Source of the DNA: Lingula anatina
Taxonomy: Eukaryota > Animalia > Brachiopoda
Reading direction: 5' to 3'
NCBI GenBank assembly: GCA_051362555.1
Contig: CM120649.1
Location: 13,330,001 to 13,394,000 of the forward strand
DNA length: 64,000 bases
Both the position numbers and the translations under genes were made by a program. The notes under the pieces are model-generated. The model did no database searches. It saw only the letters and a list, made by a program, of their open reading frames with translations, and was not told the origin of the DNA. Positions 1 to 64,000 of the stretch are shown in pieces. Position 1 is the stretch's first letter; every line of letters begins with the position of its first letter.

Positions 1-282
1 TAAGACATGTTAATTATTGCTATATTTTCGTGTAATGTTGGATAAATTGAATTCATTTTTTGTCAATTAAATATCCAGTAAGAACTTGCACTTGATCTCT
101 ATTTACTGGCTTGCTCTGACTGCAGAACTGCACATATTTTACATCATATGCCGGTTTTTATTGCTAAGCTATTAATTCAAAACTGCTGTGTGTACCCATT
201 CAAATATTTATAGCATTAAGATTTTAATATCCAACCAGAACTGTGTGTATGTGACCTAATTATTTTTTTGGTGTCAATCCAG

Positions 283-3200
283 AATTGTGTGTACCTGACA
301 GAAATGGGTGAGAACATTAAGCAGGAACCAGGGGTGGTGTACGTCAAAGTGGACCACAGGTCACAGTGGGTCAAGTTACTGGACTTTGCCAAAAAGGTAA
401 GCTCATTTTTTTTAAAGGTGCAGTCAATGTAAAGAAAATAATGATAAAATTGCCAGAAACAATGTTTGGTCATTGTGATGTAATTGTGAATTAAAGCTAT
501 GATCTTAAATGACGTTTGAAAGAAAATGCCAATTTACTCATAATTTAATCTTATTTTTTATTCATTTTGATCCATATAATAATAATGATTGTTTGTACGT
601 ATTTTATCAAACATTTACCTGAATTGTGAAAAAAAAATACATGGCTTTATTCATAAAATTGTATCTCTTTTTTCAGTATGAGGCCGAAATGAAAGCCAAA
701 AGTGCTGCCCAGGATATCAATGAAGCCTTGGATACCATATCTTTGGCTTCAGAGCGTCCAGGATCTCAGTTGCTGAATGTCCCAGGACGTTCTGGCTCTC
801 AGATGGGGAGAGTTGGAGCAGCGAGGGGTGCACAGTCAAAGGGTATAGTTAAACAGGTAAATATATATATGCCTTTTTTATTTTTAAATAAAAAGAGTTT
901 TAATGTATACCTATGACCAAGTTTTGGTTAATTGAGATTTAGAATTAGAGACTCAGATGGGTCCAGAATCAAAAAAAGATCTGAAGTTGAAAGTTGGTTG
1001 TAATTTTTTTATTTACTTCAATCCAGGATAAATCTTATGTTTGTGTACATATCACGTGCATCACCCACAAATCCTTCATAAACTTGATTCTTTTGATGAT
1101 AATTATTTTCAGAAAAGCTCAGTTGAGGAAGAATACCGTTACCTGGAACATCAGCTGGATTTATTTGAAAATCTTTGCCATGTAAGTTCCTCCCAAAAAC
1201 ATACTAAATACCAAAACATCTGATTCATACAGTACCTGTACATGTTTTTTTTTTATTTATTTAAACTGTTTTAGGATTTAACTTGCACATGATCAGTTTA
1301 ATACAATGACATACAAAATTACCAAGATTTTCTCTTCAACCAAATAAAAATACATTTAAAAACAAAATGTGTTCATGTTTTCCAGGGTCGTAACGAAGTA
1401 GCCATTAAAACCATCACTCAGTTTGTGACATGGCAGCAAGTTTACAGCTGTCTTCAGGATAAGGAACTCCCGGATGCTCTGAAGGCCATCTATGTATCAC
1501 TGATCATAGGTATGATATAATATTAAAAATGCAGGACATGCAGTAATGACCCAAAGATAAATAATTTCCCCCATTGAAAAGATCGAGGCATTTGTGAATA
1601 TAAATGCATCAGTTCAAGCATGTGTAGTCAGCAATTTTAAAGGAAGTTTTTTTTTTCTGAAAATAACTGTCCCCTTTGTCCCATTAGTTGACCCAGTGGC
1701 TTAGAACCTACATGTAGATCATGTTTTGATTCACAGTGGACCTTTTCTTATAAAAAATGAGAGTTCTTTTGAAGCCTCTAATCCCCTCCCCTTACCTGCT
1801 GGCCTGCAAGTTGACTTTGTCTTTACAATTATTATGACTAGAAGCAATTTTCAATGAATATTTAATGAATATTTTTATTAAAACTGGGATGTGCCTAATC
1901 TCACAGAGGAAACTCCAATGTGTTGCTTTGTTTTCAGTTCTTTTTGTTGACATTGGGGAGAATATATCTGTTTTGGACCATGTGACCTTGACCTTTGCCT
2001 TTGAGGATATTCATGACAGCACGCCAAGGACTGATCGCAACATGTCCGGAGGCGTAAGTGTGCAGATTAAATATTTCTCTGTGAAGAAGAACAGATGGAG
2101 CTCTTTCTATAGTTAATGAAGGATATTACTTACTTCCTTGCACTTGTAAATATTTCATAACATCAAAAGAAATGGACAATACCACTAACAAATTAATACA
2201 TAAATAATAATATAAAGTACATTAAGGAAAAAAGATTTATTCTCTCATTTTTTTACGTATTTAGTATCTTCTGAGAAATGTCACCAACTGATGTATATGT
2301 ATGTAAGTATGTATGTATGTATGTATGTATGTATATAGGTGAATCATTTTTATTTTATCCTAATAACTTGCTGATTATAATTTTTCAAAATGTTTCATAT
2401 CACCCTCAGGCCACTGTTCCCCGTGATCCGACCACAGAGCAAGTGTTTCCACATCTGAAGATTTGGATTGAGTTGTTTCTTCAGCAGAACACAGACATGA
2501 CTGCCTCAGAGATAGGGCACAACCAGCTGGTGATGCAGGTAGGATTGTGTTCTGGTGTCTCAACTAACACAATTCAGTAAACTTTACCCTGGTTAGTGGT
2601 ACACCCAAGAAACACAACAGGTCTAAAACACTTTCTGATACTAAAGGCTGTGAGCTCAAAAAATGTTGTTTTCTTTTTAGTTTAATTTATTTTTTGCATA
2701 AGAAATGTAAGGACTCCAAGAACCTATATACATGTATTAGCAAATCCATTTATGGAAAGGATTTTTTTCATTGTAGACTTCATTTCATATTACTACAAAG
2801 CAATACTTTTGTCAAATTCTAGGTACTTCGGCTCATCTACCACCTGGTAAAGTACAGTTTCTATGAGAAGTTGAGTGACATCAAGAAGCTGCTGGGGCCA
2901 TTACTGAGTCTGCTAGATGGAACCAATGATAAACCTGACTTGGAGACTACAGGTGAAATCTGTTTGTTAATCACTGAATGTCTTGACCGTTAAAAATTCT
3001 ATTTGAATAAAGATTTGTTTTATTGATTTTATAATTAGGTTGATCAAATGGATTGAAGAGTAATAATCTCTTGAAGTATTTGTCTGTTTTCTGAATATAC
3101 ACACACTATAGTTATCTCTTGCATGTTGTTTATGTTTCTTTGTTTGTCATCTGTTATATTTACTTTCTTATTTCATTCAAATACTAATTTGAAAAATTTT

Positions 3201-3566
3201 GCAAAATTGTCAGACATAATTGTAAATGTTATTTTCACTGATACAGATTCAGATATAGTACTAGTATCAGCAGGATTAATTTCTGTACCTTATAATTTCA
3301 TGCTGCTGCTAAACAAATTCGTCTTATGCAAATCAAAGTATTTTTGTATAATTTTATCAATTTTAGGCAAGACAGTGGAGGAAATGAAAGCCTTGCAGTG
3401 GTACAGACAACATGGCAGATACAAGGAGAATGCTCAGACTAAGGCAGTGGTGGATGCTAAACATCAGTAAGAAATGGACCTACTTCCATTAAATAGTATA
3501 TCTTTATATTTTAAATATGCATTCACTATATGTTTTATGTATTGCAAAGAGTACAATAAACCCCTA

Positions 3567-3624
<58 letters not shown>

Positions 3625-6600
3625 GGCTTTTGTGAATTTAACAGTATTAAGACCTTGGGGTTTGTCGCACAAATGCAATTAATTACGAGAGTCAGCACAC
3701 CTTATACACTCCCACACCTAATTTTGCTGTCACACCCAACACACTGCTGTCACACCTAACACACTGCTGTCACACCCAACACACCAAGCATGAAAATAAT
3801 GTCACAGCTAACACCCAGCCTATTCCCAAACTTGAAATCATGATCAGTTTCAATCTTCCTACTTCAGAGCCATGCAAGTTATGGACTTATTTTTCAACTT
3901 GCGTTTCAACATCCGCCTGGAGCGTTTTGTCCAGATGTTCAAAGTGGTCCACAAACAGGTGCACGGCACGGCACTGGGGAGTGGGCAGGATACCTGGGCG
4001 GCACTGGCCCCCTTGCTGGAGGGGGAGTTTGATATCACCAATGACCAGGACCCAAGAGTGGACAGGTAGTCCGTCTGAGTGATTCATTGCTACATATAGT
4101 CTGTGGCAACTGAACATAGATGCTGTACTAGTAAAAATTGTTTTTTTTTTACTTACTAGTCCAATAAGGGTTGTGCTAATTTTAGTGTTTGTTTTAGATG
4201 CCTATTTCCAACATTTCTTTATTTCTTTCTGTCTTTATTTGCTTATTATTTGGACTGTTCAGTTTTGATTTGGATAATCAGTTTTATATAATTCTCCATT
4301 TTTTTTTCAAGTACGATGAAGGTGGCGCTAAGAGAGCTAGAGGCCATGTTTGAAGAGTCAGCATTCTTTAGATATGCATTTGAAGATTTTGAAGAGCTCA
4401 GGGGCAAGTCTCTCAAGGACCTGTTGCTGGTGAGTATTTTTATGATGAGTGTTGTAGACAAATATTAAACCTACATGAACACAATTAAAGAAATAATTTA
4501 TTTATAAAATGAAGTTTGAATGAAAGTTGAAGATTGATATTGATCAGACTTGTATGATACATTTTGATATGATTTTAATTTAAATAATTTATGTTAATGT
4601 AATGTGCATATGATTACCTCTAGGATTTGTCCCACTATGAGTATGACAAGATGGTGACCCAGTCCCTGTACTTGCTGACCAGGTATTTCTCAGCACATGA
4701 TAACTTGTTCAAGAGGGCAGTCCAGGCACAGGTAAGACTAGAATAACACTGACTGCTTTTATGGATATCATATTCAACATAATATAGTGTTCAGTTTTTG
4801 CTTGACTTTGCTATCAAACTAGTTTTTGTCTGTGATTAATTTTCCCATTCATGGAGTGAAATGGTGAGAAAAAGTAAAACAGCAAAAACTTGTTTTCTTA
4901 TAATAATATTTAGTTTACAGTGATCAATTTTTAGGAAGAGAGTTAAATTATACATGTAAAAAAGGAAATTATGTTATAATGGGAAAAATATAACTATTAA
5001 CATTCAAGATAAAATTAAATGAAAAATATTGTTTCAAGTTTAATGAGCCATGTTTGATATTCTTACAGGTGGTGATCACAGACAACTCTGTGAGAGTCCT
5101 GCGAGACCTGCAGAGCAAGCTTCCCTTAATGCGCCGCCTGATCCACTCCAAGATGAACGACGCCCAGATTCAGACCATGTGTTCTATCCTGGACCAGCTG
5201 AAAGAGTACTGCTGTCTGCCTGAAGATCCGGCTCAGCCCCATGGGATTAACCAGGATATTCTGTACAATCAAGGTCTGTAGAATGAGCATACTGTCACAC
5301 CCAACGCATTTCATACTGTCACACCTAACACATTTCACACTGTCACACCTTACACATTTTATACTGTCACACCCAACACACTTTTAATATACCTTTAGTT
5401 GCATCATTTCTTGCCACTTGGAGTAAATTGGAATAATTTGTACAACAAAGATACCTTACAGATAAACAAACAGCTGTAGGTAAATAAATAATGTTTGATA
5501 ATTTTGTTCATAGCTTGTAAGATTTTTATCTTGTTCTTTACAGCCATTCTAGAGGACATGTTCGACATCTTGGCCAAAGAATTTGACGTCAGTCTTGTGG
5601 TATGTACAGAAAAAATGGTCTAAAATTTTCTAATAAAGTCTTTCCTACAAAATATTTGTGTTCTACATCCATAACATAATTCTCGACATATACGATGTTC
5701 ATTACATATTAAGATTCCAATCATGGCTGGCAGTGTACTAGTACAATGAATCAGAATATAACTTTTCTGAAGGTATTGCTAGAGTTTTAGATCTTTAAGT
5801 AAATCTTGTATTTCTCCCTACATATAACCAAGTATAACTACATTTTGGCATTTTTAGAAAAATCTTTATGATAGTGTTTCATGCTAACATCTCTAGTGTA
5901 GCAAAATCATTGGATCTCTCTCCTATCTAAAGTAGATAAGGACTTTCTGGAAAAAAAGTATTCTTTTAAGGGCTGCCAGGTATAATTGGTTAGGCATAAA
6001 AAGGAAAAAAAGATCCTGAGAATTCTGTAGTGTACAGCATAGCATTTGGGTACTGGATGTTCTTTTTTTGTTAAAAGTGTACATGTTTTTGTGTGTAAGC
6101 ATAAATTGTCTTTTTTATGTTGTCTGTAAAGTGCTTTATCTTTTACAGTCCAATTTAGCAGGCGGGGTAGGTACCTAGATTACTTTTGGTGTAGGGAATT
6201 TCTTTGACAGATATGTTGCATTTACATGACATCCATGCTTGGTCTATCACTTGATTGTGGTAGTTTTGAAATTATTTCATAATTTTTATCATGGACAACT
6301 GTAAATTTTATCTAATAAATGATTTTCAGTGTTAAACTGCGACATAAAAATTGCAAATTGCATTCCCAACTCAATTTTAAATATCTTATTATTAGTCAAC
6401 TTTTCCAAAGCTGTATAAATCCAAATTAAAAGACTGGTATGATCAATTTGATGACAGGCTATACTATGAAATAAACATTGTAAATGTGACATAAAGGTGC
6501 TGCACAAAATAACTGGTACAAAGGTTTTTGGACATATGTTATATGGTGTATTACAAACTAAAATGCTGTACCATAATTTTATGCAAAACTGTTTAGTAAC

Positions 6601-9475
6601 TGTAGTCTACCCATCGTCAATCATTCCAGTGCATGCATGGTTAATTACCTATATTCCAAATTTATTGCACAAAAAATATATATTAAGAAATTATTGCACA
6701 ACAACTTTAAACCTGATTTCTGATAATAGTTGCAATTGGGAAAGCCTGAGTTTCATAGGACACTGAGAACTCACCTCTCTATTTTTCTACTTGGGCAGCA
6801 TGTTTCTGACATTTGTTGTCTTCACTAACAGGGGCGGATCCAGAGATATTTTCTGACAGTCTTCCAAATTGTCTTTGTTGGTCTATCCTCCATTACTGAC
6901 AGTCTTCTGACAGAAAAAAATTAGATGCCATCAGTGTAAACTTGTTAAATTCTGACCATCTTCTGGAAGATTCAAAAGACGGCCTCAAGGCTGCACAAAG
7001 ACATGCTGTTGGTAGAGATATAATGTTTTCAGTATACCGTAAAATTCAGCGTGATTTGGGGTAATTTCATCCTGCTTGCTTCCCACCATTGCAAGCTTAA
7101 TATAGATATACATTTTGTGTTACCATGGATGATTTGCTGTTAAATTTGTTTTATTAGACCTTATTTTATAATTGTTTTCTTCTCGTTGTCAGTGTGGTAT
7201 ATTTGTTCCTGTAATGGTCTTTGAATTAATGTAAGTTTTCGTTTCATTAAAGCTAACAGAGATATTTTATGGGAGATGTGTTGAGTATTATAGTATTAAA
7301 TGCATGCATAGATTAATATTTATCCTTTGATCAATTTTTAGTTTTTTAGATAAGTTTTTAGTTCAGGTTTATCTTTAATATAATGTTCATGGCAGTTATT
7401 TTTTATTATCAATAATTTCATAATAAAATAAGGGAAAAAGATAATTTGATAGTACTGTGCTGAAGTGTATCTCAGCAGTGATCCAAATTTGGGATATTTG
7501 CCACCAATCATCAGCAGGGTACTGGACATTTAGTGTTGCTATACAATAAAATTCCAGTACTAGATGTACATGTATCTTTTTATTTTCTGCGATATTCCAC
7601 TACGGATGTATCAGGACATTCATTCCCTAATTGATTCAGATTTTATAAGACCTGCCTACAGATTGTATTTCTTTCAGAACAATTTGTCAGAGGGATTATT
7701 TTCTTTCACTTAGCACATTTTGCCATTTGTAATTTAAATGGTTGCTCAGGTGAAATCTTGCTCTTGAGATTAAGTTCTGAAAATTTCACAAATTCATGGT
7801 TTACTGAAACAGGATAAGAACTGTATGTGAAGTGTATTAAACATTTTACAAACTATCCAGTTTGTTACCATTTTATTTTTCTTCTCCTTCAATATGGATT
7901 CAGCACCAAGACACAATTCCCACCACCTTACCATATTTGTTCTTGTTTATTTTTTTCCTTGCTCGCACAGAAATCATTTGGTGGGATGAGATTGAAACTG
8001 AAGAAAATAGAATTCAAGGACCTCACCAAGATGGCACTGCATGTGTGTGGGGGAAAATATGTGATATGTTTTGTTGGGATATGCCTTGTGTATTTATGTT
8101 GTATTTGTGCATTGCATATGTCTGAAGTTTCTGCAAGGCTCTGTAGTCTTGTTTCCAGTCAGTTTGGATGAAACCCACATTGCTGGGCTGTGTGTTTATG
8201 ACAACCTCACCATGGGAAACCATCTTTAAGTTAACTTTACATGACTTACCTCATTTACGGTGGCAGGACTTATATATATACACTGATATTGGTGTTTGGG
8301 AGATAAAGAGATTGGATATGTCGTCTATGGTGAGCTAATCATTATTGATCAGTCTCCTTAGCTGGGTTGTAGCAATATAGGCAGTTCTTAATTGACTGGA
8401 AACATGGCTTTTATCTTACTTTATTGTGTGAAACTGCAAAATATAAATTTTCAAATTTGTTTTGGCCAATTTCCCCTATTTTCTTTGGTTATTGTATTAG
8501 TTACTGTTATTGTGGTATTCAGTTGGACTGTTACAAATGTTACTTCAGATGTGACTATGGTACATTCATATTTGATGTGTGTATATATATATTATGATAA
8601 GTTTGCTTTGTTTATTTATTTATTTATTTTTTATTTTATTTTATTTATTTATTGAGAATGCTGATGAAGAGTTTGCTATTGGTATTTGGTTTCATATTCC
8701 CGCTTCTCCTGTGGCTTTAAAACTTGAAAATCTCAAACAGAAAATCTGATCAACTTTAAATTCCTTGAATTTCCGTCTTTCATTGAGTTGCTTGGTATCC
8801 GTTCACACAGATTTTAAAAACATATTCAATTTTCTAAGTCAAATCATGATGTCAAACCTGGCTTTCTGAATTCTTATACTCACCTGATGTGCAGATAGTC
8901 AATCTCTTTTTTTTATCTCTTTTTTGCTCAGTGATTTTGCTTTCAAGAAGTTATTTCATTTCTGTAAAATTATGATTTACTATAGATTTGAGAACTGTTA
9001 TGATCAACAGTGACCATCCTTGAAAATGATACTATTTTTAAATTAATTTTGTTAGTTTGGTGTTAAAGTTTTACTGTTGATCTGTTTGTATTTTTATGGA
9101 AATTAAATTTAATTTAATAATTAATCTCTGCGTATTTTGTATGGTATTACAAGGTATTATCTGTATGTATTTGTATGGAATTTAAATTAGAAATTAATTA
9201 CTGTATGTTTTGCATGGCACTGTATTACCAGGTATTATCTGTATGTATTTGTGTGGAACTTGAGTTAACAATCAATCTCTGCATATTTTCTGTGGTATTA
9301 CCAGGAGCAGTACCGTGGCCTACAGCAGGTGTTCCAGAAGGCTCTAGGACTGCTGACTGTGATGGCACGGGGTAACGCCAGCGTCCAGGAGAGGCTGTTC
9401 AACCGTCTGGACGTGTTGCTGAATGTGAAGGGGGCTGAACAGGAGCTGGGGGAGGCTTTGGCTGAGGTAGGGTAT

Positions 9476-9507
<32 letters not shown>

Positions 9508-9603
9508 GTGGTGACACAGACCATGATGCTGCTAAGATAATGGTTGAATGGATGCATGACAAAAAGACATCTAGAAGGGGTGACCTCATGAATGCAAAAT
9601 CAC

Positions 9604-9643
<40 letters not shown>

Positions 9644-12600
9644 AGTGAAAGAATCTCACAGGTTGGTACACTCAACATAGAGATAAATGATAGGTTATAG
9701 ATAGTATATTGCCATGGTCAACTTAATTCTGACTTTGGGGAATGCCTTGGTCATGTCGCAGAATATTCCTTTTTCTTCCAAATTTTCAAATTTTTGGTTT
9801 CAAAATCAGATCTCTCATGACAAGATATGGCTATATTGTCAAATTTACAATGTGGAAATGTCAGGGTTATTTAAATGTAGGTTATAATAATACTAAATCT
9901 GTTCAGATGTTTTTCTGATAGTTGTGGTCTCTCAATTTTATAAAGGGAAGGTGAAAATGTCTGAGTTATTTTAATGAAGGATAACAAATCTGTGCAGGTG
10001 TTTTACACATCTCTGTTTTCTCAGGTATTCACAGGTAACAAGATAACATGCATGAGGATAATGCCGCACCAGGTGAAGCGTGTGATGGAACTAGTGGCAC
10101 AGCACCACCTGGATGTGCCACAGTTCTTAGACCTGCTGAATGCCGTCGTCAAGGTCGAAGAGCTGGACCTGCCACTCAAACGTAACCAAGGTTACGTCAT
10201 GAAATATTTTATGGAGTACCGCACGGATGTGGCAGCCATTGTGGATAAACACAAAGACAGATGGTGAGTTGAGCGGTAAACGGATTAATATTTGAAAAAT
10301 GAAAGTGCATCAAAATTTTAGTTTTAGTTGTAAATACAGAAATATCAAGTTGACCCATGGAAACTCATTTTTGACCAAAGTTAAGGATATTGACCATATA
10401 TTTTAAAATTTATGATATACTAAATTTGCCAAATGTAGATTTTATGTCAAGAAATAAATACAATATTGTATGCAGACATAATAATGGGACAGTCAGCCGT
10501 CATTCATATCCATGATTTTTCCTATATTACTACAATTTAGTATTTGATGATAATAAAAGATATAAATTCTCTCAAAAGAGACTATAAGCACTTTCTATAC
10601 ACCTTATGTATGTGACATAAAATTTTTGACCTTTTGTCTAAGATACAGTTGACTATTTTACAATCATTACTCAAGAGACAATGAAAAAGATATTTTAGTG
10701 GTTGTCATTTATTATTTTAGTGTGGCCCTACTGACAGGAGAGAGGAACAAGGAGATGATCTACTTGCTGGCACTGGTGGATTTACTGGCTACATGCTCTG
10801 AGGTACGGTAATTACCGACTTACTCTGGATTTTCAAACTCCTTCAAAGTCGATTGTTTTAGTAGTCTAGAATATAAATCTAGAAATATGTGTACATTTTA
10901 AAAAAATCGACTGTGTTTATATATTTTTATTATAACAGGATGTTATTAGTCTTCAGGAACCTTTGTTATAATAATTTAAATTTAACAAGGTAAATTCCTT
11001 TTTCTTCCAGGGTGAGAATAGATTCATTGAGTCTATCTGCCAGACCATCTTCAGCGTGAATGAGCTTCTGGACATAATAACTGACCCCAAGATCAATAAT
11101 CATCGCAGGCGGCCATATTTGAGGTTTCTACTCTGGGTCTACGTCAACACTGCCAGCAGTCTGATCGAGATTGGAGCAGGGGACCTGCCACATGACAAGT
11201 ATGGTTATTTTTTTTCTTTTCAAACAACTAGATCATTTTAACAAGAAAACTTTATGTCCACATTTGAATTTTTATGATTAAAAATCATTCAACAATTGGT
11301 AATATCTTAAGTTTTGTTAACATAATTCCTGTTTTAAAGCAAAATGAGATTGTATGCCAATTTTGTCTGTATAGGAGAGTTTGGGACTTCATGAAAAATG
11401 TTACTCTGGAGATGGAAAAGGTGACTGAGTATGTGAAAGAAAATCAGACCAAAGCAAAGCATCAGCTGGAAATGGGACCAAGTAGAAAGTAGGTCTTTTG
11501 TGACTCTTACTAGTATACATGCTTACTTAGTATTTATTTATAATAATGTATTAGATTTTATGTGATTATGAATTCTAAAAAGTGTTGTAAGTAAAAGTTG
11601 CACATTTCGTGAATAGTATTTTTTTTCATGTAAAATGGATATCAGAATAAAAGGATTAGAAAGATAACTGTCAATAACTTGGACAGATAAATGAATATTT
11701 TCGGAGAATTGAAACGTTATATTTGATGTTTTTTCAGTGATTAATTCCTAATTATTCTCACTCTTTCCCTATTCCAGAGATGAGTTTGTAGAGTACTATC
11801 ATGGCACCTTACATTACTTCATCGAGGCTGTCTTCCCGTTCCTTCAAATCTTCTTCCGCCAGGTTTACGCCCCAGAGCCAGAAGACGAGAAACATCAGCA
11901 AGAACCAGAGATTGTGGACAAGCTAGCTACTGCTCTGGTGGTGAGAGGATTTGAATTTCTTTTTAGTTTCTTTTTCTTCTTATTTTTAGGTAAAATTGTT
12001 AAATTTGATTGAAAGTCAAAAGATTTTTAGTGGTACATAATGTGAATTGAGAAAACTGTTTTGTAGGCATTCGTTGATGTGTTAGGGGGCTTGATGAGCA
12101 ACGAAATCCATTTACAACGCATGATTGCCTGTGCCAGTGCAGTATTACCCATGTCTACAGTAGATCCAGAGGTAAGTAGGTCACCTTGACCCAGTTACAT
12201 AATTTATATCAAGACCACTTCATGGTTAATTTAGAGGTCCTGTAGAAAATTCTTGGTAAAAAAAGCAGTTCAGGTAAATTTTTTTAAGAATATGATTTTT
12301 ATTTTTAGTATTACTTTTATCACGAAAAAGACTTTTTTCAAATCCAGGAGACCCCCAGTTTGCTTATTGGGACAGTTCTTGACTATGGTGCTTTTATTAA
12401 TTATCATGCATGTACACCAAACTTGCTTATCTCCTGTGAAAAGTACAGCAGAAACATCCAGCGCAATCACATTTCACACCCTACACAATGAGTCACAGCT
12501 AACGCAATCAGCAGTCACACCCAACACAATCATAATTCACCCCCCTACAATAAACACTATCACACATTCATTTCATGTTGATTTTAAATTGCTAACCTGG

Positions 12601-13193
12601 CAGAAGACAATAAAGGTAGATTGTATACACACATGAAAACATTTTACTCAAAATAAGTTTGTGCAATGCTTTTGGTTTTCAGTGTGGATAAGTGTGACTG
12701 GATATGTTTATTCTTTCTAGAAAATAGTATGGGAACTATAACCAATTTTCACATCACTTTCTTTGAATGGGGATCTTTTTTTTTTCGACACTATTCTGTT
12801 GTTCATATCTTGTTGTTGGATGTTTATACTGGTTCACCATATTCACTTTGAATCATGGGATTAATTGTTTTTTTTTTTTCTGTCACAATTGCCAAATAAT
12901 TTATTGTTCTGATAAAAGTTGGTGGTGGTCCTTTCCAGATTAACACATCTTTATCATTTTAAACAGTAATTTATATCAGCTAAGTGATACTTTTGTATTA
13001 TGTACTTCAATATCTTAACTTTTTTCCCTTGCCACATTTTATGAACTGTACAGTTTGACAAAACTTTAATGTCTGCTAGTGGTATCCAAGCCTTTTATTA
13101 ATAACATTTTTCAAAGATGGGTATGAATTCTAAAAGTGTCTTAAAATAGTTTTCTCTCTTAGTTTTATGGCATGTTGGAGGTTACTGCAAAAA

Positions 13194-13232
<39 letters not shown>

Positions 13233-16200
13233 GTAAAAAAAAAAAAATAACAATTTTCATCTGTTGAATTAAATTGAATTTCATTAACAGTATGATTTAC
13301 CACAAATTTACCACAAATTTATCATTTAGACAGAATTCATGATTTCGAGATACACCAAAAAGATATTAGTAATGACATACATGTGTGTAGATTTTTATTT
13401 ATGGTTATTTGAAGGTTGTATTCTTTTTACGGAATACTTAAGAAAATGAGCTTAATTCAATTTAGCCCTTCACTACATGTTTCTCTATGCATTATATGTA
13501 TATTTTCCAGGTGATGCGTGAATTCCAAGAGCAGTATGGGGCAGGTGCTTCAGGGTCCAAAGTCCAAAACAAAGCCAAAGAGGTAAGTGGAAGCAGCAAG
13601 GAAGGAAATAAATTGGGAACCATAAAATTGAAAGAGACAGCGATTGTGATTGTGTTAGTGGTTATACTGATGATTGTGCCAGTGGTGAGACTGATGATTG
13701 TGGTAGTTGTGACAGTAAAGGTTGTGTTAGATATCACATAACTAATGTCATTTATTGTGTCAGAATTAATAGCTTTAAAATTACAACAATATGTTATTGG
13801 CAACAATGATGATTGTGCAGATTGTCACATCAATAATTGTGTTAGGTGTGACATTAATATTAATTGTGTTAGGTGTGTCATCAATAATTGTGTTAGGTGT
13901 GACATTAATTTTAATTGTGTTGGGTGTTCCAGAACTATATCAGGGAATACCAGGGTGAGGAAGACCTCAATATCCAGCTGAATATATTTGCGCAGAACTT
14001 CAGCATGGTGTACGGAGGCTTCAATGACGTCAAGTCACAGATTGGGTTCCCAAGCAATGAAGGTAAGATTTGACAAGGATGCTGGCTGACTCTTACACAC
14101 TTACATGAACAGGAGTGAGACATGGTTTCGTTTTTCAAGAAACATTAAATGTTGAAATATTCTATGATATGTGATTCTATGGTTCTGGTTAATTTTTTTG
14201 CACAGGAGTGAGACATGATCAGGATGGTTTTTGAAAAAACACTAAATTTTAGAATTTGTACATATGGTTTAATTTATTCTGATTGTTGGGTTAATTTCCC
14301 TTTAGAGATTTCAGTTCAGCATTACAGTCTATAGTATTACACATAATATTATAGAAAGTACAATACTCAGAATTGACAAGTCTTCACTTTTATGCATAGC
14401 ATTATACAATGTGCAACATTCATACAACATTTTTAGTCTAATAACTGTTATCAAATATTCCCTCAGACTACACAGATGTGGGTGGGGATGAGGAGCTCCC
14501 CCTGGGGAATGAGTTCCAGATGATGGTGAAGTGTTTTGAGAATACTCAGGAAGACTTGCAGCCTGCGCAGAGATATATACTGACTAGTAAACTGCTGGAA
14601 CAGCTTAGGTATGATATGAGTGTGTTAGGTGTGACAATGAAGTGTGTTAGGTGTGACAGTCAAGTGAGTGTGTTATGTGTGATAGTCAAGTAAGTATTAG
14701 GTGTGGCATAGAGATAAATGTGTTAGTTGTGACAGTTCACTGTGTGCTAGAATTGGATGTGATGATTGTGTTAGGTGAGATATTTGCATTTGTTTTGAGG
14801 ATGGTCATCATATAGTGCTGCCTGGAACCTAATTAGAAAGTGATTGCAATGATTGGGAAATCTGGGAAGCAGTTACAGTATGTATGGCTTATCTTTCTGA
14901 TTGTGAGATGGTTATAATTATTCATAATGCTAGTTGTGTGCTGTTGATTGTGTCGAGTGTAACAGTTGTGATTTTGTTTGGTCTAACATGTTGATTGTTT
15001 GCGGATACTCAGTGTGCAAATAAGAACAAATGGAAAATACTCAATATGATTTTATGTTAAGGTTTTTCTTCTGTGAGATGCTTACAAAATACCAAATAGT
15101 TGAAAATTAAACATTAAATTCTTTAATGATTTTTAATTATATATACATAGTACATATATATATATAGTATAATTACATATTCTTTGTTTCCAGAATCTCG
15201 TCCAAGTCGACACTGTCCATGGAGTCGGAGCGCATGGCCCAGGAAGTGCTGGACGTGAAGTGCCTGCAGATAATGCGTGCTCTGATACACAACCAGGTGG
15301 TGAAGTTACCTCAGGACTGGCAGAGCAACTTCCATAAACGGAAAGTAAAGAGGTATCGAAATGGAATTGTCTCTATGTCATAGATTAATGTATTTGATTA
15401 ATAATTAATTTGTAATCTGTTTGATTCCTATCCCCCCACAACCCCTCCCCTCCCCCAAAAATTGAAAAAAAAATACATGGTATGCATCTGGAAATGTTAC
15501 AATTCACCACTTAATTAGAACTTTTAAACTGCTCTTGCTGTTATATGCAGCTGTCATTATTAACCTTGATCACAAATAACATGGTTGTTATGGGTATTCT
15601 CTTTTTTTTACTTGTTATATATTTTAGATCTATCCAAAGGCTCTATGATGTCCAGACAGCATTGAATGACTTTGAAACTCCACACATTACAATGTCTCTC
15701 CTGGCCAAACCTGGTGATAACATTATCAAGGAAGTGCTCTCTCTACTGGGACTGTTGCTGTTTGGCAGTATATCCAATGTACAGGTGAGGAGTGTGTTAG
15801 GTGTGCAGATGATTGTGTTGGGATGTGCAGACAAGGATTGTGCTAGTTGTGAAGTTAAAATTGCGTTAGGTGTACTGGTTATTGTGTTGTGATGTGCAGT
15901 CGGTTTATAATTATGATATTAATAATTATTATTAGTATTAGAAGAAGTAGAAGTAGTAGCATTCTGTATCCTCATGGTTATTGATTAGTCATGGTGTACT
16001 TGAATAAAATGACATTTTTTATTTCCTTCATTATATATGTGGTTATACTATAATAACAATAATTTTAAAACAGAAATTGATTTATATTTAAAAGTCTTTA
16101 AGTTATATATATATTTATTAATTTAGCCTAGTATAGCTGACTATTTCACTGGAACTCGTGAAGAAAAGTTTTTCTTGGCAGTCAGAGAACGAATGCAGAT

Positions 16201-18335
16201 GTCAGCCATCAACTACAGAGAAAAGTAAGTCGAGTTATGCAAATAGATGATTTTTTTTTGCTGGCTCTGAGATGTCTTCACATGGCTACATCTGACGTCA
16301 TACTCACATTAGAATAATATCAAATTACTCATTACATCTTTTACTTATATATTAGCTTTCTGTCATATAGTGTGATATTTCAATCTTGTACTTATCGTTT
16401 TGTTAAATCAGTCATGCTATATGAGAATAAAAACTTTTTAAAATTTTAAGATAAAATATGAACGGAATGTTTATTTTTTCAAGTTTCTCCATCATTGAAA
16501 ATGCCTTACTTTTCAAGTTGTTAATGGTATTGAATATTCTACTGTCTTCAATGCAGACTTATGTATTTTTTTCTTCCTCCGACAGACGCGCTCTCATAGC
16601 CCAACACCAGGCATCACAGGAGCACAAAATAGAGCAATTTAAGACCCTGCTCCGCGCCACCAGGGTGGGAACACAAGTAATGAACATTGTGCAGGCTTCC
16701 AATGCATTCAGGTCAAAATTAAGCATGCAGTCCACTGGGAAAAAGAAGGTAAGGTGCAAATGTCGTGGCATGATTTATTTATTTATTTATTTAATCTTAT
16801 TTAAGGAGGATGGGGGTTAGTCTGGCTGAATTATTAATTAAGAAATAACTTTCATATGTGTTAGGTTTGACAAATTTTGATTGACATATACCGGTATATA
16901 TGTATATATGTAGTTTGCTAAAAATATTTACCATAAAATCTCATATTTAGTAAAACCAGTATACAAACATCGCTATCTAATTCAGAGAGTGACGTCTGCA
17001 GCCAAACTCAAGGGCAGATACAGCAGCCAGAGTCGGCTGGGAAGCAGAACCAGTCTGAATCGCTCTCCATCCCTCATGGGTAGCACTGCGGCCATGTTGG
17101 CTGGTGCAAAAATGAACAAAGGCCTTCTTCCCCCTATAGAGGGTGCTAACGGAGTAGAACTGAAGCAGATGAAGAGGAAAGACGACAAGCAGCCATTGTT
17201 GACTGGTAGCGGGAACAAGGTTGGCCCTGTTGGTGTTGAGTTGAAGGTGGAGGTATGTTCTTGGAGTGGATTTGGTCGGCCATGTTTTGTAATCTTCCAG
17301 CTGGTCTGCTAGTCATTCAAGAAGAAACACTAACCGATTACATTTACTACTTTATCCAATTGAATTCAGTCATTTTACTAAAAATGGTCTCCTCTGTATT
17401 TTTAACTACTGTCACAGGTATGTTTTTGCCTTCCTTTGTTGGTTTATTAGTTTGCAGCTGAATTAAAAAAATATGAATGGCATTGGATAAAAATCTCAGG
17501 ATAGGCCATAAATGTGTTAACTCAATATCAGGCAGATTTTGTTGGTGATTCATAAATTAATTGATTATAATAATAATAATAAAAATTGAATTGACCTGGT
17601 GGAGGTTTGTACTCTTTGAGTGCCTTAAACTTGCATAATTTCTGTAATAATTTTTTCCCTTTGCATCAGGATTTTGATGACAACGAACTAGAAGCTTTGG
17701 CCAAGGAAGTGGGTATAGAGGGAGCCACTGACCTGGACTATAAAGATGAGGGCTACATTACACTGGTCCTCAAAGTACTGGGGGCCATGTGCGATGGTCA
17801 GTTTGCGGATTTACAGGTATGTTATCACACTGACCGCTGGATGGACAGTTCAGCCTCATTCAAGAGTTTAACTTGTGTTAACTTGAAGACAAGATATTTT
17901 GGTATACATGTATGTCAGTTCAAATTAAATCATCTCTTTGTAGTGATTATTAATTATAAAAAGTACAATAATTATTGTACTTTTTTACAATAAATCTCAG
18001 GTGATAGGTAGATCTCATTCGACAAGTTGAAAGATTAAAATATTGTTGTCATTAATAATAATGTAGAACTACCCTAGAAAGCACCATAGTGTCCCTTAGT
18101 TTTCCTATAGGTTATTTGCATAAAGGATTCCAATACACATTCTCATTATTACATTTTTATCTCTATAACTACAGGACTATTTGAGAGAGCAGCCAGACAA
18201 CATAAAGACAGTAAACTTGGTGGGAGAAGTGACCAAATTCCTGGGTCTTGTCTATTCTTCCATTACTAGTGAACACATCAAGCTAGTGACAGCTCTCTTC
18301 AACACCCTGGTGGAAATGACTTCTGTAAGTATGGT

Positions 18336-18391
<56 letters not shown>

Positions 18392-18428
18392 TGACCTCAG
18401 TAAGTATGGTGATTGAAGACCAACAACT

Positions 18429-18503
<75 letters not shown>

Positions 18504-21500
18504 TTTGTTTATTTATTTATTTATTTTCTATCCATCTGGAACACAGTAAATCAGAATTGAAAAGAAATGAAAGAAACGCCTAATATTAGAAAGAATAACA
18601 TTAAGATAACATATTTATTTTACTAGTAGCATGTAATCTTATATCAGACTAATCTATTAAGAAATTAATGCTTAAAAGCTATAGCTGTAAATCATGTGTT
18701 TTATACTTGTTTCTCTTGTCATATTCCAGGGTAACGTGACCAACCAAGCCGTGGTGTTTGACAACAAAGTCTGTGATTACATCAACTTTATTCTGCGTGC
18801 AGACCACTCCAAGTCCATCACAGTTGAGGAGGTGAATAGCAGCTTACATGTTTTGGGGAAAGGGGGGCGAATTCCTGAAAAAATTAAAGTATTTGGGACA
18901 TTATGAGCCACTGTGTCTTCCTAGAGGATGGAGATTGAATTGGTCTTGAACAGTTTTTAAGGGAATCAAAGTATTTGTTTTCATAACAAGCAGAATATAT
19001 TGCAAAAAATAACATATACTTTTAATAATTATGAGACAGTATGTCATACGCAAAGAAACAAAGATGGGTTACTCACCGGTCCTGAAAATAAATAATAGAG
19101 TGTAACAGTTTTTGGAATAATTAAATATTAAAACATTTGTTTTGTATTCACTTCAGGACTTTGAGCTTGCAGACTGTATAGTGAACCTCATACTTGCCAT
19201 GATAGAAGAGAATCATGGCAGCACGGTGGGAGAGTTTGGAGCCAAGAGGGTGGCAGGCATTGCTAAGGTAGGAAAAGTTGAAGTATGAATTGTGTTACTT
19301 GTTGTGTTTAATTTTACAATGTTGAAGAGGTGTGGATGTTGGATAATGTGATTGTATGAATGGAAATTATAACAAGTTCTCTTTTAAGATTTTAAATTTT
19401 ACAATGTTTACAAAAATCACTTCCTTTAATTCCATTTTCAGTTGCGTGTGGTTTTAAAAACAAGTTTTCGAAATTTGCCTTTTATGGATTGATTCATGAA
19501 TATTTGAAAAAGAATTTAGGCAGGTTCCCCGTGTGAAAAAACTGTGAAAAATTGCATCTCCATAAAGATAGTGAAAATGGCCCTGTGATAGGGGTTCATT
19601 CTAAACATATATAACAAGTGTTGAGCTTGAATAAAAATGACATTATACTTGTGACTTTTTCTCTAGGTTATGCAAAGAGATATCATGGCAAAACGTCGTT
19701 ACCAACAAGTGTGTAGGGCTGGTGTTATTTTGTATTGTATATTCAGCTATGGTGTGTGGGTTTTCAGCAGAGCATGCACAGACAACCTGGTCCAGTTTTT
19801 GACTTTTTTAAATATTTATTTTAAAATGGATAAAATTGGTGTTTTCTTTGGAGTATAAATTGTGTTTATGGTTTTGGGGATTTTTTTGAACAGCACAAAG
19901 CACATATTCATCAATTTCATTATATATTGTGTTATTTTTGTTAAGTTTGGGATTATCATACCTATGTGTTAAGTAGTGTGCATATGGTTGATTAAAATCA
20001 GTAAGTAAGGTTTGAACTCTGTAACTTCATGAGGATTGGTCACTGGTTAAAGCAGGGAATTATATCGGATATAATTCCCTGGTTAAAGTTAATCTAGGTG
20101 ATTAATAAGTAACATTTTCATAGTAATTTACTATTGGCAGACATTGAGTGTCCAGAAATACATAAAACATTGTGTACTGTATAAATGGTGTCAAATGATA
20201 TTTTCAAACTTATCAGACCTGTAGCTAAGGGGGGTTCAGGGTTTTTTAAAGAACCGCCCTATCTTGCTGGAAAGAGGTCTCCTCTGGGTAAAATTTTATC
20301 TAGTTACATAATGGTTTCATAGCAAAAGGGTTAAGGTTTTTTCCAGAGAAAGACCCTTCCCTTTTGAAATTGCTGGCTACTGGCCTGCTTATTGTCTTGA
20401 TGGTTATTTGCAGGATGCTGTGGAGTCACTGGACACGGAGAGCATCTTCAAAATGGTGGTCAAGTACTACACTATGTCCCTGGATGAGGAGAGGTTTGAG
20501 GAGGAGGAAGAGAGGAAGACATATGAGGAGCTTGGGTGTAAATATTTCCACACTCTTCTGAGGATGGAGGATTTGGATAAGACTATACATCCTCAACGTA
20601 AGTTGCGTATTCGACTCGTATGGAAATGGTATGAGTGCTTCAGGCCTTTCACTAAGACTGCATTCCCACAGATTTTAGATTGATCTATCCCCGTGGGGAG
20701 TCTCACTAGATTGTTGTCAGCTTAGCCTGCTAAATGTCTGTCCCACCTACTAAAAGCTGTAAGGGGGTAATTAACTTTCGTGCGCGCTCGGCTGACAGCA
20801 ATTTAGCGTGAACCCCCAGGGAGTTAGGTTGATCCAGATGGATCTATCTTAATCTATGGGAACCCAGTCTAATTTTCCTTTTTGATAGACCTTTTTGTTG
20901 TGAACTGTGAGAGCTTCTTGCTGAAATGAGATGCCATTTTTACCTTTTAAAATGGACAAAATACTTGCTAGTAACAATATTGACTATTTTATTATTATAA
21001 TGGTCAGCATACATTTAAATCTTATTTCACATCTGTGTAGTATATATAAAGGATGTTTAGGTGATTGTGTTAGTTGTGTTGTGTAGTTTACGGATTGTGT
21101 TTGGATGTGACAAATGTGGTCAGCTTTCTCTCACCATATTTCATGTGTTGCCTTAAGCTAGACAATAAGGAAATTTGAATTTTTATTTCACTGCAAACTC
21201 AGGTCCACCAGGTAAGATTGATACAGGGGTTTAGAGGTTTTATTCTAGATTCAGTTCAATGCACATAATCATGACTAAATCATCTGCATATAAATGTATA
21301 CCAATTATAATTTCATAGCTTTATGTTTCATATCTATAACCACCGTGTAACATTTTCTTTGCTTACATTTTTCCTGTCTACCCATTGTGTTTTAACTGTG
21401 AATGTTAACGGACACATTATCATATTTTATTTCACAGTATATCATTTCTGTACCATAAAATGGACTTGGGATTTAGCTTACAGATTTAGTTGTAATAATA

Positions 21501-22749
21501 CGAAAATGGTCAGAGTTTCATTTTTCAAAAAATAAACATAATACCATGGTGAATAGTCTTCTTCAATCTGATACCATCACCTCTGATGATAGCATGCTAA
21601 TGATTATTTTCAGGGGCGGATTCAAAGATATTTTCTGACGGTCTTCCAAAGTAACTTTGTTGACCCGTCCTCCATTTTTGACCGTCATCCGACAGACAAA
21701 ATCGATACCCGTCAATGTAAACTTGAAAATCTGACCGTCTTCTGGAAGACCCAGAAGACGGCCTAAATCCGCCCCTGATTTTTAACAATATATGCACTGC
21801 TTGTCCTGAGATACCCCTCTGAATGTTTATATAGTACATGATTGCCATAAATACAAGTCAAATTAAGTATAATTGGTGAATCTCTTATAAAAAAACATCT
21901 AAGTGCAGTTGAATTAAAATGTTGACATTCACTGATTATAAATGGCATTTGTCTGCAAACATTTACAGAACTCTGTTTATACATGATATCTGAGCACTTC
22001 CAGTTTAAAAAATAGAGTGCTGACTTATTTTCTTTTAATAGTTGAGAAAGAAGTGATCAGAACAGACGAGGACAGGGCAGCCTGGCAGTTCTACAAGGAG
22101 GGCACCATGTCCATTGAAATAGTCAAGAATGACATGCTGCAGAAAGTCTACTTCAGGGTCAAGAACCAGGTAAGAGTGTTTGATGTGACTTGTCTTGAAA
22201 ATCAGTGCCACCTTCATAAAAATGTGTCTCATTTTCAAGACTTGTTGAAAAATGTTATTTGAACAGTGATAAAAAGTTTGTATATGATGTGCTATTATAC
22301 TTTATTGTGCATTTTTTTCTTATATTATATAATAACATATAAATTATTATATTTATTTGAAACTATTTTGAATGAAACAGACTTATTAACTGGCTGTATA
22401 CAATCCTAATGCATATAATCCCTTAATATTTGCTGGTATTGTAGAAAGTACTTCGTGGAGAAATCAAGGAGAAGTTTAAATATGAAGTGGACCGTTCTTC
22501 TCCAACGAACAAACTTCGGGACTTCCTTGCCTGGTCACAGGAAATCAGGAAAGACATCAACTACCAGAAGAGGATCTATGACAATCCTCTTGCCAGGTTC
22601 TTTGTCATGTTCTGGTCAGTCCGGTTTTTATCATTCACACTTTGATAATTTAATTGATTAGTCATTGTCAGAGGTAACAATTAATAATTATTATTTACAA
22701 AATTGTTTCAGAAATAAGCACATAGGATTAGTGAATTGTAGTTTTCTAT

Positions 22750-22780
<31 letters not shown>

Positions 22781-23057
22781 TCTTTTTGCTTTCACTGTCA
22801 TGTATTTTCTTATCAATAATTCATTTATTTTAATAAATTTTTAAATTTAAATCCATACATTTACTCAGTCATTTCTTTCTTTAACAGGACACCAGCCAAT
22901 TACAGCATTATATTGATGAGTTTCTTCTTTGCCATATTCACCCTTGTCACATGGGTAGAGACAGGGGCACACATTCTAAATCAAAACACATCAGATGTCA
23001 TTGATGAGTAAGTGATAATATGTCGAGGTTTTGATGATACATGTTATCGTGTACCAT

Positions 23058-23113
<56 letters not shown>

Positions 23114-26100
23114 AAAAGGGTGAGAGTGTGCATGTGTGAGAAAGAGAGAGAGACAGTGTGGTAAGAGTGAGCATGAAGTATTGGGGATCAGGTTGTAAAC
23201 TAAATTATCATATACAAGTAATTGCATGAGCAGAAGACATCAAACTGAAGTAAAAGATAGACTTCCAGTGCATCCTTTTCCTTGCTTTTTGTTTCTATTT
23301 TTTGAGAATCCATGATCAAAAAAGAAAACAACAGAACAATGTGTCTTCAAATAGAAATAACATTAAAATTTTTGTCATTTCTCTTCACCAGCCCCACGCC
23401 CAAATACAGGTACCCGTACTCAGAGGTGGGTCTCTATGTGCTGGGAGGTCTCCACAACCTACTGGCTCTGTACATCTTGGTCAGCTTCTTCATCTCCAAC
23501 AAACCTGTGTTCCCCAGGTGGTGTAGGTAGGTACTAACAGGAATACATGTGTGTTTCTCATTTAGAACAAAAAACTTTAATTGTTTCAGAAATTAGCACA
23601 TAGGATTACTGTTTTTTTTTTTGTTTATAATGGCTATGACATGGCTACAGAGAAGTTAATATATGTTAAGTAGGTGGTATAAGTAGGTGCTGTGCTGACA
23701 GGTATTTTTCTCTAATTTAGAACAATTTTCTTGTTGGTGGTGTTGTTTAAAATGTCTAGAATTTTTACCAGAACATCCTGAATATATGTATAGTCAGTCA
23801 GATGCTCATCTTTGCATAGCAGTGAAGACAGTTTTTTTTTTTTTTTTTTTTTTTGAAAACAATCCAATTTTGGGATATATTGTTCTGGGTTGCAAGTTGT
23901 TATAAGCTTGCAAAGCAGATATATTTACAGCAAAAATGATTTAGAATGATATTTTTTCAGACCAAGGAGCGATGATGATGAGGAGGATGAAAGCGATACT
24001 TCAAAGTCTGGTGCCAAAGAAGAATCAAAGCTGGCTGTTCGCTTTTTTAGTTCAAAAACATTTTATTATATTGTAAGTACATGAAAGATAAATGAGTAAT
24101 CATTTAATGTTCTTAGATATTATTTAAGCCAAAGAATGAAATATGTTCAGTTTAATTTTGAAAAGTATTGAATTTATTTTTTTGCCTAATGAGATGATTT
24201 TAGACCATTCATAATACAGATTTGTGATTTTATATGCTTTAACCATTCCACAAACAGAATTTGAAAAGAAAAAAATTATTTTAATACAAAACATAAACAA
24301 TTTAATGTTTTTTCTATCTTCCTGATTTCAGATCTTCTTTGTGTTGTCCGTCCTTGGTACAGTGTTCTATGGCTACACCTTCAGCTTCCATCTTCTCCAC
24401 ATCGCTGCCAACAACCAGCTGCTGGCGCGGGTCATGCAGGCCGTCACCAAAAATGGTATGGCCTCTCCACGTAGTTGTCTCTGACCAGACAAGACTGTTT
24501 TAAGTCAAATATTTAAGAGCACTTTAATGTGTCTGTTTTTCAACTTTTATTTTCAAATTGCCAAAATAAATATTAAATGTTATCATGTATACTGGAAGGT
24601 CAACTAATTTGAATAACTAAATTGCTTTACATATGGGAAATAAACATTTAAAAAAGAGACTGCAGACTGTTAAAGTGTCATAAAACAAGAGATCTATTCA
24701 TACTTTATACAAATCTCTACTTTCAGGCATGTCTCTGATACTTGTTGGTCTCTTGATGGCCATCATCTTCTACATATATGCACTGATCTGTTTTGGGTTC
24801 TTTCGCCATCTGTTTGATAATGCCAATGGTTTGTTTTGCTCCACTGTGGGAGAGTGCTTTGTCACCATATTGCATCGTGGGCTGATTATCAGTCTCTTTG
24901 AGGTAAGTAACAATTGTTAAGCATGAAAGAGAAGAGTAAGGAGGTTAAGTGTGTGAGGGGTGATAGAAGAGAGTGTCAGATTTGAAAGCAGTGTATGTGA
25001 GGCAAAGGAGTGAGATGAGTGCTGTATATAACAATGTAGGTGTGGCAGGTGTGACAGTGTCAATCGTGTTAGGTGTGACAATGCTAATTGTGTTTTAGGT
25101 GTGACAGTGTCAATTGTGTTAGGTGTGACAATGCTAATTGTGTTAGGTGTGACATTGCTAATTGTGTTGGGTGTGACAGAGTCGATTGTGTTAGGTGTGA
25201 CAGTGCTAATTGTGCATTGTGTGACGTGTAGTCATTTTATAATCAGGGTTAATATCTTACATGTATGGCTTAAAAAAAGACTGTATCTGTATTTTTACAG
25301 TAACTTTTTTACAATTTTTATCAATGGCATGATAACATATGCCATTTATTTATGCTATATATTATTGTATTGCATGAATTTAATATATTTCAGGTTCTGG
25401 AGAACCCAGATGTGATAGGCGACAAAACATTTGCATACTTTGCTGTCAAGTCCCTGTTGGACCTGTCTTTCTTCATCATCATCACCACCATTGGTCTGAA
25501 CATTGTCTTTGGTATCATTGTGGATACCTTCTCTGAGCTAAGGAATAGCAAGGTAAAAATGATTTTAAAAGATAATAATTTCTGTTAGTAGTATAAAACA
25601 ATCATGATCATAATATAATTTATTGAACTATGAATTGATCATTTTCATCTTTGCCACCTGGTTTTGTTGTGACATATTTATGTTTATAGAAAGAATGTAT
25701 AACATAATGGGTACATTAAAATGTATGTGTCATATTGATTCTTGCATTTAACAATTAAAGCTGTATAGTTATTGGAATCATCTTCAAATGTGAAATAAAT
25801 TGTGACGTATAAAAGCTATAATAAAAACTGCTTTTTTTCAGTTTCTTACTATCATTTGCATGTTGTACCCAGAAGATATCTGATTATTTATTCTGTCTTT
25901 CTATTAGTGGGAGATTGACAACGACATGACAACAGTATGTTTTATATGCAGCAGAAGCAGTTATGACTTTGAGCATCAAGCATCGGTAAGAGCAGGCACA
26001 ATTTTTTGTTCAATTTTCAACTCCCTCATCTTCACACTGCACACAAAGGCCTTGTTGTATTTTGTGGACAGCACACTGGAGTTACTTTTTTTTTTTTCGA

Positions 26101-27411
26101 AAATACGTGTACCATTATTTCTATTCATTTTGATTGGTCTAAGTGGCTGTTACGTTTTAGAGAGACAGGTCAGAATGTGCTTTTAACTCGTTTTTGTGAA
26201 GTACCATGCTGGTAGTCTAGGTAGGTCTATGTACTCACTAACAACTTTTCTTAGAGCATGTTTATAGCTGTATTTGATCGTATTGCAGGGATTTGAGTGT
26301 CATGTGAAAAAAGAACACAACCAGTATGCGTACCTGTTCTTCTTCATTCACCTTCATGAGAAACAAAGGAATGACTACACTTCACTGGAGCTGTATGTCT
26401 GGAAGAAGGCAAGTTCTCGTTTTAAATCACCATAGATTATTTTTATGTTAACCTGTCTTCTTTTTGGTGTGAGGATTGGTACCTTACAAACATAAGAATA
26501 CATCTTAATTATGTATTCATTAATTAATTTGTTTATTGAAGAGATACTACTGTTAACCCTGTAAACAATTTTAGAAATCTGTTTCTAGACTAACAGCATC
26601 TGTTATATATCAGATTGATGTCTGTATATCTTCATAAATTAATCACAGTTTGTTTGGTATGTTACAGTACGTAGAGGAGGATCTGACATTCTTCCCGACC
26701 AACCGTGCTCTTAGTTTACAACAGGAGGAGAACAGAAATGAGGCCATCTTGGAACAGATGCAAGCGCAGGTCACATACATTGTCAGCAAGATGCAAGAAG
26801 AGGTAAAGACGTGTGGATGTGTGTGTATTCATATGCTTGTACTGATGTGTTTGGAGGTACATGTACAACAATAACTCTATCTTTTCAATGGGGAAATTTG
26901 TGAATTTTACAGATGCATTTTTTTTAAATTCACAAATTCTTAATATTAGAACATTCATATTGAATGATAGAAACAAAACTGAAAACCAGGCTACCTTACA
27001 GTTCTGTTTTATACAGTAAAAGCACTACAAATACTACACGGAAGTATGTACTGAACTGTCTAAAAATCAAGTTTCTGAAAGATTCATAATTTTCCCCTGG
27101 ACCGCTGAAATGATCGAGTCATCACTGTACAGTGCTAGTGTGTGAATTTGAAAGAGGGAGAAATGGAGAAATCCCCTTTCCCCCATGCCTTGGTAAAATG
27201 ATATAAGGCATATAATTCTCTCCAAATTGGAGTTGCAGTGAGAGGTGAGATTTAAGGAATCACCACATTAAAATTCACTTAATCAAATATTTATGTATAA
27301 TTTTGATTTCATTTTCAGGAGGCCAACAAGCAGAGGCTGATAGAAAAGAAGCAGCAACAACAATTTCTCCAACAAGAGAAAGCAGACGTCAGGAGGACAG
27401 AAGAGCTGTAA
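283..27411 (+). CDS. Divergent IP3 receptor / ryanodine receptor superfamily Ca2+-release-channel-like protein; 5'-partial, 45 constitutive exons, ~2043 aa in window
   Basis: Phase-consistent exons: 283-396, 677-856, 1113-1181, 1386-1509, 1938-2053, 2410-2538, 2823-2952, 3367-3466, 3868-4065, 4312-4429, 4624-4731, 5069-5273, 5544-5599, 9305-9466, 10025-10263, 10721-10802, 11011-11198, 11375-11488, 11778-11940, 12067-12171, 13511-13582, 13933-14062, 14467-14608, 15194-15352, 15628-15784, 16127-16224, 16586-16748, 16986-17252, 17670-17816, 18175-18324, 18730-18831, 19157-19267, 20414-20597, 22042-22169, 22445-22614, 22888-23007, 23392-23526, 23961-24072, 24332-24455, 24727-24902, 25394-25552, 25908-25985, 26289-26408, 26668-26802, 27319-27411 (TAA). 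Family motifs: RIH (MARGNASVQERL; LVDLLATCSEGENRFIESIC), RIH-associated (AMCDGQFADLQDYLREQ...NLV), SIEIV...QKVYF, VMQAVTKNG, S6 GLNIVFGIIVDTFSELR, Zn finger CFIC...HVKKEH, FFP...RALSL, then a coiled-coil tail. The N-terminal ligand-binding region lies upstream of the window. Confidence 0.93.
1616..1806. mobile_element. Degenerate MITE, inverted relative of the element at 20214-20387
   Basis: Left end GTAGTCAGCAATTTTAAAGGAAG resembles the reverse complement of the 20214 element's right end; ends in CTGGCCTG. Confidence 0.45.
3728..3815. repeat. TGTCACACCYAACAC minisatellite (about 20-bp unit)
   Basis: Tandem CTGTCACACC(C/T)AACACACTG units; same family as the arrays at 5292, 13837, 14620, 15790 and 25048. 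Confidence 0.8.
5292..5381. repeat. TGTCACACCYAACAC minisatellite (about 23-24-bp unit, 4 copies)
   Basis: ACTGTCACACCTAACACATTTCA-like units just after the donor at 5274. Confidence 0.8.
6149..6166 (+). CDS. Candidate 18-nt cassette microexon of the channel gene (SNLAGG)
   Basis: gtgctttatcttttacag|TCCAATTTAGCAGGCGGG|gtaggt; phase 0-0 matches the flanking exons; lies in the unusually long 5600-9304 intron. Confidence 0.5.
6829..6986. mobile_element. MITE copy (right end eroded), same family as 21611-21777
   Basis: CAGGGGCGGATCCAGAGATATTTTCTGAC...TCTTCTGGAAGA...AGACGGCCT aligns along its length with 21611-21764. Confidence 0.7.
7971..8042 (+). CDS. Candidate 72-nt cassette exon of the channel gene (KSFGGMRLKLKKIEFKDLTKMALH)
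   Basis: Strong acceptor ttttttccttgctcgcacag, donor gtgtgt, phase 0-0, stop-free, purine-rich and exon-like in composition. Confidence 0.55.
13837..13928. repeat. GTGTTAGGTGTGACA minisatellite running into a splice acceptor
   Basis: Four AATTGTGTTAGGTGTG(A/T)CA-like units, the last ending TGGGTGTTCCAG at the acceptor of exon 13933. Confidence 0.8.
14620..14780. repeat. GTGTTAGGTGTGACA minisatellite
   Basis: Degenerate tandem units immediately after the donor at 14609. Confidence 0.75.
18335..18525. repeat. (TTTA)n microsatellite, two blocks
   Basis: Direct inspection; the blocks are separated by a duplicated exon end and donor. Confidence 0.9.
19667..19708 (+). CDS. Candidate 42-nt cassette exon of the channel gene (VMQRDIMAKRRYQQ)
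   Basis: tgactttttctctag acceptor, gtgtgt donor, phase 0-0, no stop. Confidence 0.5.
20214..20387. mobile_element. MITE with CAG...CTG termini and a 5-bp TSD
   Basis: Imperfect TIR CAGACCTGTAGC / GCTACTGGCCTG; CTTAT on both flanks. Confidence 0.7.
20656..20869. mobile_element. PIF/Harbinger(Tourist)-like MITE, family copy A
   Basis: TIR GACTGCATTCCCACAGATT / AATCTATGGGAACCCAGTC; TAA on both flanks; close copy at 60449-60663 and inverted copy at 41846-42084. Confidence 0.8.
21203..21211 (+). CDS. Candidate 9-nt microexon of the channel gene
   Basis: ttttatttcactgcaaactcag|GTCCACCAG|gtaaga; frame-preserving in a phase-1 intron (changes L to RPPV). Confidence 0.6.
21611..21777. mobile_element. 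MITE with CAGGGGCGGAT TIR and a 5-bp TSD
   Basis: CAGGGGCGGATT...AATCCGCCCCTG; ATTTT on both flanks; relatives at 6829 and about 41454-41541. Confidence 0.8.
23058..23108. repeat. (GA)n microsatellite
   Basis: Direct inspection. Other simple repeats: (TATG)n ~2297-2334, (TTA)n ~3570-3623, (GAT)n ~9477-9506, (CA)n ~9601-9640, (AAAT)n ~13191-13232, (TAA)n ~55188-55235, (TTATA)n ~57903-57966. Confidence 0.9.
25048..25225. repeat. GTGTTAGGTGTGACA minisatellite (about 24-bp unit, 7-8 copies)
   Basis: AGGTGTGACAGTGTCAATTGTGTT-like tandem units; source of the spurious VLGVT-repeat ORF. Confidence 0.85.
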
Positions 27412-29780
27412 TTAAAACAATGATAACAATGAAAGCAATAATTACAACGATCAAATGAAGAAACATATGACAGATGAAAGAGAAGTTACTTATCAGTGCC
27501 AAAACGTGTTTAGACAAACCCTTCAGGGTAACACGGTCTTAAAATCTACTGGCCCAAAGCAGAGACAGTGGCTAGAAACTTATGCAAACAAATTTACAAT
27601 ATTTTAGTGGCATTTAGCTTCAAGGGCTAGTGTAAACATCAGAGCTAGTTATGCTATTTAACTCAGTGATGTTTAGACCATTTAGACCGTAATGGCATCA
27701 GTAGTCGTATTAAATGTATGCGTTACATCTTTGTCAAATAATTACACCATACAATAATAATCATGCATAACAATACAAAATGTTTGCTTATATAGCATAA
27801 TAAGAAAAGCTTCCACTGCCTCATGAGAAAAATATTTGTAAAAATTGCATCACAAGAAAGGCAGTATTACGTAACTGTATATGAATTGTATTTTGTATTT
27901 TTATTAGTCAATGTGATCATTGTAATAATTTCCATTTGCATAACAAATGGATAATTTGTGTTGTGATATAAAATGGTGATACCATGTTGTGATAATATAT
28001 TCAGTTCACTGATACAGTGTTGGTTTGTTCATGCACAAAAGCTTTGACTGGTGCAGATCTAGTAGACCTCGACAGAAAACCAAAATTATTTCCTGAGTGG
28101 AACGCAATATCACACCATGTGAAGATGTACAAGGGCTCTCTGGGCTGACTCGGACAAAATCTACCTGACACGATCTTGGTCCTAATGGCGTCACTGGATG
28201 ACAACAAGTTACAAGCTTCATAACAGCACTAGCTTTTGTTAAAAAAATTAATCAGTTGATGAAAAATTCACCAATCCATGAGCTACGAGCTTTTTATTGA
28301 ATTTTGTCACACAGCATCATCTGTAAGTCGCTGTAGCATACCCTTTTGAACATAAGGGCTGGCTGTGTAAACATCAATACATGTATGTATTTATGTACTG
28401 TTTTTTTAGGCATGTGTAATTTCATGTAGCACTTGTATTAAGCTTGTATTTTATTGTATTTGATACAAAGGCATTTTGCTGTTTGTGTGTGTAAGGTGGC
28501 CAGGTTTGAACACATTAGCACTTTTAAAAATGTTACTTCATATGCGCTTACCAAGTACATATATGCTGGCATATATTAAGTAAATTATGTGTATAGTTTC
28601 AGCATTTTTTTTCCACAAAATTTAATTTATTCATCAGGTACAAAAGGAAAAAATGCAATATGATGTGGGCACCATTTTCTGATATAATCATTTTTTTTCC
28701 ATTTATACACAATTGTAAAGTTAAAGTATATGTGCATGTTTAAAGACTTACATTATATAACATTAACAGGATATGCACTGTGATACAAAATCGAACATTT
28801 TCCAAAATATTGCTCACTTCACATCGACTTCATCTATAATACTTTGATGCTTTTTGTTGGTAGGGTTATTCAATTACTGAATATAAATAGTGCTTTTTTA
28901 TAATGGCATACATATATAGTCATCAACTTTTTTGTAAGCAAATGAGATATACTGAAAGGAATAAACTATGAAAATAACAGTGAGTTCAAAAAAGAATGGG
29001 ATTTTTGAACATACAACCACCTGTCCAGTTACCTGATAATTATTTATCTTTTGTTCTTAAAAGTTTGTGAAGAAACAAAAAAAATTTAAACCCACACTGC
29101 AATTAAAACGCGGTGTCATGACGTGACAATCCCTATTAAGTCCCACTTGATCACAAACAGGGCATGATTAAATACATTTCAGAAATATTATTGCTTGCTC
29201 TTATCATTACTGGCCAGTGTATATGTCCCAATAACTCTTAAAAATCAATTAATGAAATTGCAATTTGTTATTATGTATCCCAAAATAAATCTCAACCCAT
29301 TCAGATGATGAATGCATTTAACACAAAAGAGATCATAGGTAATTCTTTATTAATAAATTATAAATTATTAAAATAGAAAAATATGATAACAAATTGTATG
29401 TCAATATTTTTACGTATGCTAAGATAATGTTGGGAATGAAACTGGCTCTAATATGTAAAGTAGTAAAGCCAATTTCATTTCCAACTTTATCTTGGCATAT
29501 TTTTATTTAAAAAATAATCACTTTTTTATTCTATAAATGATTTTATATAAATACTGTTTTTGATCAATCCGTGGATGTTTAAAATCAAACTATTTCACCT
29601 TTTTTTTAAATAAATAAGCAAGTCTCCAGGTCCTTCATATTTGTAGAAACCATATAGAAAGGGAAATTTCCACAGTAACAAATTACTCAATTGCATTTCA
29701 CGTGATCCACAAAATTTTAACATCTGGTGTATCCATCTTCCCTCCCACCTCTGTAAAAATGGCACTGTTTAACTCTTAAT

Positions 29781-32700
29781 TCATGAGCAAGTAAAGGATC
29801 CAGCCCCATGTTTCTGCTTTATCACATGAAATTTGTCAATCACTGCTCCTCCCTGAAAGCAGAAAAGAGGACACAATTTAGTTTTAACCCCGATTTGGTT
29901 TTGATAAGGACAAGGTGAATAACTATGTTATTTTCATTTTACTACACTTTTTAACTCATTTATTCATTAAATTATTCACTTTGTGTGACAGGGTGCAGTA
30001 AAATACACTAATTTCTTACACAAAATGTACATATTATATAAAATGGGGCCTTCTCAACTATTTTTTTTTACTGATATACTTCTTGGTACAGCAATACGGT
30101 AATTCTCCAATCTATACGAACGCCGCAATAATTACGAACGAAACGTTTTTTCTCTGAATCTGAATTTTTTGTCTCCGTTCTGTACGAACGATCGCTAAAC
30201 TCACCTTGGGCACAATTTAAATTTTCCGAACGCAAGAAAGTGTGCCCGATTGAAACTCGCCCCATGATTCGTCAAAGCGAGTTTTCAGACCACCGTTCCA
30301 AATAAAGGAACTGCCACTTGACAGGAGAGATTGTTATCATGTATTTGTGCTGTTTTTGAATGAGACGATAGGAGGACTCAACCTGCCCGCCGGCAGCTAC
30401 AGGCTAGTAGTTTTAAAACCCTATTGTTATTGAGAAATTATTGACAGCATCAGTACGCATAAATTACTTACTGTTTATTATCATTTCTTAACTTCCGCGG
30501 GCCGACTGGATCATCAACATCCACCATCAGTGTTTCACCGATAACTGGTTTCTAGTAAAATCTATAAACTTGAAACCCACGCACAACAGAAGGGTATGAG
30601 AAATCCATTGTCAATGATCGAGTTTTTCATTTGTTTTTGGTAGTCATCAGGAAATTTATTTTTTTAAGAGGAGTTCTGTCTTGTATTGTATTTATTTTTC
30701 TAATTTGAGTTGTGATAAAGTTAATGTACTTTTTTTTGTTTGTTTGTTTGTTTGTTTTTCCTTGTTTAAGACCTTGTCTCATGAACAACTATTAGGTAAA
30801 CCTTACTGATATTAGTGATTGTGAAAAATAAAGGTGCCGTATGACCTAAGTCCTTATAGAAATTTGCTTGCAGTTTTCTGTATTTTTTCTAATTAAGTTT
30901 ACATTGATTGCGTGCAAATTAATATGCTGTAAAAGACTTTCATAAATAGACTTGAATTGAGCTGATGTTATTTTTTATATCAAGTATAATCTCTATTAAC
31001 GTCAGTGATATCTACTGTGAGGAGTTTCAAGTATTTTGTTTTGGCGGGAGAAATTTATGTAGGCCTAATGGGGGTGTGTGTGACATTATTGATATTGCAA
31101 ATTTTCTATATGTGAAATCATATTAAAAGTAAACACGCAATAAATAAAATATGCAACTGGATACGAAAATATTCTTGTCTGTTTTTGACAGAAGTTGAGG
31201 AAAACGATGTTGTCCTGTCTTGGTAAAACATAACAGGGAAAAACGATGTTGTCTTGTCTTGGGAGAAATGCACATCTTTAGTATGAAGAAATTGTTTTTT
31301 AACTTGAATTCCCGACTTTTGTTTAGTTTGTGTTAATTCATTGCAATATCGCAAGAATAATTTGTTTGTGCTTTTAGCTGATCACAGTGATTTAATCTGA
31401 AAGTAATGCTTATACTTAGCAATGTAGGTAAGTGGAGATAACTTCAGGTACAGCCGTATTCCATCCGTATTTCAATAGATACGAACGCGTGGCAATTTTT
31501 AGCAGACTGAATTTCAAGCCTTACGAACAAAATGATTATCTTCCAAAAAAAATTAATTTAAATCGTTCGTATAGATTGGAGAATTACCGTAATTACTGGT
31601 AAGTCATAATTACAGAAATAACTTGGATATTTGTAGCTATTGGAAGGAAAGTTAAATTGAAAATGTGAGAAAAAAGACCAAAAGCAACATGCACAGACAA
31701 CATAAAAGAATGGACTAATCAAAAATATAGTGAAAGTTTAATATGGCACAAAATCCAGAGGTATGGCGATCCATGACAGTCAACCTGCTGAGTGGATGGT
31801 GCTCATAGATAGACAGATAGAATACAGCTTACCTGGTCATCTGACACCTGCTCAAAATACAGGTGAGTAGCGTTGGTAATAGTCATCCTGGTGTAGCCAT
31901 AGTCGCTGCTGCGGAAGGCACTCCAATATGGCGGAGGCTTGAACGGGTCGTGTTTTTCCTTGCAGCCCTTATAGGAAGAGAGAGGGTAAACGAATCAAAT
32001 GAGAAGAGAGAAGGGAATGAAGGATTTTATTCTGATTTTAAATTTAAAAATTGTGAACACTGCCACCCATGGTTTCAACCTTCTTTTTAGTTTGGTTTAA
32101 AAAACAGTTTTAATCAAAGAAATACCAAACTAGTCCTCTGGTCAGAGTATAGTACTGATGAAACATTTTATAACACTGAACAGGTTTCAAAAGCATTCAA
32201 AGTAACTAATTTTCTAGGTAAACACACAGGTAAGACAAGTACAGATGTACTAAATTTGAAAAGCTTCTCTTACAAGTGCAGGGAGCCAGAGCCAGCACCA
32301 CTACTTTCAAACTTAATATATATGTCAGTTATTTAAGGTGAAATATTTAATTCAGAGAAGTTCCTCACCGCAGATCCAGTAATTATGTGAACAGGTGCCC
32401 CAGGGTTAGTGTATGGGTAGGCATTGCTGCCATTACACACCTACAAGGTAATCATATATCAATTAACAAAATTTGTCTGTACAACTCCTTTATATCAATA
32501 TACATAACATTGTACATATCCACAACAGAAATATATTTTTAACAAACATATGATGTATTGATTCAAAGTAAAACGAAACACCTTCTGAGGTGCTACCTTT
32601 ATACCATTTGTCAAAAATATCACAGATTCATGACAACAAATGAAAGTAAAATGTTCATAAGCTCTTAAAAATAAAGTATTATGACCCTTTTCATAGGAAT

Positions 32701-35700
32701 ATAACCTCCTTTTATGGATCTGACCATATAATGCATTTATTTCGGCCTTTTTTCCCTACCTTCATGTTGTATATAGGCCAAAGTCTTTCATATATGTGCT
32801 CATGGGCCCAGAGCATCAGGTCTACCCCAGACTTGTAAAAAAGGCCTTCTAAGGCTGTTCTTATCTGGAAAATGAGGTTAGTGTATAGGTTTATCATGAA
32901 ATAGCAGCTTTTGAAGATCAGTCACAATTAGCTTTTGAAGATCAGTCACAATTAGCCTTTGAAGATCAGCCACAATATCACAGCAAATTTGACTGTCATA
33001 CAGCAGCCTTCATCACAGTAATGTCAATGAAATTATAGTGTTTATATATTGCTGCCAGATGGACTATATGCACTCTATATTTTTCAAAGGTGTAACTCAT
33101 GCCTGTCACATGCCAAGTGTTATAAAAACTAACAACATCATCTGATCCTTATAAATAATCAATACAGATAGCATTCAAGCTCACCCTACTGATGGAGAAA
33201 GTGCAGTCATCATAGTCATTGGTGGAGCAATACATGGGTCTGTGAGCCATGGTGATTAGCCAGGGTCTCTCTGCTCTGTTCTCTGGTTTGTTGGCTTCCT
33301 GTAAGGCAAATGCATAAGGTTATGACTCGATCTGTTCAATGGGGTAAATTACCAATCTTTCCGGCGGCACATAATTTTGTTATCATTAAAAAATTCTATG
33401 TCTATCTAGCATTTGCGGTGCTGCAACTGCACTGAATAGAATTACAGGGTAGCACTTTTGTTGCAACCACTTCACAGGAATGATCTCATTTAAGAACTTA
33501 TGACTTGAAAAAATAAAGTATCTGTAATATTCATGATTTCCTCCATTGAAAGACTGGGTCTTTGCTCCTCATACTGGGTAAATTACTTAAAGAGGTTCAG
33601 CATTTTGACTTCTGTCAGATGTAAAATATGGCCTCCTTGTGACCTGTCTATGCAAGCACTCACCTGTAGTTCTCTCTCCAGCCAGCGGTATTGGTTCAGC
33701 GCCATGTGAAAACCATACTTTAAATAAAAGTAAACTTCTGTGGAAAACCCTATTATATGAGCCTTGCCAAGTTTCAGACTGAAAGAATACAGAAGTGATA
33801 AAAGTTATATAACTCAGAGACACGTTTTAATTAGACGATTCAGAGGAAAAAAAAAACTGAAAGAAAACACCATAAGTTACCCCATTTCTTGTTTCAGACA
33901 GCCACCGAATTTTGCAGCTTATGAATTCATTCCCTAATGCCAGGCCTTCTGAAGTAAAAATTCCACATTCACTTATTATTTTGCAAAAGCTCAAAGCCAA
34001 TAAAATCCTTAAATTATCAAATTACTGATAATTGTAGACTTTCAGAATTACATTTGATCAAATGTGCACTAAAAAATTATCAAATAAATGATCCATTATA
34101 ACTTGAACATTAAAAATAATACTTCAGTATTAAAAATCATGAAAAAATACCCACCTGTAAAACAAGCTCTCTCCATCTCCACCTGCCCGAGGCATGCTGA
34201 ATCTATTCCTGTAGTTGGAGAAATTACTGAAATGAAATAAAACAGGGACACACACTAATTACAACATTGCACAAAAATTTTCATTACTGACATTCTATTA
34301 GACTTGATCTATTTGGGTGAAAATTTTTAAATAAGATTTCACAAAACAACAATAAAAAATCCCTTTACCGTTGTGATACTGACGATTTATAGTCATAGTT
34401 ACATTATCATGCAGATGAAATAGCAGAGCTTCCAGTGACCAGTAGAAGTCTTTGTCACAAAGGCACTATATTGGCATACCCATCATTAAATGACAAACAC
34501 CTGTAGAAGTAAATACAGGAACACAGAGTATGTAATTTGTGAGTATATGCTTACTATGGACTCTCGTGGTTTCCTACTGTCACCATGTAAGGTATGTATG
34601 CAGCTACCGACTCTATCTGACGCATGAATTCATCACCAACTCTGGCGTTATCCTGCAAAATCAGAGACACACGCCCACTTCAGTAACAAACCCTTAAATT
34701 GAGGGTTCAAATGTTGTTGGGATGTTAATATACGTAGCTGAATGGTCTATACCACATTACACTATGGGCAGAGCTGACGGTTTTTTACATTTCAAAATGT
34801 GTAATATGTAGAGATCTACTGTTTAATGCCAACTCCCCTAAGCTGCAGATCCAAATTGTGTGCCATACATTGTATTTTCATTTTCAAACCATATGTGCAG
34901 ACTCATCCGACTGTCAGAAACAAGAATGTTCCAAGACTACAAGGAAAATGATTTCCGATTTTTACAATTGGCTAAATAAACTCTTATCTAATCTTATCTT
35001 ACACCTTTTTACTTACCGAGTCCATGTCATATGCAAAGTCACCTAAAATTCAAAAATAGATAAATAAATTTAAAAATATTTAAAAACATGTCATAGTCAC
35101 AACTAATTCTATGCATCATTAATCTAATCAGTTAAAATGTTCAGTTTTCAAAAATTAACATTATCTTCAAATATTGCCATTATTTTTTTTCTTTTGCACA
35201 AAATTAAGTGCAGCATTATTCATAGAGACATATGTGGTAAAGGTATCAGTTTGTCAAATACACTGTATTAAAAAAGGCTAATTATTTTGAAAAATGTTTA
35301 TAATTTTTGTTCTGCTAGTAAGAAAAAATTTAATTTGGTCAAAATTTCAAGAAAGCAGAAAGTAAGCCCCAATATACCACTAGTCCATATGGGCATTTTT
35401 ACAATCCTGGGCTCCTTTTTTTCCCACCAAGGGTCAAAAATAGAAGTCATTTTTGTGTTGAAATGTGTACTTTTCTTGAAAGTATAGACCTGAAGGGTAT
35501 AAGAAATGACAATCCCGAGATAAAACCTTGTGAATGTATAAAGATATGATTATTTGAATTTTGAAAATCATTTTTTTAATTTTCATAAGCTAAACCTTGA
35601 AGTGTATGACTTTTATGGTAATTTAAGGTATTGATCTCCAAAAAACCACTTAGTTTTACTCAGAGAGTATTGCTCTTTTATGTATTTGCAAAAACAATGG

Positions 35701-38700
35701 ATGAAAATATCCAAAATTTGGCGAATCAATGACATTTTGTAATTTTCCTGTTTCAGTATTAAATGTGACTCCATGAAGTTTTTGATTCTGAGATATTCTG
35801 AGGACTTCTGTACTTCACTTTACCTTGCATTAGTTCTTTATGTTATGCTTCATGATTGTGTAAAATATTATTTTGCACGGACATGTGTGCTAATTGCAGT
35901 GTCATGTTAAAATAAATGTCCTTTCCGAAACATCCCTGTTTCGGAAAGGACATTTTTTAACATTTATGATATTGTTTTAATATATTGTAGTATTTGAGTT
36001 TTTATAAGTTTTAGGTGAAGTCTATGAATAACTGGGCAAAATAGGTGGAAGCTGAACTAAAACTGAAGTCTTTTTATTACATTTTGTGCTTGTTTTGTCT
36101 ATTTTGTACTAGTAATTCATTACTGGAATTTTATTTTATTAAATATTGATTCTGAGATATATTCCAGGTATTCTTTATGCCATTATACCTTATTCCAGTT
36201 TCTTTTGTTACAGTGCATAGCTGTATAAAATATTATTTGACAATGTCAGATTTACCATCAGTAAAGACATGTTTAAAAATATGTCCTTTTAGACATGTCC
36301 TTGTTTCGGAATGGACATTTATTTAACATTTATGAAATTGCCTTAAGAGTATGTTGGTTTACAAGGTACAGGTGAAGCAATCATTGGACCAAATATGAGT
36401 TAACTAGATTAAAACTGAACTGTTTTTATTACATTAATTGGTCATTTTGGATAGTTTTGATTCTTTTTTGAAATGTTACTCCATTAGTATTTGATCATGA
36501 CATAAAATAGAGTCTTCTACACTCCATTATACCCTATTCTACTTCCTTTTGTTACAGCTCATAGCTGTGTAAAATATTATTCAGTCAGGTTTAAATTTAG
36601 TAATAACATTTATAAATATGTCCTTTTAGGCATGTCCTGTATTTCGGAATGGACATTTATTTAACATTTACGAAATTATAATATATATATATATATCATG
36701 ATGTATGTATATATTATAAATAATCACAGGAAGTTAATTATAACCTGTGTCTGCCTGCAAGCGCCTCTGTAAACTGTGCCAATGAACTGACTCTTGCAAC
36801 TTTAACACGTGTAGCCTCATAACTATTTTCGAATACTTTTTTGTACATCATAAGTAAGCAATATTTGAAGTAAGGTAAGCTATATTATTCAAAATTATAT
36901 TCTACATAAATTTGATGTGCTTCCCATCATCCTCTTCCTCATGAATAATAAATAGATGCGCAGACCAAAGAGTAAACAAGTGTTTTAGACAATGTGTTAA
37001 AAAATGTCCTTTCCGATACAAAGCATCCAAATTGCCTATATTTCTATTTATACTGATATAATCTCTTCAATTAATTGTTAATTTAACTTTGAAATACATG
37101 AACTTTGGGAAAATATGCAATGGAAGTTCTAGTAGATCCAAAGAAAAGATCCTGACTCGCAAAAACGAATTTTTTTGTTGAGGATATATATAGAAATTTA
37201 AAAAGATGCCATTGAAGAAATGTTTTTCTATTATTTTCATGTCACATGCATGATGCTCTAACAGTAATTTGCTCATGTCAAGTGAAACATACAGCATTAA
37301 AGACAGAATTCTCTCTATTTATAACATTGGCAATGTAAAGGTACTTTGTTTCGGAATGGACAATTTTTAACAAGCATCTCAAAAAAGGCCACAGTTAAAT
37401 GGGTTTCTGTGCACTGGGGTTTTCTTATATAAAAATAAATATCACATGTCCTGGGCTTTAGAGAAATATATATTGTTACTGGCTAGGTGTCAACATGTTC
37501 TTTTTATGTAAGAGAAACCCAATGTTTCGGAATGGACAAATTTAACGGAAAAACACGGTAGGGTTATTTTGCACTCCATGTCAAGCTCCAGAATCATCGC
37601 GCAGATTTCATTATTTGATACAAACAATACCAATACATCCAAATAATGATTAGGATGGTAAATAATACTGTATGTTTTATGATATATTTTCTGAAAGTCA
37701 TTTATTTTTGTTTCGGAATGGACATTTCGTTTAACGGAAATACCAGCATGCCATCAAAAGGCTTTTTTTTACTAGGATACACCTCTCTCCTGTTAATATT
37801 TAAACTTTTTTGCTTCCACCATACTACTTAGTGTTTTATAATCCAAAAAAATGCAATGTCAAACACTGTTTTAATTTATTTCAGATTGCTTTTTATTTCA
37901 TATGACTAAAACGGGAAAAATATTTGGTCATTTTTCGGGCTTTGCTTTAGCATAACTTTGGACTCGGTGGTGATATTTGGTTTCTATTTTCAGTGTTTAT
38001 CTTCACTTACACCATTCTCTAACATAGTGATAAAAGAATTCTTTGATTGTATGTATGTAATTTGTTAATTAGCAATATGTGGGAAAATCTGAAAAGTGCC
38101 CAGGATTGTAAAAATGCCCATATACAGATACTTTACCTCAACAAAACCATAAAATAATGCTTTAAAACTTTCCCTCTACAATACCATGCAATACAATACC
38201 CGAAAATAAAATAATCTTTCAAAAACTCACCAAAATGAAAAATAGCATCGTACATTCCTTTCTGCTTTTTCTGCTGTAATCAATACATACAAACTTTAAC
38301 TCAACAATACCAGAAAATATTTTCCTATAACTTTCCCAGTCAACAATATGAAAAATAGCATCGTACCTTCCTCTCTGTTTCCTGCTGTAATCAACACATA
38401 CATGTACATACTTTAAATCAGCAATACCAGAAAATATTTTTTTCTATAACTTACCAATATGAAAAATAGCATCGTACATTCCTTTCTGTGTTTCCTGCTG
38501 TAGTCTGGCCAGAGACTGTGGGTTTTCATTGCCCATGTCTCCATATACCGCCACCCTGGGGATCCAGGCTGGGTCCGTCCTCATTGCTGTGAAGGTAAAG
38601 AGACTGCTCCAGCCATACTGACTGCCGCAGTGGTACACTAAGAAAAAAGAAAAAGTTATGAATATATTTTACAGGCACCCTGGGGCTCCAGGCAAATTGG

Positions 38701-40299
38701 TTCACTTAGCATTTGTAGGAGTTCCATTAAATTTTTTTATTATTTTTTAAACATGAATTGCTATTCAACAACTGTGAACATTACACTTATTGCTATCATT
38801 TTGCAGCATGATTACTGATCACAACAATATTTTATCTAATTTTTCAATATTTAGATCTATTGTATTATTTCTCTTATATTTCTCTTATTTTTCAAAAAAA
38901 TAAATAAATAAATAGATAAGATATATAAACTATGTGCTACAACCCTAACTGGATTAATATTTCTCAAATTTTCAAAAAAAAATTTTTTTATTTGCTACAG
39001 TCCTTACTGTATTTCTGTCCTGGTTTCAGTCCAGTTATTGTCACGCGATGAATGTACAATTTCCTGTGTTCAGAACCGCCATCTTGGAACATTGTCTCGC
39101 TGCCTTTAGCAGCATTCTCCAGGCTCCTGATCCCATATTCCACTAGAGAAGAGTTTGTCTGAGACAAAGTGACCCATGTCACAACCATCTGATCTGGAGA
39201 CTCTGTAAAATAAATAAATAAATAGTTTCATATTAAAGAGGGAAATGACTCGTGATCGATTATAATTCTTTTTCTATGACTGATCTATACAACTTTTCTA
39301 ACATTGGTATTTCTTTCTTTTTCTTTTTACATCTGATATCATTTTATGAAAGTCAAGTGTTACAGATGATCTGCAATAATTATTAAATTGATGACAAATT
39401 AGTGAACAAAAGATTTAAAAATAATTTTTTCACAAACTTTATTTGCTTTCATTATATATGCACATATTTTAAGTGGTAATTGCATGACAGCACAATATGC
39501 TTCCAGTACGTGATATTTTCCCTTGAAAATCTCACAAGAAAAACAAAATCAATCATGGTTGTATTCATTTTACAGTAGAAAAGAATCTAGCTGCATTATA
39601 GCTTTTTCTCTCCTAGAATTCATGATATTTATTCCAACAATTTTCTTTTCTTTAACTGTAATCAATTGGCAAAACAGATTCAAAGGTATGTCAGAGCACA
39701 ACAAACCGCAACTATTTTGTCAATATTGTTGGAATGGGGGTCCGTCATATAGATAAACGTCCCCATTCTACGTCACTGTAAAACAATCCATGGGCAACCT
39801 GGATTGATATAGTATACTTCTGACGAACAGCACTTGAGAGAGAGAGAGAGAGAATGAGAGCTATGAACTGTTCATGTCTGCTGTATTATCCTTGTATTAT
39901 CCCCACCCTGTAAAAAATTCCCGCTATGACGTCATCTTTCCCCCCTCCGCGGCGCCATAATGGTAGTCGAACTCAAAGGGGTATCACAACAGCAGCGATT
40001 ATCTAATCAGTTTTCAGCTTTTTCTCCAAAATGCCGACGATGTGTGCCGTATACTCTCTCTCTCTCTCTCTCTGTCCCAACCCCCTGTTCTTCCCCTGTC
40101 TTAATATAAATATCATTTTCCTCTAACTCAAGTAATGTCCGAGATGACCCCTCACTCCTCCAAACTTACCCCCATACGCCAAATGTACTTGCTCTGGTTG
40201 GTAATACACGATTCCTACTTCCGATAGGTGTGGCGCGCCATGTAAACGCCCCACAATAACTGCGAAGACAGACAGAAAGGAGAGGATTTCTTGATACAT
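29781..40299 (-). CDS. ACP7: Purple acid phosphatase, acid phosphatase type 7-like; complete, 12 exons, ~438 aa, with signal peptide
   Basis: Exons (minus strand): 40170-40299, 39008-39202, 38455-38637, 35017-35042, 34555-34652, 34155-34226, 33664-33778, 33185-33298, 32760-32864, 32369-32440, 31833-31967, 29781-29852 (TGA); 1317 nt, phases consistent. Motifs: QPEQVHL, MVVTW, YIHRVTITGLKPG; metal ligands GDMG, GDFAY, GNHE, AHRPMY, AHEH; GSAGC and DYGY. Confidence 0.95.
30097..31589. mobile_element. 1.5-kb non-autonomous Tc1/mariner-type element in the last ACP7 intron
   Basis: Perfect 26-bp TIR CGGTAATTCTCCAATCTATACGAACG / CGTTCGTATAGATTGGAGAATTACCG flanked by TA on both sides; no transposase ORF. 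Confidence 0.85.
32906..32976. repeat. 3 x 24-bp tandem repeat
   Basis: AGCTTTTGAAGATCAGTCACAATT repeated three times in an ACP7 intron. Confidence 0.9.
35391..38119. mobile_element. 2.7-kb non-autonomous DNA transposon in ACP7 intron 3, with internal repeats
   Basis: Perfect 22-bp TIR GGGCATTTTTACAATCCTGGGC / GCCCAGGATTGTAAAAATGCCC flanked by ATAT; three ~350-bp internal tandem units and a recurring TTTCGGAAWGGACA motif. Confidence 0.85.
38180..38502. repeat. About 113-bp tandem triplication spanning the ACP7 exon 3 / intron 3 junction
   Basis: ATGAAAAATAGCATCGTAC...CTGCTGTA occurs at about 38235, 38348 and 38459 (the real exon). Confidence 0.85.
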
Positions 40300-40702
40300 C
40301 TTGCCTCTCTTCCGTTGCCTCAAAACGTCACATAATGCCTTGGGTCAACGTATATATTACTGATGAAAAATTAACCTGCGCAATCAGTGTTGTTAATGGA
40401 TGACCTAGGTCAAATTATTTGCAGGTGCAGGTATGCCTACCCGCATAGCGCAACTACTGCAATCGTGGAAGACGTCACAGCACAATCCTGGCAAAGGGAG
40501 TGTGGGTGTGGGGTACAATCCTTGAAATTGCCGTCTACATATGCTACTATTTATACGATGACAGACGGCCACGTTCTCTTTTTCAAAGCAAATTGTCGGG
40601 CTTAAGCCCCATGAATAAAGAAGAAAATACTTTATGTGAAACCTGAGAATTAAACATGTGGACAAATGCACTGAAAGCCCTTTTTTCATAAATCTTATTC
40701 AT

Positions 40703-40996
40703 CAGGGGCGGATCCAGCCGAAATTTCTTTGAAGGAGGGGGAGGGGGCGGGTCAGTTTTTTTTTTCAGGGATTAACATGCTTCGGATTGCGAGGCCGACC
40801 TTAACCAACTTGGCGTAAGATTCGCCCCCCCCCCCCCCCAAAAAAAAAAAAAAAAAAATAATAATAATAATAAAGAAAAAACTATGATTCAGCCTTTTTT
40901 GGGGGGGTGGGGGGGTGCGTTTTTTTATCAGAAATCGAAAGGGGGAGGGTCAGGACCCCCCCCCCTCCCTCCGATACCCCTCTAAATCCGCCACTG
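40703..40996. mobile_element. MITE with CAG(G/T)GGCGGAT TIR and G/C runs
   Basis: CAGGGGCGGATCCAG...TAAATCCGCCACTG; ends resemble 63412-63681 in inverted orientation; TSD eroded. Confidence 0.7.
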
Positions 40997-41845
40997 TTCT
41001 CATACTCGGTATTTCATATCGTCCTGTTTGACACTGGTTTGATGAGGGACCCATGGCGTATTTTCATTACCCTTGAAAGCCACTTTTTATTTCCTGTGTA
41101 TGCATGTATGAACGTAAATAATCCAAATCCGAAGACTCTTGATGCAGCTTTTTTTATTCTTTGTTTTTCGTGTTCAACTAAACCATTATACTCTGCATAC
41201 TCGTTGATTCGTGTTTTTCAACTCGTAGGGCAATGTAATTCCTGCGTTTTCGACGAGTTATGAATAAATAAAGTTTTATTTAATGTGAATTGTGAATTGA
41301 TAATTTTATTTCCCGTGATCTGTGATCACCCCCCCCCCTTCCCCCCCATGGGATCTCCTTTGAATAAGGCCTACTTCGAATGCCCGTATGCATTTACATT
41401 TACAACTATTGCTTTATTTTGAGTCAAGGACGTCGGTAATTTTTGTGTCTCGTCAGGGGCGGATTGAAGCCGTATTCTATGTCTATTTCTTTCTGTCGAA
41501 AGACGGCCAAAAATGGAGGATGATCAACAAAGTCGTTTTGGTCATATGTGTCTTTTGACCTTTACAACATGAAAAGTCACGCCTGAAGACTTAAGGGAAG
41601 GTCAATAATCACTGATAACTAGTCAAACCGACCATATGGCGTATCGTTTTAAAGTGGCATTCACACACCTTGCCACGGATCAGTAGCGAACCAATGTGGG
41701 ATAAAAAAATAGACAAATCATATACATTTCGGAGGACATGCTGCCACAGACCTTGTAATAGACTATAAGTGGAAAGTAAATTGAAAAATACCGTGGATTG
41801 AGTTACAAGGTACGGGTACCTCGATACAGCTTTATTTGACTGATA

Positions 41846-42084
41846 AATTGGGCTCCCATACTTAGATCGATTCATCTGGATCGACCTAACTCCCTGGGGA
41901 TTCACGCTAAATTGCTCAAGGGGTGTAAATGTCTGTCAGCCCTACCGAATCAACTAGGATAAAGATAATTACCCCATAACAGCTTTACTAGGCGTGACAG
42001 TCATTTAAGCCAGTTAAGTTCATCGCAATTTATTGAGACTCCCAAGGGAGATAGATCAATCCAAATATTTGTGGGAATGGTCCC
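41846..42084. mobile_element. Harbinger-like MITE, family copy B (inverted), in the promoter of precursor copy 1
   Basis: Reverse-complement match to the 20656 and 60449 elements (GATCGACCTAACTCCCTGGGG...TGAGACTCCC...GTGGGAATG); absent from the homologous promoter of copy 3 (about 47540-47560). Confidence 0.75.
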
Positions 42085-42229
42085 ATTGACACATCCCCGA
42101 AAACGACGTGTAAACGTGCCTTTGTTATCATTATCATCCGTACTTGACCACTGGGAACCGTTGTGCCCCCTCTGGGGTTTATCCATGCGACCGGACAAAC
42201 TTTAGACGTAGTGTACATAACATTGCGGG

Positions 42230-44187
42230 ATGACGAACATGTATCTGGCATTGAGTGCGCTGTTATGTGGCGCGTTTTTCGAGGTAATGTAGAAAAAGGT
42301 AGGCCCTATTTTAGGCCTATCGATTAAATGTTTCATCGATTTTATACTGGGATAGTCCTTGGTCTCTGTTATCAAAATTCATCGGTGCTGTTTTTAACTG
42401 ATATAACAAATGCGGTTCATATTTTAATTCTAAAGTAGCGGAAGCATGATACTTCTCATCCTTTCCCCGTTACCCACTCTTTTTAAAGTAGGCCCTACGT
42501 GTCCCATTTGTACCTAATTGTGCGGGGCCAACGTGGCAGTGTTTCTTGGCACACGGACACAGCGTCAATTTTATAGCTTGCGCTATGTCCATGGTGATAT
42601 GTCTTTTATGTTCATAGACGGATCTGTTAAAGTGGCTTTGTTCCCCCCACCCTTACCCCTTGATTTACATGTACTGTACATCTGACAACTTTTGTGGCGT
42701 TATTGCCGCAGTTTTATCCGATTATCCGTTTTCCGTAATCTTCCATGTATTTTTTATTTGTTTATTTATCTATTTTATTTATTATGCCAAAAACGGCAAT
42801 CTACTTGACTGCATTCACCTCCATTTTTAGCTGGTAACGGAGACCGCAGCGCTGCCTCCCACGTTAGCACCAACTGATCCTCCTCTTCCGTGTCTACCTT
42901 TCTGTGCGTCCAGGGACCCAACAATGGCTCCACCCACACCACCCACGACTACACCCTTCTGGTGGAATTGCCGTTTTCCTGACCAATCGAGACCTTGGGA
43001 ACACTGCCCCAGTGGGAACTGTGTCGGACCAGGACTGAGGTACGTATGCACGTAATCGTCAGCCTCCCCCCTCTGCCCCCATCAACAATGATCGTTGCTC
43101 ATTCAACGGAATTTTTTTTTTTTTTCAATGCATTCAGTATTGTTGAACAAACAAATTTTGACTCAATGGCTTAAAATTGTAACGACTTGTGTACATGTAC
43201 AAAGTGAAAATTAAAAAATTAAAACCTAAAAGTTAAAAAGTATAGTACGGGACGATTAAAGCATGCCATTGCGCGTTCAACTTTTATACAGCAAAATATT
43301 TGTGCTGATAATCATAATAATTAAAGCTTTCCTAGAAATTTCTACAATTTCAGACAATGAGAAAAATTTATTAACCCTATTTTGAATACTTACATGTACA
43401 TTTAAGTGCTACTTTTTACCTTCACCAGCGAGTTACAGTCCCTCGATCTCTCTTCATTTTTGGTTATAGCCAAACCTTCGTAAGCATAAGAGAAAGGTGC
43501 TGCAATCTACAGTATAATCAAAATTTGGCGTAAAAAGGTCTAAAACTTATAGTGTGACTTAGGGAGCATTCACATCGAGAAGAGCCGAGGTCTAGTAAGG
43601 CCGCGACCTAAATATGGCGGACCTACATGAAAGGAAGACTAATCCTGTAGTGGTCTCTCCTCCTCTCACACGCCTCCCCACGAGTTGTCCCTCGACCGGT
43701 TGAATTGAGCCGAGATTTAATTACTGTGCCCCTGCAGGGATAATGCGTGAGGAGGTGTGTGAGACGCGGAGAGACTATTACAGGATTAGTGTTCTTCCTT
43801 TCATGTAGTTCCGCCATATTTAGGTCGCGGCCTTACTAGATCTCGGCTCTTCTAGATGTGAAAGGGACCTTAATATAATGGAGACCCGTCATCCTTTGAA
43901 TGCGTTGGAGGTGACTTATCAAGGTCATTCAATAGCATTAACCCGCATCTGTCACATCGGTCACATTATACGGACTTTCCATCTCTTTCTCCAGGTGCGT
44001 CGACACAGAGTCAGTCCTAATTCGTCCTCCCATTGAACCGACGCCGCCTCTTCCAACAAGGACAACCACGCCAGAGCCGACTACCCTCCCCGGTCCCATG
44101 CCGCCATTGCCTCCAAGCCGTGCCAGGAGGTGTTCTCCCTACCCACAGTGGTACCAGTGTGTCCCCGTAGAGCAGATTATAGGATAG
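42230..44187 (+). CDS. Secreted Pro/Thr- and Cys-rich putative peptide precursor, copy 1 (151 aa)
   Basis: Exons 42230-42283 (MTNMYLALSALLCGAFFE), 42831-43039 (LVTETAALPP...PFWWNCRFPDQSRPWEHCPSGNCVGPGLR), 43995-44187 (CVDTESV...PPSRARRCSPYPQWYQCVPVEQIIG*). GT-AG introns, phases 0 and 2, AATAAA at 44283. Confidence 0.85.
43562..43869. mobile_element. Foldback Harbinger/Tourist-like MITE in intron 2 of precursor copy 1
   Basis: About 125-bp inverted arms (TTCACATC...TCTAGTAAGGCCGCGACCTAAATATGGCGGA / TCCGCCATATTTAGGTCGCGGCCTTACTAGA...GATGTGAA); TTA on both flanks. Confidence 0.85.
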
Positions 44188-44884
44188 ACAGACTATGGAC
44201 TTGAGCCAGTGATAATCTTCTGGAGCATTTCTTGTTTGAATTAAAATCTGATTTTTTAAAATACATTGTACAATTGTATTACAATAAAGCGGATAAGTAC
44301 ATTTGGTAAGCGTTATTTGGTACTTTTTAGACAAATAAATAAAGACTCTTTGGCATGGAAGAATTCACTTTACTGCAATGGTCAAAGTGAAAGGGGTATT
44401 TATAGGAATACAGTCATTATAAGGTATCTGAGAATGCTTCTGCTCGGCATGGTATTACAATGCGCTCGTATGATGAACTGTACATTTCCTATAGCTATTA
44501 AAACAGTAAACAAGTACTAGTGCTACCTGTAAGACGACCATTTACGCAAGCCTCGCTTGGTTAGACGTGTATTCTGACATGCACTACACGGAAGGTCACA
44601 ACTGAAGATTTAAGGGAAGGCCAATAATCACTGATAACTTTAAAAACCGAACATATGGCGCGTGGTTTTAAAATGGTATTTACACAACTTGCCATGGATC
44701 AGTAGTGAACCAATGAGGGATACAAATAAAACATACATATTTTATATGCATTTTAAAGACCCGTGCCTCCACCAAACCTAATATGTGGAAATGAATTGAA
44801 ATAAAATGCAGTATAAAATTGATTTGTGTGGAATCTCGATATAACGTTACTTGATGATGAGCATCTACGAAGACGACGTCGACG

Positions 44885-44890
44885 TATAAA
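44885..44890 (+). promoter_or_regulatory. Putative TATA box of precursor copy 2
   Basis: GACGTATAAACG about 80 nt upstream of the ATG, at the same position as in copy 3. Confidence 0.55.
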
Positions 44891-44966
44891 CGTTCCCTTA
44901 TTATTATCATCCATTCCTGACAGCTGGTTTATTCATGTGAGTGACGGTCTTGACGTGTTACGTGAA

Positions 44967-46079
44967 ATGATGAACATGTATCTGGTATCGAGTGCGCTTT
45001 TATGTGGAATGTATTTCAAGGTAACGTAGAAATACGTATTTTTTTTTCTATTTTAACGTCTATGTTGGAAGAGTCGCAGGTCAGGTATATGTCACCAAAA
45101 TTTCTTAATGTCTTAGAAAAGATGAAGACAGCATTTACTCCACAGCACTGACCGCTATCATTATTTAGCAATCATCTTAACAACGTTTCTTGTAACACTG
45201 ACATTGCGTAATTAATTTGTTCCACGTCCATGTTGATTATTCTACTGTATGTTCTATGTTTCTTGACAGACGGATTGGGCAGTGCCTTTGCCCCCCCCCC
45301 CCCCTCCAAAAAAAAAAATGCATTTGACGACGGTGGTTGGGTTATTTCCAACAGATTTATCTCACCATCCTTTTTCCATAGGGTTTCTTTTTTAAGTCTC
45401 TTTATTACTAAATCTTGTTTCTATATGTTATCTTTTAAGAAGGGATCTAGTTGACAGCATTCACTTTCATTTTCAGTTGGTTACAGGAGCCGTAGTGCCA
45501 CCCTCAACGACTAGACCACCAACAACCACAACCACCACTACTACAACAACAACAACAACAACACAGTTCTGTTGTCTTTGCTACTTCCCTGACGGAACTC
45601 AACCTTGGGAATACTGCCCCAGTGGGAAATGTGTCGGAGAAGGACTGAGGTAAGCGGTCACGTGATCGTCACACCCCGCTCAACAATCACTCTTGCTCAT
45701 TTAACGGAATTTCACTAATATAACATATGCATTTTGTGCTACTTGATACTGCTTGGCACAGGCACACTTGGACTCATGAGACGATCGAGGTAAATACAAT
45801 ACTTAAGAACAATGTGAATACAATACTTAAATTATGCAAGATACCTTCACTGTTACTGTAACTGTTATGGTAAAGAGAGTTTCCTTTTCCCTCACCAGGT
45901 GCCTCAGCATGTATGGTAAGACGCCTCCACCAACAACGACTCTTTCGACAACGTCAACCACGCCATGGACGACTACCCTCCCCGGTCCCATGCCGCCATT
46001 GCCTTTAAGCCGTGGCAGGAGGTGTCAGCCGTATCCAAGGTGGTATCAGTGTGTCCCCATTGAGTACATCATAGGATAG
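44967..46079 (+). CDS. Secreted Pro/Thr- and Cys-rich putative peptide precursor, copy 2 (135 aa)
   Basis: Exons 44967-45020 (MMNMYLVSSALLCGMYFK), 45477-45649 (LVTGAVVPP-polyThr-QFCCLCYFPDGTQPWEYCPSGKCVGEGLR), 45899-46079 (CLSMYG...PLSRGRRCQPYPRWYQCVPIEYIIG*). TATAAA at 44885, AATAAA at 46170. Confidence 0.85.
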
Positions 46080-46275
46080 GCATCCAGGGACTTGAGACAA
46101 ATACGATCCTCGGGGGCACTGATATTTGAATGAATGGCTGATTTGTTAAATGAATGTGCATTGTATCACAATAAAGATAATATGTACATTTGCTAAGCGT
46201 TACTTCGTTTATTTGAAATTACACTGAGAATTTGACAGAAAAAAATCACTTTTTTTGCAACGATTTAGGTGAAAG

Positions 46276-46385
46276 CACCCTGAGCTTCAGAGATAACTTG
46301 ACACTAAGCTCTTCACTATAGCCTATCTTCATCGTGTCAAGTGAAGAGCTTCTATAGTGTCAAGTTATCTCTGAAGTTCAGGGTG
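46276..46385. mobile_element. 110-bp hairpin MITE with an 8-bp TSD
   Basis: TIR CACCCTGAGCTTCAGAGATAACTTGACACTA / TAGTGTCAAGTTATCTCTGAAGTTCAGGGTG; flanks GGTGAAAG and GGTGAAAA; empty site in the paralogous segment at about 49508. Confidence 0.85.
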
Positions 46386-47571
46386 GGTGAAAAGGGTAAC
46401 TGTAGAATTGCAGTCAATAAAATTAAGGTATGAATGAATACTACTGCTTTTCAGCATTGCACTACTGCTTGAGTGCTCATGTACGTTTCACATTAAAACA
46501 GTAACAAGTATTTTGTTGAAAGCAGTACATTTACACAAATCGTGCTGGGATATGAAGGTGCGTAAACTATTAGCTTTAATTCCATTAATATTCCAATAGG
46601 CAAATGAATAAAACATCAGTACTGTTTCATATAAATAATTAGGATGATAAGCAATTTGACAAGCACATATAAAAAGTAAGTTAGAAAGAATGAATAAATG
46701 AATAAGTAAGTAAATTTACTGTTACCAATTATTTTCATTCTGTCTTGCCGTACAATGTATGAATTCTTCAGCTCTCCTTGATACCGATATAACACCGCCC
46801 CTTGGACATAATTCGTTATTATGTCCAACACTGCCCAGAACCTGACAGCTGAGCACACGCTTAAAGGTATACTGTGATGAAAAAACGGGTTAAAACTATC
46901 CTTTAGGTGCCCAAAGTCTTCTGGGGCATTCTTGTTTGAATTAAAATCTGATTTGTTAAATACATTGTATAAATTGTATTGCAATAAAGCGGATACATTT
47001 GGTAAGCGTTATTTGGTCTTTTTTAGACAAATAAATCAAGACTCTCTGGCATGGAAGAATTCACTTTACTGCAATGGTTAAAGAGAAAGGGGTATTTACC
47101 GGATTACAGTCATTATAAGGTATCTAAGAATGTTTCTGATCGTCATGGTATTACAATGAACACGTATGATGAACTGTAGGCCTACATTTACTATGTAAAC
47201 AGTAAACAAGTACTTCTAGTGCTCCCTGTAAGACGTACATTTACCCAAGCCTCGTTTGGTTAAACGTGTATTCTGACATACATTACAACGAATGTCACGA
47301 CTGAAGGTTCAAGAAAAGGCCAATAATTACTGATAACTTTAAAAACCGAACATATGGCGTATCGTTTTAAAGTGGCATTTACACAAGTTGCCATGAATCA
47401 ATGCCGGATAAAAAAATAACACAATATGTAATATTAACATATAAAGGACGTGTGCCTCCACCATGCATATCTAATAGGTGGAAAACAAATTTAAATATAC
47501 AGTATTAGTTTAAGTGGTACAGGCATCTTGTAATAACATTATTTGGCTGAAAGACATCCCTGAAGACGACG

Positions 47572-47577
47572 TATAAA
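47572..47577 (+). promoter_or_regulatory. Putative TATA box of precursor copy 3
   Basis: GACGTATAAACG about 100 nt upstream of the ATG; copy 1 has TGTAAA at the homologous site (42109). Confidence 0.55.
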
Positions 47578-47670
47578 CGTGCCTTTGTTATCATTGTCAT
47601 CCGTCCCTGACGACTGGTTTATCCATACGAGTAACGGTCTTTCAGACATTGATATACGTAACATTGCTTA

Positions 47671-49310
47671 ATGATGAACGTCTATCTGTTAGTGAGTGCG
47701 CTGTTGTGTGGCCTGTATTTCGAGGTAATGTAGAAATACGTATTTTATCGCTTTTGATAATGTTTTATCCATTTTATGCTGGAATAGTTCTTGGTCTCTG
47801 TCAACAAAATTTATGGGTGTTTTTCAATTGAAATATTATTGTGCGTTCAAGGACCAACGTGACAACGTTTCTTGACACTGGCGCTGCGTCAGTTTTTTAA
47901 ATTGCTCCATATCCAAGGTGATTTTAAGCCACACAGACGACGCGGCGTGATAGCGTTATCTTCCACTGTGTTCAACCAAGGGGGTAGATAGCTAGCCTTC
48001 CTTTATTATACAGCCGACCTTTTCAATTGACGTTATCCTTTCTATACGTGCCACACACTTCCAGGCATATATATCAATAACATGAGCTGACTCGGCAGGA
48101 ATAAAGGTTCCGTCACACCTAGCGTAAAGAGGTGCGTATGAGTAATGTAGAAGACGTCTATTATACGCACAAATTCGAGCGTATGGAATCACCGTTTCCA
48201 GCGTATAAGAATGAAGCAGCATATGGAATTGATTTTGAATATACTCAAACATTTTATTTCCGTCTGGGTATTCGAACGTACACCGACGTTTGTCTGCGGA
48301 CACGAGGCGAATACGATCTAAGGTCAGCGAATGGGCAAATACTTTTATGCTTTTGATCTACACGCTAGGTGTGACAGTGCCTTAACATGTCTTTACTTTC
48401 AGCTGGTCACGGGAACTGACGCGCCCTGGCCAATGCCAACGCCAAAGCCAACAACAACACCTTTCTGGTGGTATTGCAGATTCCCTGACGCAACTAAACC
48501 TTTCGAGCACTGTCGCAGTGGAAGATGTTCTGGATCAGGACTAAGGTATGCGGTCACGTGGTCATAATTCGTCACGTGTTCAGTGAGGAGTTTTCTGAGT
48601 TGGCCTACCGGTACACACCCGATGGGTTAAAATAAATTATTGAATTCTTAACTCAGCAACCAACCTTGTTCATTTGATGGGATACTTTACTTCATATTAC
48701 ATGATTGTTGACTAACGTTCCTCGTGGTTTTACTTAACACATAAATATAATTTCTCAGTAGATTATGTAGCATCGCGCTGCTTATTCATCTGATACCGTT
48801 TTGACAGGAATGGTTTTGCGCTAGGAGCCGTAATCCGTTCCGAATTGATTTGTAAAAGTGTTATAATTAACCTTATATTACGACTAGCCCTATAGCCTGT
48901 ACTGATCATATATGGGACCCTGGGCTTCCATCCTTGTACTTTATAGGACTGCTATTCCTGACGCGACGGCAAATTCCGAAAGCGACGGAGGGGAGCTATA
49001 AAGTCATCCACCTGTCACATAAGTCACTGTTCACGGATTCTTCTTCTCTTTTTGCAGGTGTGTCAACATACATTCAGTTGTAACCCGTCTTCCCATAGAG
49101 ACGAAGACGCCGACTGGACCGACAAGAACGCCACCGACAAGAACTCCACCGACAAGAACTCTATCGACAAGGTCGACCACGCCATGGACGACTAAACTTT
49201 ATGGTTATACGTCGACGCCATTGCCTCTATTCCGTGCTAAGAGGTGTACCCTTAGTACGTCGTTTCCATTGTGGTATCGGTGTGTCCCCGTTGAGTACAT
49301 CATAGGATAG
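47671..49310 (+). CDS. Secreted Pro/Thr- and Cys-rich putative peptide precursor, copy 3 (149 aa)
   Basis: Exons 47671-47724 (MMNVYLLVSALLCGLYFE), 48403-48545 (LVTGTDAPWP...PFWWYCRFPDATKPFEHCRSGRCSGSGLR), 49058-49310 (CVNIHSV...PLFRAKRCTLSTSFPLWYRCVPVEYIIG*). TATAAA at 47572, AATAAA at 49407. Confidence 0.85.
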
Positions 49311-51487
49311 GTACATGTATCCCGGGACTTGAGACAGATACGATCCTCTGGGGCATTTATCTTTGAATGAGTAGCTTATTTGTTAAATGAATGTGCATTG
49401 CATCACAATAAAGATAATATGTACATTTGCTTAGCGTTACTTCATTAATTTGAAATTGAACACTGAGACTTTGACAGGAAAAAATCACCTTTTTTGCAGC
49501 GATTTTGGGTGAAAGGGGTAGCTACAGTCACAAAAAGGTACGAATGAATACTGCTGCTTTTAAGCACGGTACTACTTGTGTGCTCATGTACATTTCCAAT
49601 TAAAACAGTGAACACGTATTTCCAGTGCTGAAAGAAATCTCGCAAATAGGCAAATGAATAAAACATCAATACTGTTTCATATAAATAATTAGGATGATAA
49701 GCAATTAAGAATGAATAAATGAATAAGTAAGTGAAATGAATAAGTAAGAAAGAATGAATAAATGAATGAATAAGTAAGTGAATTTACTGTTACCAATTAT
49801 TTTCATTCTTGTCTTGTCTTGTCGTACAATGTATGAATTCTTCAGCTCTCCTTGAAACCGATACAACACTGCCCGAACCTGACATGCGATGAGCACAAGC
49901 CCAAAGAAATTTTCAAACTCAGCTGTGACCGTAAACTCATCGTAAGGGGGCTTTAAGCCATCGCATGACAGTTGATGGAGTTTCTCAGGCTCCGATAGGA
50001 GAGAGAATATCCGTCCCCTTGCCTACCCCCCCCCCCCCTCTCGCAGACAAGGGGGATGGGAGATGTGATAAAGTGCACGTGTAAAAAGACATGTGTTGGA
50101 GTTCAATGTGAATATAATATCATTATAACTCAATTTACTGACGAGATGTGACAATGTTTACCTATTCTTCCTTCGGCAACGTATCCTATACTACGGCTGT
50201 GACTTACCAGAAGGTGAATAGATATATGATTAATAATGAAAGTAAAGCACTGACGATATATTAACGAAATATTCAGAAGGTCAAACCAGTAATTGATGTC
50301 AGAGGCGGATCACACCCGCCATTAGCACAAAGGCACATATAATAGGCGGAATATATCTAAACTGAGAAGTCAGACTGACTAACCTTCATTCGGAAACGCT
50401 CTGCAAGGATGTACTCTCTTTGTGTAGCGTTACTGGCACTGTTAAGTTCCCAAGTCGTGGCATACTGGCAAAATCGACCAAGACCGCCCTTGGTGAGTAT
50501 AAAGTTGTTCCTATCTTGGACCAAAGATCAGAATGAATTGCACCATTTTTAATACCTTCAAATGTTTGTGCCTTTCAAATAAATGTATGTTTTTAAAATA
50601 ATTTTAAGCAATTCTATTTACTTCCATAAAATCAAGCTGATAGGAAATAAGACAAAATGAGCACAGAAGGTGTTTTAGACCTATACACAATTTGTCAAGC
50701 AGATTATAATTAATAAATGAATGAAAAAATAAAAGTGAAAAAATTATTTGCCGTCTCCTCGAAGACATTTCAAGACATGTGTTTCATATCTTGCTTGAAC
50801 AATTTTTTTCTTCTAGTCTCCATTATACCCTGGGATACCACAAAATCATTACGAACACGTCTGGAATGTCTTAAATGTAATGTATTGCCATTAATTATGT
50901 AGTCACTCTAAACACAAATGTTTTGATTTATTAGTCATTAAATAAGGTAATTCGACTTCTTATCACCTAATTAGATTACTTATTTACTTGTACGTTGTAT
51001 CTTAAAATTATGCAGTGAATAACAGCTCTAGGGTAACGAAAGTGACAGAAGACGGTTCGCTTCCCCATTAACACCTTTATTTCTGCTAAAAATACCTTTT
51101 GAAAAAAAGGGAGGGGTCACCTGCCCCGTTGCATTTGCCCTCAACATGATTAAATATATAATCTAGTAACTTTCTATTGAACAATTTTATAACGTTCATT
51201 GTACCGATATGTGTACCTATTAATTCTTTTTCAGACGCAATTTTACGGAAGGGCACGGAACAATCAGCGCAAGAACACAAGGGAAGCCGTGAACGTAACA
51301 ATTTTTTCTGTTATGCTTGTCATGCCCGACCCTTTACGTATTCCTATTCCGTACTTCCTGTCGCGTATTCCCCATAAATTTGAAATGTAATTTTAAAACA
51401 AGCAAGCGTCTAGTTTAGCCGCATAAGCGCCTTCAGAGACAAATAGAAATCATACACCAGTTCGTGAAATAATTACAGATGAGCTAA

Positions 51488-51776
51488 TTTGCAGCAAATT
51501 TGTTGCAAATTTGCAAGAACTCAGAACTTGAATACTTTCTTGCAAACTGACTGCAAACTTGAGATGTTCTTGCAAATTTGCTGCTAGTTTTCCACAAATT
51601 TGCCAGAACAAAAATACTTTCTTGCAAACCTGCTGCAAACTTAAGTTGTTATTGTGAATTTGCTGCAAATTAGCAGCAAGACAAATTTTTTCTTGCAAAC
51701 TCCTACAAACTAGTTGCCGCAAACTTTTAGTTTGCAACAAATTTGCTGCAATTTTGCCGCAGTATTGCTGCAAACT
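51488..51776. repeat. Array of TTTGCWGCAAA / TTGCAA(A) quasi-palindromes
   Basis: Many interspersed TTTGCAGCAAA, TTTGCTGCAAA and CTTGCAAA motifs in both orientations over about 290 bp. Confidence 0.75.
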
Positions 51777-54700
51777 TTCCCTTGTGCTGAGGATTGTGAT
51801 TATAAGAATGCGTTGGAAACAAGAGGAGGCATTTCAATTTGTTAAATTAAAAGGGAATCATATGTGTGATTGTTTCACTTGGAGAGCAGTTCGGTCTGAG
51901 CAGACCAACATCTCAGATGTGTTGTGTTTGTCAAGATTAAAAAAAAAAAATTTATAGAGTGAAACTACAGCAGGTCATTGGAGGGTACAATACAACAGTT
52001 GCACCATGAATGTTATAAACAATGTATCAAAGGTACTTATTGTTCAACAGCCTAGGCCAACCTCCGAAGCTTTTACCTTTGACGTCTATCCACTACCTAA
52101 TGGGGGGACCAGGTACACCGTATACAACTCTCCCGAGAAACCGCGAGACTGTGACCATACCCTGACGCAGGTAGGCCTAAATAAAACGTAGAACACGTAT
52201 GTATCGAGTTGACATTTTCTCTTTTATTTTATCATTCTTTATTTGAAACATAAAGGATCCATAAAACATGTGACACACACTCGATTCACGAAGCATTTTC
52301 ATTAAAATTGTCCGAAGTTTCTTATGAGGCAGGGTATTTTCTTTGGCACCAATTGCCTAAAAGCGATTTTCATTTAATGGACTTATTTCGTCTTCTTATA
52401 ACATATTGATTATCGTTTTATCTCGAGAGATCACCAATAACTTATACCAGTACTAATAACAGAAATCAAATCAAACGCTATAATTGAAAGAAAATAGTTA
52501 TAACTTTGTGATGTTTTAGCCTGAAGACGGAGACATAGTACAGATCTGGTCTCCTATGTCAGCGGAAGGCGGTGGCTATCTTCGAGTAACTAACCAAGTC
52601 GCGCCAAATGGCGGGTACTACGTCGATTCGAAAGGATATATAGAAGATTCTAATAGTATGTAGCATTTTGAGTTACAATAACGTTTTTTCTCCAACATGA
52701 TCTAATTCATAAAATTTGCTTGATACTTTCCTTGGTGTGGGTGGGTGGGGGGTCATACATCGTAGCCTTTTTAAAAAATTATTTAAGTTCTTCTCAGCAA
52801 GTAGAAAAAGTATCGGACTTTGACCTATTTTTCAAATTAATCATTGAATTCTTTATCAGCTTTGCAAAGACAAATATGATATTCCATCATATCCTTTTTG
52901 TTCCACCTTGAAAAATACGATATCGACATCGTTTTATAAAATTTCTTTTAACACATTTGCCTTCCTTATCAACTCAAACCCAACAACTCTCCAAATACCA
53001 ACTTTTACAGCAATTGTGTTGATTTTACAGCCAAGTTCCGATGGCGGACGACATTTTCACATCCGCCCACAATCCCCCTTATTGACATACTGGACCCATG
53101 CAACGCCACAATGGATTCCGTTGTTTTGCGCATGAGCAAATACCAGTTTCTTGGAAACGTGACAGAAGATGGATGGTACATCATTACCTACTCCTATTGG
53201 CCACCCCCTTTCCCGACAATAACTGCCGTAAGTCTATGACAGAATAATGCTTCGATTTATTAAATGTGTTGTCTGAGCAGTTTGTTGTCGCTGTAGTTAG
53301 ATGTCAGGCATGCTGAATGTATAAAAATTTATGTATGTAAATTGTTCTCAAATCACTCCATTTATTCGATTATTCGGCCCTTTGTTCATCTACTAGTTTG
53401 TTTAGTTAAATAAACCTTTTTTTTACATTTTTTCAAACTTATGTTCCGTACAGTTCAGAATGATTCGTACTGAAGTCGATCCGATTCTCATTCATCATAA
53501 AACAGATCATCATTTTCCAATTTTATGTTTTGTTTCATATGATTTATATTATTATTATATCATTTATATTATATTTATATCATTTATATTATGCCGCGAT
53601 GAGCATTACATTCCCTACGTAAAGATAGATGGTCTGTGTAGCAGTTAAATTGTCCGTCATCCATACAAGTTAGGGTAAGCAATAAGCAAGTCGATCAAAA
53701 TCTAGGGCAGGGTTTACCAGCAAAAGTCAATGGGCATCGGACCTTGTTTCACAACAGGGGACTATCTCATATATGACACTGAAAAAGGATTATGTTAAAG
53801 GGTTGTTACGTCACGCCTTAAGGTCAAACGCGGACGGGTATCTTAGTTAAGAAAAGAAATGCAATCAAATCGCGCATTCACTATTTCAGAATATGGAAAC
53901 ATCCTCGCCGCCGACAGCTGACCAGATTTGGAATCCGACGCTCTTTGGACATCATTTGAGGTAGCCTTATGCTTGTCATTCTTAAGGTCAAATCTATGTT
54001 ATTGATTCTTCTAGCATTAATCAGTACATGTATGTACTGGGACGGCATTCTATCTATCATATAGTCTATCAGTTTCCTTTGTTTTTTTTTTGATGCAATT
54101 ACTCTATGGTCATTGTCAATGTTCAGAGAGTGGTGAAAAGAGCTAAGATATTGGTGCATAGACCCCCTTTTTAAAAGTGAATATGGTTTTAGAGGGAATT
54201 GAGAAATTGCATATTCAAAGAATGGATCCAGGTTGGTAAGTATAAACTGTATTATTACTGACAGATCTAGCTGTCTGTAATTTGTAGATTGGAGAAGGCA
54301 ACATCCTCTGGTCATCCGTCCAACATCTTCCTTAACGCGAAAAGATTCGGACAGATTGAAGGATATCATGAAATGGGACATCCGGAAGTCGCCAAACTAT
54401 GGCCGAATCCGGGTACTCTGTTCTTCATGTACGACCAGGGACTAAAATATAACTAAGAATATACATATTTTTCGACGAACATAAATTTAACAGATAAACT
54501 AAAAAAAAAAAAAAACAGGAAGGTAAGAATCCTTCTTGTATTTTAGAGTGGGTGTAATTACAGTTTTGTAGCAACTTTCAAGGGAAACTTCAGAATAATA
54601 TCTTAACACGAAGCTCTCTGTAATATAGCTTGTATGTAGTATAGTAGAAAAATGAATGAATAGAGATCGATGCTAAATATATGAATACATCAGAACCGTT

Positions 54701-55183
54701 TCAAAAAACCAAGTGTAGTGCATTATTCCTTATACGAGAACTTCTAATGCTTGCTTGATTTAAATCCCGATAACTTGCAGCAGAATATAGAGTGGCATCT
54801 AAGGTTCCATACAAAATGTTTTTTTTTTCTCAGTGCTTCAAATATGTACGTATAGGTTCTGAATGAACATGCTTGACCCCATTCCAAACAGACCACACAC
54901 AAACACAAGAACATAGTTAAAATATGTTATAAAATATATTTTAATAACAACTTTGTTCAATTTACATCTCGTATAAAATATCCGGCCTGTTATGAACAGA
55001 AAGTACAAATGGAGTTACATGACATTAGATAAAATGTTACTTGTGCTGGGTGAATGAAATAATTTGATTTGTGTTTTATTGCATACATCTCGATAACAGA
55101 TACCCTGCCCGGCTTAGTTTTGTATAATGAAGTAACAAATGGCCTCCATTTCATTTTATAGGATTTCATACTGAATATGGTTT

Positions 55184-55223
<40 letters not shown>

Positions 55224-55531
55224 CAATAATAATAATGAAAGATTTAATGTAAGAGATGATATAAAACAATACTAACTGATAGGGACCACACTTGGTCCTT
55301 CCGTGGTGTAAAATGTCTATTTACCTATATTCTTTACAGTAGAGCTACTTTTATTTCAACACGTAGCCTACTACCTGTTATTGGTTGACTGGATGTCTTT
55401 ACATGCTCACATGTTCATTAAACGTGTTCAATACTAGTATATTCCATGAATATATGTAGTTCCGACTGAGTAACTTCACACGTGACATGGTGGGCAAATT
55501 AATCGTAAAACAGATGTGGAGAAATATGATA

Positions 55532-58500
55532 TCATGCGTTCGTTTCAGGTCTTAGTCGAATCTGAAATAAAACGCAAAATTTAAAGTAAATAAACTGTTT
55601 AGAGTTATAATGATTAAGGTGTCTTATAAAACTGGCATCTGGTGTTTTTCTAAACTTTCACAACAATAACACGCACGTCTAGCTAGCTGTAAATATCCAA
55701 TACTTCGTATCATTACTTTTAAAACATATCATCAAAAATATACAGATGAATATTTAACCACATTTTGCCACGGGACACGCAAAAAAATATGAAACACATT
55801 CAAAATCACACTTACCGGATTGTGGAAGCCGTTCCCATACCCCACATGAGGACGTGATATTCTGAATTCATGATCTGGTTTCAAGTTGCCAGTAAGCATG
55901 CTTTCCCACCCGTTAGAATCCATGTCCGGATATCCTAAAATGTAAATAACAATTTCAAATAAATATATGTCATAGATGAGTCGAGATTCAAATCAAATCA
56001 AGGCACTAGCAATCCACCAAGGAGAAATATGGACTGTCCCGAGTCTCGATCGCCAAGGCGAGATTGAAATGCAGACATACATAGAAACTAACTGTTAATC
56101 TGAGATTATCAAAAAAGCGTTTAATATCGACCTTAAACAGACATTACATCATGGAGTAGACTGATTTAGCATCATGAATCGGTTTGGATCCATATTAAAA
56201 TCGCGTTAAATCAGAGATTCATTTTCGATGCAAGAACCGAAAAGCTACGACTCACGTCACCCATCTCATTTATAAACTTGTTAAAAACTGTAAACGTGCT
56301 CAAACTATACTATGCCACTAAATATGTATCCATCCTGACGCCTTTAATACGCATATACCTACCGTGACGCCCTCCATAATTGACGTAGCCTCCATTTCTG
56401 TGCAAATAGTCACTGCCTGAGCTGCTGCTCCGACTACTGCCAGAACTACGAGTTCGACTGCTCCCCGACCCCGGGTCTCGGCCTCTTCCCATGTACTGCC
56501 AGTTGGGGAAATACTTGGGATGGAAAACTCCACTGGCTGGTCCGTATGCTCCATGTAAAAAGCTGGAATGAAATGCGAATACATCGATATGCAGAAACAT
56601 TATCAAAAAAAGGTCAGAAGTCAGAAGCTTTATTACGTCATGTCAACATCAAAGTGACGTCATGTAATGCTGGGCTAAGCAGTGAAGGTTGGATATTAAA
56701 TCTCGTAGACAAAGATAATAAAATAAACAAATAAATAAAAACATAAACGAACTGAAAATAAAAAAAATAAATAATCACGATTCAAACGATTCTTATTACT
56801 TCTTAATGAATGTTCAATGAAGTAATCCGGAACTTTAGAATAGTTAATACATTCTCAAATCATAGGCACAGATTTCGCACTCACTTATCATATCTAGTTG
56901 CCCGTAGCTTCTCCTTCTTTGCTTTCCTCTTTTTGTAAATGATCACAATGACGAGGATGCTTATCGCCACGATGAGAAGAATGCCGCCGACTGTGCTGGC
57001 CGCCACTATGGCTATTTCATCATTTGTCAGCCCAGATTTGGTCTGGCATTGGTTACCGCTGTAGCCTGTCACACAGCTGTCAATGTGTAAAGAATGGAAG
57101 ATTATATTTGAATAATAACGTGGCAAAAGACGGTGAGTGGCAATAGGCGGTATAACTGATAGATAGAGAGACAGATAGATATAGATAATGCAATATATAC
57201 ATCTTTATCTATCTACTTATCTGCCTGCCTGCCTTCACACACACACACATACACACTGACATACATACAAACATTCAGACATTCTAACAGATAGAAACAT
57301 TCAACCAAATAGTGCAAACACATAAACCAATTTTAATATGCATGGACATCTCTTAGAGAACACAAGACACCCATACGAATCCATTAAAACAAGTTGTTCA
57401 GACAAAAGATGGTAAAGGCTTTACTTACGAACAGTAGCCATATGCACTGCCATCACAACCGCCCCCGTTCTGGCAACCGAGCACCGTACATTGTTGTAAC
57501 GGCACTGAAAATGGCAGATCAGGTGAAGAGTCATCAGTCTTTAATTTTTCCCAAAGTGCGACACAACTGCATTTATAAATATTTACTATTTGTCGTGTTT
57601 GAGTTACGCCCACTAATATATTACAAAAAAAAAAAAAAAGAATAAAAATCGATAAAAAAATTGTCACAATGATCATCGATATATTTCCATTCGTACTTAC
57701 CACCGTCTACTACCGGCGCTTCTATGACTCGAAAGCGACTGTTTTCGTAAACTATGACGTAGTTGTTGGGTATAAGCTGTTGCAACATGTGTTCTCTGAA
57801 AGCCTGCGTGGTAGCGTTTACATCGCCCCCCGTTGTGTTCACTTTTACCGTGTACTGAACTATAAGACTACCGTCACTGAAAATTTAAATGTATAACTAG
57901 AGTTATATTATATTATATTATATTATATTATATTATATTATATTATATTATATTATATTATATTATTTATAATGCATGCAGACTTTTATGCAAAAGACGT
58001 TAATAATATTTTGCACAATGCATTACTGTCACGACTCACTATACCATTTCACTTGATAGGAAGATATTTAAGGAAGTGATAAAACGTTAAGAATGGACGG
58101 AAATTCTAGAATTATTTAACGAACTGTTTAGTTGGAACCAACGTATTCTGAAGGGAAGTAATTAAGGGAAATTGCCTGTATTCCGGAAGACGACAAAGGA
58201 ATGAAAATACCCCTTAGACTTGATAAGAGTTTCATCAACGTTCTTGCCTACCGTTACCCCGAAATGTTTACGGAAGAATAATTGCAATCAAGGTATCTGA
58301 AGTTAAGGTTTTCGTTGTTTTTAATAAAAAAAAAAAAAAAAAAAAAAAAAACTTTGAAACCTACATAAAAAGCTTCATATTAATTTGTTGAGCGAACCGT
58401 GTACCTACCGCAAGTTCATTATAACTAAACTCACAAAACCTGCAAAACCGTCATGGAGTGAGACCAGCTGAAATAAAGATGGAAATCAATTACACATACA

Positions 58501-61500
58501 TGTGTATGTGTATAGCATATGAAGTATTACTGTAATTGCAATAAATGGAACATTGATTTTACGAATTCTAGGAACTGTATCACAAAACCCCAGACACCCG
58601 AAGACAGATGCCTTTGGATCATTGCATCTTAATATTGTGAGCACATTCAAAATGCCAGCCATTTCCATAAAATACTGGTAAATTTTCATCACGCCATGCC
58701 GTGCTCACATGCTAAGATAAATATATAACATACAGGTATTACATCATTAACGTCATCGGAGATCTATGACCATTAGGATACATTAAAGTCTTGACCACCA
58801 AACTGGCAAACAAATTAATTTCGATGCAAAGAAGACATCATTTCAACGTCACTGTGTAAATGTGACGTCACTGTATAAATGTGACGTCACTGTATTAATG
58901 TGACGTCATCGTGAAATCACATCACGCCGTGTGTCTGTTTGGGTGGGTATACTCACCGCTTTTCTAAGTACGGTATACTCAGCAGAACCCACTATCAAGT
59001 AAGGAGCTGGGTTCACCACATCCAATGTTATGTTCACTAAAATAAAAAATAAAAAAAACGAGTTTGTCCATGAATTAGTGACATGAAATAGAAAGAAATA
59101 ACACTAATTTTCCAATCTAAAGGAATTGACTTACACACGCACATGAAAGTCATTTTTAGAGATTATAATAATAATTTATCGTTAGTCGAGTCTAACTTCA
59201 TTAAAGTGTGTTCTGTACAGACTTTGCAAATAAAATGCAAAATTAAAAATATTATTTAAATTAAAAATGTGTTAATTGTAAAGAGAAATATTTCTAATTA
59301 TAACATTCAGTAAAGTCTAAGTTGTTTAATCAAAATTATTCTAAAAAGATGAGTTTTTATTTTTTAGCAACTGCTGAGCTTATATTCCTTTGTTCTGATA
59401 TCGATGTGAAGTATTCTTTCTCCAGTTACAATCTATAGACCGGGCATCGCATTTTATCTGCGCCAGGTCAGTGTGTCTGGTTCCTGGTAAAAACAGCCCA
59501 TTGTTCTTACCTCCGTAGTTGACCTCCGTGTCACATGTGAACCCGTTTCCAAAGTATCCACTGTTACACGTGCAACTGAAACTCCCAATAGTATTGATAC
59601 ACGCTGCGGCAGTATGGCAGCCACCTCGGTTGAAGATGCATTCATCGATATCTGGAAATGAAAATGAATGGGGATTTATTAGCTTATTAACATGGTTTTA
59701 TCTTTACTGGAAAGCGAATGTGAGCAATCGGGCCATCAGGACCAGAAAAAGCTTCTCAATTTAGGTCTCTCTTTTCTCTGTCTCTCTCTCTCTCTTTTTC
59801 AAACACACACACACGCACACACACATGCACAAACATCCTCTCTTTGTGTGCGTGTGTGGAAGTGAGAAGGGAGGGCGATCCATTTGCTATGATCAATATC
59901 TACCCAAAATCATGATGGGTGGAAACTTACTTGTTCTCAAAAAATAAATTGAAAACACGAGATTAAGTGGTGGTTTGACAACAATTAATCAAAATAAATT
60001 ACTACTCTCTTAATCCATAAAAATCACTGCCCTGTTTGTGATGTGATAAGTCACGTGACCTGGGTAAGAGCCAGGGGCGTGAAGCGGAAGCTATGTATGA
60101 CCATGTATGCGACGTGGGATGCAAGACATGGACTATCAAACTGGTTTGGATAGACTGACGTACCTGATACCGCGCCTTGTATCAAGGCCGGTGTCCGTCT
60201 CACTCTGTAACTAGCCCTGCTGGTGGTATCGATCAGAACGTTATTGACCCGTTGAAGATTGGCCAAAATGTACACTGAGATGGCGCTGATGGTTTCGTTG
60301 TCTGGGCTCGTCGTGTTCACCAGTACCGTGTAGTAGACGGCGAGTCCGTTATCGTTTCTGAAAATGTAGGAAAATTCCACCGGGTATGAAGTTTCAATAG
60401 GAACGTAGAAGGTCGTTTGTCAATAGTTTGAAAATACATTGACACTTTGACCCCATTCCCACAGATTTTAGATCGATCTAACCCTGTGGGGAGTCTCACT
60501 AGATTACTGTCAGCTTAGCCGGCTTAAGCGTCTGTCCCGCCTACTAAAAGCTGTAAGGGGGTAATTAACTGTCGTGCGCGCTCGGCTGACTGCAAATTAG
60601 CGTGCACCCCCAGGGAGTTAGGTCGATCCGGATGGATCGATCTAAATCTCTGGGAATGCACTCTTTGATTTTAGACCTGTCGGGGGAGTAATGAGATGCG
60701 TTTTAATATACAGATCTGCAACGTATTTAATGCATTTGTTTTAGGTTTATGAAATGTTGTAACACACAAGCAGACGGCGCCAAATATAGACCTATGCTTG
60801 TCATCTGATTACGTTATTTTAAAGAATCAGTGAGGTCAACATTTAAGATTATGTAGTTCACAAGTCACACAATGTGAGGTAAATTCAATATAATACAATG
60901 CAATGCAATACAATAAAAAAATATATTTTGTGGTACCCGTTGTTTTATATACCCTAATATCTTCGATAAGCAAATTTTACAGGGCAACCCAATAAGTCTT
61001 GTCTTTTATGGATCTTTCTCACCATCAACTCCATTTGATCTAGGCTGCTACAAGTGCAAAATACTACTGTTTTATAGCTTAGAATTAGCATTCATAGACT
61101 TTATAATTGCCTGCACTACCAGCAGGAACAGCTCTTTACAATAACTTACCTTATCTCAGTAATCTCTACCCGGTTGAAATCCGTGAAATTTGCATAGAAC
61201 TCGTTCAACTGCAAGTTGCGAAATAATGCATTTTGAATATATTTGTAATGTTGTTCCGTGTTAGTTTGAACATTTAGAACTTTTTATTCTTATGCACAAT
61301 AAATATCTAAAAAATGTCCATAGTCAATGGTTTAATTTTTATTTTCAATGGTTATCGATGATTATCTTGATAACAAAAGAGGCAAAAATGTTTAAACGTA
61401 TCAGGCATTCAAAAATAAAACCAACTTTATTTAATTTCTGTTCCTTTTCTGCAAATGTCTTACCGTTCTCACTAACAAGGAATAATCCGTGCTTCCTGGC

Positions 61501-63891
61501 TGGTACCGAGAGGCGGAGTACTCGTTGTCGAAATTCATTAACACTGAAATAAGAGAACAAGATATAGCAACCAAGTCGGCAATTGTGGTAGAAAAATAAT
61601 CACCATATGATAGTAGATATAAATGAGTCTATCTTGACTCAATGGCATCAGAATTCGGGTCACATCAGTTAAAACATTGTCACATGCGACACTTGACCAG
61701 TGCTTGGTTTGTGTGCAACATGGTACCGCTTATAAGGCGTATTATTGCGGTGGAGAGAAACACGTGCATACCTTTACTTAAATTTGTACGACAATCTAGT
61801 CATAATCGCCTAAATAACTTATAGATAAATCGATGCAACTGCCATGTTTTAACGAATATAGTAACATATTGCAGTTTTGTTCAAGGGTATGTTTCCAAGG
61901 GTATCCATACCTTTAACTCCCTGTAATGGCCTACAAACAATTCCATCCCCGGTGAAGGCGTTTCTACAAGAGCAAGTGTAACTTCCGGGCGTGTTAGTAC
62001 AGTCAGCATTGGGACTGCAGTCATGCGATGACGTGCATTCATTGATATCAGTACACGCGAGTCCAGTTCCCTCAAAGCCCGGTTTACATTTACAAACGTA
62101 GGAGCCCTCCGTGTCCGTACATGTGGCGTCAGCATGGCAGGGCGAGGCAGTGCATTCGTTAATATTCGAGCATGTCCGACCGTCTCCTGTGTAGCCGGCG
62201 TCACACGCGCACGTGTAGGATCCCACCGTATTGGTGCACTGCGCGTTAGCGTGGCATTGGTTTGACGTTGAGCATTCGTCTATATCTAGAGAAAACACAA
62301 ATGGTTGTATATATATATATCTTTTTTTAATGAAAGCATGTACCTTTGTTGCCAAATGGTAACACATGCGTTATTTTAACCTAACTTAATTACAGGGTTG
62401 ACGGGGAGTACACCTACTGCAGTCAAAAAGTATATGGGGCTTCTTTCCTGTAAATGATCAATGCACTTCTTTGAAAACTTTCAAGAATTCACCTTGCGTC
62501 GTTATTTAACATTATAAACACAATATCGAGTTGCAGATGGCATGATGCCATCATCAATGACTGTCCACGTACCTCTGCACGTTCTTTGGTCACTCTGATC
62601 CAACACAAAGCCCGTCCTGCAAGTACAGTTATAGCTGCCACCTAGGTTATTGCAGTCGCTCGTCGTGCGGTTACAGTTGTCTGCTCCCGTTGTGCATTCA
62701 TTGATATCTGTGATTGTTAATACAAAAATAATAACTTGTAATATAAAACGAAGCATGCGAAACGTCCTGATAGTATACCTCAGGTTCTTATAATGACATT
62801 CATTGATATCTGTGATTGTTAATACAACGTAATATAAAAATGAAGCATATGGAACGTCTCAATACCTCGAGTCCTAATCATAACCACTGGAACATTGTGG
62901 TTTTTGCAATGGACAACAATTATATTTCACTCTCCAACTCATTTCAAATTTTAATAAATACATAAAAAATAACAATAAACTTATTTTAGTTCTAAAATCC
63001 ATTTAAATTACTCAGTAGACCAGGGGACTTTAATAAAAATTAGCGAATCAATTAAGCATCGGTTTATTGGTGTTTTTTTACGGTCGTCATATCTCACCTT
63101 CACAAGCGCCACTGCTTCCAAGGAAATAGCCAGAGAGACAGTAACAAACAGGAACAGATGCATTGCACAGTCCTTGGTTACAGGTCAGGCCCGCGTTAAC
63201 ACATACAGTTAATGTTGCGTTGTTCACTGAAATGTAACAAATTAAACAAATGCTCATTGAAGAATCTATTTTAATTCTGGTCTTTTTATAGATTATCGCT
63301 ATGGTACTTATAAAATGGGCGTGAAAACTTGCTTGAGTTCAAGTGTGAGGGTTATGTTCACGTTTCTATTTGATGAGAAACGTTAAAACAGATAACAGAA
63401 TACATGTATGCCAGTGGCGGATTTAGAGGGGGGTTGGGGTCAGGGGTGTCCTGATCTCCCCTTCGATTTCTGGTCTCCTCTTGTAATTAGAATTTTGACT
63501 AGCTGAATCATAGTTCTAAACCGTACCAAATGGCACCGTTCGCCCTCTAAAATACCAAAAAATTACGGGGCCCTTCAGCGGGTCCCGAACCCCACGCCAT
63601 GTGGGGGTGGGGGGTGGGGGGGGGGAGGGTCAGCTTCACATCCGCGGATCCCCACTTCAAATAATCCTGGATCCGCCCCTGTATGCTGATATAAAACATG
63701 TAGATCAAAATAAAATAATAATTGGCAATAATGTGTCAATTCTGCCGTGCGTAGATCCTCACCTTGATTGCACGTAAATCCATCAAGAGCCAACTGATAG
63801 TCAGAATTGAAGCAGGAGCACGTGTAGCTCCCCACAGTGTTAGCACAGTCGTGGTCACAGCGGTCTGTCTTCAAGGCACACTCGTCAACAT
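55532..63891 (-). CDS. Mucin/fibrillin-like single-pass membrane protein with calcium-binding EGF repeats and two SEA modules; 5'-partial
   Basis: Exons (minus strand): 63763-63891, 63098-63226, 62573-62707, 61911-62285, 61464-61543, 61150-61208, 60164-60357, 59511-59651, 58957-59036, 58409-58467, 57701-57876, 57429-57504, 56885-57076, 56363-56562, 55816-55934, 55532-55561 (TGA). cbEGF consensus D(I/V)(D/N)EC...C.N..GSY.C.C; SEA-like LRDGSLIV; juxtamembrane EGF; [29 protein letters not shown] followed by KKRK; Ser/Gly-rich tail ending RPETNA*. Confidence 0.9.
58846..58908. repeat. 19-bp tandem repeat in which each full unit carries TGACGTCA
   Basis: TGTGACGTCACTGTATAAA units; TGACGTCA at 58863, 58882 and 58901. 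Confidence 0.85.
60449..60663. mobile_element. Harbinger-like MITE, family copy C
   Basis: CATTCCCACAGATTTTAGATCGATC...GATCGATCTAAATCTCTGGGAATG; collinear with 20656-20869; TTT on both flanks. Confidence 0.8.
63412..63681. mobile_element. MITE with CAG(G/T)GGCGGAT TIR and a 5-bp TSD
   Basis: CAGTGGCGGATT...GATCCGCCCCTG; TATGC on both flanks. Confidence 0.8.
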
Positions 63892-64000
63892 CTGAAACAT
63901 ACATTTAACAGCGTCTTCGTCATTCTTTCTGGCAGTTAGTTTCGGTTTCGTTTCTGATGACGACCTTACAGAAGGTAGTGCATGTAGTAGCATATAAGGT

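What the first reader, a model, noticed from the sequence alone, without database searches (positions are those of the whole stretch)
42230..49310. Tandem family of three intact precursor genes for a putative furin-released, C-amidated disulfide-loop peptide
Seen: three 3-exon genes with the same exon phases (54-nt signal exon, phase 0, then phase 2), all open despite many indels in the Pro/Thr tracts. Shared layout: signal peptide; Pro/Thr tract; C-x-FPD-x3-P[WF]E-x-C-x-SG-x-C-x-G-x-GLR-C; Pro/Thr tract; RARR, RGRR or RAKR; then CSPYPQWYQCVPVEQII-G*, CQPYPRWYQCVPIEYII-G* or CTLSTSFPLWYRCVPVEYII-G*. Established: R-X-[KR]-R is the furin/proprotein-convertase consensus, and a terminal Gly is the PAM amidation donor. 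Inference: each gene releases a 17-20-residue amidated peptide with one disulfide, a variable loop and a conserved WY-x-CVP-x-E-x-II-amide tail, plus an O-glycosylated 4-Cys pro-domain. That fits a signalling, pheromone, defence or toxin system. I do not recognise it as any named family, and the ORF track captures only fragments.
Basis: partly seen in the sequence, partly recalled or inferred. Interest (0 to 1): 0.88.

Follow-up and report, generated by a model that had tools for sequence, protein, structure and literature searches.

The report
Lingula-specific ring-peptide precursor gene family
Three real, side-by-side genes of the lamp shell Lingula encode likely secreted precursors that are predicted to release a short ring-shaped, amidated peptide, probably a signal molecule, with no described relative found outside Lingula.

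Summary
Three 3-exon genes (151, 135, 149 aa) have GT..AG introns, the same exon phases and open frames. RNA reads confirm both introns of gene 1; gene 2 has perhaps one fragment; gene 3 has no reads in 8 runs. The only true homologs found are three Lingula anatina RefSeq models, one auto-named 'spore coat protein SP85'. All 6 sequences keep R-x-[RK]-R directly before the ring Cys and end in II-Gly-stop. The peptide is under purifying selection among paralogs (p 0.007-0.015), yet its ring differs at 4 of 8 residues between gene 1 and its reference counterpart, against 7 of 143 elsewhere. Best reading (0.45): convertase-released, amidated ring-plus-tail peptide acting as a signal; cleavage, amidation and target are inferred, not shown. 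It is neutral, so a classical cationic antimicrobial is unlikely. No significant Pfam, PDB, fold, neuropeptide-catalogue, shell-proteome or literature match was found. The 4-Cys module has a weak, non-significant likeness to the last third of a kringle (best E 0.1). The precursor design is textbook; the family appears undescribed.

The parts
42230..42283 (+). g1 exon 1 (18 codons, hydrophobic N-terminus, likely signal peptide)
   Evidence: joint 42283^42831 in 19 reads (X1) and 12 reads (X3)
42831..43039 (+). g1 exon 2: Pro/Thr tract with an extra Cys pair, first three Cys of the 4-Cys module (first Cys at 42969)
43995..44187 (+). g1 exon 3: fourth Cys, Pro/Thr tract, RARR, peptide, Gly, stop
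   Evidence: joint 43039^43995 in 5+5 reads
44119..44184 (+). g1 RARR (44119-44130), predicted 17-residue peptide CSPYPQWYQCVPVEQII (44131-44181), Gly (44182-44184); predicted amidated one-disulfide monoisotopic mass 2048.95
   Evidence: processing inferred
44967..45020 (+). g2 exon 1
   Evidence: the 4 reads laid here in X2 carry g1 letters
45477..45649 (+). g2 exon 2: poly-Thr tract, two extra Cys, 4-Cys module (first Cys at 45579)
   Evidence: about 2 of 27-28 reads in X2 carry g2 letters
45899..46079 (+). g2 exon 3: RGRR (46011-46022), predicted peptide CQPYPRWYQCVPIEYII (46023-46073), Gly, stop; predicted mass 2167.04
   Evidence: g2-type reads 45925-46114 in X2, possibly copies of one molecule
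46917..47178 (+). orphan copy (90% identical) of g1's 3' UTR and downstream DNA, without a coding part; likely trace of a lost fourth gene
47671..47724 (+). g3 exon 1
   Evidence: matches N-terminus of XP_013383335.1
48403..48545 (+). g3 exon 2: short Pro/Thr tract, 4-Cys module (first Cys at 48475)
49058..49310 (+). g3 exon 3: RAKR (49233-49244), predicted 20-residue peptide CTLSTSFPLWYRCVPVEYII (49245-49304), Gly, stop; predicted mass 2386.19
   Evidence: no reads in 8 of 8 runs laid
44283..44288 (+). AATAAA after g1 (a second at 44334; g2 at 46170; g3 at 49407), candidate polyadenylation signals

Best explanation
A tandem family of Lingula genes encodes likely secreted precursors that are predicted to be cut by a furin-type convertase after R-x-[RK]-R and amidated at the terminal Gly, releasing a 17-20-residue one-disulfide peptide that likely acts as a signal on a Lingula receptor (hormone, paracrine cue or water-borne cue). 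Shown: gene structures, open frames, splicing and strand of g1, conservation pattern. Inferred from established biochemistry: entry into the secretory pathway, O-glycosylation of the Pro/Thr tracts, convertase cleavage, amidation by PAM, the ring disulfide. Inferred from the conservation pattern: the constant tail CVP[VI]E[QY]II-amide would be the receptor-activating part and the variable ring would tune specificity; the pro-piece with the 4-Cys module would be co-secreted as a carrier or as a second active unit. Glycans near the site could regulate cleavage, as reported for human prohormones.
For: R-x-[RK]-R abuts the first ring Cys, and II-Gly-stop ends the protein, in 6 of 6 sequences. In the six-way alignment 8 of 10 columns of first-Cys-plus-tail are invariant, against 2 of 8 in the ring, 15 of 25 in the 4-Cys module and 3 of 17 and 11 of 32 in the Pro/Thr tracts. 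The C-terminal peptide shows purifying selection: about 7 of 43 nonsynonymous against 6 of 11 synonymous sites changed for g1-g2 (Fisher p 0.015) and 7 of 42 against 7 of 12 for g1-g3 (p 0.007), while intron identities lie 0-7 points above shuffled baselines. g1 is spliced and transcribed from the + strand at modest depth in 3 of 3 runs of study P1 and at trace level or not at all in the 5 runs laid from P2 and P3, i.e. restricted expression. The peptide is neutral and hydrophobic. Basic-site cleavage and C-terminal amidation were confirmed by mass spectrometry in a related spiralian, a nemertean (PMC8557429 section 6). Glycosites near convertase sites modulate processing in human peptide hormones (PMC7441158 passages).
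Against: No peptide-level data: nothing shows cleavage or amidation. The six sequences are not independent (P0001 is the counterpart of g1, P0002 of g3), and the pairs tested share g1. g2 against g3 shows 0 synonymous and 8 nonsynonymous changes in the peptide (not significant, p 0.14), which is not purifying. About half of each tract is Pro/Thr/Ser (52-70%), more like a mucin than a typical neuropeptide precursor, and the 4-Cys module is itself conserved, so the peptide may not be the main product. No receptor is identified. The family was not found by motif search in two neuropeptide surveys that included L. anatina. g3 has no reads, and g2 perhaps one molecule.
Confidence: 0.45

Rival explanations
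1. The protein works whole (or nicked but held together) as a small mucus or extracellular-matrix glycoprotein: two aromatic-rich disulfide modules on O-glycosylated Pro/Thr spacers bind chitin or other glycans of mucus, cuticle, chaetae or periostracum.
For: Pro/Thr/Ser make up 52-70% of both tracts; both Cys modules carry Trp/Tyr/Phe; g1, g2 and P0003 have extra Cys that could cross-link. Small Cys modules on Pro/Thr linkers are typical of carbohydrate-binding proteins (recalled). Lingula has chitinous chaetae and many novel short shell proteins (PMC4595640 passages).
Against: No chitin- or cellulose-binding Pfam family at E up to 1 for any exon or full-length homolog. None of the 3 RefSeq accessions is in the supplement of a 2026 L. 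anatina shell proteome, while a control accession was found 8 times (PMC13425148). This reading does not explain a tetrabasic-type site placed exactly before the ring or the invariant terminal Gly. Read depth is modest in the runs laid (tissue unknown).
Confidence: 0.27
2. The peptide is released and amidated as above but acts on non-self targets: a protease-inhibitor-like loop, deterrent or antifouling agent in mucus, with the ring changing fast under pressure from microbes or settlers.
For: The ring differs at 4 of 8 residues between g1 and its reference counterpart against 7 of 143 elsewhere (Fisher p about 0.001). Copy content differs between this window and the reference, with signs of gene loss and mosaic copies, as in birth-and-death defence families (recalled).
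Against: Side-chain net charge is -1 to 0, unlike membrane-active antimicrobials. The ring region was picked after seeing the data, and g3's ring is identical to its counterpart (0 of 11 differ). No significant hit to any inhibitor, defensin or toxin family.
Confidence: 0.2
3. The genes are young or decaying pieces, for instance of a kringle-containing gene, and the basic site and Gly persist only through recent common descent.
For: The 4-Cys module aligns without gaps to the last third of kringles (C-x11-C-x4-C; HGF kringle E 0.1 for g2's module alone; 8 of 9 weak hits of the profile are kringle-containing chains). g3 is silent and g2 nearly so in the runs laid. The Pro/Thr tracts evolve fast (dN/dS 0.45-0.92).
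Against: All frames stay open despite many length changes; signal region, module and peptide together show purifying selection (p 0.003 and 0.001); g1 is properly spliced. The kringle likeness is not significant and Pfam gives no kringle hit.
Confidence: 0.08

Closest known systems
RefSeq models XP_013401948.1 ('spore coat protein SP85'), XP_013401947.1 and XP_013383335.1 (uncharacterized), Lingula anatina
   Same: Same family and layout; XP_013401948.1 differs from g1 at 11 of 151 aligned residues and XP_013383335.1 from g3 at 4 of 144.
   Different: No function or processing described in anything I could search. No counterpart of g2 was found; XP_013401947.1 has no counterpart in the window. 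The SP85 label is an automatic name with no Pfam support; that it stems from Pro/Thr and Cys content is my inference.
Ring-plus-tail peptide hormones cut from the end of a long precursor (calcitonin/CGRP, somatostatin/allatostatin C, natriuretic peptides, endothelin; features recalled)
   Same: Works-like analogy: signal peptide, pro-region, convertase site directly before a disulfide ring, hydrophobic or amidated tail.
   Different: No sequence similarity detected; ring of 8-11 residues between the Cys; mucin-like pro-region holding a second, conserved 4-Cys module.
The 72 spiralian proneuropeptide groups of PMC8557429 (44 in brachiopods)
   Same: Same animal group; same predicted processing signals.
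   Different: The family's motifs occur in no precursor of that paper's supplement; the 4 passages returned were unrelated proteins.
Kringle domain (HGF, plasminogen, apolipoprotein(a), tPA)
   Same: Spacing C-x11-C-x4-C and W-[ED]-Y-C before the last Cys match the last third of a kringle.
   Different: Only about 20 residues match, best E 0.1; the module is 25 residues with 4 Cys, against about 80 residues with 6 Cys (recalled); the three matched Cys pair with other parts of a kringle (recalled), so the bonding must differ; no Pfam kringle hit.

Membership tests
Convertase-processed, amidated peptide precursor (general kind) | N-terminal signal peptide | tested here: inconclusive
   Hydrophobic N-terminus, 14 of 22 columns invariant; no signal-peptide predictor available
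Convertase-processed, amidated peptide precursor (general kind) | Basic convertase site directly before the peptide | tested here: met
   R-x-[RK]-R in 6 of 6
Convertase-processed, amidated peptide precursor (general kind) | Terminal Gly as amide donor | tested here: met
   II-Gly-stop in 6 of 6
Convertase-processed, amidated peptide precursor (general kind) | Mature amidated peptide detected in tissue | not testable with these tools
   needs peptidomics
Described spiralian proneuropeptide families | Sequence similarity to a catalogued precursor | tested here: not met
   Exact-motif searches of the supplements of PMC8557429 and PMC6425005 (some files cut, wrapped lines can hide motifs) gave only unrelated proteins; no Pfam hormone family
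Kringle domain | About 80 residues, six Cys, triple loop (recalled); Pfam match | tested here: not met
   25-residue, 4-Cys module; no Pfam kringle hit at E up to 10; PDB sequence hits E 0.1 or worse
Kringle-derived fragment (ancestry) | Significant homology to the kringle C-terminal part | tested here: inconclusive
   Recurrent weak hits with matching Cys spacing, best E 0.1
Cationic antimicrobial peptides, including BRICHOS-derived annelid peptides | Net positive mature peptide; BRICHOS pro-domain (recalled) | tested here: not met
   Side-chain net charge -1 to 0 in 6 of 6; no Pfam family at all
Chitin- or cellulose-binding mucin-like proteins | Recognisable carbohydrate-binding module | tested here: not met
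   0 Pfam families at E up to 1 for 6 exons and 3 full-length homologs; binding itself not testable here
Lingula shell matrix proteins | Detected in the shell proteome | tested here: not met
   0 occurrences of the 3 accessions in the supplement of PMC13425148, control accession 8; the 2015 proteome (PMC4595640) could not be mapped by accession
Known small disulfide folds | Structural match of the 4-Cys module | tested here: inconclusive
   Model pLDDT 70, pTM 0.34; too small and uncertain for fold searches to decide

The most novel reading that the evidence does not exclude
A brachiopod-invented peptide signalling system: a two-module precursor whose pro-piece carries a miniature domain recycled from the end of a kringle, and whose released amidated peptide has a fixed tail and a fast-changing ring that encodes population or species identity, serving as a spawning or recognition pheromone in the Lingula species complex, with copies gained, lost and recombined between populations.
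Probability: 0.12. Interest if true: 0.78.

Novelty: new variant of a known kind. Interest (0 to 1): 0.45.

Why it matters
If the peptide is made, it is a lineage-restricted bioactive peptide family that similarity-based neuropeptide surveys of brachiopods appear to have missed and that RefSeq mislabels. It gives three exact masses to look for and short peptides that are easy to synthesise, so its role (signal, recognition cue or defence) is directly testable. The combination of constant tail, fast ring and copy turnover would make it a compact case of how new peptide ligands arise. If it is an uncleaved mucus glycoprotein, it is an ordinary orphan gene family.

Tried and rejected
No whole genome is held for this window, so copy number outside the window is unknown. 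No RNA holder was listed by the run search; the 9 runs came by species label, 8 of 9 were laid, and only about 6-30% of each was read. Pfam: 0 families for 6 exons and 3 homologs; one weak FIMAC hit (E 0.042, 1 of 6 members) ignored. The 1.84-billion-protein profile search gave 4 hits: 2 Lingula, and 2 repeat proteins (one from an Acidimicrobiales bacterium, one unnamed beta-propeller) that score by summing short repeats, rejected. The beta-propeller repeat hits are rejected for the same reason. Full-length AlphaFold model unusable (pLDDT 44). Fold searches with the module model: 0 of 5 Foldseek rows significant, best VIA-align Z 2.2. Atlas: one feature hit under the bar for the whole protein (0.78), none for the module, all structure rows TM below 0.5. 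Complex prediction of module with C-terminal piece gave no answer (score 0.02); it is no evidence either way. Literature: 0 papers hold any of 5 accession or gene terms or any of 5 motifs; topic searches listed nothing on this family by title or abstract start. The library lacks most subscription papers, and bioRxiv supplements are closed. Earlier scan findings: none. Endothelin and IGFBP likenesses are recalled only; cysteine spacing differs and neither appeared in the Pfam or PDB searches, so they were dropped.
Full report
Observation. Testing every GT and AG near the exon ends gives three open, three-exon genes on the + strand: g1 42230-42283, 42831-43039, 43995-44187 (151 aa); g2 44967-45020, 45477-45649, 45899-46079 (135 aa); g3 47671-47724, 48403-48545, 49058-49310 (149 aa). 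Exon 1 is 54 nt in each, and the intron phases are 0 and 2. Each protein has a hydrophobic N-terminus, a Pro/Thr tract, a 25-residue module C-x11-C-x4-C-x6-C whose fourth Cys lies just past intron 2, a second Pro/Thr tract, R-x-[RK]-R, and a 17-20-residue peptide with two Cys followed by Gly and stop. g1 and g2 each have two more Cys than g3. A six-frame motif scan and tblastn found no further coding copy in the window.

Organism and homologs. A profile of exon 2 found 3 proteins among 2,942 candidates of 122-2000 residues, all Lingula anatina: XP_013401948.1, auto-named spore coat protein SP85, XP_013383335.1 and XP_013401947.1. Searches with the module alone and with the C-terminal 40 residues returned 2 of 2 candidates each, both from this set. 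A word-free HMMER search of 1.84 billion representatives gave 4 hits: 2 of these and 2 unrelated repeat proteins. So the window is Lingula, L. anatina or a close form. How well these collections cover other brachiopods is unknown, so 'Lingula-specific' means 'not found elsewhere here'.

Expression. In runs X1 and X3, 19 and 12 reads skip g1 intron 1 and 5 and 5 skip intron 2, both GT..AG, all with the first mate on the minus strand, which fits a + strand RNA; X4 and X7 show only trace depth. The reads come from other individuals; three of their amino-acid changes (A24V, R46G, A51T) match the reference protein. At 95% likeness g2 and g3 exons had no depth in 4 of 4 runs. At 85% likeness, X2 laid g1-type reads on g2 exons 1 and 2, and 17 of them run on into g1's exon 3; X5, X8 and X9 laid none. 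X2 also has reads on g2 exon 3 (mean depth 11.6) with no listed differences; 6 begin at 46114 and 5 end at 45925, so they may be copies of one molecule, and no g2 joint was seen. g3 had no reads in 8 of 8 runs. Tissues are unknown and only about 6-30% of each run was read, so silence is weak evidence.

Selection. Across the six sequences, 8 of 10 columns of first Cys plus tail are invariant, 2 of 8 in the ring, 15 of 25 in the module, 14 of 22 at the N-terminus, and 3 of 17 and 11 of 32 in the tracts; the basic site is R-x-[RK]-R in 6 of 6. Intron identities among the paralogs are 0-7 points above shuffled baselines. The peptide shows fewer nonsynonymous than synonymous changes per site for g1-g2 (p 0.015) and g1-g3 (p 0.007); these pairs share g1 and the counts are small and rounded. 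g2-g3 shows the opposite, 8 nonsynonymous and 0 synonymous changes, p 0.14. Between g1 and its reference counterpart the ring differs at 4 of 8 residues against 7 of 143 elsewhere (p about 0.001, region chosen after seeing the data), whereas g3's ring is identical to its counterpart.

Array history. A 90%-identical copy of g1's 3' UTR and downstream DNA lies at 46917-47178 with no coding part before it, and g2 and g3 share their 3' flanks (83-91% in three blocks). XP_013401947.1 is g3-like over most of its length but has the shorter g1/g2-type ring.

Structure. The full-length model is unusable (pLDDT 44). The module alone gives a moderate model (pLDDT 70, pTM 0.34) with strands at its two ends; fold searches with it were inconclusive. 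Sequence searches of the PDB give one recurrent lead: 8 of 9 weak hits of the module profile (E 0.35-5.7) are kringle-containing chains, and g2's module aligns without gaps to the end of an HGF kringle at E 0.1, with the same C-x11-C-x4-C spacing. The kringle hits are related to each other, so they are not independent, and Pfam gives no kringle match. I give kringle ancestry about one chance in four.

Mechanism. I commit to a processed precursor whose product is a signal (0.45). The basic site sits exactly before the ring and the Gly exactly at the end in every sequence, and the piece between them is under purifying selection while the tracts drift. By established biochemistry (recalled) a furin-type enzyme would cut after R-x-[RK]-R and PAM would convert the Gly to an amide; such processing was confirmed by mass spectrometry in a nemertean (PMC8557429, sections 5 and 6 read). 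O-glycans near convertase sites modulate cleavage in human prohormones (PMC7441158, passages). A neutral, hydrophobic ring-plus-tail amide with restricted, modest expression fits a receptor ligand better than a membrane-active antimicrobial. None of these steps is shown for this family. Rivals: an uncleaved mucus or matrix glycoprotein (0.27), a released defence or inhibitor peptide (0.20), drifting relics (0.08).

Comparison with what is known. It works like ring-plus-tail hormone precursors but is a member of none that I could test. Its motifs were not found in precursors in the supplements of two neuropeptide surveys that included L. anatina (PMC8557429; PMC6425005, where some files are cut and only supplements and the listing were seen). 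Its accessions are absent from the supplement of a 2026 shell proteome, with a working control (PMC13425148, supplements only). The 2015 genome paper (PMC4595640, passages and supplement search) gave no match to the motifs or the SP85 name, and its shell-protein lists could not be mapped. Full-text searches for the accessions and motifs gave 0 papers; subscription papers and bioRxiv supplements were out of reach.

Verdict. A real, partly expressed, apparently undescribed gene family with a plausible and easily tested peptide product. The design is known and the family is new: new variant of a known kind, interest 0.45.

Noticed in passing
window 50409-53239 (+): Another likely secreted protein gene right after the array: a hydrophobic first exon at 50409-50493 followed by GT, and candidate exons near 52040-52172, 52520-52659 and 53021-53239; no meaningful Pfam match for the two stretches scanned, and almost no reads in 4 runs.
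   Followed up: partly
window about 55800-63900 (-): Multi-exon gene with calcium-binding EGF repeats (EGF_3 E 9e-33 for 61852-62370) and a likely transmembrane segment near 56900-57050.
   Followed up: partly
window about 3600-28000 (+): Scattered protein-like exons of one or more large genes (for example 4994-5278, 9965-10264, 20312-20680); the three scanned had no Pfam match above cutoff.
   Followed up: partly
window 43569-43862: Inverted repeat with 70-nt arms, 96% complementary, inside g1 intron 2; likely a small non-autonomous transposon. A similar palindromic element at 46276-46385 attracts many reads from elsewhere in the genome.
   Followed up: no
window 41849-42080, 20661-20866, 60453-60645: Dispersed repeat upstream of g1 with two inverted copies elsewhere in the window; hundreds of RNA reads lie on about 40 nt of it with loose ends, so it is a common transcribed repeat, not part of the gene.
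   Followed up: partly
window 5292-5386, 13651-14805, 25041-25225: Degenerate 24-nt tandem repeat arrays in three regions, one inverted relative to the others.
   Followed up: no
window 43996-44022 and 44158-44184: The residues after the module's last Cys and after the peptide's last Cys look alike in g1 (CV-x2-E-x-two hydrophobic), which hints at an old internal duplication; seen by eye and in a weak tblastn row, not tested.
   Followed up: no
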